Shown in pieces: positions 1 through 64,000 of a stretch of 64,000 nucleotides of DNA. Every line of letters starts with the position of its first letter. The stretch's first letter is position 1. The position numbers and the translations under genes were made by a program. Origin of the DNA: Actinomycetota bacterium (GTDB lineage Bacteria > Actinomycetota > UBA4738); NCBI GenBank assembly GCA_036847185.1, contig DAIUAM010000001.1, positions 68,989 through 132,988 on the forward strand, in the 5' to 3' direction. The notes beneath the pieces were generated by a model. That model was given only the letters and a program-made list of their open reading frames with translations, searched no databases and had not been told where the DNA came from.

Positions 1-170
1 GGCCAGGCGGGACAGCGCCTTGGCCAGGGCGTACAGGACGATGGCCGCCCCGATCCCGGTCCAGGCCACCACGCCCCATCCGACCAGCCGGCGCCCGCGG
101 CCGCCGGCAGGCATCAGTCGCTCGAGATGGTCGCGGATGGACAGCCGGTCGACCGATTCGTCCATGAATC
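1..170 (-). CDS. Membrane protein, 5' part only (gene runs off the window start); possibly an AI-2E/PerM-like transporter
   Basis: Minus-strand ATG near 170 followed by MDESVDRLSIRDHLERLMPAGGRGRRLVGWGVVAWTGIGAAIVLYALAKALSRLA, open to position 1. A hydrophobic helix follows an Arg-rich N-terminus. The ORF is divergent from the SDR gene. It is absent from the ORF track because there is no in-window stop. Confidence 0.35.
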
Positions 171-214
171 GCCAGCGTACCGTGCTTCGGGCGCCCTGTA
201 AGCTCGAACACCGT

Positions 215-952
215 ATGGGCGAACGGGGCGTGGCGATCGTGACAGGAGCCTCCGCCGGGATCGGGGCGGCGACGGCCCGCGGACTGGCGGCGGCCGGTTT
301 CGACGTGGTGGTCGGCGCCCGGCGCGAAGACCGCCTGCGGGAGGTGGCCGGCCCGATCGGGGCCCGGGCGCTTCCGCTCGACGTCACCGACCCGGCCTCG
401 GTCGAAGCCTTCGCCGCGGCGGTGCCCGAGTGCCGCGTCCTGGTCAACAACGCGGGCGGCGCGCTCGGCCGCGACACCGTCGCCGACGCCCAGCTCGAGG
501 ACTGGCGGTGGATGTTCGAGGCGAACGTCCTCGGGACCGCCGCCACGACCAAGGCGTTCCTGCCCGCCCTGGAGCGGTCCGGGGATGGCCACGTCGTCGT
601 GGTCGGGAGCATCGCCGGATTCCAGACCTATCCCTCCGGGGCTGGATACACCGGCGCGAAGCACGCGGAACGCGCCCTCACGAAGACATTGCGGGTCGAA
701 TTGCTCGGCAAGCCGATCCGGGTGACGGAGATCGACCCCGGCCTGGTGGAAACCGAGTTCAGCCTGGTGCGGTTCAAGGGCGACGAGGAGCGCGCCAGGC
801 AGGTCTACGCCGGCATCACGCCGCTCTCGGCCGAGGACGTCGCGGACTGCATCGTGTGGGCCGTCACCCGCCCGAGCCACGTGAACATCGACGAGATCGT
901 CGTGATGCCGCGCGACCAGGCGAACGCGAACCTGATCCACCGGCGGCCGTGA
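215..952 (+). CDS. Short-chain dehydrogenase/reductase (SDR) family oxidoreductase
   Basis: Internal ATG at 215 (MGERGVAIVTGASAGIGAATARGLAAAGFDVVV). The TGxxxGxG Rossmann motif and NNAG motif (VLVNNAGGALG) are present, and there is a YxxxK-like catalytic region (YTGAKHAERALTK). The upstream 65 codons of ORF 20..952 look non-coding. Confidence 0.85.
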   Translation: MGERGVAIVTGASAGIGAATARGLAAAGFDVVVGARREDRLREVAGPIGARALPLDVTDPASVEAFAAAVPECRVLVNNAGGALGRDTVADAQLEDWRWMFEANVLGTAATTKAFLPALERSGDGHVVVVGSIAGFQTYPSGAGYTGAKHAERALTKTLRVELLGKPIRVTEIDPGLVETEFSLVRFKGDEERARQVYAGITPLSAEDVADCIVWAVTRPSHVNIDEIVVMPRDQANANLIHRRP

Positions 953-1737
953 CCCTCCCGGATCCAGTCCGCCTCTTCACCTACGCCGCGAACGAGCTGG
1001 GAAGGTTCTCCCGCCGGACGCGATGGGGCATGGTCATCGCCGACCCGCGGTACCCGCGCATCTGGGATGCGAACAACGCGGCAGTGCTGGATCCCGACCC
1101 GGACCTCACCGCCGAACAGATCCGCGCCGAGCTCGACCCGATCCTGCGCGGTGCCGGCGCGCCGACCGAGCACATCGAGGTCTGGGAGACGACCGTCGAG
1201 AATCCGGCCCTCCGGGCGCTCCGCGACGAACGCATCTCCCGGGTGCCGGACGTGGCGATGGTGTTCGACGGCGATTCGGATGCGGTGCGGGACGAGATCG
1301 ACCTGGGGGTGGAGGAGCTCCGAGACCTGGATGCCGGGCTGTGGCGCTGGTACCGCACGACCCTCAACGAGTTCGGCGATCCCCTCGACGACGGCGTGCT
1401 GGATCAGCTCCTCTCCCGGATCCGCGACGTGTTCCTGCCCTCCGGCCTGCGTTGGTTCCTGGTTCGCGTGGACGGCGAACCGGCCGGCTACACGAGTCTG
1501 ATCTCGGTTGCCGGCGTCGGCTACCTCGACAGCGTGGTGACGATGCCGAAGTTCCGGCGCCGGGGGATCGCGTCGGCGACGGTCGGGGCTGCGGTGCGGG
1601 CCAGCGCGGAGGCCGGGGATCGGGTCACGTTCCTCCTCGCTGAGGAGGGCGGGGAGCCGCAGCGGCTGTACGAACGGCTCGGCTTCATCACCACGGCCCG
1701 CATCGAAAGCTTCACCCGACCGCTCCCGACGGGCTGA
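948..1737 (+). CDS. GNAT family N-acetyltransferase
   Basis: The C-terminal acetyl-CoA binding region VVTMPKFRRRGIASATVGAAV...RLYERLGF is present. A GTG start at 948 overlaps the SDR stop (GTGA). The upstream Arg-rich part of ORF 430..1737 was rejected as non-coding. Confidence 0.65.
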
Positions 1738-1744
1738 GGCGACG

Positions 1745-2599
1745 ATGCCCGGCTTCCCACTCGATGAACTCGGGTTCGCGGTCAACCGGGCCCTGGCCGA
1801 GGACGCTCCGGCAGGCGACCTGACCGCCCGCCTGACCATCCCGGTCCATGCCCGATGCACGGCCGGGATCGTCGCGAAGGGGACGGGGGTCCTGGCTGGA
1901 ACCGGCGTCGCCGAACGAGTGTTCGGTGAGGTTGCCCGGCAGGACGGAGCTGGTGCGATCACGGTGGAGTGGCTCGCCGCCGATGGCGACATGGTCGCGC
2001 CCGGCGACCTGGTGGCCCGGATCGAAGGGCCCGCTCGGTCGGTGCTTCGCGCCGAGCGGGTGGCGATCAACTTCCTCTCCCACCTCTGCGGGGTGGCCAC
2101 GCTGACCCGGGCGTTCGTCGAGGCGGCCGGGCCAGGGGTGACGCTCCTCAACACCCGCAAGACGATCCCCGGCCTGCGGGCGCTCGAGCGGGAGGCAGTC
2201 GTGGCCGGGGGTGGGACGCTCCATCGGGCCTCGCTCTCCGACGCCGTCCTCATCAAGGACAACCACCTCCGGATCGCCGGCGGCGTGCACGAGGCCGTCT
2301 CCCGGGCGAAGGCGGGCGGCGTCCCCGTCGAGGTGGAGGTGGAGTCGATGGAGGAGCTGGATGAGGCCCTGGCTGCCGGCGCCGACCGCATCCTGCTCGA
2401 CAACCCGACGCCGGAGCTGGTTCGCCGGGCCGTTGCCCGGGTCGGCGACCCGATGCGGCTGGAGATCTCGGGGGGTGTTTCCCTCGATTCGATACAATCG
2501 TTGGTGCAGGCGGGGGCGCGGGTCATCTCCGTGGGAAGGATTACCCACTCCGCTCCCTCGCTGGACCTCTCCCTCGAGGTGACGCATGCAGAGGTATGA
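1745..2599 (+). CDS. nadC: Nicotinate-nucleotide pyrophosphorylase (quinolinate phosphoribosyltransferase)
   Basis: 284 aa with ATG at 1745. The protein has [42 protein letters not shown], a central QPRTase signature, and LLDNPTPEL. It is followed by nadA and nadB. Confidence 0.9.
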
Positions 2600-3572
2600 C
2601 GAGTGGGCGAGGGAGGTCCGCAGGCTCGCCGGCGAGCGACGTGCGGTCATCCTGGCCCACAACTATCAGGTCCCCTGGATCCAGGATGTGGCCGACTTCG
2701 TCGGCGACTCACTGGCCCTGTCACGGCAGGCGGCCGAAACGGACGCCGACACCATCGTGTTCTGCGGCGTCCACTTCATGGCAGAGACCGCCAAGATCCT
2801 CTCCCCTTCCAAGACCGTCCTGTTGCCCGACCTGGCTGCAGGATGCTCGCTGGCCGACGCGATCACCGGCGCGGACGTGCGGGCGTGGAAGGCCGAACAT
2901 CCCGGCGCGGCGGTCGTGGCCTACGTCAACACCACGGCCGAGGTGAAGGCCGAGTCCGACATCTGCTGCACGTCCTCCAACGCGGTCGAGGTGGTCCGCT
3001 CGATCCCCCAGGATCGCGAGATCCTCTTCCTCCCCGACATGTTCCTAGGCGCGCACGTCGAGCGGATGACCGGCCGGTCGATGCACGTGTGGATGGGCGA
3101 GTGCCACGTCCACGCTGGCATCGCCCCCCAGGAGCTCCGCGCGAAGGCCGAGGCCGACCCCCGCGCCGAACTGCTCATCCATCCGGAGTGCGGCTGTTCG
3201 ACGCAGGCCCTGTATCTGCTCAGCGAGGGCGTGCTGCCGGCGGACCGAACCAAGATCCTCTCCACCGGCGGGATGGTCGCCGAGTCGCACCGCTCCGACG
3301 CCACGAAGTTCCTGGTCGCCACCGAGACCGGCATCCTGCACCAGCTCCGCAAAGCCAACCCTGGGAAGGTGTTCGAACCGGTCAACGAGTTCGCGGTATG
3401 CCGGTACATGAAGACGATCACCCCCGAGAAGCTGCTTCGGTCGCTCCGGGAGATGGTCTTCGAGATCACGGTGCCGGAGGACGTGCGCAAGCGCGCCGCG
3501 CTCGCCGTGGAGCGGATGATCGCCGTGAGGCCCATCGCTGGTGTGTCGGTCCCGGCCGCGGCGGCAGTGTGA
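2586..3572 (+). CDS. nadA: Quinolinate synthase
   Basis: 328 aa starting [72 protein letters not shown]. Conserved Cys residues for the [4Fe-4S] cluster are present. The start overlaps the nadC end by 14 nt. Confidence 0.9.
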
Positions 3573-3588
3573 GACGACCGCGTCTCGG

Positions 3589-5052
3589 GTGAGAACCGTC
3601 GTCGTCGGGGCCGGCGCGGCCGGCCTCTGGGCAGCACTGCACGCTGCCGGCCGGGGGCCGGTGACGATCGTGGCCCCCGACCCTTCCGCGGGCAGCTCGA
3701 CGGCCCTGGCCCAGGGCGGGATCGCCGCAGCTGTGGCCGAAGGGGATCGCCCCGAGTCCCACGCGGCCGACACCATCGCCGCCGGCGCGGGACTGTGCGA
3801 TCCCGAAGCGGTCAGGATCCTCACCACCGAAGCCCCGGCCGCGATCGCCGAGCTGCAGGCCTTCGGGATGACCTTCGACGCGGGCGGTGCGCCGACGCTC
3901 GAAGGCGGCCACACGGCACGAAGGGTCCTGCACGCAGGAGGGGACGCCACCGGCTGGTACCTCCTGCGGACGCTGCTCGGCGCGGTTCGAACAGATGACC
4001 GGATCGAGTGGACGCCGGTCCGGGTCGCCGCTCTGGTCTCAAGCGGTGGGCGGGCGACCGGCGTTCGGACGGCGGGCGGCGAGGAGCTTGAGGCCGACCG
4101 GGTCATCCTGGCAACGGGTGGGGCGACCGGCATCTTCGGACGGCGCACCGGCCCCGACCGGGCGACGGGCCAGGGCATGGCGCTGGCCTGGGACTCGGGG
4201 GCCGCGCTGGCGGACCTGGAGTTCGTTCAGTTCCACCCGACAGCGCTGGACGTCCCGGGGCATCCCGCGCGCCTGCTGACCGAAGCCCTCCGCGGCGAGG
4301 GGGCCGTCCTGCTGGACGCGGACGGCGAACGGTTCATGCCCAACGTCGACCCGCACGCCGAGTTGGCGCCGCGCGACGTAGTGGCTCGGGCCATCGCGTC
4401 AGTCCGAGAAGCCACCGGACGGCCCGTCTTCCTCGATGCCCGCGGGATCCCCGATGTCCGGGGCCGGTTCCCCACGGTCGCCGCCTCCTGCCGGGAGGCC
4501 GGGCTCGACCTCGCCCGCGACCTCATCCCCGTCGCCCCGGCCGCGCACTACTTCACCGGCGGAGTGCTGACCGACACATGGGCACGAACGACGGTTCCCG
4601 GTCTCGTCGCGTGCGGCGAGGTGGCCTGCACCGGCGTTCACGGGGCGAATCGCCTGGCCTCGAACTCCCTGCTTGAGGCACTGGTGTTCGGGCGCCGGGC
4701 AGCCCTGGCCGAAGAGGGCCCGGGCCCCGCACCGATGCCCCTGGCCCCACTCGATCCGATCCCGGAGGGTTCGCTCCCGCTGGAGGAGATCCGCACGCTT
4801 ACCGACCAGTCGCTCGGTGTCTCGAGGAACGGCCCGGAGCTCGAAGCCGTCTGCGGCAAGCTCGGCACGGCCTCCGGGCCCGATCGGGACCGGCCCGCCT
4901 CGCTGGTGGCGACACTGCTGGCCAGGTCGGCCCTTCGCCGCGAAGAGAGCCGCGGCGGCCACTTCCGTACGGACTTCCCCGAGACCCGGCCGGAATGGCG
5001 TCTCCGACAGGTCGTGAGCCCGGAGGGCTGGTCGACGCTCCCCGTCGCGTAG
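3589..5052 (+). CDS. nadB: L-aspartate oxidase
   Basis: An FAD-binding N-terminus VVVGAGAAGLWAALHAAG follows GTG 3589. The succinate-dehydrogenase-flavoprotein-like core includes HYFTGGV and RGGHFRTDFPE. The alternative upstream GTG at 3541 would overlap nadA and contains a hairpin. Confidence 0.88.
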   Translation: MRTVVVGAGAAGLWAALHAAGRGPVTIVAPDPSAGSSTALAQGGIAAAVAEGDRPESHAADTIAAGAGLCDPEAVRILTTEAPAAIAELQAFGMTFDAGGAPTLEGGHTARRVLHAGGDATGWYLLRTLLGAVRTDDRIEWTPVRVAALVSSGGRATGVRTAGGEELEADRVILATGGATGIFGRRTGPDRATGQGMALAWDSGAALADLEFVQFHPTALDVPGHPARLLTEALRGEGAVLLDADGERFMPNVDPHAELAPRDVVARAIASVREATGRPVFLDARGIPDVRGRFPTVAASCREAGLDLARDLIPVAPAAHYFTGGVLTDTWARTTVPGLVACGEVACTGVHGANRLASNSLLEALVFGRRAALAEEGPGPAPMPLAPLDPIPEGSLPLEEIRTLTDQSLGVSRNGPELEAVCGKLGTASGPDRDRPASLVATLLARSALRREESRGGHFRTDFPETRPEWRLRQVVSPEGWSTLPVA

Positions 5053-5137
5053 CTCGGTCCAACGGGCGAAGCTGCCTTGACTTCTGGCGTAAGGTCTGAC
5101 TCCTGAAATTGCAGCGGAGGGGAAAGGGGGGAGTCGG

Positions 5138-7522
5138 ATGAACCGACTCCGATGGGCAGTTGCCCTCTTGGCGCCGGCCATCGTCGCGGAAGCATGCACG
5201 AGCTCCCCTCCCAAGCCCGGGCCCGTGCATAAGAACCTGCCGTTCGCGCGTGGCGGCACACTCCGCTTCACGCTGTTCGGCTGGGACGACCACGCGTCCG
5301 GGCTGACCTCGGAAGATGGCAGGGGCTACTACGCGCTTGACCCGCAGACCGACGGCGGCCCGGCGTGGGAGCTGTTTCGGTGCTGCCTGGTCCGAACCCT
5401 CATGTCATACAACGGACGGCCGACCTCCCAGGGTGGAGCCGACCCGAGGCCGGACCTCGCAGCCGGCCTTCCGACCGTCTCTGCCGACGGTCTCGTCTGG
5501 ACGTTCAAGCTGAAGCGGGGCATCGACTACGCGCCGCCCTTCCAGCACACGGAGATCACCGCCCAGGACTTCATCCGGGCCATCCAGCGCGGGCTCTCTC
5601 CCAGTCTTCGCCGCAACGACGCCGGGACAGGGTTCCTGCCCATCAACGCCGAAATCGATTATCTGTACGCCCCGATCCTGGGCGCGAAGGGGTACGAGGA
5701 GGGCGCCACCCGGACGATCGCGGGGTTGGAGGCACCGGATCCGCACACACTCGTGATCCACCTCACGGACCCCACCGGAGACTTGTCCTACCGCTTGGCG
5801 ATGCCGTTTACCGCTCCGATCCCCCCCAGCCCGACCGACCCGACCGCTCCCTTGGGGGCGGCCACCGGGCACAGCGGTGGTGACGGTCCCTTCCTGGTGG
5901 CCTCGGGTCCGTACATGATCGAGGGCTCGAACCGCATGGACTTCCGCAAGCCCCCCGAGCAGCAGGTCGGGGCGAGCGGCTATGTCTACGGGATCTCGCT
6001 CACGTTGGTGCGGAACCCCTCCTGGGTCCCGTCGACGGACGCACTACGAGCCGCCTATCCGGACCGCATCGAGATGACCCTTGACAACGGAGACGGCACG
6101 GTCCACGAGCGCGAGGCGTCGGACCTCGAGGCCGGGCGGGCGGATATCGCCTACTTCGACGAGGGTGCCAGCCAGGATGATCCTCTCCTGAAGAAGTACT
6201 TGGGGGACCCGGCCCTGAGGAAACGGCTGTTCATCTACCCCGCGGACTACCTGAACTGGATGACCCTCAATCTGGCGATGCCTCCCTTCGACGACATCCA
6301 CGTTCGAAAGGCGGTCAACCTCATCCTCGACAAGACTGCGGTCGCCGAGCTCAACGGAGGGCATGTCGAGGGGGACCCAGCCGGCCACCTGGCGTTCGAT
6401 AGCCTAGAGGACGACCTGCTCCTCAACTACGACCCATACCACTCGCCGGCGGCCCGGGGCGACCTCGCGGCAGCCGAAGCCGAGATGCGGCGATCCGGAT
6501 ACGATCGAAACGGTGACGGGCGATGCGATGACCCCTCGTGTCGTTCCATCCAGGTCTGGGTGGGCGACTTCCCGTACGACGCGGACCTCTTTCAGGTCAT
6601 CCGCTCGGGGTTGGCCCGGATCGGGCTCGTCCTCACGGAGAAGAAGATTCCGGTGGACGAGTACTTCACGGCGACCGAGGACCCGCAACGCGAACCGACG
6701 CTTCATCTGCCGCTGATCCTGGACGCGAGGGGCTTCAAAGACTTCCCCAGCGGCTCGAACTTCTTCGGCCGTTCGTTCGGTGAAGGTGCCTTCGACACGT
6801 CGCTGATCGGGGCCGCGCCCCAGGACCTCCGCCGGTGGGGGTATCAGATCACGTCGGTGCCGAGCGTCGCCGCTCGTGTCCGGGCGTGCGAGATCCTCGT
6901 TGGAAACGCCCAGCCGAGATGTTGGGCCGAGCTCGATCAGTTCCTAATGGAAGAGGTGGTGCCCTGGGTGCCTCTGGTGGTGCACAACCGGCAGCGCTTC
7001 ATCTCGGACCGCGTGTTGAGCTTCGGCTACGACCAGTTCACAACCCTGCCCGCCCTCGACCGGATCGCCCTTCGCCCCCGCACCGAACCGGCTCCTCGTC
7101 CGACTCCTTCGATCGGCCCGATTCCGCCGATCCCGGATGGCGTGTATCGGTTCACGGTCACCGCGGCGGACTTCAAGAGGTTCCGGGGGGCGGAGGACCC
7201 CGATAGTCTCCGAGAGAACACTGGGACCGTCACGATCACGATGCGTAGCGGCCGATACGAGCAGGTCATGACCGGCGACCACCCGTTCTTCGCGCCGATC
7301 TCGCTCGGGCATTACTCGGGCTCCGGGGACACGGTGCGGTTCACCACCGACCTTCCTTCGTTCAACGTCCTCACCACGCCGCCCATCCGGTGGACCTTCG
7401 ACGGCCACCGATTGCACTTCACCTTCTTGAGTTGCGAGGGCCTTCATGACCCCGAAAACCCCACATTCTGTCAGGACGTCAAGGTGTTCTACGAGGCGCA
7501 TCCATGGGAGAAGGTCGGATGA
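5138..7522 (+). CDS. ABC transporter substrate-binding protein, family 5 (peptide/nickel-type), lipoprotein-like, with extra C-terminal domain
   Basis: 794 aa. The signal peptide MNRLRWAVALLAPAIVAEAC ends in Cys. An SBP_bac_5-like core includes LIYPADYLNWMTLNLAMPPFDDIHVRKAVNLILDK. A Pro-rich linker (PRTEPAPRPTPSIGPIPPIP) is followed by an additional ~170-aa domain. A purine-rich RBS ggggaaagggggga lies upstream of the ATG. Confidence 0.8.
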   Translation: MNRLRWAVALLAPAIVAEACTSSPPKPGPVHKNLPFARGGTLRFTLFGWDDHASGLTSEDGRGYYALDPQTDGGPAWELFRCCLVRTLMSYNGRPTSQGGADPRPDLAAGLPTVSADGLVWTFKLKRGIDYAPPFQHTEITAQDFIRAIQRGLSPSLRRNDAGTGFLPINAEIDYLYAPILGAKGYEEGATRTIAGLEAPDPHTLVIHLTDPTGDLSYRLAMPFTAPIPPSPTDPTAPLGAATGHSGGDGPFLVASGPYMIEGSNRMDFRKPPEQQVGASGYVYGISLTLVRNPSWVPSTDALRAAYPDRIEMTLDNGDGTVHEREASDLEAGRADIAYFDEGASQDDPLLKKYLGDPALRKRLFIYPADYLNWMTLNLAMPPFDDIHVRKAVNLILDKTAVAELNGGHVEGDPAGHLAFDSLEDDLLLNYDPYHSPAARGDLAAAEAEMRRSGYDRNGDGRCDDPSCRSIQVWVGDFPYDADLFQVIRSGLARIGLVLTEKKIPVDEYFTATEDPQREPTLHLPLILDARGFKDFPSGSNFFGRSFGEGAFDTSLIGAAPQDLRRWGYQITSVPSVAARVRACEILVGNAQPRCWAELDQFLMEEVVPWVPLVVHNRQRFISDRVLSFGYDQFTTLPALDRIALRPRTEPAPRPTPSIGPIPPIPDGVYRFTVTAADFKRFRGAEDPDSLRENTGTVTITMRSGRYEQVMTGDHPFFAPISLGHYSGSGDTVRFTTDLPSFNVLTTPPIRWTFDGHRLHFTFLSCEGLHDPENPTFCQDVKVFYEAHPWEKVG

Positions 7523-7579
7523 GAACGATCCGGTTTGCCGCGGCTGGCCACGCTTGACCTGGTTCGGTACGCTGCCCTG

Positions 7580-8305
7580 ATGCCTTCGAGCCCTCCACCC
7601 GGCACGATCCTCGGCGTCTGGGCGCACCCGGACGACGAGACCTACCTGTCGGCCGGGATCATGGCGGATGCGGTCCGGCGCGGCGAGCGCGTGGTCTGCG
7701 TGACCGCTACCCGCGGCGAGGAGGGCTCGTGGGATGAGGAGCGCTGGCCCACGGCGACCATGGGCGAGGTCCGGGAAGGCGAACTGCTGCGGTCACTGGC
7801 GGCCCTCGGGGTGACCGAGCACAACTGGCTCGACTACTACGACGGCACGTGCGCGCAGGTGCCGAAGGACGAGGGCGTGGCCCGCGTCCGAACGTTCCTG
7901 CAGGAGGTTCGGCCCGCGGTCGTCCTGACGTTCGGGCCGGACGGGATGACGGGCCACGACGATCACAAGTCGGTCTGCGCGTGGACGACCGAAGCGTTCC
8001 AAAGCGCGGCCCCGGAGGGATCCCGCCTCTACTACGCGACCCAGACGCCCGAGTGGGCTGAGGAGTTCGTCCCGGTCATGAACCGCTTCAACGTGTTCAT
8101 GGAGGACGGGACGCCACCGGTCACGCCGCGCGACCAGCTCGCCATTGACTTCGAACTCACCCCCGAGCTGCTGGAACTGAAGCTTGCGGCGATCGAGGCG
8201 CACGAGAGCCAGGTCGAAGGCATGCTGAACGCCTTCGGCAAGGACTACTTCCGGCGAGCCATGAAGGCCGAATTCTTCCGCGGGGCGGAAGGCTCGGGCG
8301 GGTAG
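7580..8305 (+). CDS. PIG-L/LmbE family N-acetylglucosaminyl deacetylase
   Basis: The AHPDDE zinc-binding motif appears right after the start (MPSSPPPGTILGVWAHPDDETYLSAGIMAD). Internal ATG 7580 is preferred over TTG 7535. Confidence 0.75.
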   Translation: MPSSPPPGTILGVWAHPDDETYLSAGIMADAVRRGERVVCVTATRGEEGSWDEERWPTATMGEVREGELLRSLAALGVTEHNWLDYYDGTCAQVPKDEGVARVRTFLQEVRPAVVLTFGPDGMTGHDDHKSVCAWTTEAFQSAAPEGSRLYYATQTPEWAEEFVPVMNRFNVFMEDGTPPVTPRDQLAIDFELTPELLELKLAAIEAHESQVEGMLNAFGKDYFRRAMKAEFFRGAEGSGG

Positions 8306-8312
8306 TCCGCGG

Positions 8313-9287
8313 TCAGGAGCTCGGCGACACCGACGGCGACGGGGTGGCTTCGGCCTGCTGCAGGAGACGGCGGACCTCGGCGACGTGCGCGCCGTATGGG
8401 GCGGCCTGGAGGTACGACCGGAACGCGGCGGCGGCCGGTTCGGGCTGCTTCTTGCCGACCAGGAGGATGACGCCCTTGAAGTACAGCGCCTCCGGGTACG
8501 CGGGATCCACGGCCAGCGCTTGCTCCTCGAACAGCAGCGCGTCGTCCGTCTTCCCGGCCCGGAAGATCAGGAATCCGAGCTCCGCGTGCGCCTCGACGTT
8601 CTTGGGGTCCAGCTTCAGGGCGGCCAGGTACTGCGGGATAGCGCCCTTGGCATCCCCAGCCGCGAGGTAGCGCTGCGCGAGGTCCAGGCGGGCAGCCAGG
8701 TCGTTCGGATGGTCGGCCACGCGCTGCTCGAAGAACGAGAACGGGTCGCCGGCCGAAGGGGCGGGGATGCTACCGGAGACCGGGGCTCCCGGAGCCCGGT
8801 TGCGGACGGCCGTGATCAACAGCGGCACGACCAGCGCCACGGCGACCAGGCCGATCAGTGTGGGAGCCAGGGCGCGGGGGCGGCGGGGCGTCGGCTCCTG
8901 CGGTTCGTGGCCGTTGCGGCCGGAACCCGGAACGGTCTCCGCCCCGGTGGCGGGTCGCGGCGGGGTTCCCCGCCGGAGCCCACGGACCTCCTTCAGCGCC
9001 ACGCTCAGCTCGCCGGCACCATCCCGAGCCTCCAATGCCCGCAGCACCGCGACGGCCCGGGTCTCGGTCTCCGCCCGCAGGGCCAGGTAGGTGCCCTCGG
9101 CCAGCTCACCGGTGACGTGCTCCTCCTCCAGATCGCGCAGCGCGCGAAGGAGGCTGAGGCGTTCGTCCTCCAGCGGGTCGGCCAGGCGCTCCAGCCCGAC
9201 CTGCCGCGAGGAGCCGAACGGACGAAGCACCCCGGCGGCGGCCACCCCGGCCAGGACCATCGCGGCGAGGACGACCGCGAACGTCAT
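8313..9287 (-). CDS. ccmI: Cytochrome c-type biogenesis protein CcmI/CycH-like (two TM helices + TPR repeats)
   Basis: Real start ATG at 9287 (MTFAVVLAAMVLAG), 324 aa. A second TM segment LIGLVAVALVVPLLITAV is followed by TPR repeats (YLAAGDAKGAIPQYLAALKLDPKNVEAHAELGFLIFRAG...AYPEALYFKGVILL). ATGA overlap with the ccmH stop. The upstream 247 codons of ORF 8313..10028 were rejected. Confidence 0.7.
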   Translation of the reverse strand: MTFAVVLAAMVLAGVAAAGVLRPFGSSRQVGLERLADPLEDERLSLLRALRDLEEEHVTGELAEGTYLALRAETETRAVAVLRALEARDGAGELSVALKEVRGLRRGTPPRPATGAETVPGSGRNGHEPQEPTPRRPRALAPTLIGLVAVALVVPLLITAVRNRAPGAPVSGSIPAPSAGDPFSFFEQRVADHPNDLAARLDLAQRYLAAGDAKGAIPQYLAALKLDPKNVEAHAELGFLIFRAGKTDDALLFEEQALAVDPAYPEALYFKGVILLVGKKQPEPAAAAFRSYLQAAPYGAHVAEVRRLLQQAEATPSPSVSPSS

Positions 9288-9826
9288 TCGGGTTCGTCCT
9301 CCGCGCTGGCCAGGGCGCGCTCCAGGAGGCGTCGATCCGAAGGTGAGAGGGTCGAACCGCGACCCGGGAACCCAATCGAGTCCGCGGCGTCCGCGGCTCG
9401 GGATGGGGTTCGGCCCAGCGTCCAGCGCCGGATCGCGATGAGGGCCGCGACCAGGCCGCCCAGCAGCAGGAGCAGCGGCGCGATCCACGCCACGAGATCG
9501 ATCCCGCCACGGGGCGGCGACAACAGGATCCACTGCCCGTAGGCCGCGACGAACCGCGCGCGGATCTGGTCCGGGGTCCGGCCGGCCCGAAGGTCGCGAC
9601 CGATGGTGGCTCGCATACTCCCCGCCACCGCGGACGGCGAATCGGCCACCGAGAGGTTCTGGCATACGGGACAGCGCAGCCCGGAGGCGACCTGGTGGAC
9701 GCGGTCCTGGAGCGTCTCCGGCTGCGCGGGCCCGCGGGCCGCCACGAAGGCCAGGGCTCCCGCGGCCACCAACAGGATGGCGGCCAGGGCGACCGCTCCA
9801 CCTGTGCGTCGGGAGGCCGTCTTCAC
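9284..9826 (-). CDS. ccmH: Cytochrome c-type biogenesis protein CcmH/NrfF (heme-handling, CXXC)
   Basis: Signal/TM N-terminus then LRCPVCQNLSVADSPSAVAGSMR (CcmH LRCxxC motif) and a C-terminal TM segment. GTG start at 9826 in a GTGA overlap with the ccmG stop. Confidence 0.8.
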   Translation of the reverse strand: MKTASRRTGGAVALAAILLVAAGALAFVAARGPAQPETLQDRVHQVASGLRCPVCQNLSVADSPSAVAGSMRATIGRDLRAGRTPDQIRARFVAAYGQWILLSPPRGGIDLVAWIAPLLLLLGGLVAALIAIRRWTLGRTPSRAADAADSIGFPGRGSTLSPSDRRLLERALASAEDEPE

Positions 9827-10575
9827 CTCGCATCCCCCCGCAGCAGGGCGGTGATTCGGTCGGCGAGCAACCCGTAATCGACCGGACCGACCTGCTTGTA
9901 CGCCACTCGTCCGCCGGGCGAGATGACGAACGTCTCGGGCACGCCGTACACGCCGTAGGCGAGGGCGGTGCTCGATCCCGGATCGGCCGCCAGCGGCCAG
10001 TCCATGTGCAGCTCGGAGGCGAAAGCACGAGAGTTCGATGTCGGGTCCTCGAACGGGATGCCGATCAGCACCACGCCCTGGTCCCGGAACCGCTGCCACG
10101 TGGCCACCAGCGCGTTGTGTTCGATCCGGCAGTCGGTGCACCAAGAGGCCCAGAAGTTGATCACCACGACCTGTCCTCGGAACCGCCCGAGCCGGATCGG
10201 TGGCTGCCCCCCACCGGAGAGCGCGGGCAGGTCGAACCCCGGCGCGGGCTTGCCGGTCAGCGCCGAGTCGATTCGGTTCGGGTCGTTCCTCAGGCCGAAC
10301 CCGAACAGCGCCGTGAGCAGGGCCACCGCGCCGACGACCGAGCCGAACAGGATCCACCGGGAACGCCGCCGGCGGTGGGGCGGCCCGTCCTGCCCGAGCA
10401 AGGAGGGATGCACCGCGGTCTCGGCGCTTTCGGCCGGCTCGGCGCCCCCGGATGACGGAGCGGTGTCCGGCCCCGTCGGCGTCACCGGTTCGCCTTCATC
10501 GGACACCGGCCAGCTCCTTCTCGCGCGGAGCCGGCCGCAGCGGAACGCGCCGACGGCGGTCCGGCCAGGCGGCAA
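9823..10575 (-). CDS. ccmG: Thiol:disulfide interchange protein CcmG/DsbE (thioredoxin-like)
   Basis: TM anchor WILFGSVVGAVALLTALFG, then a thioredoxin fold with WASWCTDC (WCxxC) and GVPETFVISPGGRV. The start could instead be the GTG at 10506 just downstream of the ccmF stop. Confidence 0.85.
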   Translation of the reverse strand: MPPGRTAVGAFRCGRLRARRSWPVSDEGEPVTPTGPDTAPSSGGAEPAESAETAVHPSLLGQDGPPHRRRRSRWILFGSVVGAVALLTALFGFGLRNDPNRIDSALTGKPAPGFDLPALSGGGQPPIRLGRFRGQVVVINFWASWCTDCRIEHNALVATWQRFRDQGVVLIGIPFEDPTSNSRAFASELHMDWPLAADPGSSTALAYGVYGVPETFVISPGGRVAYKQVGPVDYGLLADRITALLRGDAR

Positions 10576-12493
10576 AGACGCCGCCCAGCGCCATCACGCC
10601 CCCGCCCACCCACAGCCACATCACGCCTGGGTTCAGGAAGAGCCGGAACGTCGCCTGCTGCCCGCCATTCACGAACCCCAGGACCGTCGTGTAGAGGTCA
10701 CGGAAGACGCCGTACTGGATCGAAGGGGTCCCGATCGGGTCGTTCGGCGCCGAGGGATAGAGGTTGAGCGAGGGGTGGACGAACCCCTCCACCCGCCGGT
10801 CCCGGAAGACCGTGAGGTCTGCGACCGTGACCGTGCGCTGCGGCTGCTGGACCACCCGGAAGCCGTCGTAGCGAAGGGCGTAGCCCTGGAACCGGACCTG
10901 CTGGCCCCTGGCCAGCGTCACCTCGGTCTGGTGGGCGAACGAGGTCGACACCGTGATGCCCGCCGCCGCCAGCGCCACGCCCAGGTGCACGACCAGACCC
11001 CCGTACAGCCTCCGGTTGCGCCCGAGCGCTCTCGGCACGGCCCTCGCCGGCCTGGTGCCGGTGGCCTTCGCGAAGGCCCGCACGCCCCGGAGGATCTCCC
11101 CGAGGTTCGCCACGAACACGAAGGCGGCCATGCCCAGGGCCGCGATCGCCGCAAGGTTCCGGAGGCCGGCCACGGCCAGAGCGGCGATCGTGAGCGCCCC
11201 CGCTGCCGACGGCACCGTCACCCGCCGACGTGCCTGTTCGGGCGTTGCGCTCCGCCACGGCAGCAGCGGGCCCACGCCCATGAGGAATAGCAACAGCAGG
11301 AACAGCGGGATGGTGGTCTGCCTGAAGTACGGCCCCCCCACCGTGACCTGGCGGTTCGTCAGCGCTTCGACGATCAGCGGGAAGATCGTCCCCAGCAGCA
11401 CGACGAACGTGATGCCCAGCAGGATCAAGTTGTTGCCGAGGAACGCCGATTCGCGGGACAACGCCGAGTCGAAGCGGCCCTCGGACCGCAGCCGCCAGGA
11501 CTGCGCGGCGATCAGGCCGAACCCTCCCAGCAGCACCAGCACCAGCAACCCGAGGTACATCGGGCCGACGGGCGACTTGGCGAACGCGTGGACGCTGGAC
11601 AGGATCGACCCGCGGGTGAGGAAGGTCCCGAACGTGGTCAGGGCGAAGGCCCCGACCACCAGCGAGAGGTTCCAGACCTTCAGCATGCCGCGGCGCTCCT
11701 GGATGACGACGGAATGCAGGAACGCGGTGGTCATGAGCCACGGCAGGAGCGCCACGTTCTCGACCGGGTCCCACGCCCAGTAGCCGCCCCACCCCAGCAC
11801 GTCGTACGACCACAGCGCGCCCAGCACCAGCCCGACGGTCAGCGCGATCCACGCGAACAACGCCCACCGCCGGGTCAGCCGCACCCACCGGTCCGACACC
11901 GTCCCGCTGATGAGCGCGGCCACGGCGAAGGCGAACGGCACGGTCATCCCGATGAACCCGAGGTACAGGAACGGGGGGTGGACGGCCATGAGCGGGTGGT
12001 TCTGAAGGAGCGGCAGCGGTCCCGCGCCATCGGCCGGAACGGTCGTGAACGTGGCGAACGGCCGGGTCGGCCCCAGGACCAGCACCAGGTAGAACACCGA
12101 CACGCCGAACAGCACGGCCATGGCCAGCGGGAAGGTCTCGGGCCTCCGCGTCCGGAACCGCCACGCGACGGCGGCGATGAACCCCGCCAGGATGAGGTTC
12201 CACAGGAGCAGTGAGCCCTCGTCCGCCGACCACAGCGCCAGGACCTTGAAGAAGGTCGGCGTGGCGCGGCTCGAGTTCTCGGCGACGTACTTGATCGAGA
12301 AGTCGTTGGCCAGGATGGCGGCCAGCATCGCCCCGTTCGCCGCCGCAACCACGCCCAACAGCGAGAACGCGGTCGTCCGGGCGCTCTCCACCAGCAGGGC
12401 GTTTCGCTTCCGCCACCCGATCACCGACGCGGCCAGACCGTACAGCGACAGCATCAGGCCGAGGATCAGCGCGAACGTCCCGAGCCTGCTCAT
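10496..12493 (-). CDS. ccmF: Cytochrome c-type biogenesis heme lyase CcmF
   Basis: 665 aa polytopic membrane protein with the WWD-domain signature WGGYWAWDPVEN and conserved His residues. ATG at 12493 is immediately downstream of the ccmE stop. Confidence 0.9.
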   Translation of the reverse strand: MSRLGTFALILGLMLSLYGLAASVIGWRKRNALLVESARTTAFSLLGVVAAANGAMLAAILANDFSIKYVAENSSRATPTFFKVLALWSADEGSLLLWNLILAGFIAAVAWRFRTRRPETFPLAMAVLFGVSVFYLVLVLGPTRPFATFTTVPADGAGPLPLLQNHPLMAVHPPFLYLGFIGMTVPFAFAVAALISGTVSDRWVRLTRRWALFAWIALTVGLVLGALWSYDVLGWGGYWAWDPVENVALLPWLMTTAFLHSVVIQERRGMLKVWNLSLVVGAFALTTFGTFLTRGSILSSVHAFAKSPVGPMYLGLLVLVLLGGFGLIAAQSWRLRSEGRFDSALSRESAFLGNNLILLGITFVVLLGTIFPLIVEALTNRQVTVGGPYFRQTTIPLFLLLLFLMGVGPLLPWRSATPEQARRRVTVPSAAGALTIAALAVAGLRNLAAIAALGMAAFVFVANLGEILRGVRAFAKATGTRPARAVPRALGRNRRLYGGLVVHLGVALAAAGITVSTSFAHQTEVTLARGQQVRFQGYALRYDGFRVVQQPQRTVTVADLTVFRDRRVEGFVHPSLNLYPSAPNDPIGTPSIQYGVFRDLYTTVLGFVNGGQQATFRLFLNPGVMWLWVGGGVMALGGVFAAWPDRRRRVPLRPAPREKELAGVR

Positions 12494-13054
12494 CTAGCCC
12501 CCGGTCACGTGCGCCGACGTTGGGGTCACCCCCGGAGCGGGCGGCGTGTAGTTGTCGCTGTGCTTGACCAGAACCGTGTCCGCATGGAACGCGCCATCCC
12601 GCCCGTAGTACCCCTCGACCACGACGCCCTGTCCCGCCCGGAACAGGGACGGCACCCCGCCGCTGTCCACGACCGACATCCGGGTGGTCTCGTCGCTGAC
12701 GACGAACGTGATGTCCCGTCCCTTCGTCTGCACGGTTCCCGGCAGGACGAGCCCGCCCAGCCGGACGCGCTGACCGACCAGCGTCTGCCCCGACCGCAGG
12801 ATCTCGGTCGGCGTCTTGTAGTAGACGAGGTTCCCGCCCAGGCCGCGCGCCAGCACCCAGATCAGCGCGCCGGCGATCACCGCCAGCACGATGGCGATCC
12901 GTCCCTTCTTCACGGTTCGTCTTCCCGCATCTCTCGCGGCTTCCGGGGCGGCCCGGCTCGCCGCTTCAGGTCGAACGTCCACGCCGTACGGCGATGGCCG
13001 CGTTACGAGCCCTGGCCCGGCGGGCCCGCGCGAACAACCTGGCCAGGTAGCCAC
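12494..13054 (-). CDS. ccmE: Cytochrome c-type biogenesis heme chaperone CcmE
   Basis: Single TM IAIVLAVIAGALIWVLA and an OB-fold region. The C-terminal heme-binding motif LVKHSDNYTPP supplies the His and Tyr residues. GTG start. Confidence 0.85.
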   Translation of the reverse strand: MATWPGCSRGPAGPGLVTRPSPYGVDVRPEAASRAAPEAARDAGRRTVKKGRIAIVLAVIAGALIWVLARGLGGNLVYYKTPTEILRSGQTLVGQRVRLGGLVLPGTVQTKGRDITFVVSDETTRMSVVDSGGVPSLFRAGQGVVVEGYYGRDGAFHADTVLVKHSDNYTPPAPGVTPTSAHVTGG

Positions 13055-13122
13055 CCAGCGCAGCGACCGTCACCGCATAGGCCGCGATCACGTAGCCGAT
13101 GTTGTTCGGCGCAGCGCCGAGT

Positions 13123-13902
13123 TCAGCCACGCGCGGAAACCTCCTTCGGTGCGGGCGGGGTCGGCGGCGGCTCGACCGGGGCAGATCGCGGTTCGAGCCG
13201 CGGAGAGAGCGCCTCGCTGATCGCCCGATCCTCCAGGCGCCCGACCCGCAGGCGGAACGTCACCAGGTACGCGTACAGCAGAGTGAACGCCGCCACCCCG
13301 ACCAACAAGCCCGCGGCCATGCTTGCCGCCATGCGGGGCGCGACGTGCAGGAGGGCCGGGGCCTGGTGCTGCGACCGCCACCAGGTCACCGAGAGATGCA
13401 CGATCGGCACGTCGACGAAGGCCACGATCCCGATCGCCGCCGACCACCGGGCCCGCTTCGCCGGGCTGTCCGGGAGGCGGCGAACGGCCAGGTAGCCCAC
13501 GTAGATCAGGAACAGCACCGCCGTGGTGGTCAGGCGCGGGTCCCACGTCCACCAGATCCCCCATGTCGGCTTGGCCCAGATCGAACCGAGCACCAACGTC
13601 AACCCGATGAACAGCACCCCGACCTCGGCGGAGGCGGCCGCCAGCCGGTCCCACCTGATCCGCTTCGTCGCCAGGTAGGCCACGCTCGCCGCGAACACGA
13701 TGAAGAAGGAGAGATAGGCCAGCCAGGCCGAAGGAACGTGCACGTAGATGATGCGGAACACGTTGCCCTCGTCGGCGTCGGGAGGTGTGACCCACAGGCC
13801 CAGCACGGCCGTGGCGATCACGCCGGCCGCGGCGAGCAGGCCGAGCACCTTCTCGCCCCTCCGGGCGGTGAGCCTGCCCATCATCCGTTCGGCGGTGCTC
13901 AT
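13123..13902 (-). CDS. ccmC: Heme exporter protein CcmC
   Basis: Internal ATG at 13902 ([11 protein letters not shown]), six predicted TM helices, and the WGxxWxWD tryptophan-rich motif [12 protein letters not shown]. The upstream 95 codons of ORF 13123..14187 overlap ccmB and were rejected. Confidence 0.85.
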
Positions 13903-13912
13903 GGGACGTGCC

Positions 13913-14587
13913 TCAATCCTCCAGCAGGTAGGGATAGACCAGCGTACCGGCTGCCAGGAACACCAGGTCGAACGCCACCAGCAGTCCCAGCCACCCACCG
14001 GCCTGACCGCCTCGCCCCGTCGTCGCCAGGCTGGTGGCCTTGACTCCCGCCACCAGGACCGGCGTGGCCAGCGGCAGCACCAGGAGCGGGAAGATCGCCT
14101 CCCGAGCCCGCGGGGATTCGGCCAGGACGCCGAACAGCGACCCCACCGCGGCCAGCCCGACGGTCCCCAGCACGAACGCGCCGGCAAGCACGAAGGGCGC
14201 CCCCCCGAGCGACAGGTCGAACAGCCCCACGACCAGCGTGATCACCGCGACCTCCAGCGCCAGGAGCTGCGCGGCGACGGCCGCGGCCTTGCCCAGGAAC
14301 ACGGCGGCCTTGTCCATCGGCGCCAGCAACAACCCCTCCAGGGCTCCGTCCTCTCCTTCGGCCTCGTAGGCCCGGCGGAACGCCAGGACGGATGCGAAGA
14401 GCACCGCCAGCCACAGCAGGCCGGGCGCGGTTTCCTGGAGGAGCGTGCGTCCCGGGCCCAGAGACAGCCCGAACACGATTAGCAGGGTCCCCGCGAACGG
14501 CAGGATCGCGCTCAGCGCGTAACGTCCGCGAAGCTCGATCCGCAGGTCCTTGGCCGCCATGGCCACGCTCTGCCGAAGGAGGTTCAC
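13913..14587 (-). CDS. ccmB: Heme exporter protein CcmB (ABC permease)
   Basis: 224 aa polytopic membrane protein of CcmB family length and hydropathy. Its start overlaps the ccmA stop by 4 nt. Confidence 0.8.
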   Translation of the reverse strand: MNLLRQSVAMAAKDLRIELRGRYALSAILPFAGTLLIVFGLSLGPGRTLLQETAPGLLWLAVLFASVLAFRRAYEAEGEDGALEGLLLAPMDKAAVFLGKAAAVAAQLLALEVAVITLVVGLFDLSLGGAPFVLAGAFVLGTVGLAAVGSLFGVLAESPRAREAIFPLLVLPLATPVLVAGVKATSLATTGRGGQAGGWLGLLVAFDLVFLAAGTLVYPYLLED

Positions 14588-15291
14588 GAGGAAGCCGACC
14601 CTGCGGGGACCAGCCGTCCGCCGTCCATGAGCAGTGTCCTCCCGGCCATGTCTCCCCGGCCCGGGTCGTGCGTGGCCAGGATCACCGTTCGGCCTTCGGC
14701 TCCCGCATCCCGCACCGCGTCGTCCACGACCTCCTTGGCTTCTTCGTCCAGCCCCGCGTACGGCTCGTCAAGGAGCAGGAGCTCGGGACGGCGGAGCAGC
14801 GCCCGGGCGACGGCGACCCGCTGGCGCATCCCCTGCGAGTAGCCGGACACCCGGTCGTCGGCCGCGTCGGCCAGACCCGCCCGCTCCAGCGCCGGCCCGA
14901 CCCGCGATGGGTCGAGGCCGTACAGCGTGCACACGAACCGCAGGTTCTCCCGCGCCGTCAGGTCTTCGTACAACCGCGTGCGGTGCCCGAGCAGCTCGCA
15001 TCGCCGCCGGATCTCGTCGCGGTCGCGAAGGAGATCGAACCCGAGCACCGAGCCGCTCCCGTAGGTCGGCGAGAGGGCCGTGGCCACGATCCGGAGTAGC
15101 GTGCTCTTCCCGGCGCCGTTCGGCCCCCGCAGCAGCAGCGTCTCTCCCCGTTCGACCCGGAGGCCCACCCGGACCACAGCCGGGGCGACGCCGAACACGC
15201 GCGTCACGCCCGACAGCAGGACGGCCGGAGTGGCCGGGTCGGCCGCCGGGCTGCCATGGGTGCGCGGAGCGTCCACGGTGCGGGGAATCAC
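14584..15291 (-). CDS. ccmA: Cytochrome c biogenesis ABC transporter ATP-binding protein CcmA
   Basis: Walker A GPNGAGKST, ABC signature SGYSQGMRQRVAVARAL, Walker B LLLLDEP and H-loop ILATHD. GTG start at 15291 chosen (VIPRTVDAP...). The upstream 190 codons of ORF 14584..15861 are Arg/Ser/Cys-rich junk overlapping the next gene. Confidence 0.78.
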   Translation of the reverse strand: MIPRTVDAPRTHGSPAADPATPAVLLSGVTRVFGVAPAVVRVGLRVERGETLLLRGPNGAGKSTLLRIVATALSPTYGSGSVLGFDLLRDRDEIRRRCELLGHRTRLYEDLTARENLRFVCTLYGLDPSRVGPALERAGLADAADDRVSGYSQGMRQRVAVARALLRRPELLLLDEPYAGLDEEAKEVVDDAVRDAGAEGRTVILATHDPGRGDMAGRTLLMDGGRLVPAGSASS

Positions 15292-15364
15292 GCAGGCCAA
15301 GGCTACCGCAGAGCCCTTCCCTGTGAGGCATCGAGGAACCGCGTCGCCCCGGCCGGTCTTTAGG

Positions 15365-16753
15365 TCATCCGGAGGGTGACGAGCAGCTGGCCAGCCAGTC
15401 CTCGACGCCACCGCGGGCGACCGCACGGACCGGGATGCCCGCCCCGGCCAGCAAGCTGGCCGCCATGGCCGAACGGTGCCCGGAGGCGCAGATCGTCCAC
15501 ACCGGTCCTTCGAGCCCCAGCTCGGCAACCTGGGGCAGGCGTTCGGGAAGGTCGCCGACGAACAGGTGCACGCTGTCCGGGATCCGGCCGGCGTCCCATT
15601 CGCCCTGCTGACGGACGTCCAGCACGGCCGGTCCCCGCCCCGACCGGATCTCCCGGCAGAGATCGTCGACGGTTGCCACCGGATAGCTCGCCAGCTCCAG
15701 GCCGGCCCGGTGCCATGCTTCGACCCCACCGTCCAGGAACCCGAGCACGTGCTCGTACCCGACCCGCAAGAGCTGGATGACCGTTTCGGTCGCGGCGCCG
15801 GACGGCTCGAACGGCAGGACCAGCACCAGCGGCGCGTCGAAGGGCACCAGCCAGCCGACATAGCTGCCGAACGCAGGGTCGAGCTCGACGTTCAGCGAGC
15901 CCGGGATGTGGGCGCCGGCGAACGCCTCCCTCGCGCGGGCATCGACCACCCACACCCCCGAACCCAACAGCCCGGCGGCCCGTTCTGGAGTGAGCGCCGG
16001 CAGCTTCGGGATCGAACCGAGCACGCGAGGACCGGCGCGGTTGATGACGGCCATGTGGCGGTAGTACGCGGGAAACGAGGGCAGGCCCTCCAGCGCCTCG
16101 CGGACGAACGTCTGCTCGTCCGGCGCCCGGAGCGCGGCGTTCCCGTCATGTTCGGCACCGATCGTCGATGACCGGGACTTCGGCGCCGGGCCGGCCCCGC
16201 AGAAGCTGCCGGCGCCGTGCGTAGGGAGCACCCGGGTGTCGGCGGGCAGCGCGGCCAGACGCCGCAGGGTCCGGAACTGGGCCCGGGTCGATCCATCGGT
16301 CTGCTCCGGCCCCAGGAGGTCGGTTCGGCCGGCCCCGCCGACCATGAGGCTTCCCCCCGAGAACACGGCGGCCGGCTCCTCCACGCCGTCCTCGAACACG
16401 AGGTACGCGAGGTGCTCCGGCGTGTGCCCGGGCGTCTCCATGGCCACCAGCCGGATGCCGCCGAACCGCACCTCGTCGCCTTCGCGCAGCGGCCGGTGAT
16501 CGAACGCGTACCGACCCCTTGCCGGCGCGCCGATCTCAGCCCCGGTGGCGTTGCGAACCTCCACCGCGCCCGACACGTAGTCGTTGTGCACGTGCGTCTC
16601 CAGCACGAACCGGATGGCCACGTCCCGGCCGGCGGCTCGGGCCAGGAACCTGCCCGCGTCCCGTTGCGGATCGATCAGCGCCGCTTCACCGCCCGAGCTG
16701 ACGAGATACGTGGTGTCGCCGAGCCCGCGGGTCACGATCAGGTCGAGGTCCAT
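15365..16753 (-). CDS. MBL-fold metallo-hydrolase fused to two rhodanese domains (persulfide dioxygenase/sulfurtransferase-like)
   Basis: ATG 16753 (MDLDLIVTRG). The MBL motifs HVHNDYVSG and ETPGHTPEH are present. Two rhodanese modules follow, the second with the active-site Cys loop ICASGHRSAMAA. Confidence 0.8.
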   Translation of the reverse strand: MDLDLIVTRGLGDTTYLVSSGGEAALIDPQRDAGRFLARAAGRDVAIRFVLETHVHNDYVSGAVEVRNATGAEIGAPARGRYAFDHRPLREGDEVRFGGIRLVAMETPGHTPEHLAYLVFEDGVEEPAAVFSGGSLMVGGAGRTDLLGPEQTDGSTRAQFRTLRRLAALPADTRVLPTHGAGSFCGAGPAPKSRSSTIGAEHDGNAALRAPDEQTFVREALEGLPSFPAYYRHMAVINRAGPRVLGSIPKLPALTPERAAGLLGSGVWVVDARAREAFAGAHIPGSLNVELDPAFGSYVGWLVPFDAPLVLVLPFEPSGAATETVIQLLRVGYEHVLGFLDGGVEAWHRAGLELASYPVATVDDLCREIRSGRGPAVLDVRQQGEWDAGRIPDSVHLFVGDLPERLPQVAELGLEGPVWTICASGHRSAMAASLLAGAGIPVRAVARGGVEDWLASCSSPSG

Positions 16754-17114
16754 GACACTTCTCCGGCAGCCGGATGAGCGTGCCGAACGGCCCACGGGCG
16801 GGGCATCGGCGATCCTCAGGCTATCTCATCGCCTGTGGAAGGCGAAGCGTCTTGATTTGCGGGATCTCTCGGGCCCGCGCGAGACTGGTCCGGCCCGCGC
16901 CCGTCCACGCCCCGGGCCCGCGCGATGCCCGTGAACCGCACGACCGACGAACGGAGGGCGCCCACGCATCGCCGTCCCAGCCGCCACCGAGTCACCCGGT
17001 TGCTGTCGGCGTCGCCACCGCTGACCTTTTTTCCGCCGGGGGTGGGTCAAGCCCGCCGGATGGGGAAGAAAAGAGTGTCGGGTGGCCGACATAGTCTCCG
17101 GATCGAAGGTCCCC

Positions 17115-17513
17115 ATGGAGATCTCCACCAGGTTCGCCCTGAACGCTCGAGCACCAGGCGCGGCACGGCACTGGCTCGATCAGCTCGCTGGCGTCCTCCC
17201 CGGTGGCCGGCTCGACGACCTCCGGCTGGTGGTGTCCGAGCTGGTCACGAACTCCGTGATCCACTCGGATTCGCCGGGGCCCGACCGGGTCGACGTCAAG
17301 GTCCAGGTGCTCCCGGACCGGGTCCACGTGGAGGTCGTCGACTTCGGCCGGGGATTCGTGGCGGGCGTGAAGCGAGGTCCACCCGACGAGGGAGGCCGGG
17401 GCCTCGCCATCCTCCAGGGCATCGCGGACAGGTGGGGCGCCGAACGCTACCGTGAGACGATGGTCTGGGCCGAACTCTCCCTCCACAGAAGCCCGACCAC
17501 CACCGTCGCTTGA
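17115..17513 (+). CDS. Anti-sigma regulatory factor / HATPase_c-type Ser-protein kinase (RsbW-like)
   Basis: The GHKL ATPase fold is indicated by ELVTNSVIHS (N-box) and GRGLAILQGIADRWG (G-box). About 130 aa. No STAS or sigma-factor partner is adjacent. Confidence 0.6.
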   Translation: MEISTRFALNARAPGAARHWLDQLAGVLPGGRLDDLRLVVSELVTNSVIHSDSPGPDRVDVKVQVLPDRVHVEVVDFGRGFVAGVKRGPPDEGGRGLAILQGIADRWGAERYRETMVWAELSLHRSPTTTVA

Positions 17514-17519
17514 TCTCGG

Positions 17520-18287
17520 CTAGTCCAACCCGTCCGGCCCGTCCGGCCCGTCCGGCCCGGTCGAACCGTTCGGCCCGATGAGCCGCTCGTACTCCTCGCG
17601 AACCGCCGCGTAACACTCGCACGACGCCTCTTCGAGCGCCGCCCGATCCAGCACTGTGATGTGACCCCGCCGGTAACGCACCAGGCCCGCGTTCTGCAAC
17701 GTGCGGGCAGCCACCGTGACCGACGGGCGGGTCACCCCCAACATGTCCGCCAGGAACTCCTGGGTCAGTTCGATCTCATCGCCCTCGACCCGGTCGTGGG
17801 TCTCCAGGAGCCACCGGGCGCACCGCTGCTGGATCTCGTGGGCACCGTTACACGCCACGCTCTGGGAGATCTGGGCGAACACCACCTGGGTGTAGGCGAA
17901 CATGAGCGAGGGGAGCTTGCCTTCGGCCACCATCTCGGCCCGGAAATGGTCCACGTCCATGGTCAGGCACTCGCCGGGGACCTGCGCCATCGCGATGAAG
18001 TGGCCCAAGCTCCCACCCCCGAACAGAGCGTGCACACCGACCATGCCCTCGCGTCCGATGGTGGCGGTCTCGAGCGCCCGGCCATCCGCCAGGGGGATCA
18101 TCAGCGAGATCACGCCCGACAGGGGGAAGTAGACCTTGCGGATCCGCGCCCCGGGCTCGACGAGCATGTCGTGCGGCGTGAGCGGCATTCGAGCCATGCT
18201 CGAGGCGAGGTGGTCGCGCTCTCCGTTCGGGAGTTCGGCGAGCAGGCGATTGCGCGCGAGATCCGACGCGCGAAGAGGAGACGACAT
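17520..18287 (-). CDS. Crp/Fnr family transcriptional regulator
   Basis: cNMP-binding beta-roll (YFPLSGVISLMIPLADGRALETATIGREGMVG) plus C-terminal HTH (TQEFLADMLGVTRPSVTVAARTLQNAGLV). The C-terminal tail has a GPDGPDGPDG repeat. Confidence 0.8.
   Translation of the reverse strand: MSSPLRASDLARNRLLAELPNGERDHLASSMARMPLTPHDMLVEPGARIRKVYFPLSGVISLMIPLADGRALETATIGREGMVGVHALFGGGSLGHFIAMAQVPGECLTMDVDHFRAEMVAEGKLPSLMFAYTQVVFAQISQSVACNGAHEIQQRCARWLLETHDRVEGDEIELTQEFLADMLGVTRPSVTVAARTLQNAGLVRYRRGHITVLDRAALEEASCECYAAVREEYERLIGPNGSTGPDGPDGPDGLD
17529..17560. repeat. Tandem 9-nt repeat (cccgtccgg x3.5) encoding GPD tripeptide repeats at the Crp regulator C-terminus
   Basis: Direct reading of ccaacccgtccggcccgtccggcccgtccggcccgg. 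It is in frame with the minus-strand Crp-family gene tail ...GPNGSTGPDGPDGPDGLD*. Confidence 0.6.
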
Positions 18288-18694
18288 GGCCCATCCCTCG
18301 ATTCGGGAGACTCATCGGGCAGGGCCGAGAAGGCGGCTGGAGGTGAGAGCCCGTCTGGGGGCCAAGAGCCGGCAAGCATCCGGTGGCTTGGAGAAGACCC
18401 TACTCGTTCCGCCCTGGTCCTGGCAGTGCGTCCTCGGGTTCGACCGGTTCGAAGCCGCCGCTGGCCGTGCGCCTGATCTCGTGGGTGGCGGCCGCGCGGA
18501 CCGGATGCAAGCGGTTCCGCCGCAGGCTGCCGAACAATCGCCCCGTGACCGCGAACGCGATCGGTGACGGCCGGGGGAGGGGGCGCGTCCTCGTGCGGGG
18601 GGTCCCTCAAGACTCACGGGAGGGCGGTGTCATCGATGCGGCTAGGCTAACGTCGGGCACGGGAATCCTCAAAGGCACCGGGAAGGACGCTGCG

Positions 18695-18961
18695 GTGGAC
18701 GATTCGTTCGACTGGCTGGACCGGCTCGCCGACGCCCTGGGCGAGCGGCGCATCGAACCCAAGGAGCTCGGCGCGATCCTCAAGCTCTCCCGGCAGGTGG
18801 CGCACGGCGTGCAGCGCCGTCTGGCTCCCGCTTCGGCGTACCTCGCCGGGCTCTATGTCGGCCGCGAAACGGTGGAGGGGACGCCGCTCGAGGATGCGCT
18901 GGCGGAGGTCCTGGCCGCGGCCGGGGCTCAGCTTCCGGAAGCGGCGCCGGACGGCGAGTGA
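18695..18961 (+). CDS. Small conserved hypothetical protein immediately upstream of and overlapping the 5-FCL/fdhD genes
   Basis: GTG 18695 is preceded by ggaagga. The 88-aa protein reads VDDSFDWLDRLADALGERRIEPKELGAILKLSRQVAHGVQRRLAPASAYLAGLYVGRETVEG. A GTGA overlap with the next gene suggests co-translation. The upstream 104 codons of ORF 18383..18961 were rejected as low-complexity. Confidence 0.4.
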   Translation: MDDSFDWLDRLADALGERRIEPKELGAILKLSRQVAHGVQRRLAPASAYLAGLYVGRETVEGTPLEDALAEVLAAAGAQLPEAAPDGE

Positions 18962-19587
18962 GGTCCTCGTTCGACGCCTCGCTCGGGGACCGGAAGGCAG
19001 CGCTGAGGGCGCGGATGCGGGCCGAACGCGATGCGCTCCCCCTGGAGGAGCGGATCCGCCGGGCCGCGCTGGTGGGGGAAGCCCTGTTCGCCGTGCCGGA
19101 GGTGCGGGCCGCGCGGACGGTGCTGGTCTACGCTGCCTTCGGCTCCGAGCTCCCCACCGAAGGGATCGCCGGGCGGCTGGCGGCCGGAGGGGCGCGCGTG
19201 CTGTATCCATACCTGGGCGTCGGCGGGATGGAGGCAGCGGACCTTCGGCCTGGGTCCCGGCTGGTACGGAGCGGCTACGGGCCGGCCGAACCCTCCGACC
19301 GGACCCCGGTCGATCCCGGTGCGATCGACGTCCTGCTCACGCCGGGGCTGGCCTTCGACCGGTTCGGCCATCGCCTCGGCTGGGGCGGGGGACACTTCGA
19401 CCGATTCTTCGGCCGGACGCGGATGGACGCCGCTCGGGTCGGGATCGGGTTCGGCTTCCAGCTGGTCGAGGAGGTGCCCCACGGGCCGGGCGACGAACCG
19501 GTCGACCTGGTGGTGACGGATGGGGAATCGGTCGATCGCCGGGCGGTGCCGGGGCACCGGGGTCGCGACACCCCAGGTGGGCAATAA
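18958..19587 (+). CDS. 5-formyltetrahydrofolate cyclo-ligase
   Basis: MTHFS family motifs VDVLLTPGLAFDRFGHRLGWGGGHFDRFF and ERIRRAALVGEALFA. Confidence 0.8.
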   Translation: MRSSFDASLGDRKAALRARMRAERDALPLEERIRRAALVGEALFAVPEVRAARTVLVYAAFGSELPTEGIAGRLAAGGARVLYPYLGVGGMEAADLRPGSRLVRSGYGPAEPSDRTPVDPGAIDVLLTPGLAFDRFGHRLGWGGGHFDRFFGRTRMDAARVGIGFGFQLVEEVPHGPGDEPVDLVVTDGESVDRRAVPGHRGRDTPGGQ

Positions 19588-19596
19588 TCGGAGCCG

Positions 19597-20457
19597 ATGT
19601 CCCCTCCGGCCTCCCCGTCGCCCGCTCCGCTCCGCCGCCCCACCGCGCCGGTCCGGGTCCTGGCGGTCCGGGACGGCCAGAGCTTCGAACGCCCCGATCG
19701 GCTGGCCGCCGAGGAGCCGATGGAGGTCCGGGTCGGCGGGCCGGGCCAGGAGCCCATGAGCGTGGCCGTCACCATGCGGACCCCCGGCCATGACTTCGAG
19801 CTGGCCGCGGGGTTCCTGTACACCGAAGGCCTGGTGCGGTCGCGCGATGAGATCGTCTCCGTGAACTACTGCGAGCTCCCCGCCGAAGAACAGCAGTACA
19901 ACGTGGTGACCGTTCGGCTGGCTCGGGCCTTCGACCTGGGCACCAACGCTCGGAACTTCTTCGCCAACTCGAGCTGCGGCATCTGCGGAAAGGCATCGTT
20001 GGACCACGTCCGGGTGAGCTGCCCATCGCTGCCGCCGGGACCGGTGGTGGCCGGATCGGTGATCGTCTCCCTCCCCGGCCGGCTCCGCGAGGCGCAGCGG
20101 ATCTTCGAGGAGACCGGCGGACTCCACGCCGGGGGGCTGTTCGAACCGGACGGGACGCCGGCCGCGGTGCGCGAGGACGTGGGACGGCACAACGCGCTGG
20201 ACAAGCTGGTGGGGTGGGCGCTGCTTGGGGACGGGCTGCCGTTGTCCGGCCGGATGCTCCTGGTGTCCGGACGGGTGAGCTTCGAGATCGTCCAGAAGGC
20301 GGCCGTTGCGAGGATCCCACTGATCTGCGCGGTCTCCGCGCCGTCGAGCCTCGCGGTAGCCGCGGCCGAGGAGCTCGGGGTAACCATGGCCGGTTTCGTC
20401 CGGGGCGGATCCTTCAACCTGTACAGCCATCCGGAGCGCGTCGACCTGGGAAGCTAG
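19597..20457 (+). CDS. fdhD: Formate dehydrogenase accessory sulfurtransferase FdhD
   Basis: 286 aa with the FdhD/NarQ signature SSCGICGKASLDHV and GRHNALDKLVGWALL. Confidence 0.9.
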   Translation: MSPPASPSPAPLRRPTAPVRVLAVRDGQSFERPDRLAAEEPMEVRVGGPGQEPMSVAVTMRTPGHDFELAAGFLYTEGLVRSRDEIVSVNYCELPAEEQQYNVVTVRLARAFDLGTNARNFFANSSCGICGKASLDHVRVSCPSLPPGPVVAGSVIVSLPGRLREAQRIFEETGGLHAGGLFEPDGTPAAVREDVGRHNALDKLVGWALLGDGLPLSGRMLLVSGRVSFEIVQKAAVARIPLICAVSAPSSLAVAAAEELGVTMAGFVRGGSFNLYSHPERVDLGS

Positions 20458-20477
20458 GTCGAAGAGGAGGGCGTGCC

Positions 20478-21653
20478 GTGGGCGGCTGGAAGATCGGTCG
20501 GATCGGGGGGGTGGCCGTCTACGTGCACCCCTCGTGGGCTATCATCGCCCTGTTCCTGGGCTTCAGCGAGTGGACCGGGTTCAGCGACCGGTTCGTGTTC
20601 CCGAGCCTCTCCCCGGCCGGCGCGCTGGCCTTGGCGGCGATCACCACGCTGCTGTTCTTCGGGTCGGTCCTGGCCCACGAGCTTGCCCACGCGGAGATGT
20701 CGAGGGCGCGCGGCATCCCCGTGCTCGGGATCACGCTCTTGCTGTTCGGCGGGGTCACCCACTCGACCGAATCTCCCCGGACCCCCAAAGAGGAGTTCCT
20801 GGTGACGGTGGTAGGGCCGGTGACGAACCTGGCCATCGGCGGTGCGCTGCTGGCACTTCACGTCTGGGGAGGTGGGTTCCTCTCCAAGCCGATCCGGGTT
20901 GGGATGGTCGGCTTCCTGGCGGTCGAGAACCTCCTCCTGGGCGGCTTCAACCTCCTCCCCGGCTTCCCGTTGGACGGCGGCCGGGTGCTGCGGGCCCTCG
21001 TCTGGCGGGCGACCGGAGACCAGCGCAAGGCGACCATCGTGGCGGGCAGGGGCGGGCAGGCCGTCGCCCTGCTGATGGTGGCGGCCGGCATCACCTGGAC
21101 GGCCACCACCGGGAACGGGCTGACGCTGATCTGGAGCGTGTTCATCGGCATGTTCATCTTCCAGTCGGCATCGGCGGTGATCGCCGAGAGTCGCCGGCAG
21201 GTGCTGCACGACGCGACCGTGCGCGAGGTCATGTCACCGCCCCCTCCCACGGTCGACGCCGAGCTGCCGCTGGGGGTCGCCATCGACCGGTACCTCCAAG
21301 GGCACGCCGGCGAAGCATTCCCGGTGGTCCGGGGCGATCAGGTGATCGGGTTCGTCTCGCTCCGCACGGCGCAGGGGCTCTCCCCGGACCACCTGGTCCA
21401 GGACGCGATGGTCGGGGGGAATGGGGTGGTCGGAGCGCGACCGGACCAGCGGATGTCCGAGCTGTTCGACCGGTCGACCGACACGCACGACCTGACGGTG
21501 CTGGTCCTCGACCAGGGCCGGCTGGTCGGGGTGATCGAACCGGAGGACGTGACGCGGTACCTGCGCCGGACACAGCTGCTCCCCGGCCCGGGGGCCCCCG
21601 AGGTGCCTCCGCCGCCGGCCCCGCCGAGACCCGATCTTCCCGCCACCGGCTGA
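20478..21653 (+). CDS. Site-2 protease family (M50) zinc metalloprotease with C-terminal CBS pair
   Basis: GTG 20478 is preceded by the RBS gaggagg. The HExxH motif VLAHELAHAEM and LDGG motif (GFPLDGGRVLRAL) are present. CBS domains follow (ATVREVM...VIGFVSLRT, LVGVIEPEDVTRYL). The upstream 88 codons of ORF 20214..21653 were rejected. Confidence 0.85.
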   Translation: MGGWKIGRIGGVAVYVHPSWAIIALFLGFSEWTGFSDRFVFPSLSPAGALALAAITTLLFFGSVLAHELAHAEMSRARGIPVLGITLLLFGGVTHSTESPRTPKEEFLVTVVGPVTNLAIGGALLALHVWGGGFLSKPIRVGMVGFLAVENLLLGGFNLLPGFPLDGGRVLRALVWRATGDQRKATIVAGRGGQAVALLMVAAGITWTATTGNGLTLIWSVFIGMFIFQSASAVIAESRRQVLHDATVREVMSPPPPTVDAELPLGVAIDRYLQGHAGEAFPVVRGDQVIGFVSLRTAQGLSPDHLVQDAMVGGNGVVGARPDQRMSELFDRSTDTHDLTVLVLDQGRLVGVIEPEDVTRYLRRTQLLPGPGAPEVPPPPAPPRPDLPATG

Positions 21654-21677
21654 GGGGCCTGCGCCGGAGTCGAAGCG

Positions 21678-24600
21678 TTACCGCGCTCCCCTCTCGTTCG
21701 CCTCCCGCTTGCCGACGTGGGCCCGGCCTGCCGAGCAGAAGCTGAGGAAGTCGCACCACCGGCACTGGTCGCCGGGCGTCGGGTCGAAACTCCCCGCACC
21801 GATCCCTTCCAGTGCGGCCAGGACCCGCGCGCGCGTCTCGGAGGGGTCGCCGGCCCCCCGCGAGACCTCCTCGCCGTTCGCCAGGTAGAAGTAGGTGAGG
21901 CGGAGCTCTTCAGGCCGCTTGCCGAACACCTCGGTGCAGGCGAGAGCGTAGAGATCGAGCTGCAGCCCGGCCACCGGGTCATCCGATCCCGGTCGCTTCC
22001 CCGTCTTGTAGTCCACGACCTCCCACGGCCCGTCGGGCGTGCCGAAGATCGCGTCGATCCGCCCGTTCACGACGAACCCCCCCAGGAACAGGAGGAAGGG
22101 CCGTTCGGCGAACAGCGGCACCGCCGATCCGAACCGGCTCTCCAGGAAGGAACGCTGCAGCCGGTCAACCTTCCCCGGCTCTCCGGTCAGCTCCTCCGCG
22201 GTCAGGTCGGGCGACTCCTCGAGCTCCAGCAGTGACGCCTGCCCACTCCCCTGGCGTTCGATCCACGCGTGGACCTGCGTGCCGATGCGGGCGGCCGGCC
22301 CGCTGAACCGGGGGAGCGGTCGCACCGTGGTCCAGTAGAAGCGCTTCGGGCAGCCCGAATAGTCGATCAGCCCGCTGACCGAGACCGAGGAGGGAGCCGA
22401 AGGACGGACCGGCCCGGCGGCCTCCCGCTCCGCGAGGTGCAGGGCGAGCGTCCCGCGCTCCGCCGCGGCGGCTTGGTACCGCTCGACATCCTCGGGCGAC
22501 AGGGCCACCGCCCGGGCCGATGCTCGGATGCCTGCGGCGCCGGCCGTCGCGGCTTCGACCGCCGCCTCCCGCCAGCCCTCGGGGAACAGCTCATCGGCTT
22601 CGGCCCGGAGCGCCTGCCCCGGCCACGCCCGGACGAACCGTTCCCGATACTTCACCAGCGGGTTCTCCTCCGAGACGTCCGGCCCCCGGTCCACGGCCGC
22701 CGATCCGCTCTCCTCGCCCCACGCCGCGAGCTCCTCGAAGAACACACTGTCGTCCTTCGGCTTCCCGGTGTCGTCGCCGTACCAGTGGGCGCCGCTCACG
22801 AACAATCGCTTCCGGGCCCGGGTGAGGGCGACGTAGCAGGTCCGGCGCTCTTCGACCAGCGCCTGGTCCCGCAGGGCGTACCAGAACTCACGCAGGTTGC
22901 CCTGGAACGACGGCAGGATGTCCCGGTCCCCGCGAAGCTCGAAGTCGAGCGATCTCCCTTTCTCCGCGGGGTTCTGCTGGACGCGGAAGTCCGGCAGGAT
23001 GTCCTTGGCCATCCCCGGGACGAACACCGCGTCGAACTCCAGCCCCTTCACCTGGTGGATGGTCATGACCTTCACGGAGTCGTCCTCGCTCGGCTGGACC
23101 GGGGACCATTCGGGGCGGTCGGTCGCCTCCACGGCCTCGAGGTAGTCGAGGAACGCCCGGATGGTCAGCTCGCCCTCCAGCGGGGTGAACTCGTGGACCT
23201 CGTCGAGGAAGGCCGCGAGATTCCGCCGGGTGGCCAGCGCCTGCTGGGTGGCCAGGCTCGCGTCCAGTTCGGTCAAGAGCCCGATCCGGCGGATGATCTC
23301 GGCCAGGAACTCCCCCACCGGCCGACGCGCCTCGGCCCGGAGCCCGGCGAGCTCACGGCGGAACTCCTCCAGCCGAACCCGGCCCTCGTCGGAGAGGTAC
23401 GTGACGTCGTCGAGGTGTTCGAGCGCCTCCGCGAACAGGAAGGGAGGGGTCTCCTCTTCGTCCTCTCCGCGCAGGTCGCGGCCCCGGTCGCGGAGGTCGT
23501 AGTTCTTCTCTTTCGCCCAGGCAGCGACCCGTGCCAGGTCCTTGAATCCGACGCGATACCGGGGCCCCAACAGGATCCGGGCCAGCGACACCCCCGCGTA
23601 CGGATCGGCCACCGCCCGGACGTAGGCCAGCACCTCCACCACCTCGGGGAGCTTCAGCAGCCCGGCCAGACCGATGATCTCGACGGGGATGCCGCGTTCC
23701 GCGAACGCCCGCTGGATCGGGACGAACAGGCGGCTCTTCCGGCACAGCACAGCGGACTCCGACCACGGCCCGCCCTCTTCGTGCAGCCGGAGGATCCGGT
23801 CGGCGATGGCGTCGGCTTCGGCCTGCTCGTCGGCGAACCGCCGGACCTCGACCTCGCCGTCGCCGTTCGCCGGCCACGGGACCAGCCTCTTGTCCGGGTC
23901 GGGTCGCTGGCCGGGCGGGAGATCTCGCACGATCCGGTCGGCGGCAGCCAGGATATGCGCGCCCGAGCGGAAGTTCGTGTAGAGGGGCAGCTTGTCCGCT
24001 TCGGACCCATCCCGGCGGCGGAACTCTCCTCGGAACGCGATGAGGTTGAACAGGCTCGCCCCTCGCCACGCGTAGATGTTCTGGTCGGGGTCCCCGACGG
24101 CCGTGACCGGGAAGCCCTCGCCGAACACCAGCTGGATCAGTTGCGCCTGGGCCACGTTCGTGTCCTGGTACTCGTCCAGCACGACCGCCTCGTACCGCTG
24201 CCGGTATTCAGCCCCGACCTCCGGGAAGCGCTCGACGATCTGCAGAGCGAGCGTGATCTGGTCCCCGAAGTCGATCACCCCCAGCTCGCGCTTCAGCCGC
24301 TGGAAGCGTGCTGCGGCCCGGGCCAGCTCGATCCGCTGGAGGATGGCCTCGCGGACGCGGGGCTGCTGTTGATAGGTGCGGTTCTCGGGCGTCTCCACGT
24401 CGGCCAGGCGGGTCTCGTTGAACGCCACGATCTCCCCCGGGACGACGCGGTGGTTCGCGGCCTGGTCGGCGAGCGACAGGATGTTCTCGACCAGCGTCGG
24501 CTGCCACGTGGAGGTGACGTGGTCGAACGTCATCTCGTCCAGGACCCGGGCGCAAAGCTCCACCCGCTGGGCCGAGGTCAGCACGCGCTGGCCGGGCTCG

Positions 24601-25004
24601 ATCCCCACCCGCAGGCCGTGGCGGTCCAGGACCTGGGCAGCGAACCCATGGTAGTTCAGGATGGTTGGCTCCTCGCCCTCGGGAAGCTCCACGGCGGACA
24701 GCGCCCGCCGGATCCGGAGCTGGAGGTTCTCGGTGGCCTTGTTCGTGAAGGTCAGGCACAGCACGCTGCCGGGCAGCACGCCCTCGTGGGGGGCCTGGAG
24801 CCGGCCCAGCGCGACCAACGCGAGGTACACCACCCGGGCGGCGATGACCGACGTCTTCCCCGACCCCGCCCCGGCCACGATCACGTACGGTTCGAGCGGC
24901 ATCGAGATCGCCCTCCACTGGTCGGGCGTGGGTTGGAACCCACCGAGCGCTGCCCGGATCTCCGGCGGGGCCGCGGGGTCGCCGGTCTCGGCCGAACGGC
25001 TCAT
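21678..25004 (-). CDS. adnB: ATP-dependent helicase-nuclease subunit AdnB (UvrD-like SF1 helicase + C-terminal RecB-type nuclease with Fe-S Cys cluster)
   Basis: ATG 25004 (MSRSAETGDP) in an ATGA overlap with the adnA stop. Helicase motifs include Walker A AGAGSGKTSV, DEYQDTN and a QxxR region. The C-terminal PD-(D/E)XK domain ends with the Cys cluster GDQCRWCDFLSFC. ORF 21678..26531 (1617 aa) was split because its upstream part lies antisense to adnA. Confidence 0.85.
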   Translation of the reverse strand: MSRSAETGDPAAPPEIRAALGGFQPTPDQWRAISMPLEPYVIVAGAGSGKTSVIAARVVYLALVALGRLQAPHEGVLPGSVLCLTFTNKATENLQLRIRRALSAVELPEGEEPTILNYHGFAAQVLDRHGLRVGIEPGQRVLTSAQRVELCARVLDEMTFDHVTSTWQPTLVENILSLADQAANHRVVPGEIVAFNETRLADVETPENRTYQQQPRVREAILQRIELARAAARFQRLKRELGVIDFGDQITLALQIVERFPEVGAEYRQRYEAVVLDEYQDTNVAQAQLIQLVFGEGFPVTAVGDPDQNIYAWRGASLFNLIAFRGEFRRRDGSEADKLPLYTNFRSGAHILAAADRIVRDLPPGQRPDPDKRLVPWPANGDGEVEVRRFADEQAEADAIADRILRLHEEGGPWSESAVLCRKSRLFVPIQRAFAERGIPVEIIGLAGLLKLPEVVEVLAYVRAVADPYAGVSLARILLGPRYRVGFKDLARVAAWAKEKNYDLRDRGRDLRGEDEEETPPFLFAEALEHLDDVTYLSDEGRVRLEEFRRELAGLRAEARRPVGEFLAEIIRRIGLLTELDASLATQQALATRRNLAAFLDEVHEFTPLEGELTIRAFLDYLEAVEATDRPEWSPVQPSEDDSVKVMTIHQVKGLEFDAVFVPGMAKDILPDFRVQQNPAEKGRSLDFELRGDRDILPSFQGNLREFWYALRDQALVEERRTCYVALTRARKRLFVSGAHWYGDDTGKPKDDSVFFEELAAWGEESGSAAVDRGPDVSEENPLVKYRERFVRAWPGQALRAEADELFPEGWREAAVEAATAGAAGIRASARAVALSPEDVERYQAAAAERGTLALHLAEREAAGPVRPSAPSSVSVSGLIDYSGCPKRFYWTTVRPLPRFSGPAARIGTQVHAWIERQGSGQASLLELEESPDLTAEELTGEPGKVDRLQRSFLESRFGSAVPLFAERPFLLFLGGFVVNGRIDAIFGTPDGPWEVVDYKTGKRPGSDDPVAGLQLDLYALACTEVFGKRPEELRLTYFYLANGEEVSRGAGDPSETRARVLAALEGIGAGSFDPTPGDQCRWCDFLSFCSAGRAHVGKREANERGAR

Positions 25005-27925
25005 CTCGGGCCCTCCGCGATCGGGAACAGCTCGCCGCCTTCGGGGAACAGTGGACACAGCGTCTTGAAGCGGCAGAACCAGCAGTTCGCCGCGGGGCTC
25101 GGCCGGTAGCTCTCGCTCTCCAGCAGCTCGCCGAGACGCCCGATCAGTCCGCCGAGACGCTCGGTCATCAGCTGCTCGTACTCCCCCCGGACCCTGTCCG
25201 TGATCGGGAGCTGGGCGACGGCGAACGGCGCGGCAGCGGCCTGGTTCCGCTTCGGCGGATCCCGGAGGTACGCGAGCTCGACCGCCTTCACCGGGCGAAA
25301 GGCGGCGAGCTCTTCGGCCCGGTTCACCGCCAGGTAGTACATGCCGAGCTGGAGGTTCTCCTCGGGCTTCAGGACGTCCGCTGCCCGCCCGGTCTTGTAG
25401 TCGGTGATCAGCGTGCCGCCCCCGGCCCGGCCGATCCGGTCGATGTAGCCCGTCACCGTCGCGCCGTCGGATTCGAATTGGAACCGGACCTCGACGGCGA
25501 GGGCCTCCGCGGAGCCGTAGTGCCGGAACCAGTCCGGGAGCATCTTGCCGACCACCAGGCGGCGGAACGCGTCGGAAACCGCGTGAGAGGGGAACTCCTG
25601 CTCCCGCCACCGGTGCTCGGCCGCGGCGACCAGGGCCTCCGTGGTGCGTTCGACCAGCCCGTTCTCGCAGTCCTCGATGATGCGGTGCACGAGGTGGCCG
25701 ACCCACGCGTGGTAGCCGGCCCGGTCCTCCAATCCCAACTCCTCCCCGAGCACGTATTGCAGCTCGCAGTTCTCGAGCGTGCTGAGCTTCGAATACGAGG
25801 TTCGGACCTGTTCGTGGAGCGGCCGGTCCGACGCCGTCCAGTCGCGCTGGAACCACCACCCGCGGGGATCGATGGGGAGGCTCACCAGACCCGTGAGCGC
25901 GGCCAGGCGGTCCCAGGCGGGCGCTCCCGCGTCGGCCAGCCTCCGCCGCCAGGCGGCCGCGGCCTCGGCCACCGACAGGGGGTCCGGGAACGGGCCGGCC
26001 GGAGCGGTACGCCAGTGTATGCCGAGCTCGGCAACGAACCTCGATCGCGCGGCGAGCCCCGCATCCTCGCCGTGCGGATCGCTGGCCATGAGCAGGACCC
26101 GCCGGCGGGCCCGCCCGAGCACCACGTCGAACAACCGGCGTTCGTCCTTCAGCCGCAGCCGGTTGCGTTCGGACTGGCTGGTCCGTCCCTGCAGCATGGC
26201 CAGGTCGAACAGCGGCTCGGGGCGGGACAGGCTGGGGAAGTTCCCCTCCATCGCTCCGGCTACGATCACCGTGTCGAACTCGAGCCCGGCGGTGGCGTGG
26301 GCGGTGAGGACTCGTACCGCGTCGGCCTCGCTCGCACCCTCGCCGGCGAGGCCCGGCCCCTCTTCTCCCGCTTCGAGCAGGTCGAGGAACGAACCCACCG
26401 ACCGGTCCGAGCCCTCGTCGGCGCGCGAGACGGAGTCCGCGAACGTGAGGACCGCCGCCAGCGACCGGCGGGCCTCCTGGGAGACATCCGCGGCCTGGAC
26501 CAGACGCCGGGAGTAGGGAAGCTCGCGCCACAGCGTCGCGAACGCGTCGAGGGCCGAACGGCCGGCGACGGCCTCCGACGCGGCGAGGACCTCCCGCAGC
26601 GAGGCGAGACCGGCCGCCTCACCGGCGTCGAGCCCCTCATCCTGGAACACCGCGCGCCACGGAGGGTCGCCGGCCGCCCTCGCCGCCCGGACCAGCCCAC
26701 GAGCCGCGGCTGGCGAGAGGCGAGCCAGTTCCGACGTCAGGACCGATTCGACCAGTCCGTCTCGTTCGGCCGGCCGGGCCAGCCACCGAAGGGCCAGGAG
26801 ATACGGGAACGTGGCCGGCTCACCCAGGAGCGACAGGCCACCCTCTGGGGTGACCCGGGGAACACCGGCGTCGTCGAGCGCCCGCACGAGGCCACCGAGG
26901 TGCGAACCCTGCCGGCGGACCACCACCGCCATGTTCCTCCACGCGACCCCGTCCTCGATGTGGACCCGACGCAGTTCCCGGGCGATGGCGGCGTGCTCCT
27001 CGGACGTGTGCGCCGTGGACCATGCCTCGACCGTCGCCCCCTGAGGGCTCCGGTGCCGGGTCCGGAGCTCGACGTGGCCCGCATTGGGCAGGTGCTCGAC
27101 GAACGCCCGCAACGGCTCGTCGGTGGTGCCCTGGAACGAGTAGACGTGGGAACCGAGGTCGCCGGCGACCACCAGCGTCTCCCCCATTGAGTGCACGATC
27201 AGCGACTCCTCGGAGAACGTGGCCTCCTGGTAGTCGTCGACCAGCAGGTGGTCGAACAGCGGCTCAGCACGCCCGGCCGCCGCGGCCGCCTGTACGACGA
27301 GTCCGGCGAAGTCGACCGCACCGAGCTCGCCGAGCACGTCCAGGTACCGCCGGTAGAACTCGGCCAGCTCCAGCCATCCCGAGGTGCCGCTCCGGCCGGC
27401 ACGCGACGCGAGCTGCGCTGGATCCACCAGCGACTCCTGGGCGCGGAGCACGAACTGGCGGACCCCGTCGGCGAACCCACGAAGCCGGAGCATCCCGGCG
27501 AACGCCGGCCATTCGACCGGATCCTCTCCCTGCAGGAGCTCCCGGACCCGGGCGAACTGGTCGAAGGCGGTCAGGACCTCGGGCGGGCGCTCGTATCCCA
27601 GGGCGTCGAACCGCAGGGAGAGCGTGTGGTAGGCCAGCGCATGGACCGTCATCACCCGCACGTCGGGGAGCGCACGGCGAAGCCGGTCCAGGATGGCCGC
27701 CCGGGACATCCGCCGGGCGGACTTCGTTCGGACCACCAAGCCGACCCGCTCGGGGTCCGCGCCCCCCTCGACAAGCCGGGCGAAGCGCTCCCTGAGCACG
27801 ACAGTCTTGCCGGTGCCGGCTGCCCCGCTGACCAGCAGCGGACCTCGTTCGTGCTCGAGCACCAGGCGCTGACCTTCGTCGGGCACGAAGGCGGGGACGG
27901 TGTCGAGCTCCTCGATGGTGGTCAC
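25001..27925 (-). CDS. adnA: ATP-dependent helicase-nuclease subunit AdnA
   Basis: 974 aa with a GTG start (VTTIEELD). Walker A VSGAAGTGKT is present. The C-terminal nuclease domain has the Cys motif CWFCRFKTLCP. It sits in head-to-tail tandem with adnB, as in mycobacterial adnAB. Confidence 0.85.
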   Translation of the reverse strand: MTTIEELDTVPAFVPDEGQRLVLEHERGPLLVSGAAGTGKTVVLRERFARLVEGGADPERVGLVVRTKSARRMSRAAILDRLRRALPDVRVMTVHALAYHTLSLRFDALGYERPPEVLTAFDQFARVRELLQGEDPVEWPAFAGMLRLRGFADGVRQFVLRAQESLVDPAQLASRAGRSGTSGWLELAEFYRRYLDVLGELGAVDFAGLVVQAAAAAGRAEPLFDHLLVDDYQEATFSEESLIVHSMGETLVVAGDLGSHVYSFQGTTDEPLRAFVEHLPNAGHVELRTRHRSPQGATVEAWSTAHTSEEHAAIARELRRVHIEDGVAWRNMAVVVRRQGSHLGGLVRALDDAGVPRVTPEGGLSLLGEPATFPYLLALRWLARPAERDGLVESVLTSELARLSPAAARGLVRAARAAGDPPWRAVFQDEGLDAGEAAGLASLREVLAASEAVAGRSALDAFATLWRELPYSRRLVQAADVSQEARRSLAAVLTFADSVSRADEGSDRSVGSFLDLLEAGEEGPGLAGEGASEADAVRVLTAHATAGLEFDTVIVAGAMEGNFPSLSRPEPLFDLAMLQGRTSQSERNRLRLKDERRLFDVVLGRARRRVLLMASDPHGEDAGLAARSRFVAELGIHWRTAPAGPFPDPLSVAEAAAAWRRRLADAGAPAWDRLAALTGLVSLPIDPRGWWFQRDWTASDRPLHEQVRTSYSKLSTLENCELQYVLGEELGLEDRAGYHAWVGHLVHRIIEDCENGLVERTTEALVAAAEHRWREQEFPSHAVSDAFRRLVVGKMLPDWFRHYGSAEALAVEVRFQFESDGATVTGYIDRIGRAGGGTLITDYKTGRAADVLKPEENLQLGMYYLAVNRAEELAAFRPVKAVELAYLRDPPKRNQAAAAPFAVAQLPITDRVRGEYEQLMTERLGGLIGRLGELLESESYRPSPAANCWFCRFKTLCPLFPEGGELFPIAEGPR

Positions 27926-27968
27926 GGGCGCATGCTACTCCCGAGGTACGACACCCCGGATGCCCAGG

Positions 27969-28376
27969 TCAACGGGCCGTTTCGCCGGCCTCCCGCTCGA
28001 TGGGCCCGGCCTGGGACGCGTTCACCCGGTGCGCGACCTGATCGGCGAACGTCCGGTACGCCCCAGCCGGATCCCACCCCATGGTTCCCTCCTCCTCAGC
28101 CACGAACCGGACCTCGAGGACTTCGTCCCGGGCTCGGGTCTGCGCAGCGGAGCGGAACCACTGGAGGCTCCCGGGCGGCAGGACCAGCGGCCCGGACGTA
28201 CCGAAGGAACGCTGGGAGGGATCGTCGACCACGATCGGGGCGGAGTGGAAGATGCGAGCAAGCGCGGCGCGCCCCCGGTCATCGGTCGCCCCTGTCAGGA
28301 GCCCGCGTTCGGTCCACCGGGCCCAGGCGACCGGTTCGTCACCATCTTCCTTGCGATAGAACTCGGCGCGCACGTC
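27969..28376 (-). CDS. Hypothetical protein (about 135 aa, acidic, no recognised domain)
   Basis: The coherent, non-repetitive sequence runs FYRKEDGDEPVAWARWTERGLLTGATDDRGRAALARIFHSAPIVVDDPSQRSFG...FVAEEEGTMGWDPAGAYRTF. The Val codon near 28376 is an assumed start. The upstream part of ORF 27969..28520 overlaps the next gene. Confidence 0.35.
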   Translation of the reverse strand, partial: DVRAEFYRKEDGDEPVAWARWTERGLLTGATDDRGRAALARIFHSAPIVVDDPSQRSFGTSGPLVLPPGSLQWFRSAAQTRARDEVLEVRFVAEEEGTMGWDPAGAYRTFADQVAHRVNASQAGPIEREAGETAR

Positions 28377-28437
28377 CTCTTCCCCTTGCCTCCTCTCGCG
28401 ACCGTCATCCCCTCGCTCAGGGACTCGGCCCTCGCCC

Positions 28438-29331
28438 TCACGATTCGACGCCGACGTCCGGTGCACCGAGCAGGACCCACACGGCCGCGGCGGCCAGCGT
28501 CTGGGCGGCCATCGAGGCATCCCAGACGGCCAGGACGTCCTGCAGCAGGACCCGGTCGTCGTCGCTGAACCCGCGCGCCTTCAGCGCCGTCCACTGGAGT
28601 TCCACGGGATGCGGGAGCGTGGCGATCCCGGCCAGCACGACCCGCCGGAGCCGCACGGTGGTCTCGTTCCAGGGCCGGGTACCGGGCAACCTGCCCAGCG
28701 ATCCCCACAGCGTGTCGAGCGCGGCGGGCCACCGGGCGAACAGCCGGAGCGGCGTGGGCGGAGCCGGGGTGCCGAACGCTTCAGCCGACTGCTCGAGGAC
28801 GCCGCGGGCATCGTCCGGTGAGGGGTGGAAGGACATCCACCGCTGCCACTCGGGAACCCCTCGGCGGATGGGGGGTTCCTCGCGGCCCGTGCCGGCGATG
28901 CGGTCACGGCGGGCCGCCCGGTACATAGCGTGCACCACCACCTGCACCTTCGGCGCGGCGAGATAGCCGGCCTTTGCCGACTCCTCGATGCGCCGCACTT
29001 CTTCCTCGGCGAGTTCGTCCTGAAGGCCTTTGAGCACCGGAGGGGTGTCGAACCAGGTCCGAACGCTCTCGACGGCCTCGGTCCGGAGCACGCGGGCGAG
29101 CGATAGGAAGCTCTTGCCCACGTTCGGGCGGACGGCGGACCACGCGGCGGTGAAGAACGCCGGGTTCTGGGCGGCGGCCTCGATGGCCGGGTCGAGCCAG
29201 CCCACCCGAAGCGTCTGCCGGATGTCCTCCCGCACGGCTCCGAGCACGGTCGCCTGCTCGTGGAGGACCTGAGGGGACGGACCGCTCACCGGCGACGTGG
29301 CGGTCCGAGGCGAGGGCCCGGGGACGTTCAT
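28438..29331 (-). CDS. Hypothetical protein (about 297 aa; possibly DehI-like)
   Basis: Internal Met (MNVPGPSP) preferred as start. The protein is non-repetitive with mixed composition (LDPAIEAAAQNPAFFTAAWSAVRPNVGKSFLSLARVLRTEAVESV...). I did not recognise a domain with confidence. Confidence 0.4.
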   Translation of the reverse strand: MNVPGPSPRTATSPVSGPSPQVLHEQATVLGAVREDIRQTLRVGWLDPAIEAAAQNPAFFTAAWSAVRPNVGKSFLSLARVLRTEAVESVRTWFDTPPVLKGLQDELAEEEVRRIEESAKAGYLAAPKVQVVVHAMYRAARRDRIAGTGREEPPIRRGVPEWQRWMSFHPSPDDARGVLEQSAEAFGTPAPPTPLRLFARWPAALDTLWGSLGRLPGTRPWNETTVRLRRVVLAGIATLPHPVELQWTALKARGFSDDDRVLLQDVLAVWDASMAAQTLAAAAVWVLLGAPDVGVES

Positions 29332-29493
29332 CCGGTGGCCTGCGTCATGTCGATGGTCCTCGGCACGGCTCGAACCCGCACGTCGTGGGGCATCCGACAT
29401 CGAGCCTAGCAGCCGCGTCGAGGGCCGAAGGCCTGGCCTGCGGAGTCGTGTCGTAGGCGACGGATAGACTCCAGACCGGAGAGGGGGTGCTTC

Positions 29494-30414
29494 GTGGAAC
29501 CCGTCGATCGAGCCTCTCTCCCCCTCGAACGGAGACCGGTGCTGGCCCCGGGATCCAGACCGGCGGGCTCCGGCGTACCGCGAGCCTCGACCTCCCTGTG
29601 GGGCGCGCTCCGGGCTCTGCCGGGGTCAAACGCCCGGGTCGCCGCGACCGGCGAGGTCGTGGTGGCCCTTGGCCGGGCGAGCCCGTCCCTGTACGTGGTC
29701 GAGCGTGGTGCGGTGGCGGTCGGGTGGACAGGTCCCTCTGGGCGCCGGGCACTGATAGGGGTCCTCGGCCCTGGCGAGGTGTTCGGCCACGAGGGATTCC
29801 TGCTCGAACCGCTCACAGGACGGCTGCTGCCGGAGGTCCGGGCGCTCGTGCGGACCGAGCTGGTCCGTGTCCCGGCGGCCGAGGCTTGGTTGGCGGCCGG
29901 CCGGGAACCGGAGGTGGCCCGGATGCTGATCGGCGCGCTGACCCGTCGGTCATCGCGGCTCGAACGCCAGCTGGCCCGGACGCTGACCCTCCCGCTCGCG
30001 GAGCGGCTGCTCGACACGCTGGCAGAGCTGGCCACGATCGCGGGCAGGGAGTCGGCCGGGTGGCGGACGATCGACGTCCCGCTGACCCAGGAAGCGCTCG
30101 CCTCGCTGGTCGGGGTCACGCGGGAGAGTGTGAACCGCGCGTTCCGTGCGCTGGCGAGGAAGGGTCTTCTCCGCAGGAGAGGCCGGCTCTACTCGGTCGC
30201 GGACGGCGTCACCCGCCCGGACGTATCGGCCTCCCTGCGAGGGGAGGGGGTCGATGCCGCGGCCCCACCGGCTTTCGGCCTCCGGGACCGGGCGCGCTTC
30301 GATGCGGAGGCCAGCGCGAACCTCCCTTCCGACGGATCCCCTTCGGGAAGCACGCGGCCCTCCTCCTCGAGCTTAACGAGGTGGGCCAGCACCGACCGAG
30401 CGGCGATGGGATGA
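29494..30414 (+). CDS. Crp/Fnr family transcriptional regulator with long low-complexity C-terminal tail
   Basis: The GTG start is preceded by ggagaggggg. cNMP-binding domain (LYVVERGAVAVG...GPGEVFGHEGFL) and HTH TQEALASLVGVTRESVNRAFRALARKGLL end near 30210. The ORF then continues 70 codons to the first stop at 30414, overlapping the convergent MBL gene. Confidence 0.75.
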   Translation: MEPVDRASLPLERRPVLAPGSRPAGSGVPRASTSLWGALRALPGSNARVAATGEVVVALGRASPSLYVVERGAVAVGWTGPSGRRALIGVLGPGEVFGHEGFLLEPLTGRLLPEVRALVRTELVRVPAAEAWLAAGREPEVARMLIGALTRRSSRLERQLARTLTLPLAERLLDTLAELATIAGRESAGWRTIDVPLTQEALASLVGVTRESVNRAFRALARKGLLRRRGRLYSVADGVTRPDVSASLRGEGVDAAAPPAFGLRDRARFDAEASANLPSDGSPSGSTRPSSSSLTRWASTDRAAMG

Positions 30415-31079
30415 AGCTCTTTCGGGTAGTCGCCGTAGATCGCGGGAACCAGCTCGGCCGGCGTGCGGGGGCCGTTGCCCAGACCCTCCAGCACCTGTCG
30501 TTCGCGCAGCTCGCGGTGGTCGAGGTACTCCTCGAGCTTGGCCGTTCCCTCCCAAACGGCCGGCCCGTGTCCGGGAAGCAGGACGCGGGGTCGGAGCTCC
30601 CGCATGGCTCGAAGGGAGCGGAGGTAGTCGGCCAGGCGGCCCTCCGGAGGATCGATCACGCTCGTTCCCCGCCCCAGCACGGCGTCTCCTGTGAACAGCA
30701 GACCGAGCTCGGGCTGGTGGAAGACCGTGTGGTCGGCCGTGTGTCCCGGGGTGTGGACGGCGTGGAGCCGCGCCTCGCCCGCTCCGAACACCTGGCCGTC
30801 GGTAAGTGGCCGTTCGTCACCTCGCGGAGCGAAGGCGAAGATGGGCGCCCCGCTGGCGGCGGCGAGGGCGCCGGCCGCGGGGGCGTGGTCCGGATGATGG
30901 TGTGTGAGGAGGATGAGGAGCGCCTCGCCCGCTTCCCGCAGGACCTCGCGGACGTGCCCTTCGTCGGGCGGCCCCGGATCGATCACGATGGAGGGGGCAT
31001 CGCCGACGATCCAGGTGTTCGTCCCCTGGAGCGTGTACGGTCCGGCGTTGGGGGCCAGCACGCGACGGATCCTGGGCAT
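30189..31079 (-). CDS. MBL-fold metallo-hydrolase (hydroxyacylglutathione hydrolase-like)
   Basis: THHHPDHAPAAGAL is the HxHxDH motif, and HTPGHTADHTVF and LLPGHGP are also present. The conserved domain ends near 30340. A ~50-codon Ala/Ser/Arg-rich tail runs to the stop at 30189. Confidence 0.8.
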   Translation of the reverse strand: MPRIRRVLAPNAGPYTLQGTNTWIVGDAPSIVIDPGPPDEGHVREVLREAGEALLILLTHHHPDHAPAAGALAAASGAPIFAFAPRGDERPLTDGQVFGAGEARLHAVHTPGHTADHTVFHQPELGLLFTGDAVLGRGTSVIDPPEGRLADYLRSLRAMRELRPRVLLPGHGPAVWEGTAKLEEYLDHRELRERQVLEGLGNGPRTPAELVPAIYGDYPKELHPIAARSVLAHLVKLEEEGRVLPEGDPSEGRFALASASKRARSRRPKAGGAAASTPSPRREADTSGRVTPSATE

Positions 31080-31201
31080 CGGTCAGCCCTCGGCGACCCG
31101 CGGTGGCGAAGGTACGGCCTCCGGCGGCCTGGGGGGATCCGTGGAGAAACTCGGTGATAGCGGCCAGCTGTGCATCCGGGAATGATGGCAGAGTAGGCTG
31201 G

Positions 31202-32296
31202 ATGGACGGCGACGGGGTCTCGCTCGCCGAACGGCTGCGTTCGACCATCGCTTCGGGCGGACCGATCCCTTTCGCCCGGTTCATGGAGGCGGCGCTCTAC
31301 GATCCCGACGAGGGCTTCTACGAGCAGCGCCGGATCGGTGAACGGGCCGACTTCGTGACGAGCCCGCACGTTTCGCCGGCTTTCGGCGAACTCCTCGCGC
31401 GGCAGATCGAGGAGTACCGCGAGCTCCTCGGCGATCCGGCGTCCTTCACCGTGGTCGAAGCCGGTGCCGGCGACGGGACGCTCGCCCGGCAGCTCATGGA
31501 GCGCCTCCCTGAACGAGCCGGACGGCGCGTCAGGTACATCGCGATCGAACGAAGCTCCCACTACCGGGAGCAGCTGCGAGCGATCCCCGGCCTCGAGGTG
31601 GCCGGTTCGCTCCGGTCGTTCGGCAGGATCGAGAGCGGCTGCCTGATCGCCAACGAGGTCCTGGACAACCTCCCCTTCGCCCGGCTGCGCCACGTCGCCA
31701 GGGGATGGGCGGAGCTCTTCGTCGGGATGGACGGCGCCGGGCGGTTCGTACTGGTCGAAGGATCACCGTCGTCCCCTTCGCTGCTGGCCCACCTGCGGCA
31801 CGCCCCGCCTGGGACGGAGGTTGCCGTGTCGCTCGCTGCGTTCGACTTCCTCGACGCACTGGCCTCCCTGTTCAGGCGCGGCTACGCGCTCCTGATCGAC
31901 TATGGCTACCGGGGGGCGAGCGAGCGGGCCACACCCGTCCACGGGTATCGCACCCACACCATCGACCTCGAGGTGCTGGACGCGCCGGGCGCCAGGGACA
32001 TCACCGCGGGGATCGACGTCGATGCCCTCGCCGCGCACGCCCGGGCAAGGGGCCTGGCCGTGTTCGGCCCGGTCACCCAGCGAGACGGCCTCCTGGCCCT
32101 CGGATTCGCCGAGCTCGACGAAGCCGGGCGCCGTCGGCAGGTCGAAGCGATCGACGCCCGGCGCGGTATCGAGAGCGTCCGGATCTTCTCGAACCGGAAC
32201 CGGGCGCGGCAGCTGATCGCGAACGAAGGGCTTGGCGGGTTCTGGTTCCTGGGCCTGGGGATCGGGACCGACGCTCGCCCCCGAGCGTTTCGCTAG
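31202..32296 (+). CDS. SAM-dependent methyltransferase, MidA/NDUFAF7 family (DUF185)
   Basis: ATG 31202 (MDGDGVSLAERL). The protein has FMEAALYDPDEGFY, FVTSPHVSPAFGELLA and the SAM-binding VVEAGAGDGTLA. This matches the MidA family architecture. The upstream 33 codons were rejected. Confidence 0.8.
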   Translation: MDGDGVSLAERLRSTIASGGPIPFARFMEAALYDPDEGFYEQRRIGERADFVTSPHVSPAFGELLARQIEEYRELLGDPASFTVVEAGAGDGTLARQLMERLPERAGRRVRYIAIERSSHYREQLRAIPGLEVAGSLRSFGRIESGCLIANEVLDNLPFARLRHVARGWAELFVGMDGAGRFVLVEGSPSSPSLLAHLRHAPPGTEVAVSLAAFDFLDALASLFRRGYALLIDYGYRGASERATPVHGYRTHTIDLEVLDAPGARDITAGIDVDALAAHARARGLAVFGPVTQRDGLLALGFAELDEAGRRRQVEAIDARRGIESVRIFSNRNRARQLIANEGLGGFWFLGLGIGTDARPRAFR

Positions 32297-32327
32297 CACC
32301 CGCCGGACCGGGGCTGCCGCTCGATCC

Positions 32328-33530
32328 CTACCGGTCGACGTCCCCCACGACGAAGAACACGCTCCCCAGCACGGCGATGAGGTCCGGCACCAGCGCGCCA
32401 GGCAGCAGCGCCGGGATCATCGACACGTTCGAGAACGAAGCGGTTCGCATCTTCATCCGGTAGGGGAACTCCCCGCCGTCACCCACCAGGTAGTACCCCA
32501 TGAGCCCCAGCGGGTTCTCGGTCCGCACGTAGATCTCGCCCTCCGAGGGCTTGATCTTCTTGGGGAGCTTCGGGTTGATGTACTGGCCGGGGGGGAGCTT
32601 GTCCAGGCACTGTTCGATGATCTTGCAGGACTCCCACATCCGCCGGACCAGCACCCACAGCCGGTCGTAGCAGTCGCCGTTCTGGCCGACGGGGACGTCG
32701 AACTCGACCTCGCCGTATTTCTCGTACGGCGCGTCCTTCCGGGCGTCCATCGCCACGCCACTCGCCTGCAGGACCGGACCGGAACACCCGTAGGAGGTGG
32801 CCACCTCGGGCGCCAGCACGCCGATCCCCTTCGTCCGGGCGGCGATGATCTCGTTGCCCATCACCAGGTTGTCGAAGTCGACCAGCTTCTTGCGGACCCA
32901 CGTCAACGTCTCGCCGGCCCGCTTCAGGAACCCCCGGGGAAGATCGTCCTTCAGCCCGCCGACCCGCGCGTACGAGTGGTGCATGCGGGCGCCGGTCGCG
33001 GTCTCCATGAGGTCCTGGATCATCTCCCGCTCGCGGAACGCGTAGAACACCGGCGTCATCGCACCCAGCTCGAGCGGATAGGAGCCGCAGAACATCAGAT
33101 GGTTCAGCAGGCGGTTCCATTCGGCCATCATCGTGCGGATCCACTGGGCCCGCTCCGGGACCTCCACGCCGATCAGGCGCTCGCAGGCGATGACCCACCC
33201 CAGCTCGTTGTTGAAGGCCGAAAGCCAATCGTGCCGGTTCATCAGCACCAGGACCTGGCGGGTGTCCCGGTACTCGACGAGCTTCTCGGCCGCCCGGTGC
33301 ATGTAGCCGATGACCGGTTCTGCCCGGATGATCTTCTCTCCGTCCAGCTCCAGGACCACCCGGAGCACCCCGTGCGTCGATGGGTGCTGCGGCCCGATAT
33401 TGAGGATCATCTCCTCGGCGTGGAGCGGACCTTCAGTGATGATGTCGATGCCGCCACCGCGGAGCATCCATGCGTCGCTGGCGGCCGTGAACGCGGCCTG
33501 CTGGCGAACCAGGTCCTCCCGGGTGTCCAT
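32328..33530 (-). CDS. nuoD: NADH-quinone oxidoreductase subunit D homologue (49-kDa/Nqo4-type), orphan copy
   Basis: The protein reads MILNIGPQHPSTHGVLRVVLELDGEKIIRAEPVIGYMHRAAEKL ... RVGGLKDDLP ... C-terminal. It is full-length NuoD-like. ATG 33530 chosen, with 33605 as an alternative. No other nuo genes flank it. Confidence 0.85.
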   Translation of the reverse strand: MDTREDLVRQQAAFTAASDAWMLRGGGIDIITEGPLHAEEMILNIGPQHPSTHGVLRVVLELDGEKIIRAEPVIGYMHRAAEKLVEYRDTRQVLVLMNRHDWLSAFNNELGWVIACERLIGVEVPERAQWIRTMMAEWNRLLNHLMFCGSYPLELGAMTPVFYAFREREMIQDLMETATGARMHHSYARVGGLKDDLPRGFLKRAGETLTWVRKKLVDFDNLVMGNEIIAARTKGIGVLAPEVATSYGCSGPVLQASGVAMDARKDAPYEKYGEVEFDVPVGQNGDCYDRLWVLVRRMWESCKIIEQCLDKLPPGQYINPKLPKKIKPSEGEIYVRTENPLGLMGYYLVGDGGEFPYRMKMRTASFSNVSMIPALLPGALVPDLIAVLGSVFFVVGDVDR

Positions 33531-33794
33531 CGAAGCCGAAGCGTACCAGAGCACCGCTGTCCGGCTCGTCGCCCGCGAGCGGGACGCGCTACCGTCACCC
33601 GCCATGGACTTCTCGATCCCCCCCGGAGGATCAGGAACTCGTGACCGGCCTCCGCTCGTTCATCGATCGCCAGGTCCGTCCGGTCGAAGATTCCAGCCCG
33701 AGATCCAGCGGCTCGTCATCGCCCGCTCGCTCGGCCTGTAGCCCGGTCGGGTGACCGGTCGGGCCGCTCCGACCGGCTGCTACATTCGCAGCCG

Positions 33795-34100
33795 ATGAGC
33801 ATCCTCTCGTACCTCAAGTTCGACATGACGGAGGACTTCGACCGCGAACGGTTCGAACGGGACCTCCACGACATGTTTGAGCTGGCGCAGCACCAACCGG
33901 GTTTCCAGTGGGCCGAGATGGGTCCGTCGATGACCACGCCGAACGTCTACCTCATCGTGTCGGAGTGGGACGAGGTCGATCAGGTCCGGGCCTGGGAGCA
34001 CGTCGAGGAGCACGAAGGGATCGCCCACGTGTGGGAGCCGCGGTACCGGGAGCCGCTGCTGCATCGCCGGTTCGTCCCCTGGGTGCGACCGCAGCCATGA
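33795..34100 (+). CDS. Antibiotic-biosynthesis-monooxygenase (ABM/Dabb) domain protein
   Basis: 101 aa. YLIVSEWDEVDQVRAWEHVEEH is typical of ABM ferredoxin-like fold proteins. The stop overlaps the selA ATG (ATGA). Confidence 0.6.
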   Translation: MSILSYLKFDMTEDFDRERFERDLHDMFELAQHQPGFQWAEMGPSMTTPNVYLIVSEWDEVDQVRAWEHVEEHEGIAHVWEPRYREPLLHRRFVPWVRPQP

Positions 34101-35470
34101 GCGCGCGCCCGAAGCCCGGGTCGGAGGACCGGCGTCGGGAGCTTCCGTCCGTCGACGCGCTGCTCCGCTCCGGACCCGGACGCAGGGGCCAGCTGAAGTT
34201 CGGCCGGCCGCTCCTCAAGGACGCCCTCAGCCTGACGCTGAAGGAGATCCGCGGCGACGCGACCAACGGTCGGGCGGTCCCCGACACCGAGATCATCCTG
34301 GCCCGGGCCCTCGGGTCCGCGTCGCGCACCTCCTACGGCGTGAGCGCTGTGATCAACGCCACGGGTGTCCTCCTGCACACGGGTCTCGGCCGGGCCCCGC
34401 TCCCCATCCGCGCCGCCGAAGCCGCCGCCCGCGCCGCCGTCGGCTATTCGGACCTGGAGGTGGACCGGGAGACCGGGGAGCGAGGGCGCCGAACCTCTCG
34501 AGCGGAGACCATGGTCCGGGCTCTGACCGGGGCAGAGGACGCGCTGGTGGTGAACAACAACGCCGCCGCGCTCCTGCTCGCCCTGGCCGCACTGGCGACG
34601 AAGAAGGACGTCCTGGTCTCCCGCGGCGAGCTGATCGAGATCGGCGGCGAGTTCCGCCTCCCCGACATCATGGCCGCCTCGGGCGCGCGCCTGGTGGAGG
34701 TCGGCACGACGAACCGGACCCGGGCCGGCGACTACCGCAAGGCGCTCGGCCCGAAGACCGGCTTGATCCTCAAGGTCCATCCCAGCAACTACCGGGTGGT
34801 GGGCTTCACGAACGTCGTCCCCGTGGCAGAGCTGGCCGCGCTGGCCCAGCAGTCGAAGGTACCGCTGCTGTTCGACGTCGGCAGCGGGCTCCTCGACCGC
34901 TACCCGGGGATCCCGAAGGAGGAACCGGCCGTCCGCGAAGCGCTGGACCAAGGCGCCGACCTGGTCTCGTTCTCCGGCGACAAGCTCCTCGGTGGCCCAC
35001 AGGCAGGGATCGTCGCCGGGCGGTCCGGCCTGATCGAACGCCTCCGCCGCCATCCCATGGCACGGGCGGTCCGCGTGGACAAGATGCAGGTCGCCGCGCT
35101 GGAATCGGTGCTCCGTCTGTACGCTACCGGACGTCGCGAGGAGATCCCGCTCTGGCAGTTCCTGGCGAGCCCGCAGGGTCACCTGTTCGAACGAGCCCGG
35201 GCACTGGCGTCCTGCTTCAAGGGGGCGAAGGCGCGTAAAGGCGGGTCGGTCGTCGGCGGCGGCACGTTGCCGGGCTACGTGGTGCCCTCGGCCGAGGTTG
35301 CCATCCCCGTCGCCGATCCGGCGGCCACCGCGGCCCGGCTGCGGAACGGCCGGCCGCCGGTCTTCTGTCGCGCGGACGACGGCCTGCTCGTGTTCGACCT
35401 TCGAACCGTGCCGCCGGAGAGCGACGACCGCCTGGTGCGTGCGGTCCGGTACGCCCTGGGCCAGGCCTGA
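34097..35470 (+). CDS. selA: L-seryl-tRNA(Sec) selenium transferase
   Basis: ATG 34097 (MSARPKPGSEDRRRELPSVDALL). The PLP-dependent SelA core includes VINATGVLLHTGLGRAPL, LVSRGELIEIGGEFRLPDIM and the KVHPSNYRVVGF Lys region. The upstream 63 codons of ORF 33908..35470 were rejected. Confidence 0.9.
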   Translation: MSARPKPGSEDRRRELPSVDALLRSGPGRRGQLKFGRPLLKDALSLTLKEIRGDATNGRAVPDTEIILARALGSASRTSYGVSAVINATGVLLHTGLGRAPLPIRAAEAAARAAVGYSDLEVDRETGERGRRTSRAETMVRALTGAEDALVVNNNAAALLLALAALATKKDVLVSRGELIEIGGEFRLPDIMAASGARLVEVGTTNRTRAGDYRKALGPKTGLILKVHPSNYRVVGFTNVVPVAELAALAQQSKVPLLFDVGSGLLDRYPGIPKEEPAVREALDQGADLVSFSGDKLLGGPQAGIVAGRSGLIERLRRHPMARAVRVDKMQVAALESVLRLYATGRREEIPLWQFLASPQGHLFERARALASCFKGAKARKGGSVVGGGTLPGYVVPSAEVAIPVADPAATAARLRNGRPPVFCRADDGLLVFDLRTVPPESDDRLVRAVRYALGQA

Positions 35471-35481
35471 CCCGCCCGGAG

Positions 35482-37338
35482 ATGGAGCCGGGCGACGCCG
35501 ACCGGACCCTTCGGGTCGTCGCCACGGCCGGGCACGTCGACCACGGCAAGTCGGCCCTGATCCTGAAGCTGACCGGCATCGATCCGGACCGTCTGGCGGA
35601 GGAGAAGCGGCGCGGGCTGACCATCGACCTGGGGTTCGCCTGGGCCACGCTGCCCTCGGGCCAGGAGGTCGGCTTCGTCGACGTCCCCGGCCACGAGCGT
35701 TTCGTCCGGAACATGCTGGCCGGCGTCGGACCCGTCCGGCTGGTGCTGTTCGTCGTGGCCGCCGACGAGGGGTGGAAGCCGCAGTCCGAGGAGCACCTCG
35801 AGATCGTGGACCTGCTGGGCGTGGAAGGCGCCGTCATCGCACTGACCAAGACGGACCTGGTCGACGACGAAACGCTCGCCGCGCGGATCGACCACGTACG
35901 CGGGCGGCTCGCCCATACCGCGCTGGCCGGCGCGCCGATCGTGCCGTGTTCGGCCTTCTCCGGCCAGGGGGTCGACGCGCTCCGCGAAGCCCTCGAAGCG
36001 ATGATCGCCCGCGCACCCGTGCCGGCGAGCGATGGGCGACCGCGCCAGTTCGTGGACCGCGTGTTCACCATCAAGGGCGCGGGTACGGTGGTGACCGGGA
36101 CGCTGACCGGCGGGCCCCTGGCGGTGGGCATGGAGGCCGAAGTCCTCCCGTCCGGGCACCGAGCGCGGATCCGCGGCCTGCAGACCCACAAGCGCTCCCT
36201 GCAGGAAGCGCGGCCGGTGTCGCGTCTGGCCGTCAACCTGGCCGGCACGACGAAGGCCGATCTGGTTCGCGGCGACGCGCTGGTGCTGCCCGGCGACTGG
36301 CGGCCATCCACGACCATCGAGGTGCTGCTGCGTCCGGTTCGAACCCTCGACCATCCGCTCACCTCACGGGGCGCGTTCAAGTTCTACGCTGGCTCGGCCG
36401 AGCGCGACGCGAGGCTTCGGTTCGTGGGAGCCTCCGAGCTGCTCCCCGAGCGGCAGGCGTTCGCCAGGATCCGGCTCTCGTCCTCGGTCGTCCTGGACTT
36501 CAAGGACGCATTCGTCCTTCGCGAGGCCGGACGCCAGCAGACGGTGGCGGGCGGGCTCGTCCTGGACACGGACCCGCCCCTGCGACCGGGAACCAACGCC
36601 ATGGCCCGACTGGAGGCTCGTCTGTCCACGGGGCGCGAGGACCTTCCTGCGCTGCTCGTGGAGGAGCGCGGCCGGCTGCGCACCGCCGACGTCCACGCCC
36701 TCACCGGCTCGACCGCGGGTGCGCGCCCGGCACGCGCACACCAGCTGGGATCCTGGCTGGTCGCCGGCTGGTTCCTCGAATCGGTCACGGTCAGAGTGGT
36801 CGAAGCGCTCCGCGCCCATCATGTGGCGCACCCGCTCAGCCCCGGGGCGGAGGTCTCCGATGTGGTTCGAACCCTTCGCGGCCTGGTCGAGCAGGACCTG
36901 TTCGAAGCGATCCTCGGCCACCTGTCGGCTTCGGGGCTGATCGTTCGCGACCATACGGTCGTCCGCCTCAGCTCGCACCAGCCGTCCACCGCCGGCCGTG
37001 ACGACGCCGGACGGCTGGTGGAAGCGGTCCGCAGCGCCGAGCCCAGCCCGCCCACCGTGAAGGAGCTCGTCGCCGCCGGGTTCGGCCCCGAGCTGATCCG
37101 AGCTGCGTGCGCGGACGGACGCCTGGTCCGGGTCTCACCCGACATCGTGATCTCGCCCGAGCTCATGGCGCGAGCCGAGCGCATCGTCCGAGACCTCGCC
37201 CACCCGCCGGGGATCACGGTGAGCGCGTTCCGCGAAGCGCTGGGCACCAGCCGGAAGTACGCCCTGCCGATCCTCGAGCACTTCGACGCGGGCGGCCTGA
37301 CCCGCCGGCAGGGCGACCTTCGGGTGATGCGGGGCTGA
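35482..37338 (+). CDS. selB: Selenocysteine-specific translation elongation factor
   Basis: The GTPase domain has AGHVDHGKS (G1), DVPGHERF (G3) and LTKTDL (G4). C-terminal winged-helix domains follow. 618 aa. Confidence 0.9.
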   Translation: MEPGDADRTLRVVATAGHVDHGKSALILKLTGIDPDRLAEEKRRGLTIDLGFAWATLPSGQEVGFVDVPGHERFVRNMLAGVGPVRLVLFVVAADEGWKPQSEEHLEIVDLLGVEGAVIALTKTDLVDDETLAARIDHVRGRLAHTALAGAPIVPCSAFSGQGVDALREALEAMIARAPVPASDGRPRQFVDRVFTIKGAGTVVTGTLTGGPLAVGMEAEVLPSGHRARIRGLQTHKRSLQEARPVSRLAVNLAGTTKADLVRGDALVLPGDWRPSTTIEVLLRPVRTLDHPLTSRGAFKFYAGSAERDARLRFVGASELLPERQAFARIRLSSSVVLDFKDAFVLREAGRQQTVAGGLVLDTDPPLRPGTNAMARLEARLSTGREDLPALLVEERGRLRTADVHALTGSTAGARPARAHQLGSWLVAGWFLESVTVRVVEALRAHHVAHPLSPGAEVSDVVRTLRGLVEQDLFEAILGHLSASGLIVRDHTVVRLSSHQPSTAGRDDAGRLVEAVRSAEPSPPTVKELVAAGFGPELIRAACADGRLVRVSPDIVISPELMARAERIVRDLAHPPGITVSAFREALGTSRKYALPILEHFDAGGLTRRQGDLRVMRG

Positions 37339-37339
37339 A

Positions 37340-37801
37340 CTACGACTCGATCTCGACGGTCACTTCGACCTCGACCGGTGCGCCCAGCGGCAACTCGGCG
37401 ACTCCAACAGCTGCCCGGGCGTGCCGCCCGGGCTCCCCGAAGACCTCCGCGAACAGGTCGCTTGCGCCGTTCGCCACCTTCGGCTGGTCGATGAAGCCTT
37501 CGGCCGAAGCGACGAACACCCCGACACGGACCACCCGCCGGATCCGATCCAGGCTCCCGAGCTCCGAACGGAGCGCGGCCAGCGCCTGCAACCCGCACCG
37601 CCGGGCGGCCTGCGCACCAGCCGGGACATCGAGCTCCGCGCCGAGCTTTCCCGACCACAGCAGCTTCCCCTCGGACAGGGGGACCTGCCCCGCGACGAAG
37701 GCCAGGGAGCCCGAGACCACTACCGGGACGTAGGAGGCGACCGGAGCGGCGACGGGGGGGAGGTCGATCCCGAGCTCGGCCAGGCGGCGTTCGGCATCCA
37801 T
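37340..37801 (-). CDS. RidA/YjgF family reactive-intermediate deaminase
   Basis: 153 aa with the YjgF-like fold signature ...PARAAVGVAELPLGAPVEVEVTVE at the C-terminus. Confidence 0.85.
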   Translation of the reverse strand: MDAERRLAELGIDLPPVAAPVASYVPVVVSGSLAFVAGQVPLSEGKLLWSGKLGAELDVPAGAQAARRCGLQALAALRSELGSLDRIRRVVRVGVFVASAEGFIDQPKVANGASDLFAEVFGEPGRHARAAVGVAELPLGAPVEVEVTVEIES

Positions 37802-37842
37802 CGGGCCGAAACGCTACCCGATGGCAAGCGGCGGCGTGTGCG

Positions 37843-38136
37843 TCAGCCCACCGAGTGCAGGCCGGGATCGGCTCGGCGTTCGCGCTCCCGGAGGAGCAGG
37901 CGCCGTTCGAGCTCGTTCAGGCCGCCCCACACGCCGTGCGGCTCCCGGGTCCTCACGGCGTACTCGAGGCATTCGACCCGCACCGGGCAGGTCGCGCAGA
38001 TGGCCTTGGCCCGGTGCTCGCGGTGGAGGCGCTCCTCCTTGGGCTCGAAGCGGTTCGGCGGGAAGAAGAGCTTCGTGTCCTCGCCGCGACATGCGGCCCG
38101 CCACTGCCAGCCGTACTCCCAGGTGTTCGCAGCCAT
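37843..38136 (-). CDS. whiB: WhiB family transcriptional regulator (Fe-S, 4-Cys)
   Basis: ATG 38136 (MAANTWEYGWQWRAACRGEDTKLFFP). The Cys pattern is C...C..C.....C (AACRG ... ICATCPVRVECLEYA). The GVWGG turn is followed by a basic tail. The upstream 41 codons were rejected. Confidence 0.8.
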   Translation of the reverse strand: MAANTWEYGWQWRAACRGEDTKLFFPPNRFEPKEERLHREHRAKAICATCPVRVECLEYAVRTREPHGVWGGLNELERRLLLRERERRADPGLHSVG

Positions 38137-38649
38137 CTCGCAGCCTTTCCAGGTGCTGCCCGTCGGGCGCCAGAGGTCTCCTTCGGTTGTTCGTACCGGG
38201 ACGCGGTGAGGATGGCCGCGGTTCCCGGCGGGCTTTCCGGGTTCACGAAAAGGACACAAGGATTGGATTTCGCTGTGAAGGTGAAGGTGTGTGACGAGTG
38301 ACGAGGGGGACGGGAGGAGGGTGTGGTCGAAGAGAGCCCTTTTCGAGGGCCGCGTTACGGATCGGACAACCCCCGATCCCCCTCTCGTTCGACCGAAGCA
38401 GTCATCAGCTCCTTCGCCACCACCTCGAATGGGGTCGATGTTCCGCGGGCAAGCGCCGCCGAGTACTCATCGGGGCCGAGCGCATCGCGGAGTTCGACAA
38501 GTGCCGCAGCGGCGACGTCCTTGATCGGCGTGTTGGCCGTGAACGGTTGCTGGGCGCTGATCGGCTCGGCGTGAACGGCAGCCAGCAGCTCGACCGCCTC
38601 CGCGGGGTGCCCTGTGGCCGCCGGGCATGCCTCGCGGGGCGAGGCAGGC

Positions 38650-39846
38650 TCAGGAGAGCGCTCGGACCCGATCCGTGACGTCCGTGAACGTGTACCGCAG
38701 CCGGAGGTTGGGGAACACGTAGTTGCGATCGCGGAGCAGCGGAAGCCCCGCGTGGAAGTAGTCGTCGAACACCAGCCTGAACTCGTTGACCGGGGTGATG
38801 GTCGCGTACAGCCCGGGCGCCGAGAACCCGGGGAACGAGAAGGCGGCGACGATCCCGAAAATGGACCAGCAAGGAACTATCCGGCGAGTTGGTTTCCGCC
38901 AGGCTCCCCGAGAGCCAGCCCTCGTCGGACTGGATGATGATGACCGGCCGTCGGTCCGGGGGAAGGGAGAGCAGCCGGTCCACCAGCGCCAAGACCTTGG
39001 AGTTCACGAACTGGAGCTGACGGATGTAGTCCTCGTCCTCGGGCATGGTGGCCCGCACCATTTGGTCCACCCAACCACCCGCGGGGTCGAAGACGAAGGG
39101 TCCGTGGGGGCACAGGATGTGCCCGAAGACGAACTTCGGCCCTGCAACATCGCCGAGTTCGGCCAGCTTGGCGAACTGGAAGAGCACTCGCATGTACTCG
39201 GCCCGATCGAAGTAGTACTTCCCCGGAGATCCGCCCCGGAACGCCGGCAGCGCGATCCCGAGCTTCCGAGCCTCGTCCTCGGTGGAAGACATCCGCTCGT
39301 TCACGTCGGCCTGCGGGTTGGTCTTCGTGTCCGACCACCACGAGCGGAGGTGGTAGTAGGTGTATCCCCTCGCCTTCAATAGCCGGGGAACCTCGTCGTT
39401 CTGGACCAGTCGGTCTATCGGCCCTGGATCCGATTGGTCCGCGGGGACGGGCTGGGTGAGCTGTTGCAGGTAGTCGAGGTTGAGCGCGCTGGCCAGAGAC
39501 ATCGACGTCCGGGCGTAATTCGTGGTGGCGTGCTCGGCGACGAAGAGGCCTCGGGCCCGCAGCGCGTCGAGGAAGGGTCGGTTGTCGAACCCGTAGTGTT
39601 GGGCCAGGGCGCGTTCCCCGCTGTACTCGTCGAGAACGATGTAGTAGATGTCGGGCTGCGTCGGAGGATGCTCGGGTGCCTCGGTGGGCGAGGGAGAGGA
39701 AGACGGCCGCCGGGATGTCGGCGGCACAGACGATCGTCGCGGCGAAGGGCGTTCGTGCCGGAGAGCACCCAGATCCCCACGCCGGCACTGGCAAGGAACA
39801 GGAAGAGAGCATTCATGAGCAGGACACGCGAGCCGAGACGGGACAA
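38650..39846 (-). pseudogene. Sulfatase/alkaline-phosphatase-superfamily membrane-anchored hydrolase, disrupted by at least two frameshifts
   Basis: Three consecutive minus-strand frames carry pieces of one protein. The first frame (39846 down to about 39750) gives the N-terminal TM anchor MNALFLFLASAGVGIWVLSG. The second (39727 down to about 38885) gives a Ser/Pro linker and the catalytic core DIYYIVLDEYSGE...YARTSMSLASALN...GHILCPHGPFVFD...IIIQSDEGW (a sulfatase SDHG-like motif). The third (about 38885 down to TGA at 38650-38652) gives the C-terminal IFGIVAAFSFPGFSAPGLYATITPVNEFRLVFDDYFHAGLPLLRDRNYVFPNLRLRYTFTDVTDRVRALS*. The frame switches are near 39730-39760 and 38860-38895. Confidence 0.5.
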
Positions 39847-39923
39847 GGTCGACTCCCTCCGCTCCAGCCCCTTCGACTCCGACCCCGAATCCTACCCCGG
39901 GGGCACTCGAACGGGTCCCCCCT

Positions 39924-41267
39924 TCAAGGGCCCGATGGATACAGGGGAAGGATCGCCGCAGGCCGGGGAGGCTGCGAGAAGTCGAACTCCTTCAGGAGAT
40001 CGCCGAGGATCCGGGCTCGCTCGCGGACGTCGGGGCGGGGATCGGGCCGGCCGTCCGTCTTCGGGTCGATGCGCTCCTTACCCAGGAAGTCGTCCTCGAT
40101 GAACTTCAGGTACGCGTCGAACGACAGGACCTGGTGGTCGATGAAGCCCGATCGGGCATACGGGCTGATCATGATCCCTGGGACCCTCAGCCCGTACCCC
40201 AGTGCGTCCACCTTCGGCGGCACGACATGGTCGTAGAGCCCGCCCCAGTCGTCCCAGGCGATGAAGATGGCGCTGCTGTACCAGTCCGGACCGCTCATCA
40301 CGGCATCGACCAGGCTGGTGACCCATGCCTGACCCGTTGCGACACGGTCCGGGTAGTGCTCGCTCTGGACGCCGTTGGGGACGACCCACGAAACCGCGGG
40401 CAGCGTCCCCCCCTGGGCAGCCAGGAAGAAGTTCGCCGAGCTCTGGACGTTCGCCGTCTGGCCGTCCTGGTGGACGGTGGCGAAGTCCGGCAGCGGGTTC
40501 CAGATCTCCGGCGTTCCGACCCGCTGCCGCTTCAGACCGCAGACGGACTGGTCGTCGTCGCAGTCGGGCTGGGTCCCCGGTGAGATGTAGTACCCCCACG
40601 TGACGTGCTGGCGGTACAGGAGGTAGGTGAGATCCGTCCAGGCGTAGTTCGGAACGCCCGGGCGGGTCCGGTCGGTGTCCTGGTCCTCCTCGAGGTCGCC
40701 CCGGCAGGTCCCGACCCGCAGGGGGTTCGCGCACCTGGCCGACCACCCGGAGACCATGAACAGGTGCGACGGCAGGCTCCAGCCGAGGTTCGGCTCGAAC
40801 ATGTGGTCCTGGAGCACGAAGTTCCTGGCGTAGGCCCAGTAGTTCGGGATGTCCCGGCCATCCCGGTATCCCATCATGGTGTCGGGCGCCGCTCCACAGT
40901 GCGGGTCGTAGGGGCTCTGGAGACAAGCGGGACGGTTCCTGGCGGCGATGGCCTCCGCCTGGTTGATGAAGCCATCCATCCTCTCTCCGCCGATGTCGGC
41001 GATGGCCGCCTCGGCCGTGTGTGGCCCACCGGCGTTGATGGGGCCGGAGTCGTGGTAGGGGCGCACGCACCGGCGGGTCAGGGCGTCGGGCACGCACACG
41101 GTCGGCACGCCGTCCTTCATCGGGATGCCGTCCGCGCCGGGGAAGGTTCCGAAGTAGGAGTCGAAGGATCGGTTCTCCTGCATGATCACGATCACGTGCT
41201 GGATCTTGTGGATGCCGTGGAGCACTTGAGGGACCAGGACGGGAGGGGCGGAAGGCTCAGCGGGCAA
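39924..41267 (-). CDS. Phosphoesterase-family phospholipase C / acid phosphatase; mature domain intact but signal peptide appears to lie in a different frame
   Basis: Begins at TTG 41267 directly with the catalytic-domain start VIVIMQENRSFDSYFGTFPGADG (PLC/AcpA family), and the rest of the domain follows. A plausible secretion signal (NRAPGSEARPGTGGLVLAAPSLVLVSLFGPGSPTAKLP) is encoded immediately upstream (about 41260-41440) in the +1 frame. That signal frame ends at 41257. Confidence 0.75.
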   Translation of the reverse strand: MPAEPSAPPVLVPQVLHGIHKIQHVIVIMQENRSFDSYFGTFPGADGIPMKDGVPTVCVPDALTRRCVRPYHDSGPINAGGPHTAEAAIADIGGERMDGFINQAEAIAARNRPACLQSPYDPHCGAAPDTMMGYRDGRDIPNYWAYARNFVLQDHMFEPNLGWSLPSHLFMVSGWSARCANPLRVGTCRGDLEEDQDTDRTRPGVPNYAWTDLTYLLYRQHVTWGYYISPGTQPDCDDDQSVCGLKRQRVGTPEIWNPLPDFATVHQDGQTANVQSSANFFLAAQGGTLPAVSWVVPNGVQSEHYPDRVATGQAWVTSLVDAVMSGPDWYSSAIFIAWDDWGGLYDHVVPPKVDALGYGLRVPGIMISPYARSGFIDHQVLSFDAYLKFIEDDFLGKERIDPKTDGRPDPRPDVRERARILGDLLKEFDFSQPPRPAAILPLYPSGP

Positions 41268-41589
41268 ACCCGATGGGTGGCTTGACCGGCAGCTTGGCCG
41301 TCGGCGAACCGGGCCCGAACAGGCTCACCAGGACCAGGCTGGGTGCCGCGAGGACGAGGCCGCCAGTACCCGGCCTCGCTTCGGATCCCGGTGCGCGATT
41401 CGTCGGATCATGCAGTTGCCATTCGCCAGACGTCAACGGAGGGTTTCGGGTTCCTGGCCACGCCGCCGGTTCGCTGAACCCCTTGCGGTTGTGGTCCACC
41501 GGAGTGTGACGGTTTGCGCCTTCCGGCGGTTTGTGCCTACCTTCTGCGCGCGTCCTACCACCGGGAACGAGTGAAGGGAGCCGAACGCC

Positions 41590-43032
41590 ATGCGTCGGAG
41601 GTCGCTGCTCGTCGTGCCATCGATGGTCGCCCTGCTGGTCTCGCTGGCCGCCACGACGGCGGGCGCTCGCCAGGCCACTCGCACGTCCGTGGGTCGGACG
41701 CCCGTCCCGACGAACGTCGACGTGAGCCAGCGCCCGCTCAACGAGTCGGAGGAGTCCATCGCGGTCAATCCGACGAATCCGAACAACATCGTGATCGTGA
41801 CGAACATCGGCCACACCGAGGCTGGGATCACGTCGGGGATGTTCGAAGCGGTGAGCTTCGACGGCGGCCAGACCTGGCAGACGAGCATCATCGGTCAGGA
41901 CCCGGACGCGAGCACCGGGCTCGGCGACACCTGCTGCGACCCGAGCCTCTCCTTCGACAGCTACGGCAACCTCTTCTTCGCGTACCTGTACGAGACCGAG
42001 AATCTCCTCCCCATCGCCCTCAGCACCGACGGCGGCCTGACGTTCGACGTGATCGCGAAGATCGCGACCATCCCCAAACGAAACGACACGTCCAAGCGTG
42101 GACTGTTCCGCTTCGTCGACCAGCCCACCATCACAGCCGGCGCCGGGTCGGTGTGGGCCGTGGTCAACGTCGGCGGGCCCATCGGAGCGTTCGGCGCGCC
42201 GGTGACCGGGCTCGGCCAGGTCGGCGACTTCACGGGTGAGGTCGTGCCGGGGACGAACAACTGCACGTACGGCGACGTCGCCATCGGCCCCGAGGGGCAG
42301 GTCATGTCGGGGTGCAATCTCACCGAGAGCGGGCAGGGCGGCGGCAAGGTGTTCGTGAGCGTCGATCCGGACGGCTTGGGGCCAGCGGGGTTCGGGGGCC
42401 GCGTCCTGGTGGCGCTGACCCACGTCGGCGGATTCGACTTCATCGCCCCGCAGCCCGACCGATCCGTCGACGCCGAAGTCGGCCTGGCATACGACCGGAC
42501 GGGGGGACCCCGCACCGGTCGGGCCTACGTCATCTACACGCTCGAGCACCCGAACGAGAGCGACGACACCGACATCTACGAGCGGCACTCGGACGACGAC
42601 GGCGCCACGTGGAGCACGCCGGTCCGGGTCAACGACGACCAGACGACCAACAGCCAGTTCCTCCCGAAGCTTTCGCTGGACCAGACCACCGGGAACATCG
42701 CCGTGACCTTCTACGACGCACGGAACGATCTGGGGACGGGCGGCCCCGGCGACACCGACGGCGTCCCGAACACCGACGCCCAGGTGTGGGGCGCCTTCAG
42801 CACCAACGGCGGCACGTCATTCGGCCCCAACCTTCGGATCAGCGCCGGGACGTCGAACGCGCCCGACTCGGGCAACGGGATCGACTACGGTGACTACTCC
42901 GGGCTGTCGTTCTACGGCGGGGTGGCCCATCCGGCCTGGTCGGACAACTCGAACAGCACCGGCGACAATCCCGACGGCGCGCTCCACCAGCTGGACATCT
43001 ACACGGCGGCGGTTCCCGTTTCGGCGCGATAG
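41590..43032 (+). CDS. Secreted BNR/Asp-box repeat protein (sialidase-fold glycosidase-like)
   Basis: Signal peptide MRRRSLLVVPSMVALLVSLAATTAGA. Asp-box repeats SFDGGQTW, STDGGLTF, SDDDGATW and STNGGTSF are present. The N-terminal ESIAVNPTNPNNIVIV is typical of the sialidase beta-propeller. Confidence 0.75.
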   Translation: MRRRSLLVVPSMVALLVSLAATTAGARQATRTSVGRTPVPTNVDVSQRPLNESEESIAVNPTNPNNIVIVTNIGHTEAGITSGMFEAVSFDGGQTWQTSIIGQDPDASTGLGDTCCDPSLSFDSYGNLFFAYLYETENLLPIALSTDGGLTFDVIAKIATIPKRNDTSKRGLFRFVDQPTITAGAGSVWAVVNVGGPIGAFGAPVTGLGQVGDFTGEVVPGTNNCTYGDVAIGPEGQVMSGCNLTESGQGGGKVFVSVDPDGLGPAGFGGRVLVALTHVGGFDFIAPQPDRSVDAEVGLAYDRTGGPRTGRAYVIYTLEHPNESDDTDIYERHSDDDGATWSTPVRVNDDQTTNSQFLPKLSLDQTTGNIAVTFYDARNDLGTGGPGDTDGVPNTDAQVWGAFSTNGGTSFGPNLRISAGTSNAPDSGNGIDYGDYSGLSFYGGVAHPAWSDNSNSTGDNPDGALHQLDIYTAAVPVSAR

Positions 43033-43076
43033 CGACGCTCGCCCCAGGACGAGCACCAGCCACGGCGCGGTGCCGG

Positions 43077-43101
43077 CAGCCCGTTCGTCGAGGGCGGGCT
43101 G
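43077..43101. terminator. GC-rich hairpin between the two convergent BNR genes (candidate bidirectional terminator)
   Basis: cagcccg-ttcgtcgaggg-cgggctg, a 7-bp stem with an 11-nt loop. It is located in the 129-nt gap between stop 43032 (+) and stop 43162 (-). Confidence 0.3.
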
Positions 43102-43161
43102 AGCGCGTTACGTTCGGCGGGCGAGCTCCATGTGCGAGAGCGGTCCTTCCATGGCGTCACC

Positions 43162-44955
43162 TCACGGCGTCGGGTCGGTGAAGGTCCCTCCGAAGATGTC
43201 GCTGTTCCCGAACGTCGCCGGGCAGTCCTGCTCCGGCGCCGGCTTCGGCGCGGCCGGCCCGCCTCGCAGCGCCATCCGCCAGGCGTCGATGGCGGAACAG
43301 TCCACCGCTCGCCTGACGTCGTTCCAGACCCCCGAGCCGTACAGGCGCGTGGCGACCGCGTACACGTAGTCGCCGAGGAACTCCGCGCTGAGGTCGTTCT
43401 GGCTCGAGCCCCTCGCATCGGCGGGCGTGCTCTGGTACAGCCTGGTGAACGTCCCCACGCTACCGTCGTCGGTGACATCGGCGTGGGTCACGATGCCGGC
43501 CAGCGGACGGTCGTTGTTCGAACCCAGGGTGCTGTCCTTGTACGGCTCCGTCCACGCGTTGTAGACCACGTACACGTCCGTGCCGTTCGGCGAGATGCTC
43601 GGCGCTGTGTAGTAGCCCCGGTCGCTCGGCACCCCCGATCCGTCGATGGCCATCGGGTCCGTCCACGTCGCCCCACCGTCGGCCGATGTCGAGAACATCA
43701 CCGGCTCGTGGTCGAGGACCGTGCCATCGATCCAGTTCAGGACGATCTGGTCGGTCGCGTCGACCCCGGTCGGCGCCCCGTTCGCGATGTCGATGCTCGG
43801 CGCGTTCGACAGGTCGCTGCGCGCGCCGGCGATGCCATCCTCGGTGTTCCGCCCGAGCGCCGGGTCGAAGACGCCGGTCGGGTTCGTCGGGAACAGCTCG
43901 CTCGGCTTGGAGTAGGTCGAACCGCCGTCCGTGGACTTCGCCCAGAAGATGCCCTGGCTCTTCGTCTTCTTGTTGAACCCGAGCCAGAAGACGAAGACGT
44001 CGCCCTGGCTGTCGGTGCGGACGGTGCAGCCGCTCTGGCCCGTGAGGAGCGAGAAGCTCCCCGACGCGGACGCGTTGTTCTTCACGAGGATCTGCTTCTG
44101 CCAAACATCGCCACCGTCGGTGGACCGGGCGACGATCAGCGCGTTCGCGTTCGAGCCGACGCTCGGGCCGCCCTTGTAGTTCTCGAAGCACAGGTAGACG
44201 TTGCCGAACGTGGGGCTAGAGGACGCGTTGTCCGCCCAGATCTGCTCCTTGTCGGCGAACCCCGCCGAGCTCCCCGACGAGGGGATGACCACGGGCGGCA
44301 GCCACGCGTTCTTGTCGTCGGCCGCGGCCGACGCCACGTCGTCGGTACGGGAGACGCCGATGCCCTCGACGCCTTTGAAGCCGGCGTCGGTGTGCTTCCC
44401 CGACAGGCTCGACGTGAGGTTCGCGTAGTAGAGGCGGTCACCGTTGTCCCAGGAGAAGCCGTTCGGTCCCGGCACGGGCCCGAACGCCACCGCCGGGTCG
44501 CCGTCGGAGACGAGGCCGTTCTCGAAGTACCAGGGAAGGGTGCCGATTGGGCCGAACTCCGGCATGCAGGTCGGGTCCGTCGAGCCGATGGCACCCTGGC
44601 AGTTCCGAGCGGAGAGCCCCGTGTAGGTCGGCTGGGTCCATGTGGCGCCCGAATCGAAGGAGAAGTACACGCCCGACGTACCGACCCCACCGGTGAAGGG
44701 ACAGGTCGTGTCATCACCGGCGTTGCATGCCTCAAGGTCGATGTTCTCGTTCGCGCCCGCTGCCAGGATGCTCGGATCGTTCTGGTCGACCGCGAGGGCC
44801 GGCTCGTTCTGCTTGTTCTCGGAGAACGGGGTCGTCGGGCTGCCGGTGGTGACGAGCGCGTCCGCGCTGCGCGTCGCGGACGCGGGGAGGGCGCTGCCGA
44901 CCAGCGCCACCAGGGCCACCATCCCGATCGCTGCGGCCGTCCGTCGAAGTGCCAT
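43162..44955 (-). CDS. Secreted BNR/Asp-box repeat protein (sialidase-fold), paralogue of 41590..43032
   Basis: Signal peptide MALRRTAAAIGMVALVALVGSALPASA. Asp-boxes SFDSGATW, STDGGDVW, STDGGSTY and SADGGATW are present. The N-terminal ENKQNEPALAVDQNDPSILAAGANE motif is shared with the paralogue. Confidence 0.75.
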   Translation of the reverse strand: MALRRTAAAIGMVALVALVGSALPASATRSADALVTTGSPTTPFSENKQNEPALAVDQNDPSILAAGANENIDLEACNAGDDTTCPFTGGVGTSGVYFSFDSGATWTQPTYTGLSARNCQGAIGSTDPTCMPEFGPIGTLPWYFENGLVSDGDPAVAFGPVPGPNGFSWDNGDRLYYANLTSSLSGKHTDAGFKGVEGIGVSRTDDVASAAADDKNAWLPPVVIPSSGSSAGFADKEQIWADNASSSPTFGNVYLCFENYKGGPSVGSNANALIVARSTDGGDVWQKQILVKNNASASGSFSLLTGQSGCTVRTDSQGDVFVFWLGFNKKTKSQGIFWAKSTDGGSTYSKPSELFPTNPTGVFDPALGRNTEDGIAGARSDLSNAPSIDIANGAPTGVDATDQIVLNWIDGTVLDHEPVMFSTSADGGATWTDPMAIDGSGVPSDRGYYTAPSISPNGTDVYVVYNAWTEPYKDSTLGSNNDRPLAGIVTHADVTDDGSVGTFTRLYQSTPADARGSSQNDLSAEFLGDYVYAVATRLYGSGVWNDVRRAVDCSAIDAWRMALRGGPAAPKPAPEQDCPATFGNSDIFGGTFTDPTP

Positions 44956-45088
44956 GGGTTCTCCTTCGTATCCTCGAGGGTTACCTCGGGCAGGCTATTG
45001 GCGGCCCTCCGAAGGTGTCAAACGCGAAACGGGACACAAGAACGATGCGCCGACGGGCGCCCGGGTTGGCTCCGAGGGATCGAAGAGG

Positions 45089-45418
45089 TCAGGCTCCGGG
45101 CGGCCGCCAGTCAACGCTCTGCTTGGAGGCGGCGTCCATCTCCTCCGGCGTGATGAGCACGGTCGTGCTGACGGCAACGGTGCCGCTGGAGGAGGTATGC
45201 GTGCTGAACGCCGCGGCTGCCGAGTTGTCCGGTAGGTCGGCCAGCAGGTACACGTCCTCGTCTCCGAACCCGAAGTAGAACGCTTCCAGGGTGCCCCCGA
45301 GGCCCTCGATGGCCTTGCGGACCACCTCGCGCCGAGCGGACCCGCCCTCCTTGAGCATGCCCCGGAGGCCCTCGGCTGTCAGCGACGCTCGGAACAGGTA
45401 CTTCGCCATGCTCGCCAC
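45089..45418 (-). CDS. GYD domain protein
   Basis: 109 aa with MAKYLFRASLTAEGLRGMLKEGGSARREVVRKAIEGLGGTLEAFYFGFGDEDVYLLADLPDN, which matches the GYD family. Confidence 0.6.
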   Translation of the reverse strand: MASMAKYLFRASLTAEGLRGMLKEGGSARREVVRKAIEGLGGTLEAFYFGFGDEDVYLLADLPDNSAAAAFSTHTSSSGTVAVSTTVLITPEEMDAASKQSVDWRPPGA

Positions 45419-45499
45419 CTTCCCTCGACCTGGAACTCGCGCGGAGTATCCGCACGGCGGGGGAATGCTATCAAGTCCACCGAAGGGGAGCGAGAGGGC

Positions 45500-46836
45500 C
45501 TAGGTTCCGGGTTCCTCCTCGACCTGCAGGATCAGGCCGTCGATCGCGCGGACCCGCACCTTGCGGCCGGCCTGGATCGGGCCATCGTTCGACCGGGCGC
45601 GCCACAACGTGCCCTTCACGTAGACGCCGCCCTCGGGGTTGAGGTCGCTCCGCGCCTCGCCGACCAGGCCGACCAACCCGACCTGAGCGCGGCGGACCTG
45701 TTCGCGCGACCGGAGGGCCACGGTGAGGACGAAGCCGAAGAACAGGAACGTGGCGACGGTGGCGGGCCCGATCAGCCACAGGGAGACGCGGATCGGCGGG
45801 GCGACGCCGTGCCAGGCCAGGACAGAACCGACCGCGACGGCGACCGTGCCCAGTGCCGTCAGGACCGCGACGCGACGGATCATCACGTCCGAGCCCATCA
45901 GGACCATGCCGCCCAGAAGCAGGGCGATCCCCAGCCAGTGGACCGGGATCACCGACAGCCCGTAACCAGCCAGCGCCACCACGCCGGCTCCCCCGACCCC
46001 GGCCACCCCGAACCCGGGCTGGGTGATCTCGAAGGCGACCCCGAACACCCCCAGGATCAGCAGCACGTAGACCGCGCCCGGCGTGCTGACCCCGTGCAGG
46101 ATCCGCCGCCAGATCCCGATCTCGTGGAAGCTCACATCCACCGGCCGGTCCGGCCTGTTGAGCGTCGCCAGGCGGGTCACCCGATGGAACCGGAAAGTCA
46201 CGGACCGACCATCGATCCGAGCCAGGAGATCCGGCACGTCGGCGGCGACCACCCGCACGGCCCCTGACGTGAGGGCGGTCCCGGCCGGCTCGGCAGGGCC
46301 CCGAAGCAGGCGCTCCACCCCCGACGGGCTCGCACCCGTCTGCGTGCCGATCGCCACCAGGCGGGCGGCCGTGGCGGCCTCATCCTGCGGCTGCACGCTG
46401 CCACCCAGATCGAAGGGCTCCGCCGGCCCGATCCCGGCCCCCGGAGCCATGACGACCAAAGACGAGGCATAAACGGGGAACAGGGATGCCCCCGCGGCCC
46501 GAGCGCCGGATGGCCCGATCCAAGCCACCACCGGGACCGAGGCCGACCGGACGAATTCTCCGAGCCGCAACCCCTCGTCGCCGTACATCCCGTACGCGCC
46601 GCGTGAGTCGATCTGGAGGATCACCGTGGAACCCTTCGCTTCTGCGTCCCGGATCGCGCCCTCGACGTAGGCCACCTGCGCCGGGTCGATCACCCCCTGG
46701 ACCTTGACCAGCGCGACGCTCGGCGTCGGTGCCGACACGGACGTCGCACCTGCCGGCGCCGCCAGCGCACCGACCGCACCAGCCACCAGGGCGAGACGGA
46801 CGAAGCCCTTCACCAGCGGAGACGGAGCGCGCGCCA
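45500..46836 (-). CDS. NfeD family membrane-bound ClpP-class serine protease
   Basis: ATG around 46836 (MARAPSPLVKGFVRLALVAGAVGALAAPAGA, signal-like). The ClpP-like domain includes VQGVIDPAQVAYVEGAIRDAEAKGSTVILQIDSRG. Multiple TM helices and a C-terminal OB-fold (GGVYVKGTLWRARSNDGPIQAGRKVRV) follow. The upstream ~100 codons of ORF 45500..47134 were rejected. Confidence 0.8.
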
Positions 46837-46902
46837 TGGGCCCTCGATTGTAGGGGCCGATGTTCCCGTCCCGGCAGGCGCCGTCGCCTAGAGTTGACCG
46901 CC

Positions 46903-49077
46903 GTGGACTGGGAAGCGCTGTTCGACCGGCCCATCCTGCTCGTGTCCGGCAAGGGCGGCACGGGCAAGTCGACGGTGGCGGCCGCCCTGGCGCTGGCGGC
47001 CTCCCGGACCGGACGCCACGTCCTGCTGGTGGAGATCGAAGGCCGTCATGAGATCGCCCGCTCCCTCGGGATCCCGGACCCCGGCTTCGCGGAGCGTCAG
47101 ACGCCCTGGGGCTTCCACGCGCTGGCCGTGACACCCAAGGAGGCGGTCCGCGAGTACCTCACCATCTACTTCGGCATGGACCGGGTCAGCCGGGCGCTGG
47201 TTCGAACCGGCATCCTCGACCAGATGGTCGGGCTGATCCCCGGCTTCCGCGACCTCCTGCTGGGCGGCAAGATCTTCGAGATCGAACATGTCCGGGTCTC
47301 GAACCCACGCGACGCCGGGCGGCCCGAATACGACCTCGTGGTGGTCGACGCGCCCCCCACCGGGCAGATCGCGTCCTTCCTGGTCTCGCCGGGGACCTTC
47401 GCGGAGCTGATCAAGGTCGGCCGGATGAAACGGCAGGCGGCCGGCATCGACCGGATGCTCCGCGAACGCGCCCGCCTGATCCTGGCCACGCTGCTCGACG
47501 AGATGGCGGTGACCGAGACGCTGGAGGCGGTCGAGCACGTCGCCGCCGCTCGCATGCCCGCCGCCGCGGTCGTCGCCAACCGGGTGCTGCCGGAGGTCGC
47601 GCCGAAGGGTAGCCGGCGGGCTTTCGACCGGCTTGCGCCCGACCGTCTCGCAGAGCTGGCCTCCGAAGCAGGAGCATCCGTCGACGCGACGATCGCGGCG
47701 GAGCTGCTGCGCGGAGCGCGTGTCTCGGACGAACGCCGCCGCGCCCAGATCGTGTTCCTGGACCAGCTCCGGGCCAGCCGGCTGCCGGTCTTCGAGCTTC
47801 CCGACGTGCCCGGAACAGCGGAGGAGCGGCCAGCCCAACGGATCGCCGCGCTGGCCGCCACGATCGGGAATGAGCCGGCGTCGGCGATCCCCTTGCCCCG
47901 CCGGCCGGCCCCGACCGTCGCGAAGACCAAGAAGCGCCGCCCGCCGGCGAGGGTGAGCCCCCGTGACCTCGGGCCCTATCTGCAAGGGGCACGCATCGTC
48001 GTTGTGTGCGGCTCCGGCGGGGTGGGGAAGACGACGATCTCGGCCGCAGTCGCGGTCCGCACCGCCCTGGCCGGCCGGGAGACCGCCCTCCTCACGGTCG
48101 ATCCGGCGAGGCGACTGGCCACCGCGCTCCGTCTCCCCGACGTCGCCGGAGAGCGGACGATCGTCGATCTGGGGGCGGGCCGGCAGCTGGAAGCGCTGCA
48201 GCTCGACACGCAACGAACGTTCGACGACCTGATCGCTCGGTACGCGACCTCGCCCGAGCGCCGCGACCGGATCTTGCACAACGCCTTCTACCGCCGCCTC
48301 TCCGACACGCTGGCGGGTACCCACGAGTACATGGCCATGGAGAAGCTCTACGAGCTCGCCGCGGAGGAGCAGCACGAGGCGATCGTCATCGACACGCCGC
48401 CCACCCGGAGCGCGCTCTCGTTCCTGGACGCGCCGAACCGGATGACCGACTTCCTGGGCGGGCGGCTGCTCCGGTGGATGCTGTGGCCTTCCGCCCGGGC
48501 CGGCCGCCTCGGTCTGTCCGTGGCACGGATAGGCGCGACGGCGTTCGCCCGGACCGCCGGCCGGATGGTCGGTGCCGAGGTCCTCGCGGACATCGCGGAC
48601 TTCCTGACCGCCTTCGAGGGCCTGTACGGCGGGTTCAAGGACCGCGCGGCGAAGGTGCTGGAGCTGCTGCGTTCCCCCGAGTGCGCCTATGTGGTCGTCA
48701 CCGCCCCGACCCCCCAGAGCCTGGAGGAGGCCGGGTTCTTCGTGCAGCGGCTCACCGAAGGCGGGATGCGCGCGGCGGCCGTTGTGGTGAACCGGTGGCA
48801 CCAGGAAGCCGGCCCGCTCCCCGCGGGCACGGCCCGTGCTGCGGCAACGCTCGGGGGGACCGGCGACGCCGCATCGAAGGCCGCCGGTGCCGTGCTGGCC
48901 GACCGGGTCCGACGGGAGCCCGTACGCCTGAACGAGGCGCGCGCCATCGCGGGCTTCGCCTCGGCGTTCCGGACAGTGGCCATCGTGACGGTGCCCGAGC
49001 TCGCCGGGGACGTCCAGGACGTACCGGGGCTGCGGAGGGTGGCCGACCGCCTCTTCGCTCCGGCCGACGGACCCTGA
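46903..49077 (+). CDS. Fused tandem ArsA/GET3-family ATPase (Rv3679-like + Rv3680-like modules in one ORF)
   Basis: The first P-loop is LLVSGKGGTGKSTVAAALA with DAPPTGQ. After a linker ...NEPASAIPLPRRPAPTVAKTKKRRPPARVSPRDLGPYLQGARI, the second P-loop is VVVCGSGGVGKTTISAAVA with IDTPPTRSAL. There is no stop between the two modules. The start is an in-frame GTG by codon arithmetic; TTG 46894 is an alternative. The first 55 codons of ORF 46729..49077 overlap the divergent nfeD start. Confidence 0.8.
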   Translation: MDWEALFDRPILLVSGKGGTGKSTVAAALALAASRTGRHVLLVEIEGRHEIARSLGIPDPGFAERQTPWGFHALAVTPKEAVREYLTIYFGMDRVSRALVRTGILDQMVGLIPGFRDLLLGGKIFEIEHVRVSNPRDAGRPEYDLVVVDAPPTGQIASFLVSPGTFAELIKVGRMKRQAAGIDRMLRERARLILATLLDEMAVTETLEAVEHVAAARMPAAAVVANRVLPEVAPKGSRRAFDRLAPDRLAELASEAGASVDATIAAELLRGARVSDERRRAQIVFLDQLRASRLPVFELPDVPGTAEERPAQRIAALAATIGNEPASAIPLPRRPAPTVAKTKKRRPPARVSPRDLGPYLQGARIVVVCGSGGVGKTTISAAVAVRTALAGRETALLTVDPARRLATALRLPDVAGERTIVDLGAGRQLEALQLDTQRTFDDLIARYATSPERRDRILHNAFYRRLSDTLAGTHEYMAMEKLYELAAEEQHEAIVIDTPPTRSALSFLDAPNRMTDFLGGRLLRWMLWPSARAGRLGLSVARIGATAFARTAGRMVGAEVLADIADFLTAFEGLYGGFKDRAAKVLELLRSPECAYVVVTAPTPQSLEEAGFFVQRLTEGGMRAAAVVVNRWHQEAGPLPAGTARAAATLGGTGDAASKAAGAVLADRVRREPVRLNEARAIAGFASAFRTVAIVTVPELAGDVQDVPGLRRVADRLFAPADGP

Positions 49078-49132
49078 TCGGGGACGCGGCGGGGCCGGCC
49101 TCGGACCCCAGGACGAGCGCGGGACGGCCGGC

Positions 49133-49402
49133 TCAGCCGCTGAACGCGGGCTGCAGCCGGCGGGACCTCGCGGGACGCGGCGCTTCCCGGAGCAGGACCA
49201 TGCGCTCCTTGCTGCTCAGGCCACCCCACACGCCGAACTCCACGCGGGCTGCGAGCGCGAACTGCAGGCATTCGAACGACACGGGGCAACGAGAACAGAT
49301 GGCTTTGGCCCGGCCTTCGGCACGCGGGCGGGTGGCGAAGAACATCTCCGGGTCATGATCATTGCAGCGGGCTTCCTCTTCCCAGGACATCGCTTCCGGC
49401 AT
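49133..49402 (-). CDS. whiB: WhiB family transcriptional regulator (WhiB4-like by synteny)
   Basis: 89 aa reading MPEAMSWEEEARCNDHDPEMFFATRPRAEGRAKAICSRCPVSFECLQFALAARVEFGVWGG. The 4-Cys pattern is C..C..C....C. It sits between the ArsA-like ATPase and ponA, as whiB4 does in mycobacteria. Confidence 0.8.
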   Translation of the reverse strand: MPEAMSWEEEARCNDHDPEMFFATRPRAEGRAKAICSRCPVSFECLQFALAARVEFGVWGGLSSKERMVLLREAPRPARSRRLQPAFSG

Positions 49403-49569
49403 GGTAGGCAGGCGGCCGTGCCGGGCGAATAGCCCATCGTTGCCATTTTCCCTGCCCGAAATGGCCTGGTCCGGGCAGATCCAGCTCAGGGTTCGCCCTG
49501 CCCAAACGTCTCATCGCACGGTAAGCTCAGGTCCGACCACGACGAGAGGCACGTACCCCGTGATCCGCG

Positions 49570-51950
49570 AGCCCCACACTCCATTCCGAACGACGCGCGG
49601 CGATCCCACGCTCCTCGCCCGAGCGCTGCGGCTGGTCGCACTGCCTGTGGTGATGTTCGTGACAGCGTGTCTGGTCGCACTGGGCCTGTTCCCCCTGTTC
49701 GGCGGAGCCGGCTACGCGGTCAAGGCCGTCGATTCGCGTCTGCTGACCGGGAAGGGGACCATCTCGATCCCGCAGTTCCCCGAGCGCTCCTCGATCTACT
49801 CGGCCAGCGGCAAGCGCCTGGCGACGCTGTACCTGAACGAGAACCGCCTGTACGTCACCCTGAACGAGATCGATGTGTACGCGCAGAAGGCCGTGCTCGA
49901 CATCGAGGACCACAAGTTCTACGAGCACGGGCCCATCGACGTGTCCTCGATCATCCGAGCAGCCATCGCCAACATCCGCGCCGGGAAGGCGGTGCAGGGC
50001 GCGTCGACCATCAGCCAGCAGCTCATCAAGAACACCGAGACGGGCGGCGCGCGCACCTTCCAGCGGAAGTTCCAGGAGGCCCAGGACGCGATCCTCCTGG
50101 AGAAGACCTACCAGAAGAGCCAGATCTTCGAGCTGTATCTCAACCAGGCCTACCTCGGCTACCAGGTCTACGGGATCGGGACGGCCGCCGACTACTACTT
50201 CGGGGTGCCGGCCAGCAAGCTCACGCTCGCCCAGGCGGCGCTCCTGGCCGGCATGCTGCAGGCCCCGGTTGACTACGACCCGATCAAGCATCCCGACGCA
50301 GCCATCGCCCGGCGGGACATCGTGCTCGGCGAGATGCTCAAGTATGGCGACATCACGCAGACCGATTACCAGGGCGCGATCGCCACGCCGATCAAGCTCT
50401 CCACGAAGGGCCGCACGGCCAACACCAACGGCCGCGAACCGTACTGGACGGCGTACGTGGTGAAGGAGTTCGAGGCGAACCCCGCGTTCGGAAAGACGGT
50501 GGCCGACCGCCGGAAGCTCCTCCTGCAAGGCGGGCTCACCGTCGACACCACGCTCAGCCTCGCGATGCAGAGCAACGCCCGCAAGGCCATGGTGCAGGTC
50601 CTGCCCCACCCCGGCGTGCGGCCGCCGGCCGACCCGGAGTCCGCGGTGGTGAGCATCGTCCCGCAGACGGGCGCCATCGAGGCGATGGTGGGCGGCACCG
50701 ACTTCTCCAAGTCCCAGATCGACCTGGCCAGCCAGGGCCGTCGCACGGCGGGAAGTGCGTTCAAGGCGTTCACCCTCGCCGCCGCGCTCGAGCAGAACGT
50801 GCCGCCGGGACGGGTCTACTCGTCGAAGTCCCCGCTCGACATCCCCGAGTGCGACAACTGGCACGTGTCGAACGCCGAGGGCGCCGGCGACCTCGGGTAC
50901 TTGAACCTGTGGGCCGCCACGGCGGGTTCGATCAACGTGGTGTTCGCCCAGCTGATCCGGGACATCGGGCCGCAGAGCGTGGTGGACGCCGCACACGCCA
51001 TGGGCATCACCAGCCCGCTCAACCCATTCTGCTCTCTGACGCTCGGCTCCTCGCCGGTTTCCCCGCTCGAGATGACCTCGGCGTACTCGACGCTGGCCAA
51101 CCTGGGCGTCCACTGCACGCCCTTCGCGATCTCGAAGGTCCTGGACCGCGACAGGAAGGTCATCTACTCGGCGAAGCCGCACTGCAAGCAGGCCATCCCG
51201 GGACCGATCGCCGCCCAGGAGACCGCCATGCTGCAGAACGTCGTGCGCTACGGGACGGGCACGGCCGCGAACATCGGACGGCCCCAGGCGGGCAAGACGG
51301 GGACCGGGGAGAACTTCGACGACGCGTGGTTCGTCGGCTACATCCCCCAGCTCGCCACCGGAGTCTGGGTGGGGTATTCCAAGGCCGAGAACATCTACAT
51401 GACGAACGTGGATGGCCGGCGGGGGTTCGGGGGCACACTCGCCGCCCCGATCTGGCATAACTTCATGCTGCCTTCGGTCCAGAACCTGCCGGTGAAGGAC
51501 TTCCCTGCGGCGCCCCCGCAGCAGTCCGGCACGATCCCGAACGTGGTGGGTTTGCTGCAGAAGGATGCCGAGACCACGCTGACGAAGGCGAACTTCGTGC
51601 CGATCGAGAAGACCGTCGACTCGAGCGAGCCCGCCGGCACCGTCGTGGCCCAGAGCCCGCCCGGGGGGACCACCGCCGCGCTGGGGACCGGGGTGACCAT
51701 CAACATCAGCAACGGCAAGGCCCCGCCGCCCCCGCCGAAGGTCAAGGTCCCGAACGTCGTGGGTGAGACCCAGCAGCAGGCGATGGCCGACCTGAAGGCG
51801 GCCGGGTTCAGCGCCGTCGTCCAGACGGTGATCGTGGCGGACCAGACCCAGGACGGGATCGTGCAGAGCCAGAGCCCGGCGGGCGGGACGAAGGCACCGC
51901 CGGGTTCGGCGGTCACGATCGTCGTGGGGAAGTTCGGGCCGAAACCCTGA
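49570..51950 (+). CDS. ponA: Bifunctional class A penicillin-binding protein (GT51 transglycosylase + transpeptidase) with two C-terminal PASTA domains
   Basis: GT51 motifs DIEDHKFYEHGPIDVSSIIRAAIANI and GASTISQQLIKN are present. The transpeptidase motifs are SAFK (SxxK) and a KTGT region. Two PASTA repeats near the C-terminus (IPNVVGLLQKDAETTLTKANF..., VPNVVGETQQQAMADLKAAGF...). The TM anchor is LVALPVVMFVTACLVALGLFPLF. The GTG start is approximate and lies after gagaggc. Confidence 0.85.
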
Positions 51951-52010
51951 CGCCGGCGGACCAGGGGTGAAGTCTGCCCCGCGCCGGCTCCGCCAGCTCA
52001 GCCGCTGAGC
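51951..52010. terminator. GC-rich inverted repeats between convergent ponA and yqeY ends (candidate bidirectional terminator)
   Basis: cgccggcg...gcgccggc (a 7-bp stem with a long loop) and a tight hairpin gctcag-ccg-ctgagc overlapping the yqeY stop codon. No T-tract, as usual for high-GC actinobacteria. Confidence 0.25.
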
Positions 52011-52468
52011 CGCTCCCGGACCTTCACTTGGACGGCCTTCCCGTCCACCCGGCCCTTCGCCTTGCTCATGACCAGGCCCATGACCTTGCCCAGGTCGCCG
52101 GGCCCGGCCGCGTTCGAGGTGGTCACCGCATGCTCGATCAACGCGTCGACCTCCGCCTCGCTCAGCCCTGCGGGGATGTAGGTCTCGAGCACCCGCTGCT
52201 CCTCCCGCTCAAGATCGGCGCGATCGGGCCGCCCGGCCTGCTCGTAGGCGTCGATCGCCTCCCGGCGCCGCTTCACCTCGCGGGTGGCGACCTCGACGAA
52301 CTCATCGTCGTCGAGCGGGTGGCGCAGTTCGACCTCCCGGTTCTTCACCGAGGCGGTCAGCATCCGGAGCGCGCCCAGGCGCACCTTCTCCTGAGCCTTC
52401 ATCGCCGCCCGGAGCTCCTCGGCGAGGCGGACCTTCAGCCCGCTGCCGGGCTCGGTCGGCTCCGTCAC
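51998..52468 (-). CDS. GatB/YqeY domain protein
   Basis: GTG near 52468 (VTEPTEPGSGLKVRLAEELRAAMKAQEKVRLGALRML...). 156 aa of YqeY-like sequence. The remaining 326 upstream codons of ORF 51998..53446 lie antisense to the metallophosphoesterase gene and were rejected. Confidence 0.75.
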   Translation of the reverse strand: MTEPTEPGSGLKVRLAEELRAAMKAQEKVRLGALRMLTASVKNREVELRHPLDDDEFVEVATREVKRRREAIDAYEQAGRPDRADLEREEQRVLETYIPAGLSEAEVDALIEHAVTTSNAAGPGDLGKVMGLVMSKAKGRVDGKAVQVKVRERLSG

Positions 52469-52483
52469 TAGAATCGCTCTCCC

Positions 52484-53419
52484 ATGCGCTTCCCCCTCGA
52501 GTCCACTGTAGCGAACCCGCTGCTCTGGGCGCCCGCCTCGGTGGCGGCCGCCGGGGCCGCCTGCGTTGCCTACGGGACGTTCGTGGAGCGCCGCTGGTAC
52601 CGCCGGGCCGACTACCGCCTGGACGTCCTGCCTCCCGACGCGTCGGGGTCGCTTCGGATCGTGCATGTCTCGGACCTGCACTTCGTGGCCGGCGACCGGC
52701 GGAAGGCCCGGTTCCTGGCGACGCTCCCCCAGCCCGACGTCGCGGTGGTCACCGGGGACCTGCTCGGCGAGCCCGAGGGCGTGGAGGACGTGGTGGCGGC
52801 GATCCGGCCGATCCGGGGGCGTCTGGCCTCCTTGTTCGTCCTGGGGTCGAACGACTACTGGGCCCCGAAGCCCCTCAACTACTCGGCGTACTTCCGCAAG
52901 GATCGACCCAAGCGGCCCGGCGTCCGGAGCCGGACAGGCGAGCTGCTCCGCCGGCTCGAAGCGGACGGCTGGGTCCACCTGCAGAACCGCCGCACCGAGC
53001 TCGCCCGCGACGGGGTCCGGTTCGAAGTGCTCGGCCTGGACGACCCACACATCGAACGCCACGACCTGCGCATGGCGCCCCGCCGGGATCCGGGGGCGTT
53101 CGGCATGGCCATCGTGCACTCGCCGGATCCGGTGCCGGAGCTGGTGGCGTTCGGATACCGGCTGATCCTCTCCGGGCACACGCACGGCGGGCAGGTGCGC
53201 ATGCCGTTCGTCGGTGCGCTGATCACGAACAGCCAGATCCCGACCCGGCTGTGCATGGGGCTCTCGAGGTTCGGCGACGCCTACCTGCACATCTCGCCGG
53301 GGCTCGGCACCAGCAAATACGCGCCGTTCCGCTTCCTGTGCCGGCCCGAGGCCACCGTGCTCGACCTGGTGCCGGCGGCAAGGAGACCGACGCCCGACCT
53401 GTCGTGGGTGCCCCGCTGA
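52484..53419 (+). CDS. Calcineurin-like metallophosphoesterase (Rv3683-like by synteny)
   Basis: The metal-binding motifs are VSDLHF (motif I), VTGDL (II), GSNDYW-like GNHE position (III) and ILSGHTHGGQ (GHxH). An N-terminal TM/signal is present. Confidence 0.85.
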   Translation: MRFPLESTVANPLLWAPASVAAAGAACVAYGTFVERRWYRRADYRLDVLPPDASGSLRIVHVSDLHFVAGDRRKARFLATLPQPDVAVVTGDLLGEPEGVEDVVAAIRPIRGRLASLFVLGSNDYWAPKPLNYSAYFRKDRPKRPGVRSRTGELLRRLEADGWVHLQNRRTELARDGVRFEVLGLDDPHIERHDLRMAPRRDPGAFGMAIVHSPDPVPELVAFGYRLILSGHTHGGQVRMPFVGALITNSQIPTRLCMGLSRFGDAYLHISPGLGTSKYAPFRFLCRPEATVLDLVPAARRPTPDLSWVPR

Positions 53420-53542
53420 CGGTGGCGGATCCGGAGCCTCTCGCAACTTCGATCACGGACCGTAGGGCTGCCTGCCCGGACGGCGGAGCCCCCTCGAGCC
53501 ATCAAGGCGCCCAGCGGAACGCCCGAAAGAAAGGTCAGCACC

Positions 53543-55903
53543 ATGCGCGCCCATCACGCGGTCGTTCGGCTTCGCACGTCCCTCCTGCTGCTCGGCCTGC
53601 TCGGGCTGGGCCTCCCGCTGGCCTCTGCGCCGTCCGCGACCGCCGCCATCCCGAGCCCGGCGATCCCGAAGACCATGTCCCGCCAACAGGCGGTCTGGTG
53701 GGCCTCCCTGGTCGGTTCGGCGCCGCCCGGGGTGGTCACCCGGGACGTGGGGACGGTGCGCGTGACGCGAACCTTCACCACAGCGCCCCACGCCATCTGC
53801 CCGGGGATCCGGTTCAACGCGTTCGTGCTGGCGTGGACCCAGGACGGCCCGGGCCGGCTCACGGCCTCCGTCCGAACGGGCGCCGCGGCGGACCGGCTGG
53901 GCGCCCCGGCGGCCCTCCAGGACGACACGCCGGAGGATGGACCCGATCCGGGGTCCGCGGACGCCCATCCCCGCCGGCGCTCCAGCGACCTCCTCTGGGC
54001 GGGGAACGCCGGCTGCGTGCGGTTCACGCTGACGCTTCCGGCGGGGTCGACCCTGAGCGACCTTCGGGCCGTGTTCATCGACACGATGGGGAACGCGACG
54101 GGCGGACCATCGGTGGCCACCGTGCCCGTGGCGAAGCCCGTCGCCCAGGCGACCCCGGGCACCCCGACCCCGCAGCCCTCGATCATCACCAGGGCGGGAT
54201 GGGGGGCCGACGAGAGTCTCAAGAACTGCTTCGCCGGATATTCGAACGGCGTCCAGATCGCGTTCGTCCACCACACGGCGTCGTCGAATACCTACGCGAA
54301 GAGCGACTCGGCCGGGATCGTCCGGGCGATCTACTACCAGCACACCGTCCTCAACGGGTGGTGCGACATCGCCTACAGCTTCCTGGTCGACAAGTACGGC
54401 CAGATCTTCGAGGGGCGGTGGGGCGGCACCTCGAAACCGGTCATCCCGGCGGCGACCATGGGCTTCAACACAGGCTCGACTGCGGTCTCCGCGATCGGCA
54501 ACTACCAGACGGCGGCCCCGTCGTCGGCCCTGCTTGCCTCGATGAAGAGCCTGCTGGCCTGGCGGATGGACCAGTCGCACACGCCGGCGACGGGCACGGT
54601 CTCGATGTACTCCTACGGAGGCGACAGCAACCGCTTCGCCGCTGGGACCTGGGTGAAGCTGAACCGTATCTCCGGGCACCGGGACGGCAACTACACCGAT
54701 TGCCCGGGGGACGACCTCTACAACCAGCTGGGGAGCATCCGCACGTCGGTCTCGAGCATGGGCCTGCCGAAGATCTACTCGCCGGTCCAGTCGCAGCTGA
54801 GCTTCGCTCCGGGCCGGTCGACCGTGACGTGGTCGGCGGCCGGCTCGGCCTCGCTCTCCTGGGACCTCCAGGTCCTGGACTCTCACAGCGCGCTGATGGC
54901 CGAGTGGAAGACGTCGGGCGCCTCCACGACGGCGACGTGGGACGGGACGTCGGGAGGCCTGGCGGTCGCCACCGGCCTGTACACCGTCACGCTGACCGGG
55001 GCGGCCGGATCCGCCCTGGCGACGCCCGTCCAGTGGACCGTCTCCGTGGTCTCCCCGCCGAACCCCCAGGCCGGCGTGGCCCCCTCGGCGACGGACTCCG
55101 GGACGGGGATCCCCGGGCAGGGCCAGAACGATCTCGTCGAGCAGGATGCCTCGGGCGGGATCGAGGACATCCCGTGGACGTCAGGGCTCGGGTGGGGGAG
55201 CCCCGTGGACCTGGGCGGCGTGTTCGCCTCTGCGCCGGCCGCCGCCTCGGACAGCCCGGGCCAGCTCCGCGTGTTCGCCCTGGGGACCGACGGCAACCTC
55301 TACTGGGACACGCGGACGAACAAGGGGGTGTGGTCCGGCTGGATCTCCCTGGGCGGAGGCGGCTTCACGTCCCGCCCGGCGGCGGTCTCGTGGGGCCCGA
55401 ACCGGGTCGACCTGTTCATCCGAGGGCCCAGCGGGAGCCTCCTTCATCGCTGGCTGAACACCGCGACGTGGTCGAACTGGGAGGACCTTGGCGGCATCCT
55501 GGCTGCGGGGACCGGCCCCTCCGTCGCGTCGATGGGCTCGAACAAGCTGGAGGTGTTCGTCCAGGCCACGAACGGCGCCCTCGACGTGAAGACGTATGCA
55601 CCGTGGAAATGGTCCGGGTGGGGGACGCTGGGCGGCATCATGATCGGGGAGGCCGGGGCGGCGTCCCCAACGACCGACGAGGTCGACGTGTTCGTGCGGG
55701 GCACGGACAACCGGATCTCGTACCGGGTCCTGACCACGAGCTGGACGAACTGGAAGGGGCTGGAAGGGAACCTCATCGCCGGGCCGGCCGCGGCGTCCCC
55801 GATCGACGGCGACCTGGCGGTCGACGCGTTGGTGAGCGGTGGGACCCTGCAGGAACGGAGGTTCCACCAGGGCATCTGGTCCGCCTGGGCTCCGCTCCCC
55901 TGA
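53543..55903 (+). CDS. Secreted N-acetylmuramoyl-L-alanine amidase (Amidase_2/PGRP domain) with C-terminal tryptophan-rich beta-propeller-like repeats
   Basis: Signal peptide MRAHHAVVRLRTSLLLLGLLGLGLPLASAPSATAA. The Amidase_2 core includes GWGADESL, IAFVHHTASSN and the Zn-ligand region ISGHRDGNYTDCPGD. The C-terminal ~330 aa carries four repeats of about 45 aa with the pattern W(S/T)xW(x)LGG...(D/N)xVDLF/VFV (VWSGWISLGGGGFTS, WSNWEDLGGILAAGTGP, WSGWGTLGGIMIGEAGA, WTNWKGLEGNLIAGPAA). Confidence 0.75.
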   Translation: MRAHHAVVRLRTSLLLLGLLGLGLPLASAPSATAAIPSPAIPKTMSRQQAVWWASLVGSAPPGVVTRDVGTVRVTRTFTTAPHAICPGIRFNAFVLAWTQDGPGRLTASVRTGAAADRLGAPAALQDDTPEDGPDPGSADAHPRRRSSDLLWAGNAGCVRFTLTLPAGSTLSDLRAVFIDTMGNATGGPSVATVPVAKPVAQATPGTPTPQPSIITRAGWGADESLKNCFAGYSNGVQIAFVHHTASSNTYAKSDSAGIVRAIYYQHTVLNGWCDIAYSFLVDKYGQIFEGRWGGTSKPVIPAATMGFNTGSTAVSAIGNYQTAAPSSALLASMKSLLAWRMDQSHTPATGTVSMYSYGGDSNRFAAGTWVKLNRISGHRDGNYTDCPGDDLYNQLGSIRTSVSSMGLPKIYSPVQSQLSFAPGRSTVTWSAAGSASLSWDLQVLDSHSALMAEWKTSGASTTATWDGTSGGLAVATGLYTVTLTGAAGSALATPVQWTVSVVSPPNPQAGVAPSATDSGTGIPGQGQNDLVEQDASGGIEDIPWTSGLGWGSPVDLGGVFASAPAAASDSPGQLRVFALGTDGNLYWDTRTNKGVWSGWISLGGGGFTSRPAAVSWGPNRVDLFIRGPSGSLLHRWLNTATWSNWEDLGGILAAGTGPSVASMGSNKLEVFVQATNGALDVKTYAPWKWSGWGTLGGIMIGEAGAASPTTDEVDVFVRGTDNRISYRVLTTSWTNWKGLEGNLIAGPAAASPIDGDLAVDALVSGGTLQERRFHQGIWSAWAPLP

Positions 55904-55977
55904 CCCGGCTACGGCGCGCGAGATGCCCCCGTTCCGACCGCGTAGACTGGCTCGGCCCGGCGGTCCGCCGCCGGCAT

Positions 55978-56051
55978 CGGGACGTAGCGCAGTTTGGTAG
56001 CGCGCAGCGTTCGGGACGCTGAGGTCGCGGGTTCAAATCCCGCCGTCCCGA
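55978..56051 (+). tRNA. tRNA-Pro (anticodon CGG)
   Basis: Manual fold. The acceptor cgggacg pairs with cgtcccg. The D-arm is gcgc/agtttggta/gcgc. The anticodon stem is cagcg/cgctg with loop ttCGGga (G37). The variable loop is aggtc. The T-arm is gcggg/ttcaaat/cccgc. The discriminator is A. CCA is not encoded. Length 74 nt. Confidence 0.85.
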
Positions 56052-56066
56052 CTCGGAGGACATTCC

Positions 56067-56078
56067 GGTCGGCCGACC
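56067..56078. repeat. Perfect 12-bp palindrome ggtcggccgacc between tRNA-Pro and the convergent cyclase gene end
   Basis: Direct reading. It lies 16 nt after the tRNA 3' end and 22 nt before the stop of the minus-strand gene. It is a possible processing/termination or protein-binding site. Confidence 0.4.
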
Positions 56079-56099
56079 AGGTATCGCATGCTCTCTCGG

Positions 56100-59000
56100 C
56101 TAGCTGCCTTCAGCGTGATCGGAGGAAGCCGCCACGTCGACCAGGGCCGGCCGTGGTCCGGCACCCAGACTGCTCAGGCGCTGGAGCCACGGCTGCGCGC
56201 GCAGCCGTTCGAAGATCTCCCGGCTCTCGGTGACCAGCGGCCTCGCCTCCGACTCCCGGCCGGTGCCGGCGAGCCATTCCGCGTACTCCAACAGGATGAC
56301 GGCGAGCCAGAACGGCATCCCGAGCTCGCGGAACGATCCCACAGCTGACTTGAACCCGGGCGACACTCGCTCCGCGTCGCCACGGGCGATCGCCAGCCGC
56401 GCTCCGAACCGGACCCTGTGTGCGTCGACGAAAGGCGTCCTCTCGCCCGGATCGAGCCCGTCGATCAACGAAACGATCTTCTCGACCTTCGGCATGACGT
56501 CGGTTGCGAAGGCGGCCTCCGCCGCCTGGACCAGCCCCAGCTTCACGCCCGGATACTTCCATCCGATCTTGTCGGACACCTGGATGGCCCTCCACCCGGC
56601 TTCGAGTGCCTCCTCCGCCCTTCCCTGAGCCCGGAGGACCGACGACTGCGCCGCGGCGTAGATCGCCCGGTACTGCACATCCTCCGAGTCCTTCAACTCC
56701 GCGGCCTCGGCGAGCAGGAGGGCCGCCTCGGCAACCTCGCCGCGACTCAGGTGGACCTGGACAAGCGGCAGGATGTCCGACGAGACGAACTCGATCGATG
56801 CCAGGTCGGGCGTCTCCCGCACCCGCCGTCCCAGCTCCAGCGCTTCGTCCCATCGACCGGTCGACACGAGGGGGGAGATGCTGCATGAGAGGAACACACC
56901 CTCCCACGGCCGGTCGCCGATGCGCCGGGCCAGCTCGAGGGCCTGTTCGTTGATCCGCAGCCGCTCCTCGGGCCGGTCCTGATACGACTCCACGGACTCC
57001 CCAAGGTTGTAGGAAGCCCGCAGGGCCGCGGAGCCCATGCCGCGTTCCAGCGCCAGGCTCAGCGCGTGGCCGGTCAGCGCGATGTCCTCCTCGGTCCGCC
57101 CGCGGAAGGCCAGGACTCCCCCCTTGGTGATGAGTGCCTGGGCCAGGACTTCGGTGAGCGCCAGTCGCTGGGCGATCTCGATGGCCTGCTCGATGCGCTC
57201 GTCGGCCAGCCCCAGGTCGCCCTTCAACCAGTGAAGGCGCCCGAGCTGCGCGGCCAGCGCGGCCAGGTCCTCGTCGGGGTTGTCGGCGACCAGGACCCCA
57301 AACGCCTGCTCCATCCGTTGGATGGCCGCGTCGAGCCCGCGCCCGGAGAGTTGCTCGATCTCGCCGAGCCGGGCCGAGACGCGAGCCGCCGGGTGGGTCA
57401 GGCCCTGCGATCCGAAGGCCGCGATGGCCCGCTCGTAGTGCGACCGCGCGGCGTCGGCTCTGCCCGCCGCCCACGCCATGCGGCCCGCTCGCTCGTGCAG
57501 CTCGGCGTCGCGAACGGGATCCTGGGTGAGCTCGATGGCGTGTTCGAAGTACCGTTGAGCCTCCGCGCTCGCGGCCAATGACGCGGCCCGCTCGCCCGCC
57601 CGGGTCAGCATGTCCCGGGCCGTGTCCCTGATGGCCGGCGCGTCGTCAGCCTCGGGCGCCGACTGGTAGGCCTCGAGGTAGTGCGACGCGACGACCTCGA
57701 TGAGCTCCTCCTCGTCCGTACCCCACGTTTCCTCGATGAACGCCGCCGCCGCCAGGTGCCTCGCCTTCCGCTCCTTCTTGGAGAGTGTCTGGTAGGCGAT
57801 CCGCTTCACCAGGTCCTGCACAAAGCCGTACTGCCCCCGTTCGGGCGAGCGCGAATCTCGCTGCAGCGTCAGGACCTCCTTGCGAACCAGGGAAGCAAGC
57901 AGCTGGTCGAGGTCAGCCTGCGTCCAACCGGACAGCGCGGCCAGGCCCTCCTTGAAGAACGTCTTGCCCAGGACCGAGGCGTCCTGGATCAGCCGTCGTT
58001 CGTCCGGGCCGAGCCCGTCCAGCCGGGCAGCGATGAGCGCGTGGAGGCTACTGGGAACTTCCAGGCGCTCGACCGGACCGGTCGGCCGGTACACCGATCC
58101 CTCCCTCACGAGGAGCTCGCGGTCCAGGAGCATCCGAACCGTCTCCACCGCGTACAGCGGCACCCCCTCGGCCCGCTCCAGGATCCGCGCCTGCAGCTCC
58201 GGTGGCAGCCCGGGCACAAGGCCCTGAAGAAGCTCGTCCATCGCCGCGTTCGGCAAGGGCTCCAGGGACAGCGTCGTGGAGTTCCGGGCGGCGCCCCACG
58301 TCGGCCGGCGATCCGCAAGCTCGGGGCGGGCCAGCGCCAGCACGAAGATGGAGTGGTTCTTCGACCACTCGAGCAGATATTCGATGAAGTCGAGGAGCCC
58401 CTCGTCCGCCCACTGCATGTCCTCGAAGACCAGGACCACCGGAGCGCGGGTGGCCATCCGTTCGATGAACAGCCGCCAGGCGGAGAAGACGTCCTCTCTG
58501 GACGCCGCGCGCTCGCCCTCTTCGAGCCCCAGCAGGTGGCTCAGCCGCGGCTCCAGCCAGCGCGCCTCCGTCTCGTCCTGGCTGTTGCTCGCGATGGCCT
58601 CGCGGAGCTTGGCGACTGCGGTCGTCTGGTCTTCGCCTTCGATGATCCCGGCCCGCATCCGGATCATCTCCGCGAGCGCCCAGTACGCGACCCCTTCACC
58701 GTAGGTGAGGCACCGGCCCCGATGCCAAAGGACGCTTTCGGCCAGGCCGTCAACGTACTTGAAGAACTCCCACTGCAACCGCGACTTGCCCAGGCCGGCC
58801 ACGCCGATGACGGAGACGAGGTGCGCCGTCCCTTGCTCCGCAGACGCATGGAACAGATCCTTGATCATCCGAAGCTGGCGACCGCGGCCGGTGAAAGGAG
58901 GCTCCAGGCCGGTGGACTTCAGCGCTCCGCCCCGCAGGCCGACCACGCGAACGGCCCGCCACAACGGGATCGAAGCGGCCTTGCCCTTGAGCTCGTGCGT

Positions 59001-59723
59001 GCCGGCGTCTTCGTACACGACGGCCGCCTCGGTGGCCGTGCGGGTCGCCTCTCCGACGAGGACGGTGCCCGGCTGCGCCGCCGACTGGATCCGGGAGGCG
59101 GTGTTCACCATGTCGCCGGCGACCAGCCCCTGCCCCTGGGCGTCGGGAGTCACCGCCGCCTCACCGGTCAGGACGCCCGCTCGCGCCCGGAGGGCTCCGG
59201 CCCCGACCTCTTCGCCGAGGGCTGAGACGGCCGCCACGAGATCGAGGGCCGCCCGGACGGCGCGCTCGGCATCGTCCTCCTTCGTCACCGGAGCTCCCCA
59301 CACCGCCATGACCGCGTCGCCGATGAACTTCTCCACGGTGCCGCCGTACCGGGTGATCAGGGTCCGGCAGGTGTCGAAGTACCGCGTCAACAGGTCGCGC
59401 ACCTCCTCGGCATCGCGCTGCTCGGACAACGACGTGAAGCCGACGAGGTCGGCGAACAGCACCGAGACGAGCCGAAGCTCAGTGGAGGGTGTCTGGTCAG
59501 CCAGGGCGGCGGAGGCCGCCTGGCCGGGGGGCACCGGGGACCCACCAAGGGCGGCGCCGCATTCGCCGCAGAACCGCACTCCCTGCTCGTTGGCCGAGCC
59601 ACAGGTGGGGCAGACGAGGGCGAGCGGGCGTCCGCAGCCCCCGCAGAACTTGCGTCCTGGCGCGTTCGCCGTCCCGCAGCTCGAACAGATCACCGGCACC
59701 TCGATCGGGGCGGCCCGCCCCAC
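56100..59723 (-). CDS. Multidomain signalling protein: N-terminal double zinc-ribbon, class III adenylate/guanylate cyclase domain, AAA+/NB-ARC-like ATPase and TPR array
   Basis: 1207 aa with a GTG start. The zinc ribbons are CSSCGTANAPGRKFCGGCG and CPTCGSANEQGVRFCGECG. The cyclase core includes VLFADLVGFTSLSE, GDAVMAVWGAP and GEA. The P-loop NTPase has IGVAGLGKSRL and hhhhDD (LVFEDMQWAD). A long TPR region follows. There is no C-terminal LuxR HTH. Confidence 0.85.
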   Translation of the reverse strand: MGRAAPIEVPVICSSCGTANAPGRKFCGGCGRPLALVCPTCGSANEQGVRFCGECGAALGGSPVPPGQAASAALADQTPSTELRLVSVLFADLVGFTSLSEQRDAEEVRDLLTRYFDTCRTLITRYGGTVEKFIGDAVMAVWGAPVTKEDDAERAVRAALDLVAAVSALGEEVGAGALRARAGVLTGEAAVTPDAQGQGLVAGDMVNTASRIQSAAQPGTVLVGEATRTATEAAVVYEDAGTHELKGKAASIPLWRAVRVVGLRGGALKSTGLEPPFTGRGRQLRMIKDLFHASAEQGTAHLVSVIGVAGLGKSRLQWEFFKYVDGLAESVLWHRGRCLTYGEGVAYWALAEMIRMRAGIIEGEDQTTAVAKLREAIASNSQDETEARWLEPRLSHLLGLEEGERAASREDVFSAWRLFIERMATRAPVVLVFEDMQWADEGLLDFIEYLLEWSKNHSIFVLALARPELADRRPTWGAARNSTTLSLEPLPNAAMDELLQGLVPGLPPELQARILERAEGVPLYAVETVRMLLDRELLVREGSVYRPTGPVERLEVPSSLHALIAARLDGLGPDERRLIQDASVLGKTFFKEGLAALSGWTQADLDQLLASLVRKEVLTLQRDSRSPERGQYGFVQDLVKRIAYQTLSKKERKARHLAAAAFIEETWGTDEEELIEVVASHYLEAYQSAPEADDAPAIRDTARDMLTRAGERAASLAASAEAQRYFEHAIELTQDPVRDAELHERAGRMAWAAGRADAARSHYERAIAAFGSQGLTHPAARVSARLGEIEQLSGRGLDAAIQRMEQAFGVLVADNPDEDLAALAAQLGRLHWLKGDLGLADERIEQAIEIAQRLALTEVLAQALITKGGVLAFRGRTEEDIALTGHALSLALERGMGSAALRASYNLGESVESYQDRPEERLRINEQALELARRIGDRPWEGVFLSCSISPLVSTGRWDEALELGRRVRETPDLASIEFVSSDILPLVQVHLSRGEVAEAALLLAEAAELKDSEDVQYRAIYAAAQSSVLRAQGRAEEALEAGWRAIQVSDKIGWKYPGVKLGLVQAAEAAFATDVMPKVEKIVSLIDGLDPGERTPFVDAHRVRFGARLAIARGDAERVSPGFKSAVGSFRELGMPFWLAVILLEYAEWLAGTGRESEARPLVTESREIFERLRAQPWLQRLSSLGAGPRPALVDVAASSDHAEGS

Positions 59724-59873
59724 GTCCCTGAGTATGCGTGCAGCCTCTGAGGGTACTCGGGCCGATGACCTGGCGGAAGACTGAACGCCACATCGAGCGG
59801 AAGCGAGTCATCAGTCGGCTCGAACCTCCGGGCTGGCCTCGACACGTAGCGGCAGTGCCCGTAGGCTGCACCG

Positions 59874-60401
59874 GTGACCTCGCGACCGATCAGATTCATG
59901 CTCGTGGCTGCGGTAGTGGTGTTGGCCGGCTGTTCCGGAGGCAGCGGATCGACCGGCACCTCCCCGGGGGGACAAACCTCGAGCAGCTCCTCGTCGAACA
60001 CATCCGCGAGTCCGCCGTCGAGCGCGGCGATCGAAGCCGAGATCCGTTCGAACTGGCAAACCTTCTTCGAAGGCAGCACCTCCGCCGACCAGAAGGCGGC
60101 GGTCCTGCAGAACGGGGCCGCCTTCCTTCCGATCATCCGGGCACAGGCCGACACCGCGCTGGCGAAGAGCGTCAGCGTGACGATCTCCGGCGTCCAGATC
60201 ATCTCGGCGAACACCGCCATCGTGACCTACACGATCCTCCTGAACGACAAGCCGGCCCTGAACACCGTGAAGGGAGAGGCCGTGCTCGAGGGCGGGACGT
60301 GGAAGGTGAAGACCGGCAGCTTCTGCGGACTCCTCGGGCTGGAGGGCGTGAAGACGCCGTTGTGCCCAGCTGCCGGCGCCACCGGTTCCCCGACGCCCTG
60401 A
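59874..60401 (+). CDS. Lipoprotein, function unknown
   Basis: Lipobox VVVLAGC after the signal MTSRPIRFMLVAAV, then a Ser/Thr/Gly-rich linker (GGSGSTGTSPGGQTSSSSSSNTSASPPSS). A ~110-aa domain has two Cys near the C-terminus. The start could be ATG 59898. Confidence 0.6.
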   Translation: MTSRPIRFMLVAAVVVLAGCSGGSGSTGTSPGGQTSSSSSSNTSASPPSSAAIEAEIRSNWQTFFEGSTSADQKAAVLQNGAAFLPIIRAQADTALAKSVSVTISGVQIISANTAIVTYTILLNDKPALNTVKGEAVLEGGTWKVKTGSFCGLLGLEGVKTPLCPAAGATGSPTP

Positions 60402-60540
60402 CGGTCCGCAGATCCTGCCGAGCCGGCGATCGGCCGAGCGTGTCAGCTGATCCGCCAGTATGGGACAATGGCTAGCCGCGCCAGCGCAAACCATCGCCCG
60501 CGCCCGGAGACCCGACCGTACCCTCCCAAGAGGAAGCCGT

Positions 60541-61143
60541 ATGCAGAAGATCGGACCGAAACACCGGATGTGCCGCAGGGTCGGCGCCGCGGTCTGCGGG
60601 CGCCCGAACTGCCCGACGAACAAGCGGCCCTACCCACCCGGCCAGCACGGACGGGCCCGTCGCCGCCTCACGGAGTACCACCTGCGGATGCTCGAGAAGC
60701 AGAAGCTCCGTTCGATGTACGGGGTCGGGGAGCGGCAGTTCCGGCGGTACTTCGCCGAAGCCACGCGCCGTCAGGGCGTGACCGGCGAGGAACTGCTCCG
60801 GCTGCTCGAGACCCGTCTCGACGCCATGGTGCTTCGGCTGGGCTTCGCCCAGACGCTCCCCCAGGCCCGCCAGCTCGTGTCGCACGGACACGTCCTGCTG
60901 GACGGCAAGCAGGTCAACATCCCGTCCATCGCGGTCCGGCCCGGCCAGTCCATCGAGGCCACCCGAGCGGCGAAGAACTTCGTCTCGGTGCGCGAAGCAC
61001 TCGAGGTGACGCCCGATCCGCCTGTCTACCTGGAGCGGGACAAGGGCAACGTGAGCGGGAGCCTGACCCGGCTACCCGAGCGAGACGAGATCCCGCTGCC
61101 GGTCGAAGTGGACGAGCGGCTCATCGTCGAGTTCATGTCCTAG
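60541..61143 (+). CDS. rpsD: 30S ribosomal protein S4 (Cys-rich, probable zinc-ribbon N-terminus), standalone gene
   Basis: ATG is preceded by agaggaag. The protein has [25 protein letters not shown] then [19 protein letters not shown] and an S4 RNA-binding domain ([41 protein letters not shown]). The upstream 27 codons of ORF 60460..61143 were rejected. Confidence 0.85.
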
Positions 61144-61180
61144 CACGAACGATCCGGGCGCAGCGGGCAGGTCGGACTCC

Positions 61181-62176
61181 GTGCCGCGGGCGCTGATCAC
61201 CGGGATCACGGGCCAGGACGGCCGGTACCTCGCCGAGTACCTCCACGGGCGAGGCTACGACGTCTTCGGCCTGGTCGCCGGCCAGGCCAATCCCCGGGGC
61301 GACGACGTGCGCGAGCAGTTCCCGTTCGTCGAGCTGATCGGGGGCGACCTGAGCGACCTCCCGTCCCTGATCGCGGCCGTCGAGCTCAGCCAGCCGGACG
61401 AGGTCTACAACCTGGGGGCCATCTCCTTCGTCGCGCTCTCGTTCAAGCAGCCGGAGCTGACGGCCAACGTGACCGGGCTGGGCGTCCTGCGGATGCTCCA
61501 CGCCATCCGGGTGGTGGGCGGGACCGGGCCGAAGAACTCGATCAAGTTCTATCAGGCCTCCTCCAGTGAGATGTTCGGACAGGTCCGTTCGTCGCCCCAG
61601 AACGAGGACACCCCGTTCCATCCGAGGAGCCCGTATGGCGTGTCGAAGGTGTTCGGGCATCACACCACGATCAACTACCGGGAGTCCTACGACCTCTTCG
61701 CCTGCAGCGGCATCCTGTTCAACCACGAGAGTCGTCGGAGGGGTCTCGAGTTCGTCACTCGGAAGGTCACGAACGCGGTGGCCAGGATCAAGCTCGGGCT
61801 CCAGAACGAACTGGCGCTGGGGAATCTCGATGCCAGGCGCGACTGGGGGTTCGCCGGCGACTACGTGCGCGCGATGTGGCTGATGCTGCAGCAGCCCGAA
61901 CCCGACGACTACGTCATCGGGACCGGCGTGACCCACTCCGTGCGCCAGATGGTGGCCGCGGCGTTCGTTGCCGCCGAGATCGAGGACTGGGAGAAGTACG
62001 TGGTCGTGGACGAGCGGTACCTGCGGCCCGCCGACGTCGAGGAGCTGGTCGCGGACGCCTCGAAGGCCCGCCGCGTGCTCGGCTGGGAGCCGACCGTGGG
62101 GTTCGACGAGCTGATCACCGGCATGGTGCGGTCCGATCTGGAGCTCGAACAGGAGAAGGCCACCCGGCACCGGTAG
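61181..62176 (+). CDS. gmd: GDP-mannose 4,6-dehydratase
   Basis: The motifs [18 protein letters not shown] (GxxGxxG), [10 protein letters not shown] and [19 protein letters not shown] (YxxxK) are present. 331 aa with a GTG start. Confidence 0.9.
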
Positions 62177-62211
62177 GTGAGCAAGCTTGCATTATCCGGC
62201 CGTGGTGTGAG

Positions 62212-64000
62212 ATGAACTGCCCGGAGTCCATCCGGACTCCCGTCTTGTCGGGGGGCATCGCGTCGATGCGACGAGCACGTTCAGGGCAGTCTGCTGCGGG
62301 CGATCGCGAGTTCACGGGAACGCTGGTCTTCGGGATGGGCCTGGTCGGCGCGGCCGGCCTGAACTTCGTCTTCTCCTCGCTGATGGGCCGGATGCTGGCG
62401 CCGCCGGTGTTCGGCACTCTCGGCGTGCTCATCGCCGGCCTGCTCGCGCTGATCGGGCCGGTCAACGCGCTCTCCGGCGGGACCGAGATGTTCGCCGCGC
62501 TGCACGACCGCTTCCCCCGGGGACGCAAGCGGTTGGTCCTGCCGGGCGCGGCCGCGCTGGTGTGGGTGGCGACGATGTTCACCCATTCGACGACCGTTCG
62601 ATCCACCGGCTGGTTCGCACTCGGCGCGGCCTTCCTGGTCCTGCTGGCGTGGAACCGTGGCGCGCTGGTCGGCCTGGGCCGGTTCCAGTTCGTCGGGCTC
62701 ACCTTCGTGGTCGAAGGCGCGGCCCGGCTGGCGCTGCCGGTGGCGCTGGTCCTGTTCGGCTTCGGGCTGGAGGGCGCCTCGGCCGGGCTCGTGCTTGGGA
62801 TGCTGGTCGCGCTGATCTTCACCGAGGTGGCGATCCCCCGGATCTCGACCGGCACCAGCGAACCGCTCGGCCGTGATGTCTGGATCGCCCTGTTGGGACT
62901 ATTCGCCCTGGGGCTCACCCAGATCGTCGACGTCTTCGCGATCCGGCTGGCCAACCCGAACGCGTCCGGTGCCTACGTGGGTGCGGCGTCGCTGGCCCGC
63001 GTGGCCCTGTTCTCCCAAATGCCGGCCGCGGCGTATGCGCTCCGGCGGTCCGCCGTCGAAGGGCCCCGCCGGGCCCTGAAGCGGACGGCCATGCTGGCTA
63101 TCGTCCCCGGAACCGTTGCCGTGGGTCTGATCGAACTTGCACCCCGATTCCTGCTCCGCCTCACCTACGGGTCACGGTTCGTCGGTGCCACCGGAACGCT
63201 CCGCGTCCTCGGGCTCGCCATGCTCCTCGGCGGGTTCGCCACCATCCTGGCCCAGCTGCTCATGGGGCGCGGCGCCACCGGCTGGGTGTGGTCGATCATC
63301 CCAGTCACCTGCATAGGGACGGTGGCGATCATCACGCTCGCCCACGCGCCGACCTCGGTGGCCGTCTACTCGCTCTTCCTTCAGGGAGGCGCCTTCATGG
63401 CGATCGGCCTTCCCGCGCTCGCGTTGCTGCGCGAGGAGAGTGAATCCGGCGGCGTGCTGATCCTGAACTGGCGGGATACCCGTCATCCGCAGGGCGGTGG
63501 CTCGGAGGTCTACGTCGAACAAATAGCCACCCGCCTGGTCGCCGCCGGGCGCCCGGTGACTGTCTTCTGTGCAGCACACGACAATGCGCCGGCCATCGAG
63601 ACCCGGGGTGGCGTCCGATTCGTCCACCGGGGGTCGTGGCGGACCGTGTACTGGTGGGCCTTCGTCTACCACCTGCTCGGCCGGTTGGAGCCGCACGACT
63701 TCGTGATCGACGTGAAGAACGGGATTCCGTTCTTCGCGCCGGCCTACTGCCGTAAGCCGGTGATCTGCCTGGTGCACCACGTCCACGAGGCGCAATGGTC
63801 GATGAACTTCCCCCGGTGGATGGCCCGAGGTGGCTGGTGGGTCGAATCACGGCTGGCGCCTCGCGTGTATCGCTACACCCACCACGTCGCGGTGTCGGAA
63901 TCGACGCGCCTGGGGCTGATCGGCCTTGGGGTGCCGGCGATGGCCATCGACGTGGTCCCGAACGGCGCCCAGCCGCTTGAGGAGGTGGCGGGGAAGGCAC
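62212..64000 (+). CDS. Polytopic membrane protein fused to a GT4-family glycosyltransferase domain, 3'-truncated at the window end (not in ORF track)
   Basis: A frame open from before 62212 to 64000 with no stop. About 10 hydrophobic helices (GTLVFGMGLVGAAGLNFVF..., WFALGAAFLVLLAW..., LVLGMLVALIF..., VLGLAMLLGGFATILAQLLMG...) run to about 63420. A glycosyltransferase N-terminal domain then follows (GGVLILNWRDTRHPQGGGSEVYVEQIATRLVAAGRPVTVF...VICLVHHVHE). ATG 62212 or 62266 are possible starts. Confidence 0.55.
   Translation, partial: MNCPESIRTPVLSGGIASMRRARSGQSAAGDREFTGTLVFGMGLVGAAGLNFVFSSLMGRMLAPPVFGTLGVLIAGLLALIGPVNALSGGTEMFAALHDRFPRGRKRLVLPGAAALVWVATMFTHSTTVRSTGWFALGAAFLVLLAWNRGALVGLGRFQFVGLTFVVEGAARLALPVALVLFGFGLEGASAGLVLGMLVALIFTEVAIPRISTGTSEPLGRDVWIALLGLFALGLTQIVDVFAIRLANPNASGAYVGAASLARVALFSQMPAAAYALRRSAVEGPRRALKRTAMLAIVPGTVAVGLIELAPRFLLRLTYGSRFVGATGTLRVLGLAMLLGGFATILAQLLMGRGATGWVWSIIPVTCIGTVAIITLAHAPTSVAVYSLFLQGGAFMAIGLPALALLREESESGGVLILNWRDTRHPQGGGSEVYVEQIATRLVAAGRPVTVFCAAHDNAPAIETRGGVRFVHRGSWRTVYWWAFVYHLLGRLEPHDFVIDVKNGIPFFAPAYCRKPVICLVHHVHEAQWSMNFPRWMARGGWWVESRLAPRVYRYTHHVAVSESTRLGLIGLGVPAMAIDVVPNGAQPLEEVAGKA

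Follow-up and report, generated by a model that had tools for sequence, protein, structure and literature searches.

According to reviews of cytochrome c maturation, Gram-positives use System II, and System I operates in proteobacteria, Deinococci, archaea, and plant mitochondria (PMC3884852, PMC3601427), and C. glutamicum uses ResB/ResC/CcdA/ResA (PMC9145763). Why, then, does a high-GC actinobacterial chromosome carry a System I (ccm) gene cluster? A preliminary description of the 64-kb stretch of DNA analysed here (the window) reported eight contiguous ccm genes, noted, in agreement with these reviews, that System II is typical of high-GC Gram-positives, and proposed that the cluster reflects either a deep-branching lineage or lateral acquisition. 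We find that positions 8313-15291 of the window form an uninterrupted minus-strand ccm operon in which all catalytic motifs are intact. It is highly probable that this region is an intact, canonical, and functional nine-gene System I operon, ccmABCDEFGHI, that is native to a high-GC lineage of uncultured Actinomycetota from soil and permafrost and has been inherited vertically within that lineage.

We examined the open reading frames with Pfam and NCBIfam searches. All eight genes named previously were present on the minus strand at the coordinates reported, every motif quoted for them, including LRCPVC, was found in the translations, and the claim of a complete System I set held, with profile matches and intact catalytic motifs throughout. 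The count did not hold, as the addition of ccmD brings it to nine. Independent gene calling on public contigs of identical sequence gave the same gene boundaries; 12 contigs carry identical calls, among them MAG GCA_036783625.1 and Nunavut permafrost metagenomes.

The first gene, ccmA (14584..15291, minus strand, as are all genes of the operon; 235 aa, GTG start), encodes the ATPase subunit of the CcmAB(CD) heme-release ABC complex. CcmA matched PF00005 (ABC_tran; 4.6e-28) and TIGR01189 (3.8e-36; 124.6 bits versus a cutoff of 131.6) and contains the Walker A motif GPNGAGKS; its start codon is a predicted one, and longer extensions of the ORF are possible. The membrane subunit, CcmB (13913..14587; 224 aa), has ~6-7 hydrophobic segments and matched PF03379 (5.7e-35) and, under the cutoff, TIGR01190 (1.9e-17). 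The PF03379 and ABC_tran matches and the 4-nt overlap of the two genes identify the CcmA/CcmB ABC module of System I. CcmC (13123..13902; 259 aa), the WWD-domain protein that loads heme onto CcmE, matched TIGR01191 (5.8e-47) and aligned with the E. coli CcmC chain 7F02_C (1.7e-27). As expected for a System I CcmC, it keeps the WWD motif (WGIWWTWD) and both flanking histidines (YVHVP and PIVHLS).

The preliminary description had reported that ccmD was missing, with 68 nt separating ccmC and ccmE. This spacing is an artefact of taking the longest ccmE ORF, which starts at 13054. The alignments to NCBIfam CcmE models do not begin until residue 46-50 of this reading frame, and gene callers place the start at 12913, which leaves 209 nt; ccmD was thus missed because ccmE had been over-extended. 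The 209-nt interval holds a ccmD-like ORF (12966..13130; 54 aa, GTG start) for the small single-helix subunit, which has its own ribosome-binding site (GAAGGAGG, 8 nt upstream of the GTG) and is called as a gene on the identical public contigs. Its product consists of one transmembrane (TM) helix followed by an Arg-rich basic tail. The matches of the window copy to PF04995 (2.7e-4; 21.4 bits, under the cutoff of 25.6) and TIGR03141 (5.7e-4) were weak, and a PDB sequence search with CcmD gave no match. With jackhmmer, a small ORF was found at this position in 47 related loci, and 11 of 29 of these ORFs matched PF04995 (best 4.6e-6). Together, the profile matches, public gene calls, and conserved position refute the absence of ccmD: as in other System I operons, a small single-TM protein is encoded between ccmC and ccmE, with a sub-threshold sequence match in the window copy.

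The membrane-anchored heme chaperone, CcmE (12494..12913; 139 aa), matched PF03100 (6.5e-27) and NF009727 (5e-33, with the alignment starting at residue 46 of the maximal ORF). It combines an N-terminal TM anchor with the canonical His-type motif of the System I chaperone, VKHSDNY (HxxxY). CcmF (10496..12493; 665 aa), the heme lyase and core of the holocytochrome c synthase, matched PF16327 (CcmF_C; 1.9e-67) and PF01578 (4.8e-29) and aligned over its full length with CcmF of Thermus thermophilus (6ZMQ; 1.2e-127), which is to our knowledge the only solved CcmF. The two proteins come from different phyla; the WWD motif (WGGYWAWDPVEN) and all heme-ligand histidines are common to both: AVHPP (P-His1), AFLHS (TM-His1), SVHAF (P-His2), and VVHLG (TM-His2), names that follow E. 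coli numbering. CcmF thus has the features expected in System I, namely WWD, two periplasmic histidines, two TM histidines (b-heme), and a CcmF_C domain.

The last three genes encode the thiol-redox and apocytochrome-handling proteins. CcmG/DsbE (9823..10506; 227 aa), a membrane-anchored thioredoxin-like reductase, begins with a 49-aa tail followed by one TM segment, contains a WCTDC active site and GVPETF, and matched AhpC-TSA (1.2e-22), Redoxin (3.6e-18), and, under the cutoff, TIGR00385 DsbE (8.3e-26). CcmH (9284..9826; 180 aa), the thiol-disulfide partner of CcmF, has two TM segments, matched PF03918 (1.5e-27), and aligned with structures 2KW0 and 2HL7 in a region that includes LRCPVCQN. 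The operon therefore encodes both the LRCxxC of a System I CcmH and the thioredoxin-fold CxxC of CcmG. The final gene (8313..9287; 324 aa) encodes a putative CcmI-like apocytochrome chaperone, in which TM1 (residues 1-17), a charged cytoplasmic loop, and TM2 (residues 137-153) precede an extracytoplasmic TPR domain (TPR_11/16/17/19 matches at residues ~185-310). The window copy did not match TIGR03142 CcmI at E<=0.01, and its PDB matches are generic TPR proteins. Most related loci have a gene of 240-330 aa that overlaps the ccmH stop codon, and half of the positional orthologues (8 of 16) matched TIGR03142 (best 7.1e-8).

These genes are tightly coupled through overlaps, adjacency, and short spacers. 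After ccmA/ccmB come a 10-nt spacer (ccmB/ccmC), an 8-nt overlap (ccmC/ccmD), a 52-nt spacer (ccmD/ccmE), direct adjacency (the ccmE stop codon abuts the ccmF ATG), an 11-nt overlap (ccmF/ccmG), and 4-nt overlaps at both ccmG/ccmH and ccmH/ccmI. All nine Ccm families were detected, with ccmD and ccmI recognized through family-level matches, position, and architecture, since their window copies lack above-threshold matches, and the predicted membrane topologies are those expected for Ccm proteins. Scores fell below the curated NCBIfam equivalog cutoffs for CcmA, CcmB, CcmC, CcmE, CcmF/NrfE, and DsbE, indicating that the proteins have diverged from the proteobacterial seed sequences. Sub-cutoff scores could also be read as decay, with the cluster a remnant that no longer matures cytochromes. 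We regard this as extremely improbable, since all nine ORFs are uninterrupted, the catalytic Cys, His, and WWD residues are all conserved in alignments with solved CcmF, CcmC, and CcmH, and full-length homologues at 69-78% identity occur in >120 protein clusters. These clusters, defined by CcmF, derive from soil metagenomes, and the few with organism names are Actinomycetota.

Homology to the Ccm systems of E. coli, Rhodobacter, and Thermus suggests a mechanism. CcmC and CcmD would present heme to membrane-anchored CcmE by way of the WWD domain of CcmC and its two His ligands; CcmE would bind the heme covalently through the His of HxxxY. ATP hydrolysis by CcmAB would release holo-CcmE. The next step would fall to CcmF (WWD domain, four conserved histidines, b-heme), acting jointly with CcmH (LRCxxC) and CcmI, a TPR protein. 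CcmI would capture the apocytochrome, and the three proteins would link the heme to CXXCH through two thioether bonds. CcmG (CxxC) would keep the cysteines of the apocytochrome and CcmH reduced, using electrons from a CcdA/DsbD-type protein encoded elsewhere. By this analogy, we infer that the operon attaches heme to CXXCH apocytochromes. No CcdA/DsbD gene was found in the 64-kb window, where the only GC3-supported ORFs with at least three hydrophobic segments are ccmB, ccmC, ccmF, and an NfeD protein. In other organisms the CcdA/DsbD gene is commonly unlinked to ccm, so the reductant gene may lie outside the window.

The operon probably serves QcrC, the membrane-anchored diheme protein of the actinobacterial bcc complex, and a CtaC-cytochrome c fusion. 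A search for genes with an in-frame CXXCH found no c-type cytochrome gene in the window, and these predictions come from the gene neighborhoods of close relatives. In one relative (L085), the operon abuts ctaE-qcrC-qcrA-qcrB-ctaG, and the encoded QcrC has two CXXCH motifs and a C-terminal anchor, making diheme QcrC a likely substrate. On the contig of another relative (that carrying P0057), a COX2-cytochrome c fusion is encoded ~5 kb upstream.

Comparison with known systems places the operon within canonical System I. It would provide the same nine functions as the operons of Rhodobacter capsulatus and Paracoccus (ccmABCDEFGH with a separate ccmI) and E. coli (ccmABCDEFGH), and shares with them a His-type CcmE (HxxxY), the WWD and His residues of CcmC and CcmF, and the CcmH LRCxxC and CcmG CxxC motifs. 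As in most proteobacteria, CcmH and the putative CcmI are separate proteins (PMC3601427). Unlike proteobacterial System I, the host is actinobacterial and presumably monoderm, a single operon carries every gene in the order ABCDEFGHI, and most NCBIfam equivalog cutoffs are missed; the N-terminal tail of CcmG, which is cytoplasmic, and a CcmD that is short and lacks a sequence-level PDB match are further differences. System I* of archaea and sulfate reducers has the CcmABCEF core in common with the window operon, but uses a Cys-type CcmE (CxxxY) and lacks CcmH (PMC3601427, PMC9084895). Since the window encodes CcmE with HSDNY as well as CcmH, CcmG, and CcmI, we rejected this assignment.

System II (ResA/CcdA/ResB/ResC), found in Corynebacterium, Mycobacterium, and Streptomyces, likewise ends in holocytochrome c and probably serves substrates of the same class (QcrC of the bcc complex). 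Its machinery is entirely different, with neither a CcmE chaperone nor an ABC release step, although the WWD domain of CcmC and CcmF is distantly related to CcsA (weak TIGR03144 matches and PDB CcsA matches). Could the genome also encode System II, with ccm as a second pathway specialized for particular multiheme or low-heme-affinity substrates, or as an Nrf-type lyase? Studied Actinomycetes as a rule use System II (PMC9145763, PMC3884852), and NrfE and NrfF models also match CcmF and CcmH. These Nrf-specific models nonetheless scored far under their cutoffs (420 bits versus 927 for NrfE, TIGR03145; 53 versus 159 for NrfF, TIGR03147), and neither nrfA nor any other in-frame CXXCH gene was found in the window, so we rejected a dedicated NrfEFG heme lyase. 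The operon also holds the general components ccmABCDE and ccmG, and in L085 it adjoins housekeeping qcrCAB. Neither ResB nor CcsA/ResC was found within the window, where CcmC and CcmF are the only WWD proteins. Most bacteria carry just one of the two systems. From the 64-kb window and its relatives, a second, specialized pathway is therefore unlikely, and we infer that System II is probably absent from this genome, with the ccm operon as its sole maturation system.

The host is clearly actinobacterial, as first proposed: the window contains an AdnAB-like helicase-nuclease pair, a tandem ArsA-like ATPase, and a WhiB-like gene oriented divergently to the gene for a PonA with PASTA domains. The window CcmF is closest to those of uncultured Actinomycetota (57-78% identical), and all named close relatives belong to this phylum. 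The lineage is one of abundant uncultured soil actinobacteria, and a deep-branching position is plausible. A 4-aa NadA insertion at positions ~138-180 is reported to be specific to all Thermoleophilia (PMC6544083); aligned with three NadA structures, all archaeal, the window NadA (2586-3572) differs by only +1 and -2 residues in this region, a weak argument against placement in Thermoleophilia.

A fairly recent lateral gain of the operon was also considered, with a donor outside the actinobacteria, whether Gram-negative or not (for example Gemmatimonadota, Chloroflexota, or Proteobacteria). Movement of ccm genes between domains is on record (PMC9084895), and beyond the three closest MAGs, CcmF identity is equal for Gemmatimonadota (44-48%) and Acidimicrobiia (45-48%). 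A neighbour-joining tree did not resolve a single actinobacterial CcmF clade, as the window and Acidimicrobiia clades were sisters with only 38% bootstrap. However, in the same tree the window CcmF falls in a five-sequence clade that is purely actinobacterial, has 100% bootstrap, and does not fall inside another phylum. The operon shows no compositional anomaly: GC is 0.70-0.72 both within and outside it, and GC3 is 0.86-0.95 for ccmG, ccmF, and ccmE (the three ccm genes scored by frame scan) versus 0.82-0.92 in flanking genes. The insertion site is kept among relatives whose CcmF differs by 25%, as the same flanks (MBL-rhodanese upstream; PIG-L, nadB, nadA, and nadC downstream) occur on a contig with a 75% identical CcmF and in L003 (CcmF of these relatives is 74-75% identical to that of the window). 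No genes of mobile elements were seen beside the operon, and more than 120 diverged relatives populate soil metagenomes. Recent transfer is thus very unlikely, and the lateral acquisition proposed in the preliminary description lacks support; a transfer, if there was one, must date back to the origin of the lineage or earlier.

The Acidimicrobiia (Acidimicrobiales, Iamia) MAGs form a second large actinobacterial group. Their gene order is the same, ccmABC(D)EFGH(I), which together with the un-nested actinobacterial clade argues against recent transfer. They have the same small ORF between ccmC and ccmE; their CcmF proteins, at the identity given above, form a separate clade with 100% support, and no flanking genes are shared. 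The preliminary description had allowed that System I might be the norm in the group from which the closest CcmF homologues come, and this is essentially what the >120 clusters and the Acidimicrobiia/Iamia MAGs indicate. Its view that System I is unexpected here stands in part, as a departure from the textbook rule for Gram-positives, yet many public genomes of this lineage carry the same operon.

We determined the extent of the ccm operon from an ORF listing of window positions 7000-17000 and from Pfam and NCBIfam scans. The contiguous minus-strand cytochrome c maturation set occupied exactly 8313-15291, where the preliminary description had placed a complete System I set, and every motif quoted there was found in the translations. 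Gene boundaries were refined against genes called independently on 12 public contigs carrying an identical CcmF, among them MAG GCA_036783625.1 and Nunavut permafrost metagenomes. All on the minus strand, the genes are ccmA (15291-14584), ccmB (14587-13913), ccmC (13902-13123), ccmD (13130-12966), ccmE (12913-12494), ccmF (12493-10496), ccmG (10506-9823), ccmH (9826-9284), and a ccmI-like gene (9287-8313), with neighbouring genes overlapping by up to 11 nt or separated by up to 52 nt. When the operon was scanned for promoters and terminators, no signal exceeded shuffled expectation. We conclude that window 8313-15291 is a real, complete, and canonical System I operon that belongs to an already known kind and involves no new mechanism.

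The one gene previously reported as missing was ccmD, with 68 nt between ccmC and ccmE. This gap arose because the longest ccmE ORF had been used. Alignment to the NCBIfam CcmE models begins at residue 46-50 of that ORF, and gene callers start ccmE at 12913 on the public contigs with identical CcmF. The interval freed by the shorter ccmE contains a 54-aa ORF, preceded by the ribosome-binding site GAAGGAGG, whose predicted product has a single hydrophobic helix and, after it, an Arg-rich tail. Matches to CcmD models were weak but specific (PF04995, 2.7e-4; TIGR03141, 5.7e-4). An iterative search with the 54-aa ORF as seed recovered an equivalently placed small ORF in 47 related loci, which span several phyla. 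In a curated alignment of these ORFs, PF04995 was the sole recurrent family match (11 of 29 members). A profile search of the PDB with the CcmD alignment gave no match. We accept the ORF between ccmC and ccmE as ccmD, giving an operon of nine genes.

The encoded proteins retain the residues expected of System I components. CcmF matched the Thermus CcmF structure 6ZMQ over its whole length (1.2e-127), keeping the WWD motif and four His positions, and CcmC, aligned with the E. coli CcmC of the CcmABCD structures, kept its WWD motif and both His. Alignment of CcmH to 2KW0 and 2HL7 covered LRCPVCQN. A variant, the Cys-type System I*, occurs in archaea and sulfate reducers (PMC3601427, PMC9084895); whereas CcmE of that system is Cys-type, the window CcmE has HxxxY and is accompanied by CcmH. 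Thus, the operon encodes canonical System I rather than System I*. The final gene encodes a protein built like CcmI, with a TM, a charged loop, a second TM, and a TPR domain; in most related loci, a gene of this kind extends across the stop codon of ccmH. The TIGR03142 CcmI model matched half of the positional orthologues and gave no match to the window copy. A reading of the cluster as an Nrf-type lyase was rejected, as NrfE/NrfF-specific models scored below cutoff. Following the standard System I mechanism (PMC3601427, PMC9616876, PMC10457321, PMC10746174), CcmCD would load heme onto CcmE, CcmAB would release holo-CcmE, and CcmFHI would ligate heme to CXXCH, with reducing power supplied by CcmG. 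Within the 64-kb window, we found no gene for CcdA/DsbD, a c-type cytochrome, or a third WWD protein (CcsA/ResC).

We examined how widely the operon is distributed. In a scan covering one genome per GTDB species, the closest CcmF proteins came from three Actinomycetota MAGs (74, 62, and 57% identity), followed at 44-48% by Gemmatimonadota, many Acidimicrobiales/Iamia MAGs, Limnocylindria, and others. The gene order ccmABC(D)EFGH(I) was present in nearly all CcmF relatives. A large protein collection yielded more than 120 protein clusters with CcmF 69-78% identical, almost all of them from soil metagenomes. The lineage is therefore abundant and uncultured, and the ccm operon is the norm in it. 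On a contig with a 75% identical CcmF, ccmA-I lies between an MBL-rhodanese gene and genes for peptidase S51, PIG-L, nadB, nadA, and nadC; the window has the same flanks, but a solute-binding protein replaces the peptidase. Of the window's neighbours, a further related locus, L003, has MBL-rhodanese and nadA. Two other relatives differ in layout. At L002:8966-15568 the cluster is split, with ccmEFGHI on one strand and an inverted, convergent ccmABCD directly downstream, and at about 6990-8550 of L001 (a MAG named "Actinomycetales bacterium", CcmF 57% identical) ccmB and ccmC are ~1.5 kb apart.

Reviews describe System II as typical of Gram-positives (PMC3884852, PMC3601427), and for C. glutamicum the set ResA/CcdA/ResB/ResC is given (PMC9145763). 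A 2026 survey found Ccm System I enriched in a MAG set rich in Actinomycetota and Pseudomonadota (PMC13590888). Our literature search on System I in Actinobacteria/Actinomycetota, Acidimicrobiia, and Thermoleophilia found no specific discussion; public annotation pipelines already label these proteins CcmF. A complete, conserved System I operon is present in at least two large actinobacterial groups, the Acidimicrobiia and the soil/permafrost lineage. The initial impression that System I is unexpected in an actinobacterium therefore agrees with the reviews but not with these two groups, and the host group of the operon is unusual but not unique. This is further evidence that the rule that Gram-positives use System II fits the model class Actinomycetes and Bacillota, not all Actinomycetota. 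Its value is modest and concerns the annotation of respiratory potential in abundant uncultured soil Actinomycetota, the reconstruction of the early distribution of Systems I and II in Terrabacteria, and proposals for selective targeting of cytochrome c biogenesis.

Lateral acquisition, which the preliminary description had suggested, found no backing in a neighbour-joining tree of CcmF (100 bootstraps). The window CcmF grouped with four Actinomycetota sequences at 100% and was nested in no other sampled phylum, and Acidimicrobiia CcmF formed their own clade (100%). Links of the window clade to Acidimicrobiia (38%) or Limnocylindria (13%) were weak. Thus, recent lateral transfer is unsupported, and the tree does not separate ancient transfer from ancestral presence. 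GC content was 0.70-0.72 both within and beyond the operon, and GC3 of the three ccm genes scored by frame scan (ccmG, ccmF, and ccmE) was 0.86-0.95, like that of flanking genes.

The flanks had been described as actinobacterial, and we indeed found an AdnAB-like pair, a tandem ArsA-like ATPase, PonA with PASTA domains, and a divergent WhiB-like gene, which support an actinobacterial host. The WhiB-like gene (49133-49402, minus strand, 89 aa) is divergent from, and slightly overlaps the maximal ORF of, the class A PBP (49362-51950, plus strand), which has two C-terminal PASTA domains; the ArsA-like ATPase (46729-49077) lies upstream of this pair. A 4-aa NadA insertion at about 138-180 is reported to be Thermoleophilia-specific (PMC6544083). 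Compared with archaeal NadA structures, the window NadA (2586-3572, plus strand) lacks this insertion, which would speak weakly against Thermoleophilia as the host class. It does have an insertion of ~13 aa near residues 205-225. Rfam and ARAGORN detected only tRNA-Pro and no rRNA in the window. A Crp/Fnr-family regulator (17520-18287, minus strand) matched no PDB sequence at E<=1e-10. It is thus no close orthologue of the mycobacterial Crp and offers no synteny argument despite its place near the MBL gene.

Relatives point to likely substrates. At L085, a locus of GCA_975305695.1 with a 70% identical CcmF, the ccm operon is divergent from ctaE-qcrC-qcrA(QcrA_N)-qcrB-ctaG (L085:1949-6206), the actinobacterial bcc operon, and its QcrC carries two CXXCH motifs as well as an anchor at the C terminus. 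The maturation system is thus physically tied to a probable substrate. On the contig of another related CcmF (JGI 3300067032, genes 1-2642 of the locus), COX1 and a COX2-cytochrome c fusion (caa3-type CtaC) lie ~5 kb upstream of ccmA. Model Actinomycetes are not known to carry such a fusion. As seen in these relatives, the substrates are probably QcrC and the COX2-cytochrome c fusion. We lean slightly towards a model in which System I has fully displaced System II throughout this presumably monoderm actinobacterial lineage, as the sole route for the diheme QcrC of the bcc-aa3 chain and for caa3-type CtaC. If so, the lineage would be a natural case in which Ccm machinery operates with no periplasm bounded by an outer membrane and, in some members, is physically linked to qcrCAB.

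A metallo-beta-lactamase and double-rhodanese fusion (15365-16795, minus strand) is encoded upstream of ccmA, 73 nt away and in the same orientation, and is equivalently placed in L003 and on the JGI contig. It resembles persulfide dioxygenase/sulfurtransferase fusions, and it may be co-transcribed with ccm and linked to the redox chemistry of thiols or sulfide. Genes at 33908-37338 and 19597-20457 (both plus strand) encode the selenocysteine synthase SelA, the elongation factor SelB, and FdhD, implying a selenoprotein formate dehydrogenase; Rfam and ARAGORN found no tRNA-Sec in the window. A stand-alone NuoD-like gene (32328-33605, minus strand; Complex1_49kDa, 2.1e-87), without obvious nuo neighbours, may encode a subunit of a hydrogenase or formate hydrogenlyase-type complex. 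Finally, the 1207-aa product of 56100-59723 (minus strand) combines zinc ribbons at its N terminus with an adenylate/guanylate cyclase domain, an ATPase domain of the AAA_16 type, and TPR repeats.

Follow-up and report, generated by a model that had tools for sequence, protein, structure and literature searches.

A MidA-family methyltransferase gene beside a solitary NuoD2-type gene in Actinomycetota: a predicted enzyme and substrate pair

Two convergent genes and their products

The window, that is, the whole stretch of actinobacterial DNA that was analysed, is 64 kb long. In it, a MidA-family gene and a NuoD gene face each other tail to tail, with 31 nt between their stops. The earlier note had described this arrangement and spacing, and both are borne out by the stop codons read from the sequence: TAG at 32294-32296 for MidA and, on the reverse complement, TAG at 32328-32330 for NuoD. 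As the genes are convergent, their co-transcription is impossible. The features of the locus are as follows.

31202..32296, + strand: MidA/NDUFAF7-family (PF02636, COG1565) SAM-dependent methyltransferase gene, 364 aa, from Pfam, PDB matches and AlphaFold/Foldseek
31451..31486, + strand: SAM-binding motif I 'VVEAGAGDGTLA', MidA residues 84-95, of the form (E/D)xG(A/P)GxG, kept in all actinobacterial MidA groups, 4f3n and 1zkd
31649..31675, + strand: MidA family motif 'ANEVLDNLP', residues 150-158, (near-)invariant in the alignment; all groups and the PDB homologues have the form (A/G)NExxDxxP
31985..32020, + strand: MidA family motif 'PGARDITAGIDV', residues 262-273, kept as GxxD(I/L/V)TxxV throughout the groups and the PDB homologues
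32297..32327, no strand: spacer between the two convergent stop codons, 31 nt, read directly from the sequence
32328..33530, - strand: solitary NuoD2-type gene (49-kDa / NDUFS2 homologue), 400 aa, from PF00346 and NF004739; the longest ORF reaches 33605
33069..33071, - strand: Glu154 codon in 'YPLELG', aligned with Asp139 of T. thermophilus (the partner of His38)
33225..33227, - strand: Trp102 codon in 'NRHDW', aligned with the Tyr that ligates quinone (Tyr87 of T. thermophilus, Y144 of Yarrowia)
33294..33296, - strand: Arg79 codon in 'GYMH-R-AAEK', the predicted methylation site, by alignment to Paracoccus Arg65, Yarrowia R121 and bovine R85
33372..33374, - strand: His53 codon in 'GPQHPSTHG', equivalent to T. 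thermophilus His38 (the second quinone ligand), kept, by alignment

A promoter/terminator scan of 30900-34000 gave nothing informative. No terminator-like site was placed in the spacer, and the four such sites in the scanned region all lie within the NuoD coding region, the nearest to the spacer being at 32358-32373 (-).

The gene at 31202-32296 belongs to the MidA family at the domain, motif and fold levels. The Pfam model PF02636 (Methyltransf_28) matches its product over profile positions 1-249 of 249 with 131.3 bits against a cut-off of 23.3, membership being defined by a score above this gathering threshold. The PDB sequence matches are 4f3n, 1zkd and the Dictyostelium MidA 5ztz. In Foldseek, the AlphaFold model (pLDDT 90.9) gives TM values of 0.82 to 5ZTZ, 0.81 to 4G67 and 0.77 to 1ZKD, while the next methyltransferase folds are found at about 0.3-0.4. 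The motifs GxGxG, (A/G)NExxDxxP, DY(G/A) and GxxD(I/L)TxxV are all shared by the window protein, the four actinobacterial groups, 4f3n and 1zkd. Further, the same gene of 364 aa is called on six public contigs.

The opposite gene encodes a protein with the family and fold of the 49-kDa subunit. It matches PF00346 with an E value of 2e-87 and the NuoD equivalog NF004739 of NCBIfam with 431.8 bits against a cut-off of 360, while with TIGR01962 it scores 436.8, under the cut-off of 459.35. The ATG at 33530 is likely to be the true start, because an 'MDxxER' N-terminus is common to the relatives. It had been claimed that this full-length NuoD stands alone, and the claim holds. A tblastn search of the 64-kb window with NuoC, H, I, J, K, L, M and N found NuoD itself as the sole match, and Pfam annotation of the called ORFs showed no other complex I gene, either in the window or on matching contigs that extend it by about 7 kb upstream and some 10 kb downstream. 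Thus, over the window and some 7-10 kb beyond it, the gene is solitary and does not occupy the nuo-operon position between nuoC and nuoE or nuoH.

The earlier suggestion of a hydrogenase-like module has no such backing. With hydrogenase large-subunit models the protein scores far below the cut-offs of 600-1100, at about 20-24 bits, and the Ni-Fe-binding Cys motifs are absent: the protein has a GPQHPSTHG loop, a VVGDVDR C-terminus and no CxxC pairs. This identity was, therefore, rejected.

The predicted methylation site and the quinone site

The arginine that is symmetrically dimethylated in known systems lies in the HRGxE motif and corresponds to R121 in Yarrowia, R85 in the bovine protein, where Gly follows it, and Arg65 in Paracoccus. 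By ungapped alignment (an offset of +42 to the Yarrowia numbering, and chain residue 58+7 = 65 in Paracoccus 8qby_D), the equivalent in the window NuoD is Arg79, which precedes Ala. The gene next to MidA thus encodes a 49-kDa subunit with the target arginine, as looked for in a MidA partner. An HGVLRVV stretch had been named in the earlier note as the one that carries the methylatable arginine. The stretch does occur, its arginine being Arg57, and the methylatable arginine is indeed kept; however, it is a different residue, Arg79, as the published sites and the alignment offsets exclude the HGVLR arginine and lead to HRGxE.

The site arginine is kept in 39 of 40 clade members. The exception (L052) has His at this position although MidA adjoins. 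Retention of the arginine is, nevertheless, weak evidence for the pairing, and it was dropped as a specific signal, because most NuoD proteins at large have an arginine here: it occurs in about 125 of the 150 closest cluster representatives. In E. coli, the equivalent arginine is present but unmethylated. The canonical actinobacterial NuoDs that were checked, those of M. smegmatis and Corynebacterium, have Thr at this position and so could not be substrates of the methylation.

At the quinone site, the canonical set of His38, Tyr87 and Asp139 is incomplete in the window NuoD. His53 is kept, Tyr87 is replaced by Trp102 and Asp139 by Glu154. Tyr87 has been reported to be conserved and functionally critical as the proton donor to quinone. 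Trp at this position is found in 27 of the 27 leaves of the NuoD2 clade, and a literature search returned no description of a Trp variant of Tyr87 in actinobacteria.

That clade comes from a neighbour-joining tree, which is rough and carries no support values. Its 27 leaves comprise the window NuoD, the Streptomyces NuoD2, both soil clades and the NuoD of an Acidimicrobiia operon, all of the Arg/Trp type. By these comparisons, the window NuoD groups with Streptomyces NuoD2 and not with canonical NuoD, and it is 56% identical to the Streptomyces NuoD2-type proteins (P0420). In Streptomyces, nuoD2 is known to lie apart from the nuo2 operon (A2, B2, H2-N2) and to be present in addition to a full nuoA-N operon (PMC8388888, PMC3765725). 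The window NuoD is probably a paralogue, which the earlier note had thought possible, and the proposal has gained comparative support from this placement with a known solitary second copy. On this reading, the NuoD2 type is a solitary 49-kDa paralogue found across Actinomycetota, which keeps His38 and the N2-proximal arginine and has Trp for Tyr.

Recurrent proximity of MidA and NuoD genes across Actinomycetota

MidA-family genes occur near NuoD or other nuo genes in four different layouts in Actinomycetota, cultured Streptomyces being among them. In the clade of the window, 43 of 48 species-level loci have MidA and NuoD in convergent orientation, and in 18 of these 43 the two are separated by an insertion of 1-7.5 kb. 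These genes are part of a conserved block, hyp134-Crp-MBL-MidA-NuoD-SelA-SelB-YjgF-WhiB. Since the whole block from MBL to WhiB is conserved, the adjacency in this clade amounts to one event, and the 43 loci were not taken as independent support. Within the block, NuoD is the most conserved gene, with 71-87% identity vs 39-54% for MidA, which would fit a subunit of a large complex.

A different layout is seen in Acidimicrobiia, in which nuoC-D-H-I-J-K-L-M-N, an operon of the 11-subunit type, is followed on the same strand by MidA (checked with Pfam). Of the 19 loci with at least 8 kb of upstream sequence, 12 have nuo genes no more than 10 kb upstream of MidA; MidA comes directly after nuoN in ten of these, and the other two have it further downstream, at about 2.8 and 7.2 kb. 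The remaining seven loci show no nuo linkage to MidA.

In a second soil clade, a solitary NuoD that is 56% identical to that of the window has a same-strand PF02636 gene upstream in 15 of 19 loci with at least 4 kb of upstream sequence, the linkage being missing in the other four. Of the 23 loci with such a gene, 8 have it no more than about 150 nt from NuoD. Among the Streptomyces and their relatives, the two genes are convergent with a 36-nt overlap in Streptomyces canus and 4 kb apart in S. subrutilus, while in Actinacidiphila alni they share a strand and have 1.1 kb between them. MidA and NuoD are the only genes common to the neighbourhood in the window and the Streptomyces or second-clade neighbourhoods.

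The proximity thus recurs across Actinomycetota, with adjacency present in related genomes. The independent linkage events are, nevertheless, few, about 2-4, and the proximity within each clade follows general synteny. The original idea of a NuoD-type protein as the target of bacterial MidA accordingly keeps the recurrence in four layouts on its side, but the adjacency in the window clade weighs only as a single event.

The proposed pairing and its relation to known systems

So far, Paracoccus is the only bacterium in which dimethylation of the N2-proximal arginine has been documented, the other cases being eukaryotic. In its Nqo4, the equivalent arginine was shown in 2013 to be symmetrically dimethylated; cryo-EM revealed the modification again in 2024, and the 2024 structure paper describes it as unreported in any other bacterium. 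A 2018 structural and bioinformatic paper (Cell Reports), as cited by later papers, argued for the same role of bacterial MidA. The earlier view that bacterial MidA homologues have no assigned substrate is, therefore, outdated as far as these sources go. The function of the bacterial homologues has so far been based on structure and bioinformatics.

It is proposed, with a probability of roughly 0.6, that the locus encodes a methyltransferase and its substrate, which serve a complex I-like enzyme of the nuo2 type. MidA would bind newly made NuoD2 and methylate it at Arg79 (GYMH-R-AAEK), which corresponds to the arginine that is symmetrically dimethylated in mitochondrial NDUFS2 and Paracoccus Nqo4. 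The methylated NuoD2 would then be assembled with NuoB and the membrane subunits into a nuo2-type enzyme devoid of NuoEFG. We infer the methylation, its site and the partner nuo2 genes of the window organism, the latter being presumably encoded elsewhere in its genome. The mitochondrial step of methylating NDUFS2 to build complex I is, thus worded, probably present in these Actinomycetota as well. The pairing would offer a first functional handle on the enigmatic nuo2 system of actinomycetes, whose D subunit has Trp at the position of the catalytic Tyr. As the MidA-nuoD2 pairing is also found in genetically tractable Streptomyces, a direct and cheap test of the methylation can be made there. 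A literature search on nuoD2 and SCO3391/SCO3392 found no paper that ties nuoD2 to a methyltransferase.

Other explanations deserve to be weighed against this one. The proximity may be inherited synteny without functional meaning, the MidA-family enzyme methylating some other protein or a nucleic acid. In favour of this stand the retention of the whole window-clade block, with insertions that often split MidA from NuoD, and the convergence of the two genes in the window. Moreover, fol and bPH_2 genes likewise persist nearby in Streptomycetaceae and in the second clade, and DNA methylation at A and C has been reported for a Wolbachia MidA expressed in E. coli. However, no neighbour other than MidA and NuoD is common to the window clade and the Streptomyces or second-clade loci, and even though orientation and intervening genes vary, the two genes lie no more than about 5 kb apart, with identities down to 56% (NuoD) and about 30% (MidA). 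The separate layout in Acidimicrobiia, with MidA right after nuoN, and the fact that the eukaryotic member of the family has exactly NDUFS2 as its substrate also argue against it, and the explanation is considered unlikely. It is likewise rather unlikely that the window nuoD is the sole copy of the organism, displaced from an otherwise clustered or scattered nuo set, and that MidA serves a single complex I, as in mitochondria and Paracoccus. The passing of the NF004739 equivalog, the very strong conservation of the protein and the presence of the same NuoD type within the nuoCDHIJKLMN operon of Acidimicrobiia would all suit a sole copy. Yet the closest characterised relatives, the NuoD2 proteins of Streptomyces, occur alongside a full nuoA-N operon. 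The titles of several clade members give the class as Actinomycetes, and the canonical NuoDs that were checked, those of M. smegmatis and Corynebacterium are of the Thr/Tyr type. The shortfall in TIGR01962 and the loss of the quinone-ligating Tyr also count against a sole copy.

The loss of this Tyr leads to a further alternative, in which NuoD2 would work outside a quinone-reducing complex I-like enzyme, either in another assembly or in a non-catalytic or regulatory role, and MidA would modify it for that role. The replacement of the critical proton donor Tyr87 by Trp and of Asp139 by Glu may be read in this way, as may the solitary state of the gene in three lineages and a quinone loop that is further degenerate in some clade members (e.g. 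P0273 and P0343). On the other hand, the Acidimicrobiia operons carry the same Trp-type NuoD gene between nuoC and nuoH, His38 and the GPQHPSTHG loop are intact, and the conservation of NuoD is very high. Also, among the Q-module and membrane genes, the nuo2 operon of Streptomyces is without only a D subunit. This alternative is, on balance, very unlikely.

If the proposed enzyme and substrate pairing is accepted, a broader and more speculative picture may be drawn, which is offered tentatively and as something possible rather than probable. MidA methylation of the arginine next to N2 might be an ancient bacterial trait and not one of proteobacterial origin. In Actinomycetota, it might have become dedicated to the Arg/Trp NuoD2 lineage, which would form an enzyme devoid of the NADH module. 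The quinone chemistry of this enzyme would be altered, because Trp cannot donate the proton that is given by Tyr87. The nuoD2 and midA genes may then have been kept as a unit even when nuoD2 had departed from the nuo2 operon, since assembly would require a subunit that is already methylated.

One of the closest known systems is the action of NDUFAF7/MidA on NDUFS2 in human, Dictyostelium and zebrafish mitochondria. It resembles the window pair in the PF02636 family and fold (TM 0.82 to 5ZTZ), in the 49-kDa partner and in the N2-adjacent target arginine at the homologous position; the identity of Dictyostelium MidA to the window protein in the structural alignment is about 20%. In contrast to the mitochondrial case, the window pairing is deduced from gene proximity, and the partner is a paralogous NuoD2 with Trp for the quinone-ligating Tyr and with an arginine followed by Ala instead of Gly. 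The host, too, is an actinobacterium, neither a mitochondrion nor an alpha-proteobacterium. The closest solved sequences to the window MidA are those of Burkholderia 4F3N/4G67 and Rhodopseudomonas 1ZKD (COG1565/DUF185; E 2.5e-27 and 3.2e-26). These have close folds (TM 0.77-0.81) and the same motifs, but are proteobacterial, and their PDB titles assign no experimental substrate.

For NuoD, the best PDB sequence match is Thermus thermophilus Nqo4 (343 bits), which shares the His38 loop and the overall domain. Both this protein and the NuoD of M. smegmatis have Thr where the window protein has Arg, and Tyr where it has Trp. Nqo4 of Paracoccus denitrificans is bacterial like the window NuoD and its modified Arg65 aligns with Arg79, so that the modification does exist outside eukaryotes; unlike the window protein, it is a canonical NuoD of the Arg/Tyr type. 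The closest characterised relative is Streptomyces nuoD2, which falls in the same clade at 56% identity and has the same GYMHR..NRHDW..SYPLELG signature. It is solitary, as in the window, and also has a MidA-family neighbour, which in S. canus is convergent just as in the window. The flanks differ, being fol, bPH_2 and a two-component system in Streptomyces and MBL, selA and selB in the window, and the two MidA proteins are only 31% identical. In Streptomyces, moreover, the coexistence of nuoD2 with the nuoA-N and nuo2 operons is documented.

The MidA-NuoD pair and the genes around it

A solitary NuoD gene had earlier been described 31 nt from a convergent MidA-family gene. This physical observation is correct, since the identities of both ORFs, the convergent spacing of 31 nt between the stop codons and the absence of other nuo genes from the window were confirmed by ORF calls, Pfam/NCBIfam scores and tblastn. 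The two genes are as follows.

31202-32296, + strand: MidA-family gene (364 aa; PF02636 Methyltransf_28, 131 bits, cut-off 23)
32328-33530, - strand: NuoD gene (400 aa; PF00346, E 2e-87; NF004739, 431.8 against 360)

The NuoD score for TIGR01962 is slightly under the cut-off of that model. The ATG at 33530 is the start that fits the conserved 'MDxxER' N-termini of relatives, while the upstream ATG at 33605 does not. No other nuo gene was found in the window by tblastn with NuoC/H/I/J/K/L/M/N queries from an annotated operon, and Pfam searches of the called ORFs, in the window and about 7-10 kb past each end, gave no further complex I family. The window has a G+C of about 70%, and identical genes are present in soil and permafrost metagenome contigs and in the MAGs GCA_002405235.1, GCA_002413305.1 and GCA_036783625.1.

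The methyltransferase is a real MidA at all levels that could be tested. Its sequence, with the SAM-binding and MidA family motifs conserved, matches the solved structures 4f3n, 1zkd and Dictyostelium MidA (5ztz). The AlphaFold model is confident (pLDDT 90.9), and its strong PDB fold matches are only MidA and COG1565 structures (TM 0.77-0.83), the next folds lying at about 0.4.

Adjoining nuoD are selA and selB (selenocysteine synthase and SelB elongation factor; 34097-37338), conserved across the window clade, the soil relatives that share the MidA-NuoD block. An fdhD gene is present 12 kb away (19597-20457). Within the window, neither tRNA-Sec nor a formate dehydrogenase catalytic gene was found, the sole tRNA being tRNA-Pro (55978-56052). 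A system I cytochrome c maturation cluster (~9800-14600; CcmH, thioredoxin-like CcmG, CcmF, CcmE, CcmC-like and CcmB) is also present; therefore, the organism makes c-type cytochromes. The window also has two large adjoining UvrD-helicase/PD-(D/E)XK nuclease genes (AdnA/AdnB-like; 21678-27925), which many clade members keep upstream of the block and some have in inverted orientation.

The target arginine and the Trp-type NuoD lineage

The earlier note had placed the methylated Arg in HGVLR. This was wrong, as the literature and the alignment offsets put the site in the HRGxE motif. The bovine residue is Arg-85, with glycine next (PMC3750175); Yarrowia R121 lies within HRGXE (PMC8042128), and the Paracoccus site is NDUFS2-Arg65 (PMC11522691). 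In ungapped alignments, window NuoD is offset by +42 from Yarrowia numbering, and the equivalent in Paracoccus 8qby_D is chain residue 58+7 = 65. By both offsets, therefore, the homologous residue is Arg79 in 'GYMH-R-AAEK'. The two codons of interest are given below.

33294-33296, - strand: Arg79 codon, predicted methylation site (alignment to Yarrowia R121 and Paracoccus Arg65)
33225-33227, - strand: Trp102 codon of window NuoD, at the Tyr87 position (T. thermophilus numbering)

Window NuoD thus keeps the target Arg, the next residue being Ala. Arg retention alone is weak evidence for methylation, because about 125 of the 150 NuoD cluster representatives closest to window NuoD have Arg here, and because the same Arg is present but unmethylated in E. 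coli, whereas that of P. denitrificans Nqo4 is symmetrically dimethylated (PMC3750175). In one window-clade locus (L052, 1934-3109), with MidA directly adjoining, His replaces this Arg ('GYMHHGPEK'), which is either a sequencing error or an informative natural exception.

Key residues were tabulated across MidA-linked and other NuoDs. Every MidA-linked NuoD tabulated has Trp at the Tyr87 (Yarrowia Y144) position, a pattern that spans both soil clades (the window's and the second), Streptomyces and the Acidimicrobiia operon (loci L007-L054, L059-L086, L091-L170 and L171-L176). This tyrosine, described as 'conserved and functionally critical', binds the quinone and donates a proton to it. In the actinobacterial NuoD2 clade, Asp139 is changed to Glu or Gln and His38 is retained; no description of the Tyr87 to Trp change in this clade was found in the searchable literature. 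In a rough neighbour-joining tree, the MidA-linked NuoDs, window NuoD among them, form a single clade of 27 leaves, all of Arg/Trp type. The canonical actinobacterial NuoDs compared (M. smegmatis 8e9g_D and Corynebacterium) have Thr at the Arg site and Tyr at the quinone site, as in Thermus; therefore, only the NuoD2 type could be a MidA substrate in such organisms. Streptomyces NuoD1 is presumably also of the Thr/Tyr type.

Outside the actinobacterial clade, Trp occupies the Tyr87 position in P0277, a NuoC-D fusion-like protein of 500 aa (named NuoC) from a Candidatus Methanofastidiosia archaeon, and in three more representatives, which suggests that the substitution arose independently more than once.

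Recurrence of the pair in Actinomycetota

Co-localisation of MidA with NuoD recurs in Actinomycetota, in about four layouts. A genome-collection scan with the MidA alignment returned 80 species-level loci. NuoD is downstream and convergent in 43 of the 48 closest to the window (NuoD 71-87% identical, MidA 39-54%), within a block that is syntenic throughout the window clade: hyp134-(DehI)-Crp-MBL-MidA-NuoD-SelA-SelB-YjgF-WhiB. The MidA-NuoD gap holds a 1-7.5 kb insertion in 18 of the clade's loci. In two long-read MAGs (L013, 11281-12458; L028, 12984-14160), the NuoD match is broken over several reading frames, which indicates frameshifts from assembly errors or pseudogenes.

From the NuoD side, each of the best 120 matches is at least 82% identical to window NuoD; the clade is therefore very abundant in soil. 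The nearest full-length outgroup in an exhaustive representative search is P0241 (56% identity), and a metagenome scan with it returned 80 loci, sampling a second soil clade. Here too NuoD is solitary amid unrelated genes. A divergent PF02636 gene (54-77 bits, relaxed thresholds) lies upstream on the same strand in 15 of the 19 loci whose upstream sequence reaches 4 kb or more, and at a distance of about 150 nt or less in 8 of the 23 carrying it. One locus of this clade (L100) has a single upstream bPH_2 (bacterial PH domain) gene, with a short SRPBCC gene between it and nuoD.

In distant, mostly Acidimicrobiia loci, MidA comes after a co-directional nuoC-D-H-I-J-K-L-M-N run that has no nuoE/F/G between D and H (Pfam check, L071). 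Of the 19 Acidimicrobiia loci whose upstream sequence extends 8 kb or more, 12 have nuo genes within 10 kb on the upstream side of MidA, and in 10 of the 12 MidA stands directly after nuoN; in L072 and L076, it is ~2.8 and ~7.2 kb downstream of nuo genes. A contig titled uncultured Burkholderiales (L059) carries the same type of locus and is probably mis-binned or mislabelled; its NuoD shares 74% identity with the NuoD of an Ilumatobacteraceae MAG.

Streptomycetes have a full nuoA-N operon and a second set (nuoA2, B2, D2, H2-N2), whose genes form a contiguous nuo2 operon except for nuoD2, which lies apart (PMC8388888, PMC3765725). An S. coelicolor NuoD2 query sequence was 95% identical to real Streptomyces proteins. 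The NuoD2-type representative P0420 is 56% identical to window NuoD, with a common GYMHR..NRHDW..SYPLELG signature. On the S. canus chromosome, the solitary NuoD gene faces a PF02636 gene tail to tail, with a 36-nt overlap. In S. subrutilus, the PF02636 gene is 4 kb upstream of NuoD, and two bPH_2 genes and a two-component system fill the interval; in Actinacidiphila alni, the distance upstream is 1.1 kb and the two genes share a strand. Window MidA and the MidA-like protein of Streptomyces have 31% identity (E 5e-19). No paper linking nuoD2 to a methyltransferase was found in the searchable literature.

One or two bPH_2 genes lie immediately upstream of nuoD2, divergently, in the two Streptomyces species (L171-L175). 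In S. canus, a histidine kinase/response regulator pair separates MidA from the neighbours on its far side; in S. subrutilus, the pair separates MidA from nuoD2. The window has nadC-nadA-nadB at 1745-5052, ~27 kb from nuoD, and S. canus has panC-nadB-nadC ~7-10 kb from nuoD2 (L173, 19021-21158); these may be remnants of an old shared chromosomal region.

Readings of the pair and known systems

The best-supported reading, with a probability of about 0.6, is that the two genes encode a methyltransferase of the MidA/NDUFAF7 type and the NuoD2 on which it acts, both serving a NuoEFG-less, nuo2-type complex I-like enzyme with its remaining subunits encoded elsewhere. MidA would methylate NuoD2 at Arg79, the methylation would serve assembly of the complex, and the nuo2 partner genes would lie elsewhere in the same genome. 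It is also possible, if doubtful, that window NuoD is the organism's only nuoD, which is compatible with the MidA link. That the proximity is synteny without function seems unlikely. The whole block is syntenic, so the window clade counts as one ancestral arrangement and not 43 observations; apart from MidA and NuoD, the window neighbourhood has no gene in common with those of Streptomyces, Actinacidiphila and the second soil clade. That NuoD has a function unconnected with any quinone-reducing complex, as the Trp at the Tyr87 position might suggest, is quite improbable.

As a hypothesis, the earlier view that bacterial MidA has no assigned substrate is outdated. A 2018 study with MidA crystal structures reportedly argued for conservation of the MidA role in complex I assembly between bacteria and humans, and for a proteobacterial origin of arginine methylation. 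The view stands insofar as no direct test of any bacterial MidA on NuoD was found in the literature examined.

The kind of system, with MidA as the methyltransferase and the 49-kDa subunit as its target, is already known, and Streptomyces is known to have a solitary nuoD2. Judging by the accessible literature, what is new is that MidA and nuoD2 form a conserved pair across Actinomycetota and that this pair is tied to the Trp-type NuoD lineage; also new is the implication that the modification may not be limited to the proteobacterial/mitochondrial line. The pairing matters mainly since it is directly testable in Streptomyces.
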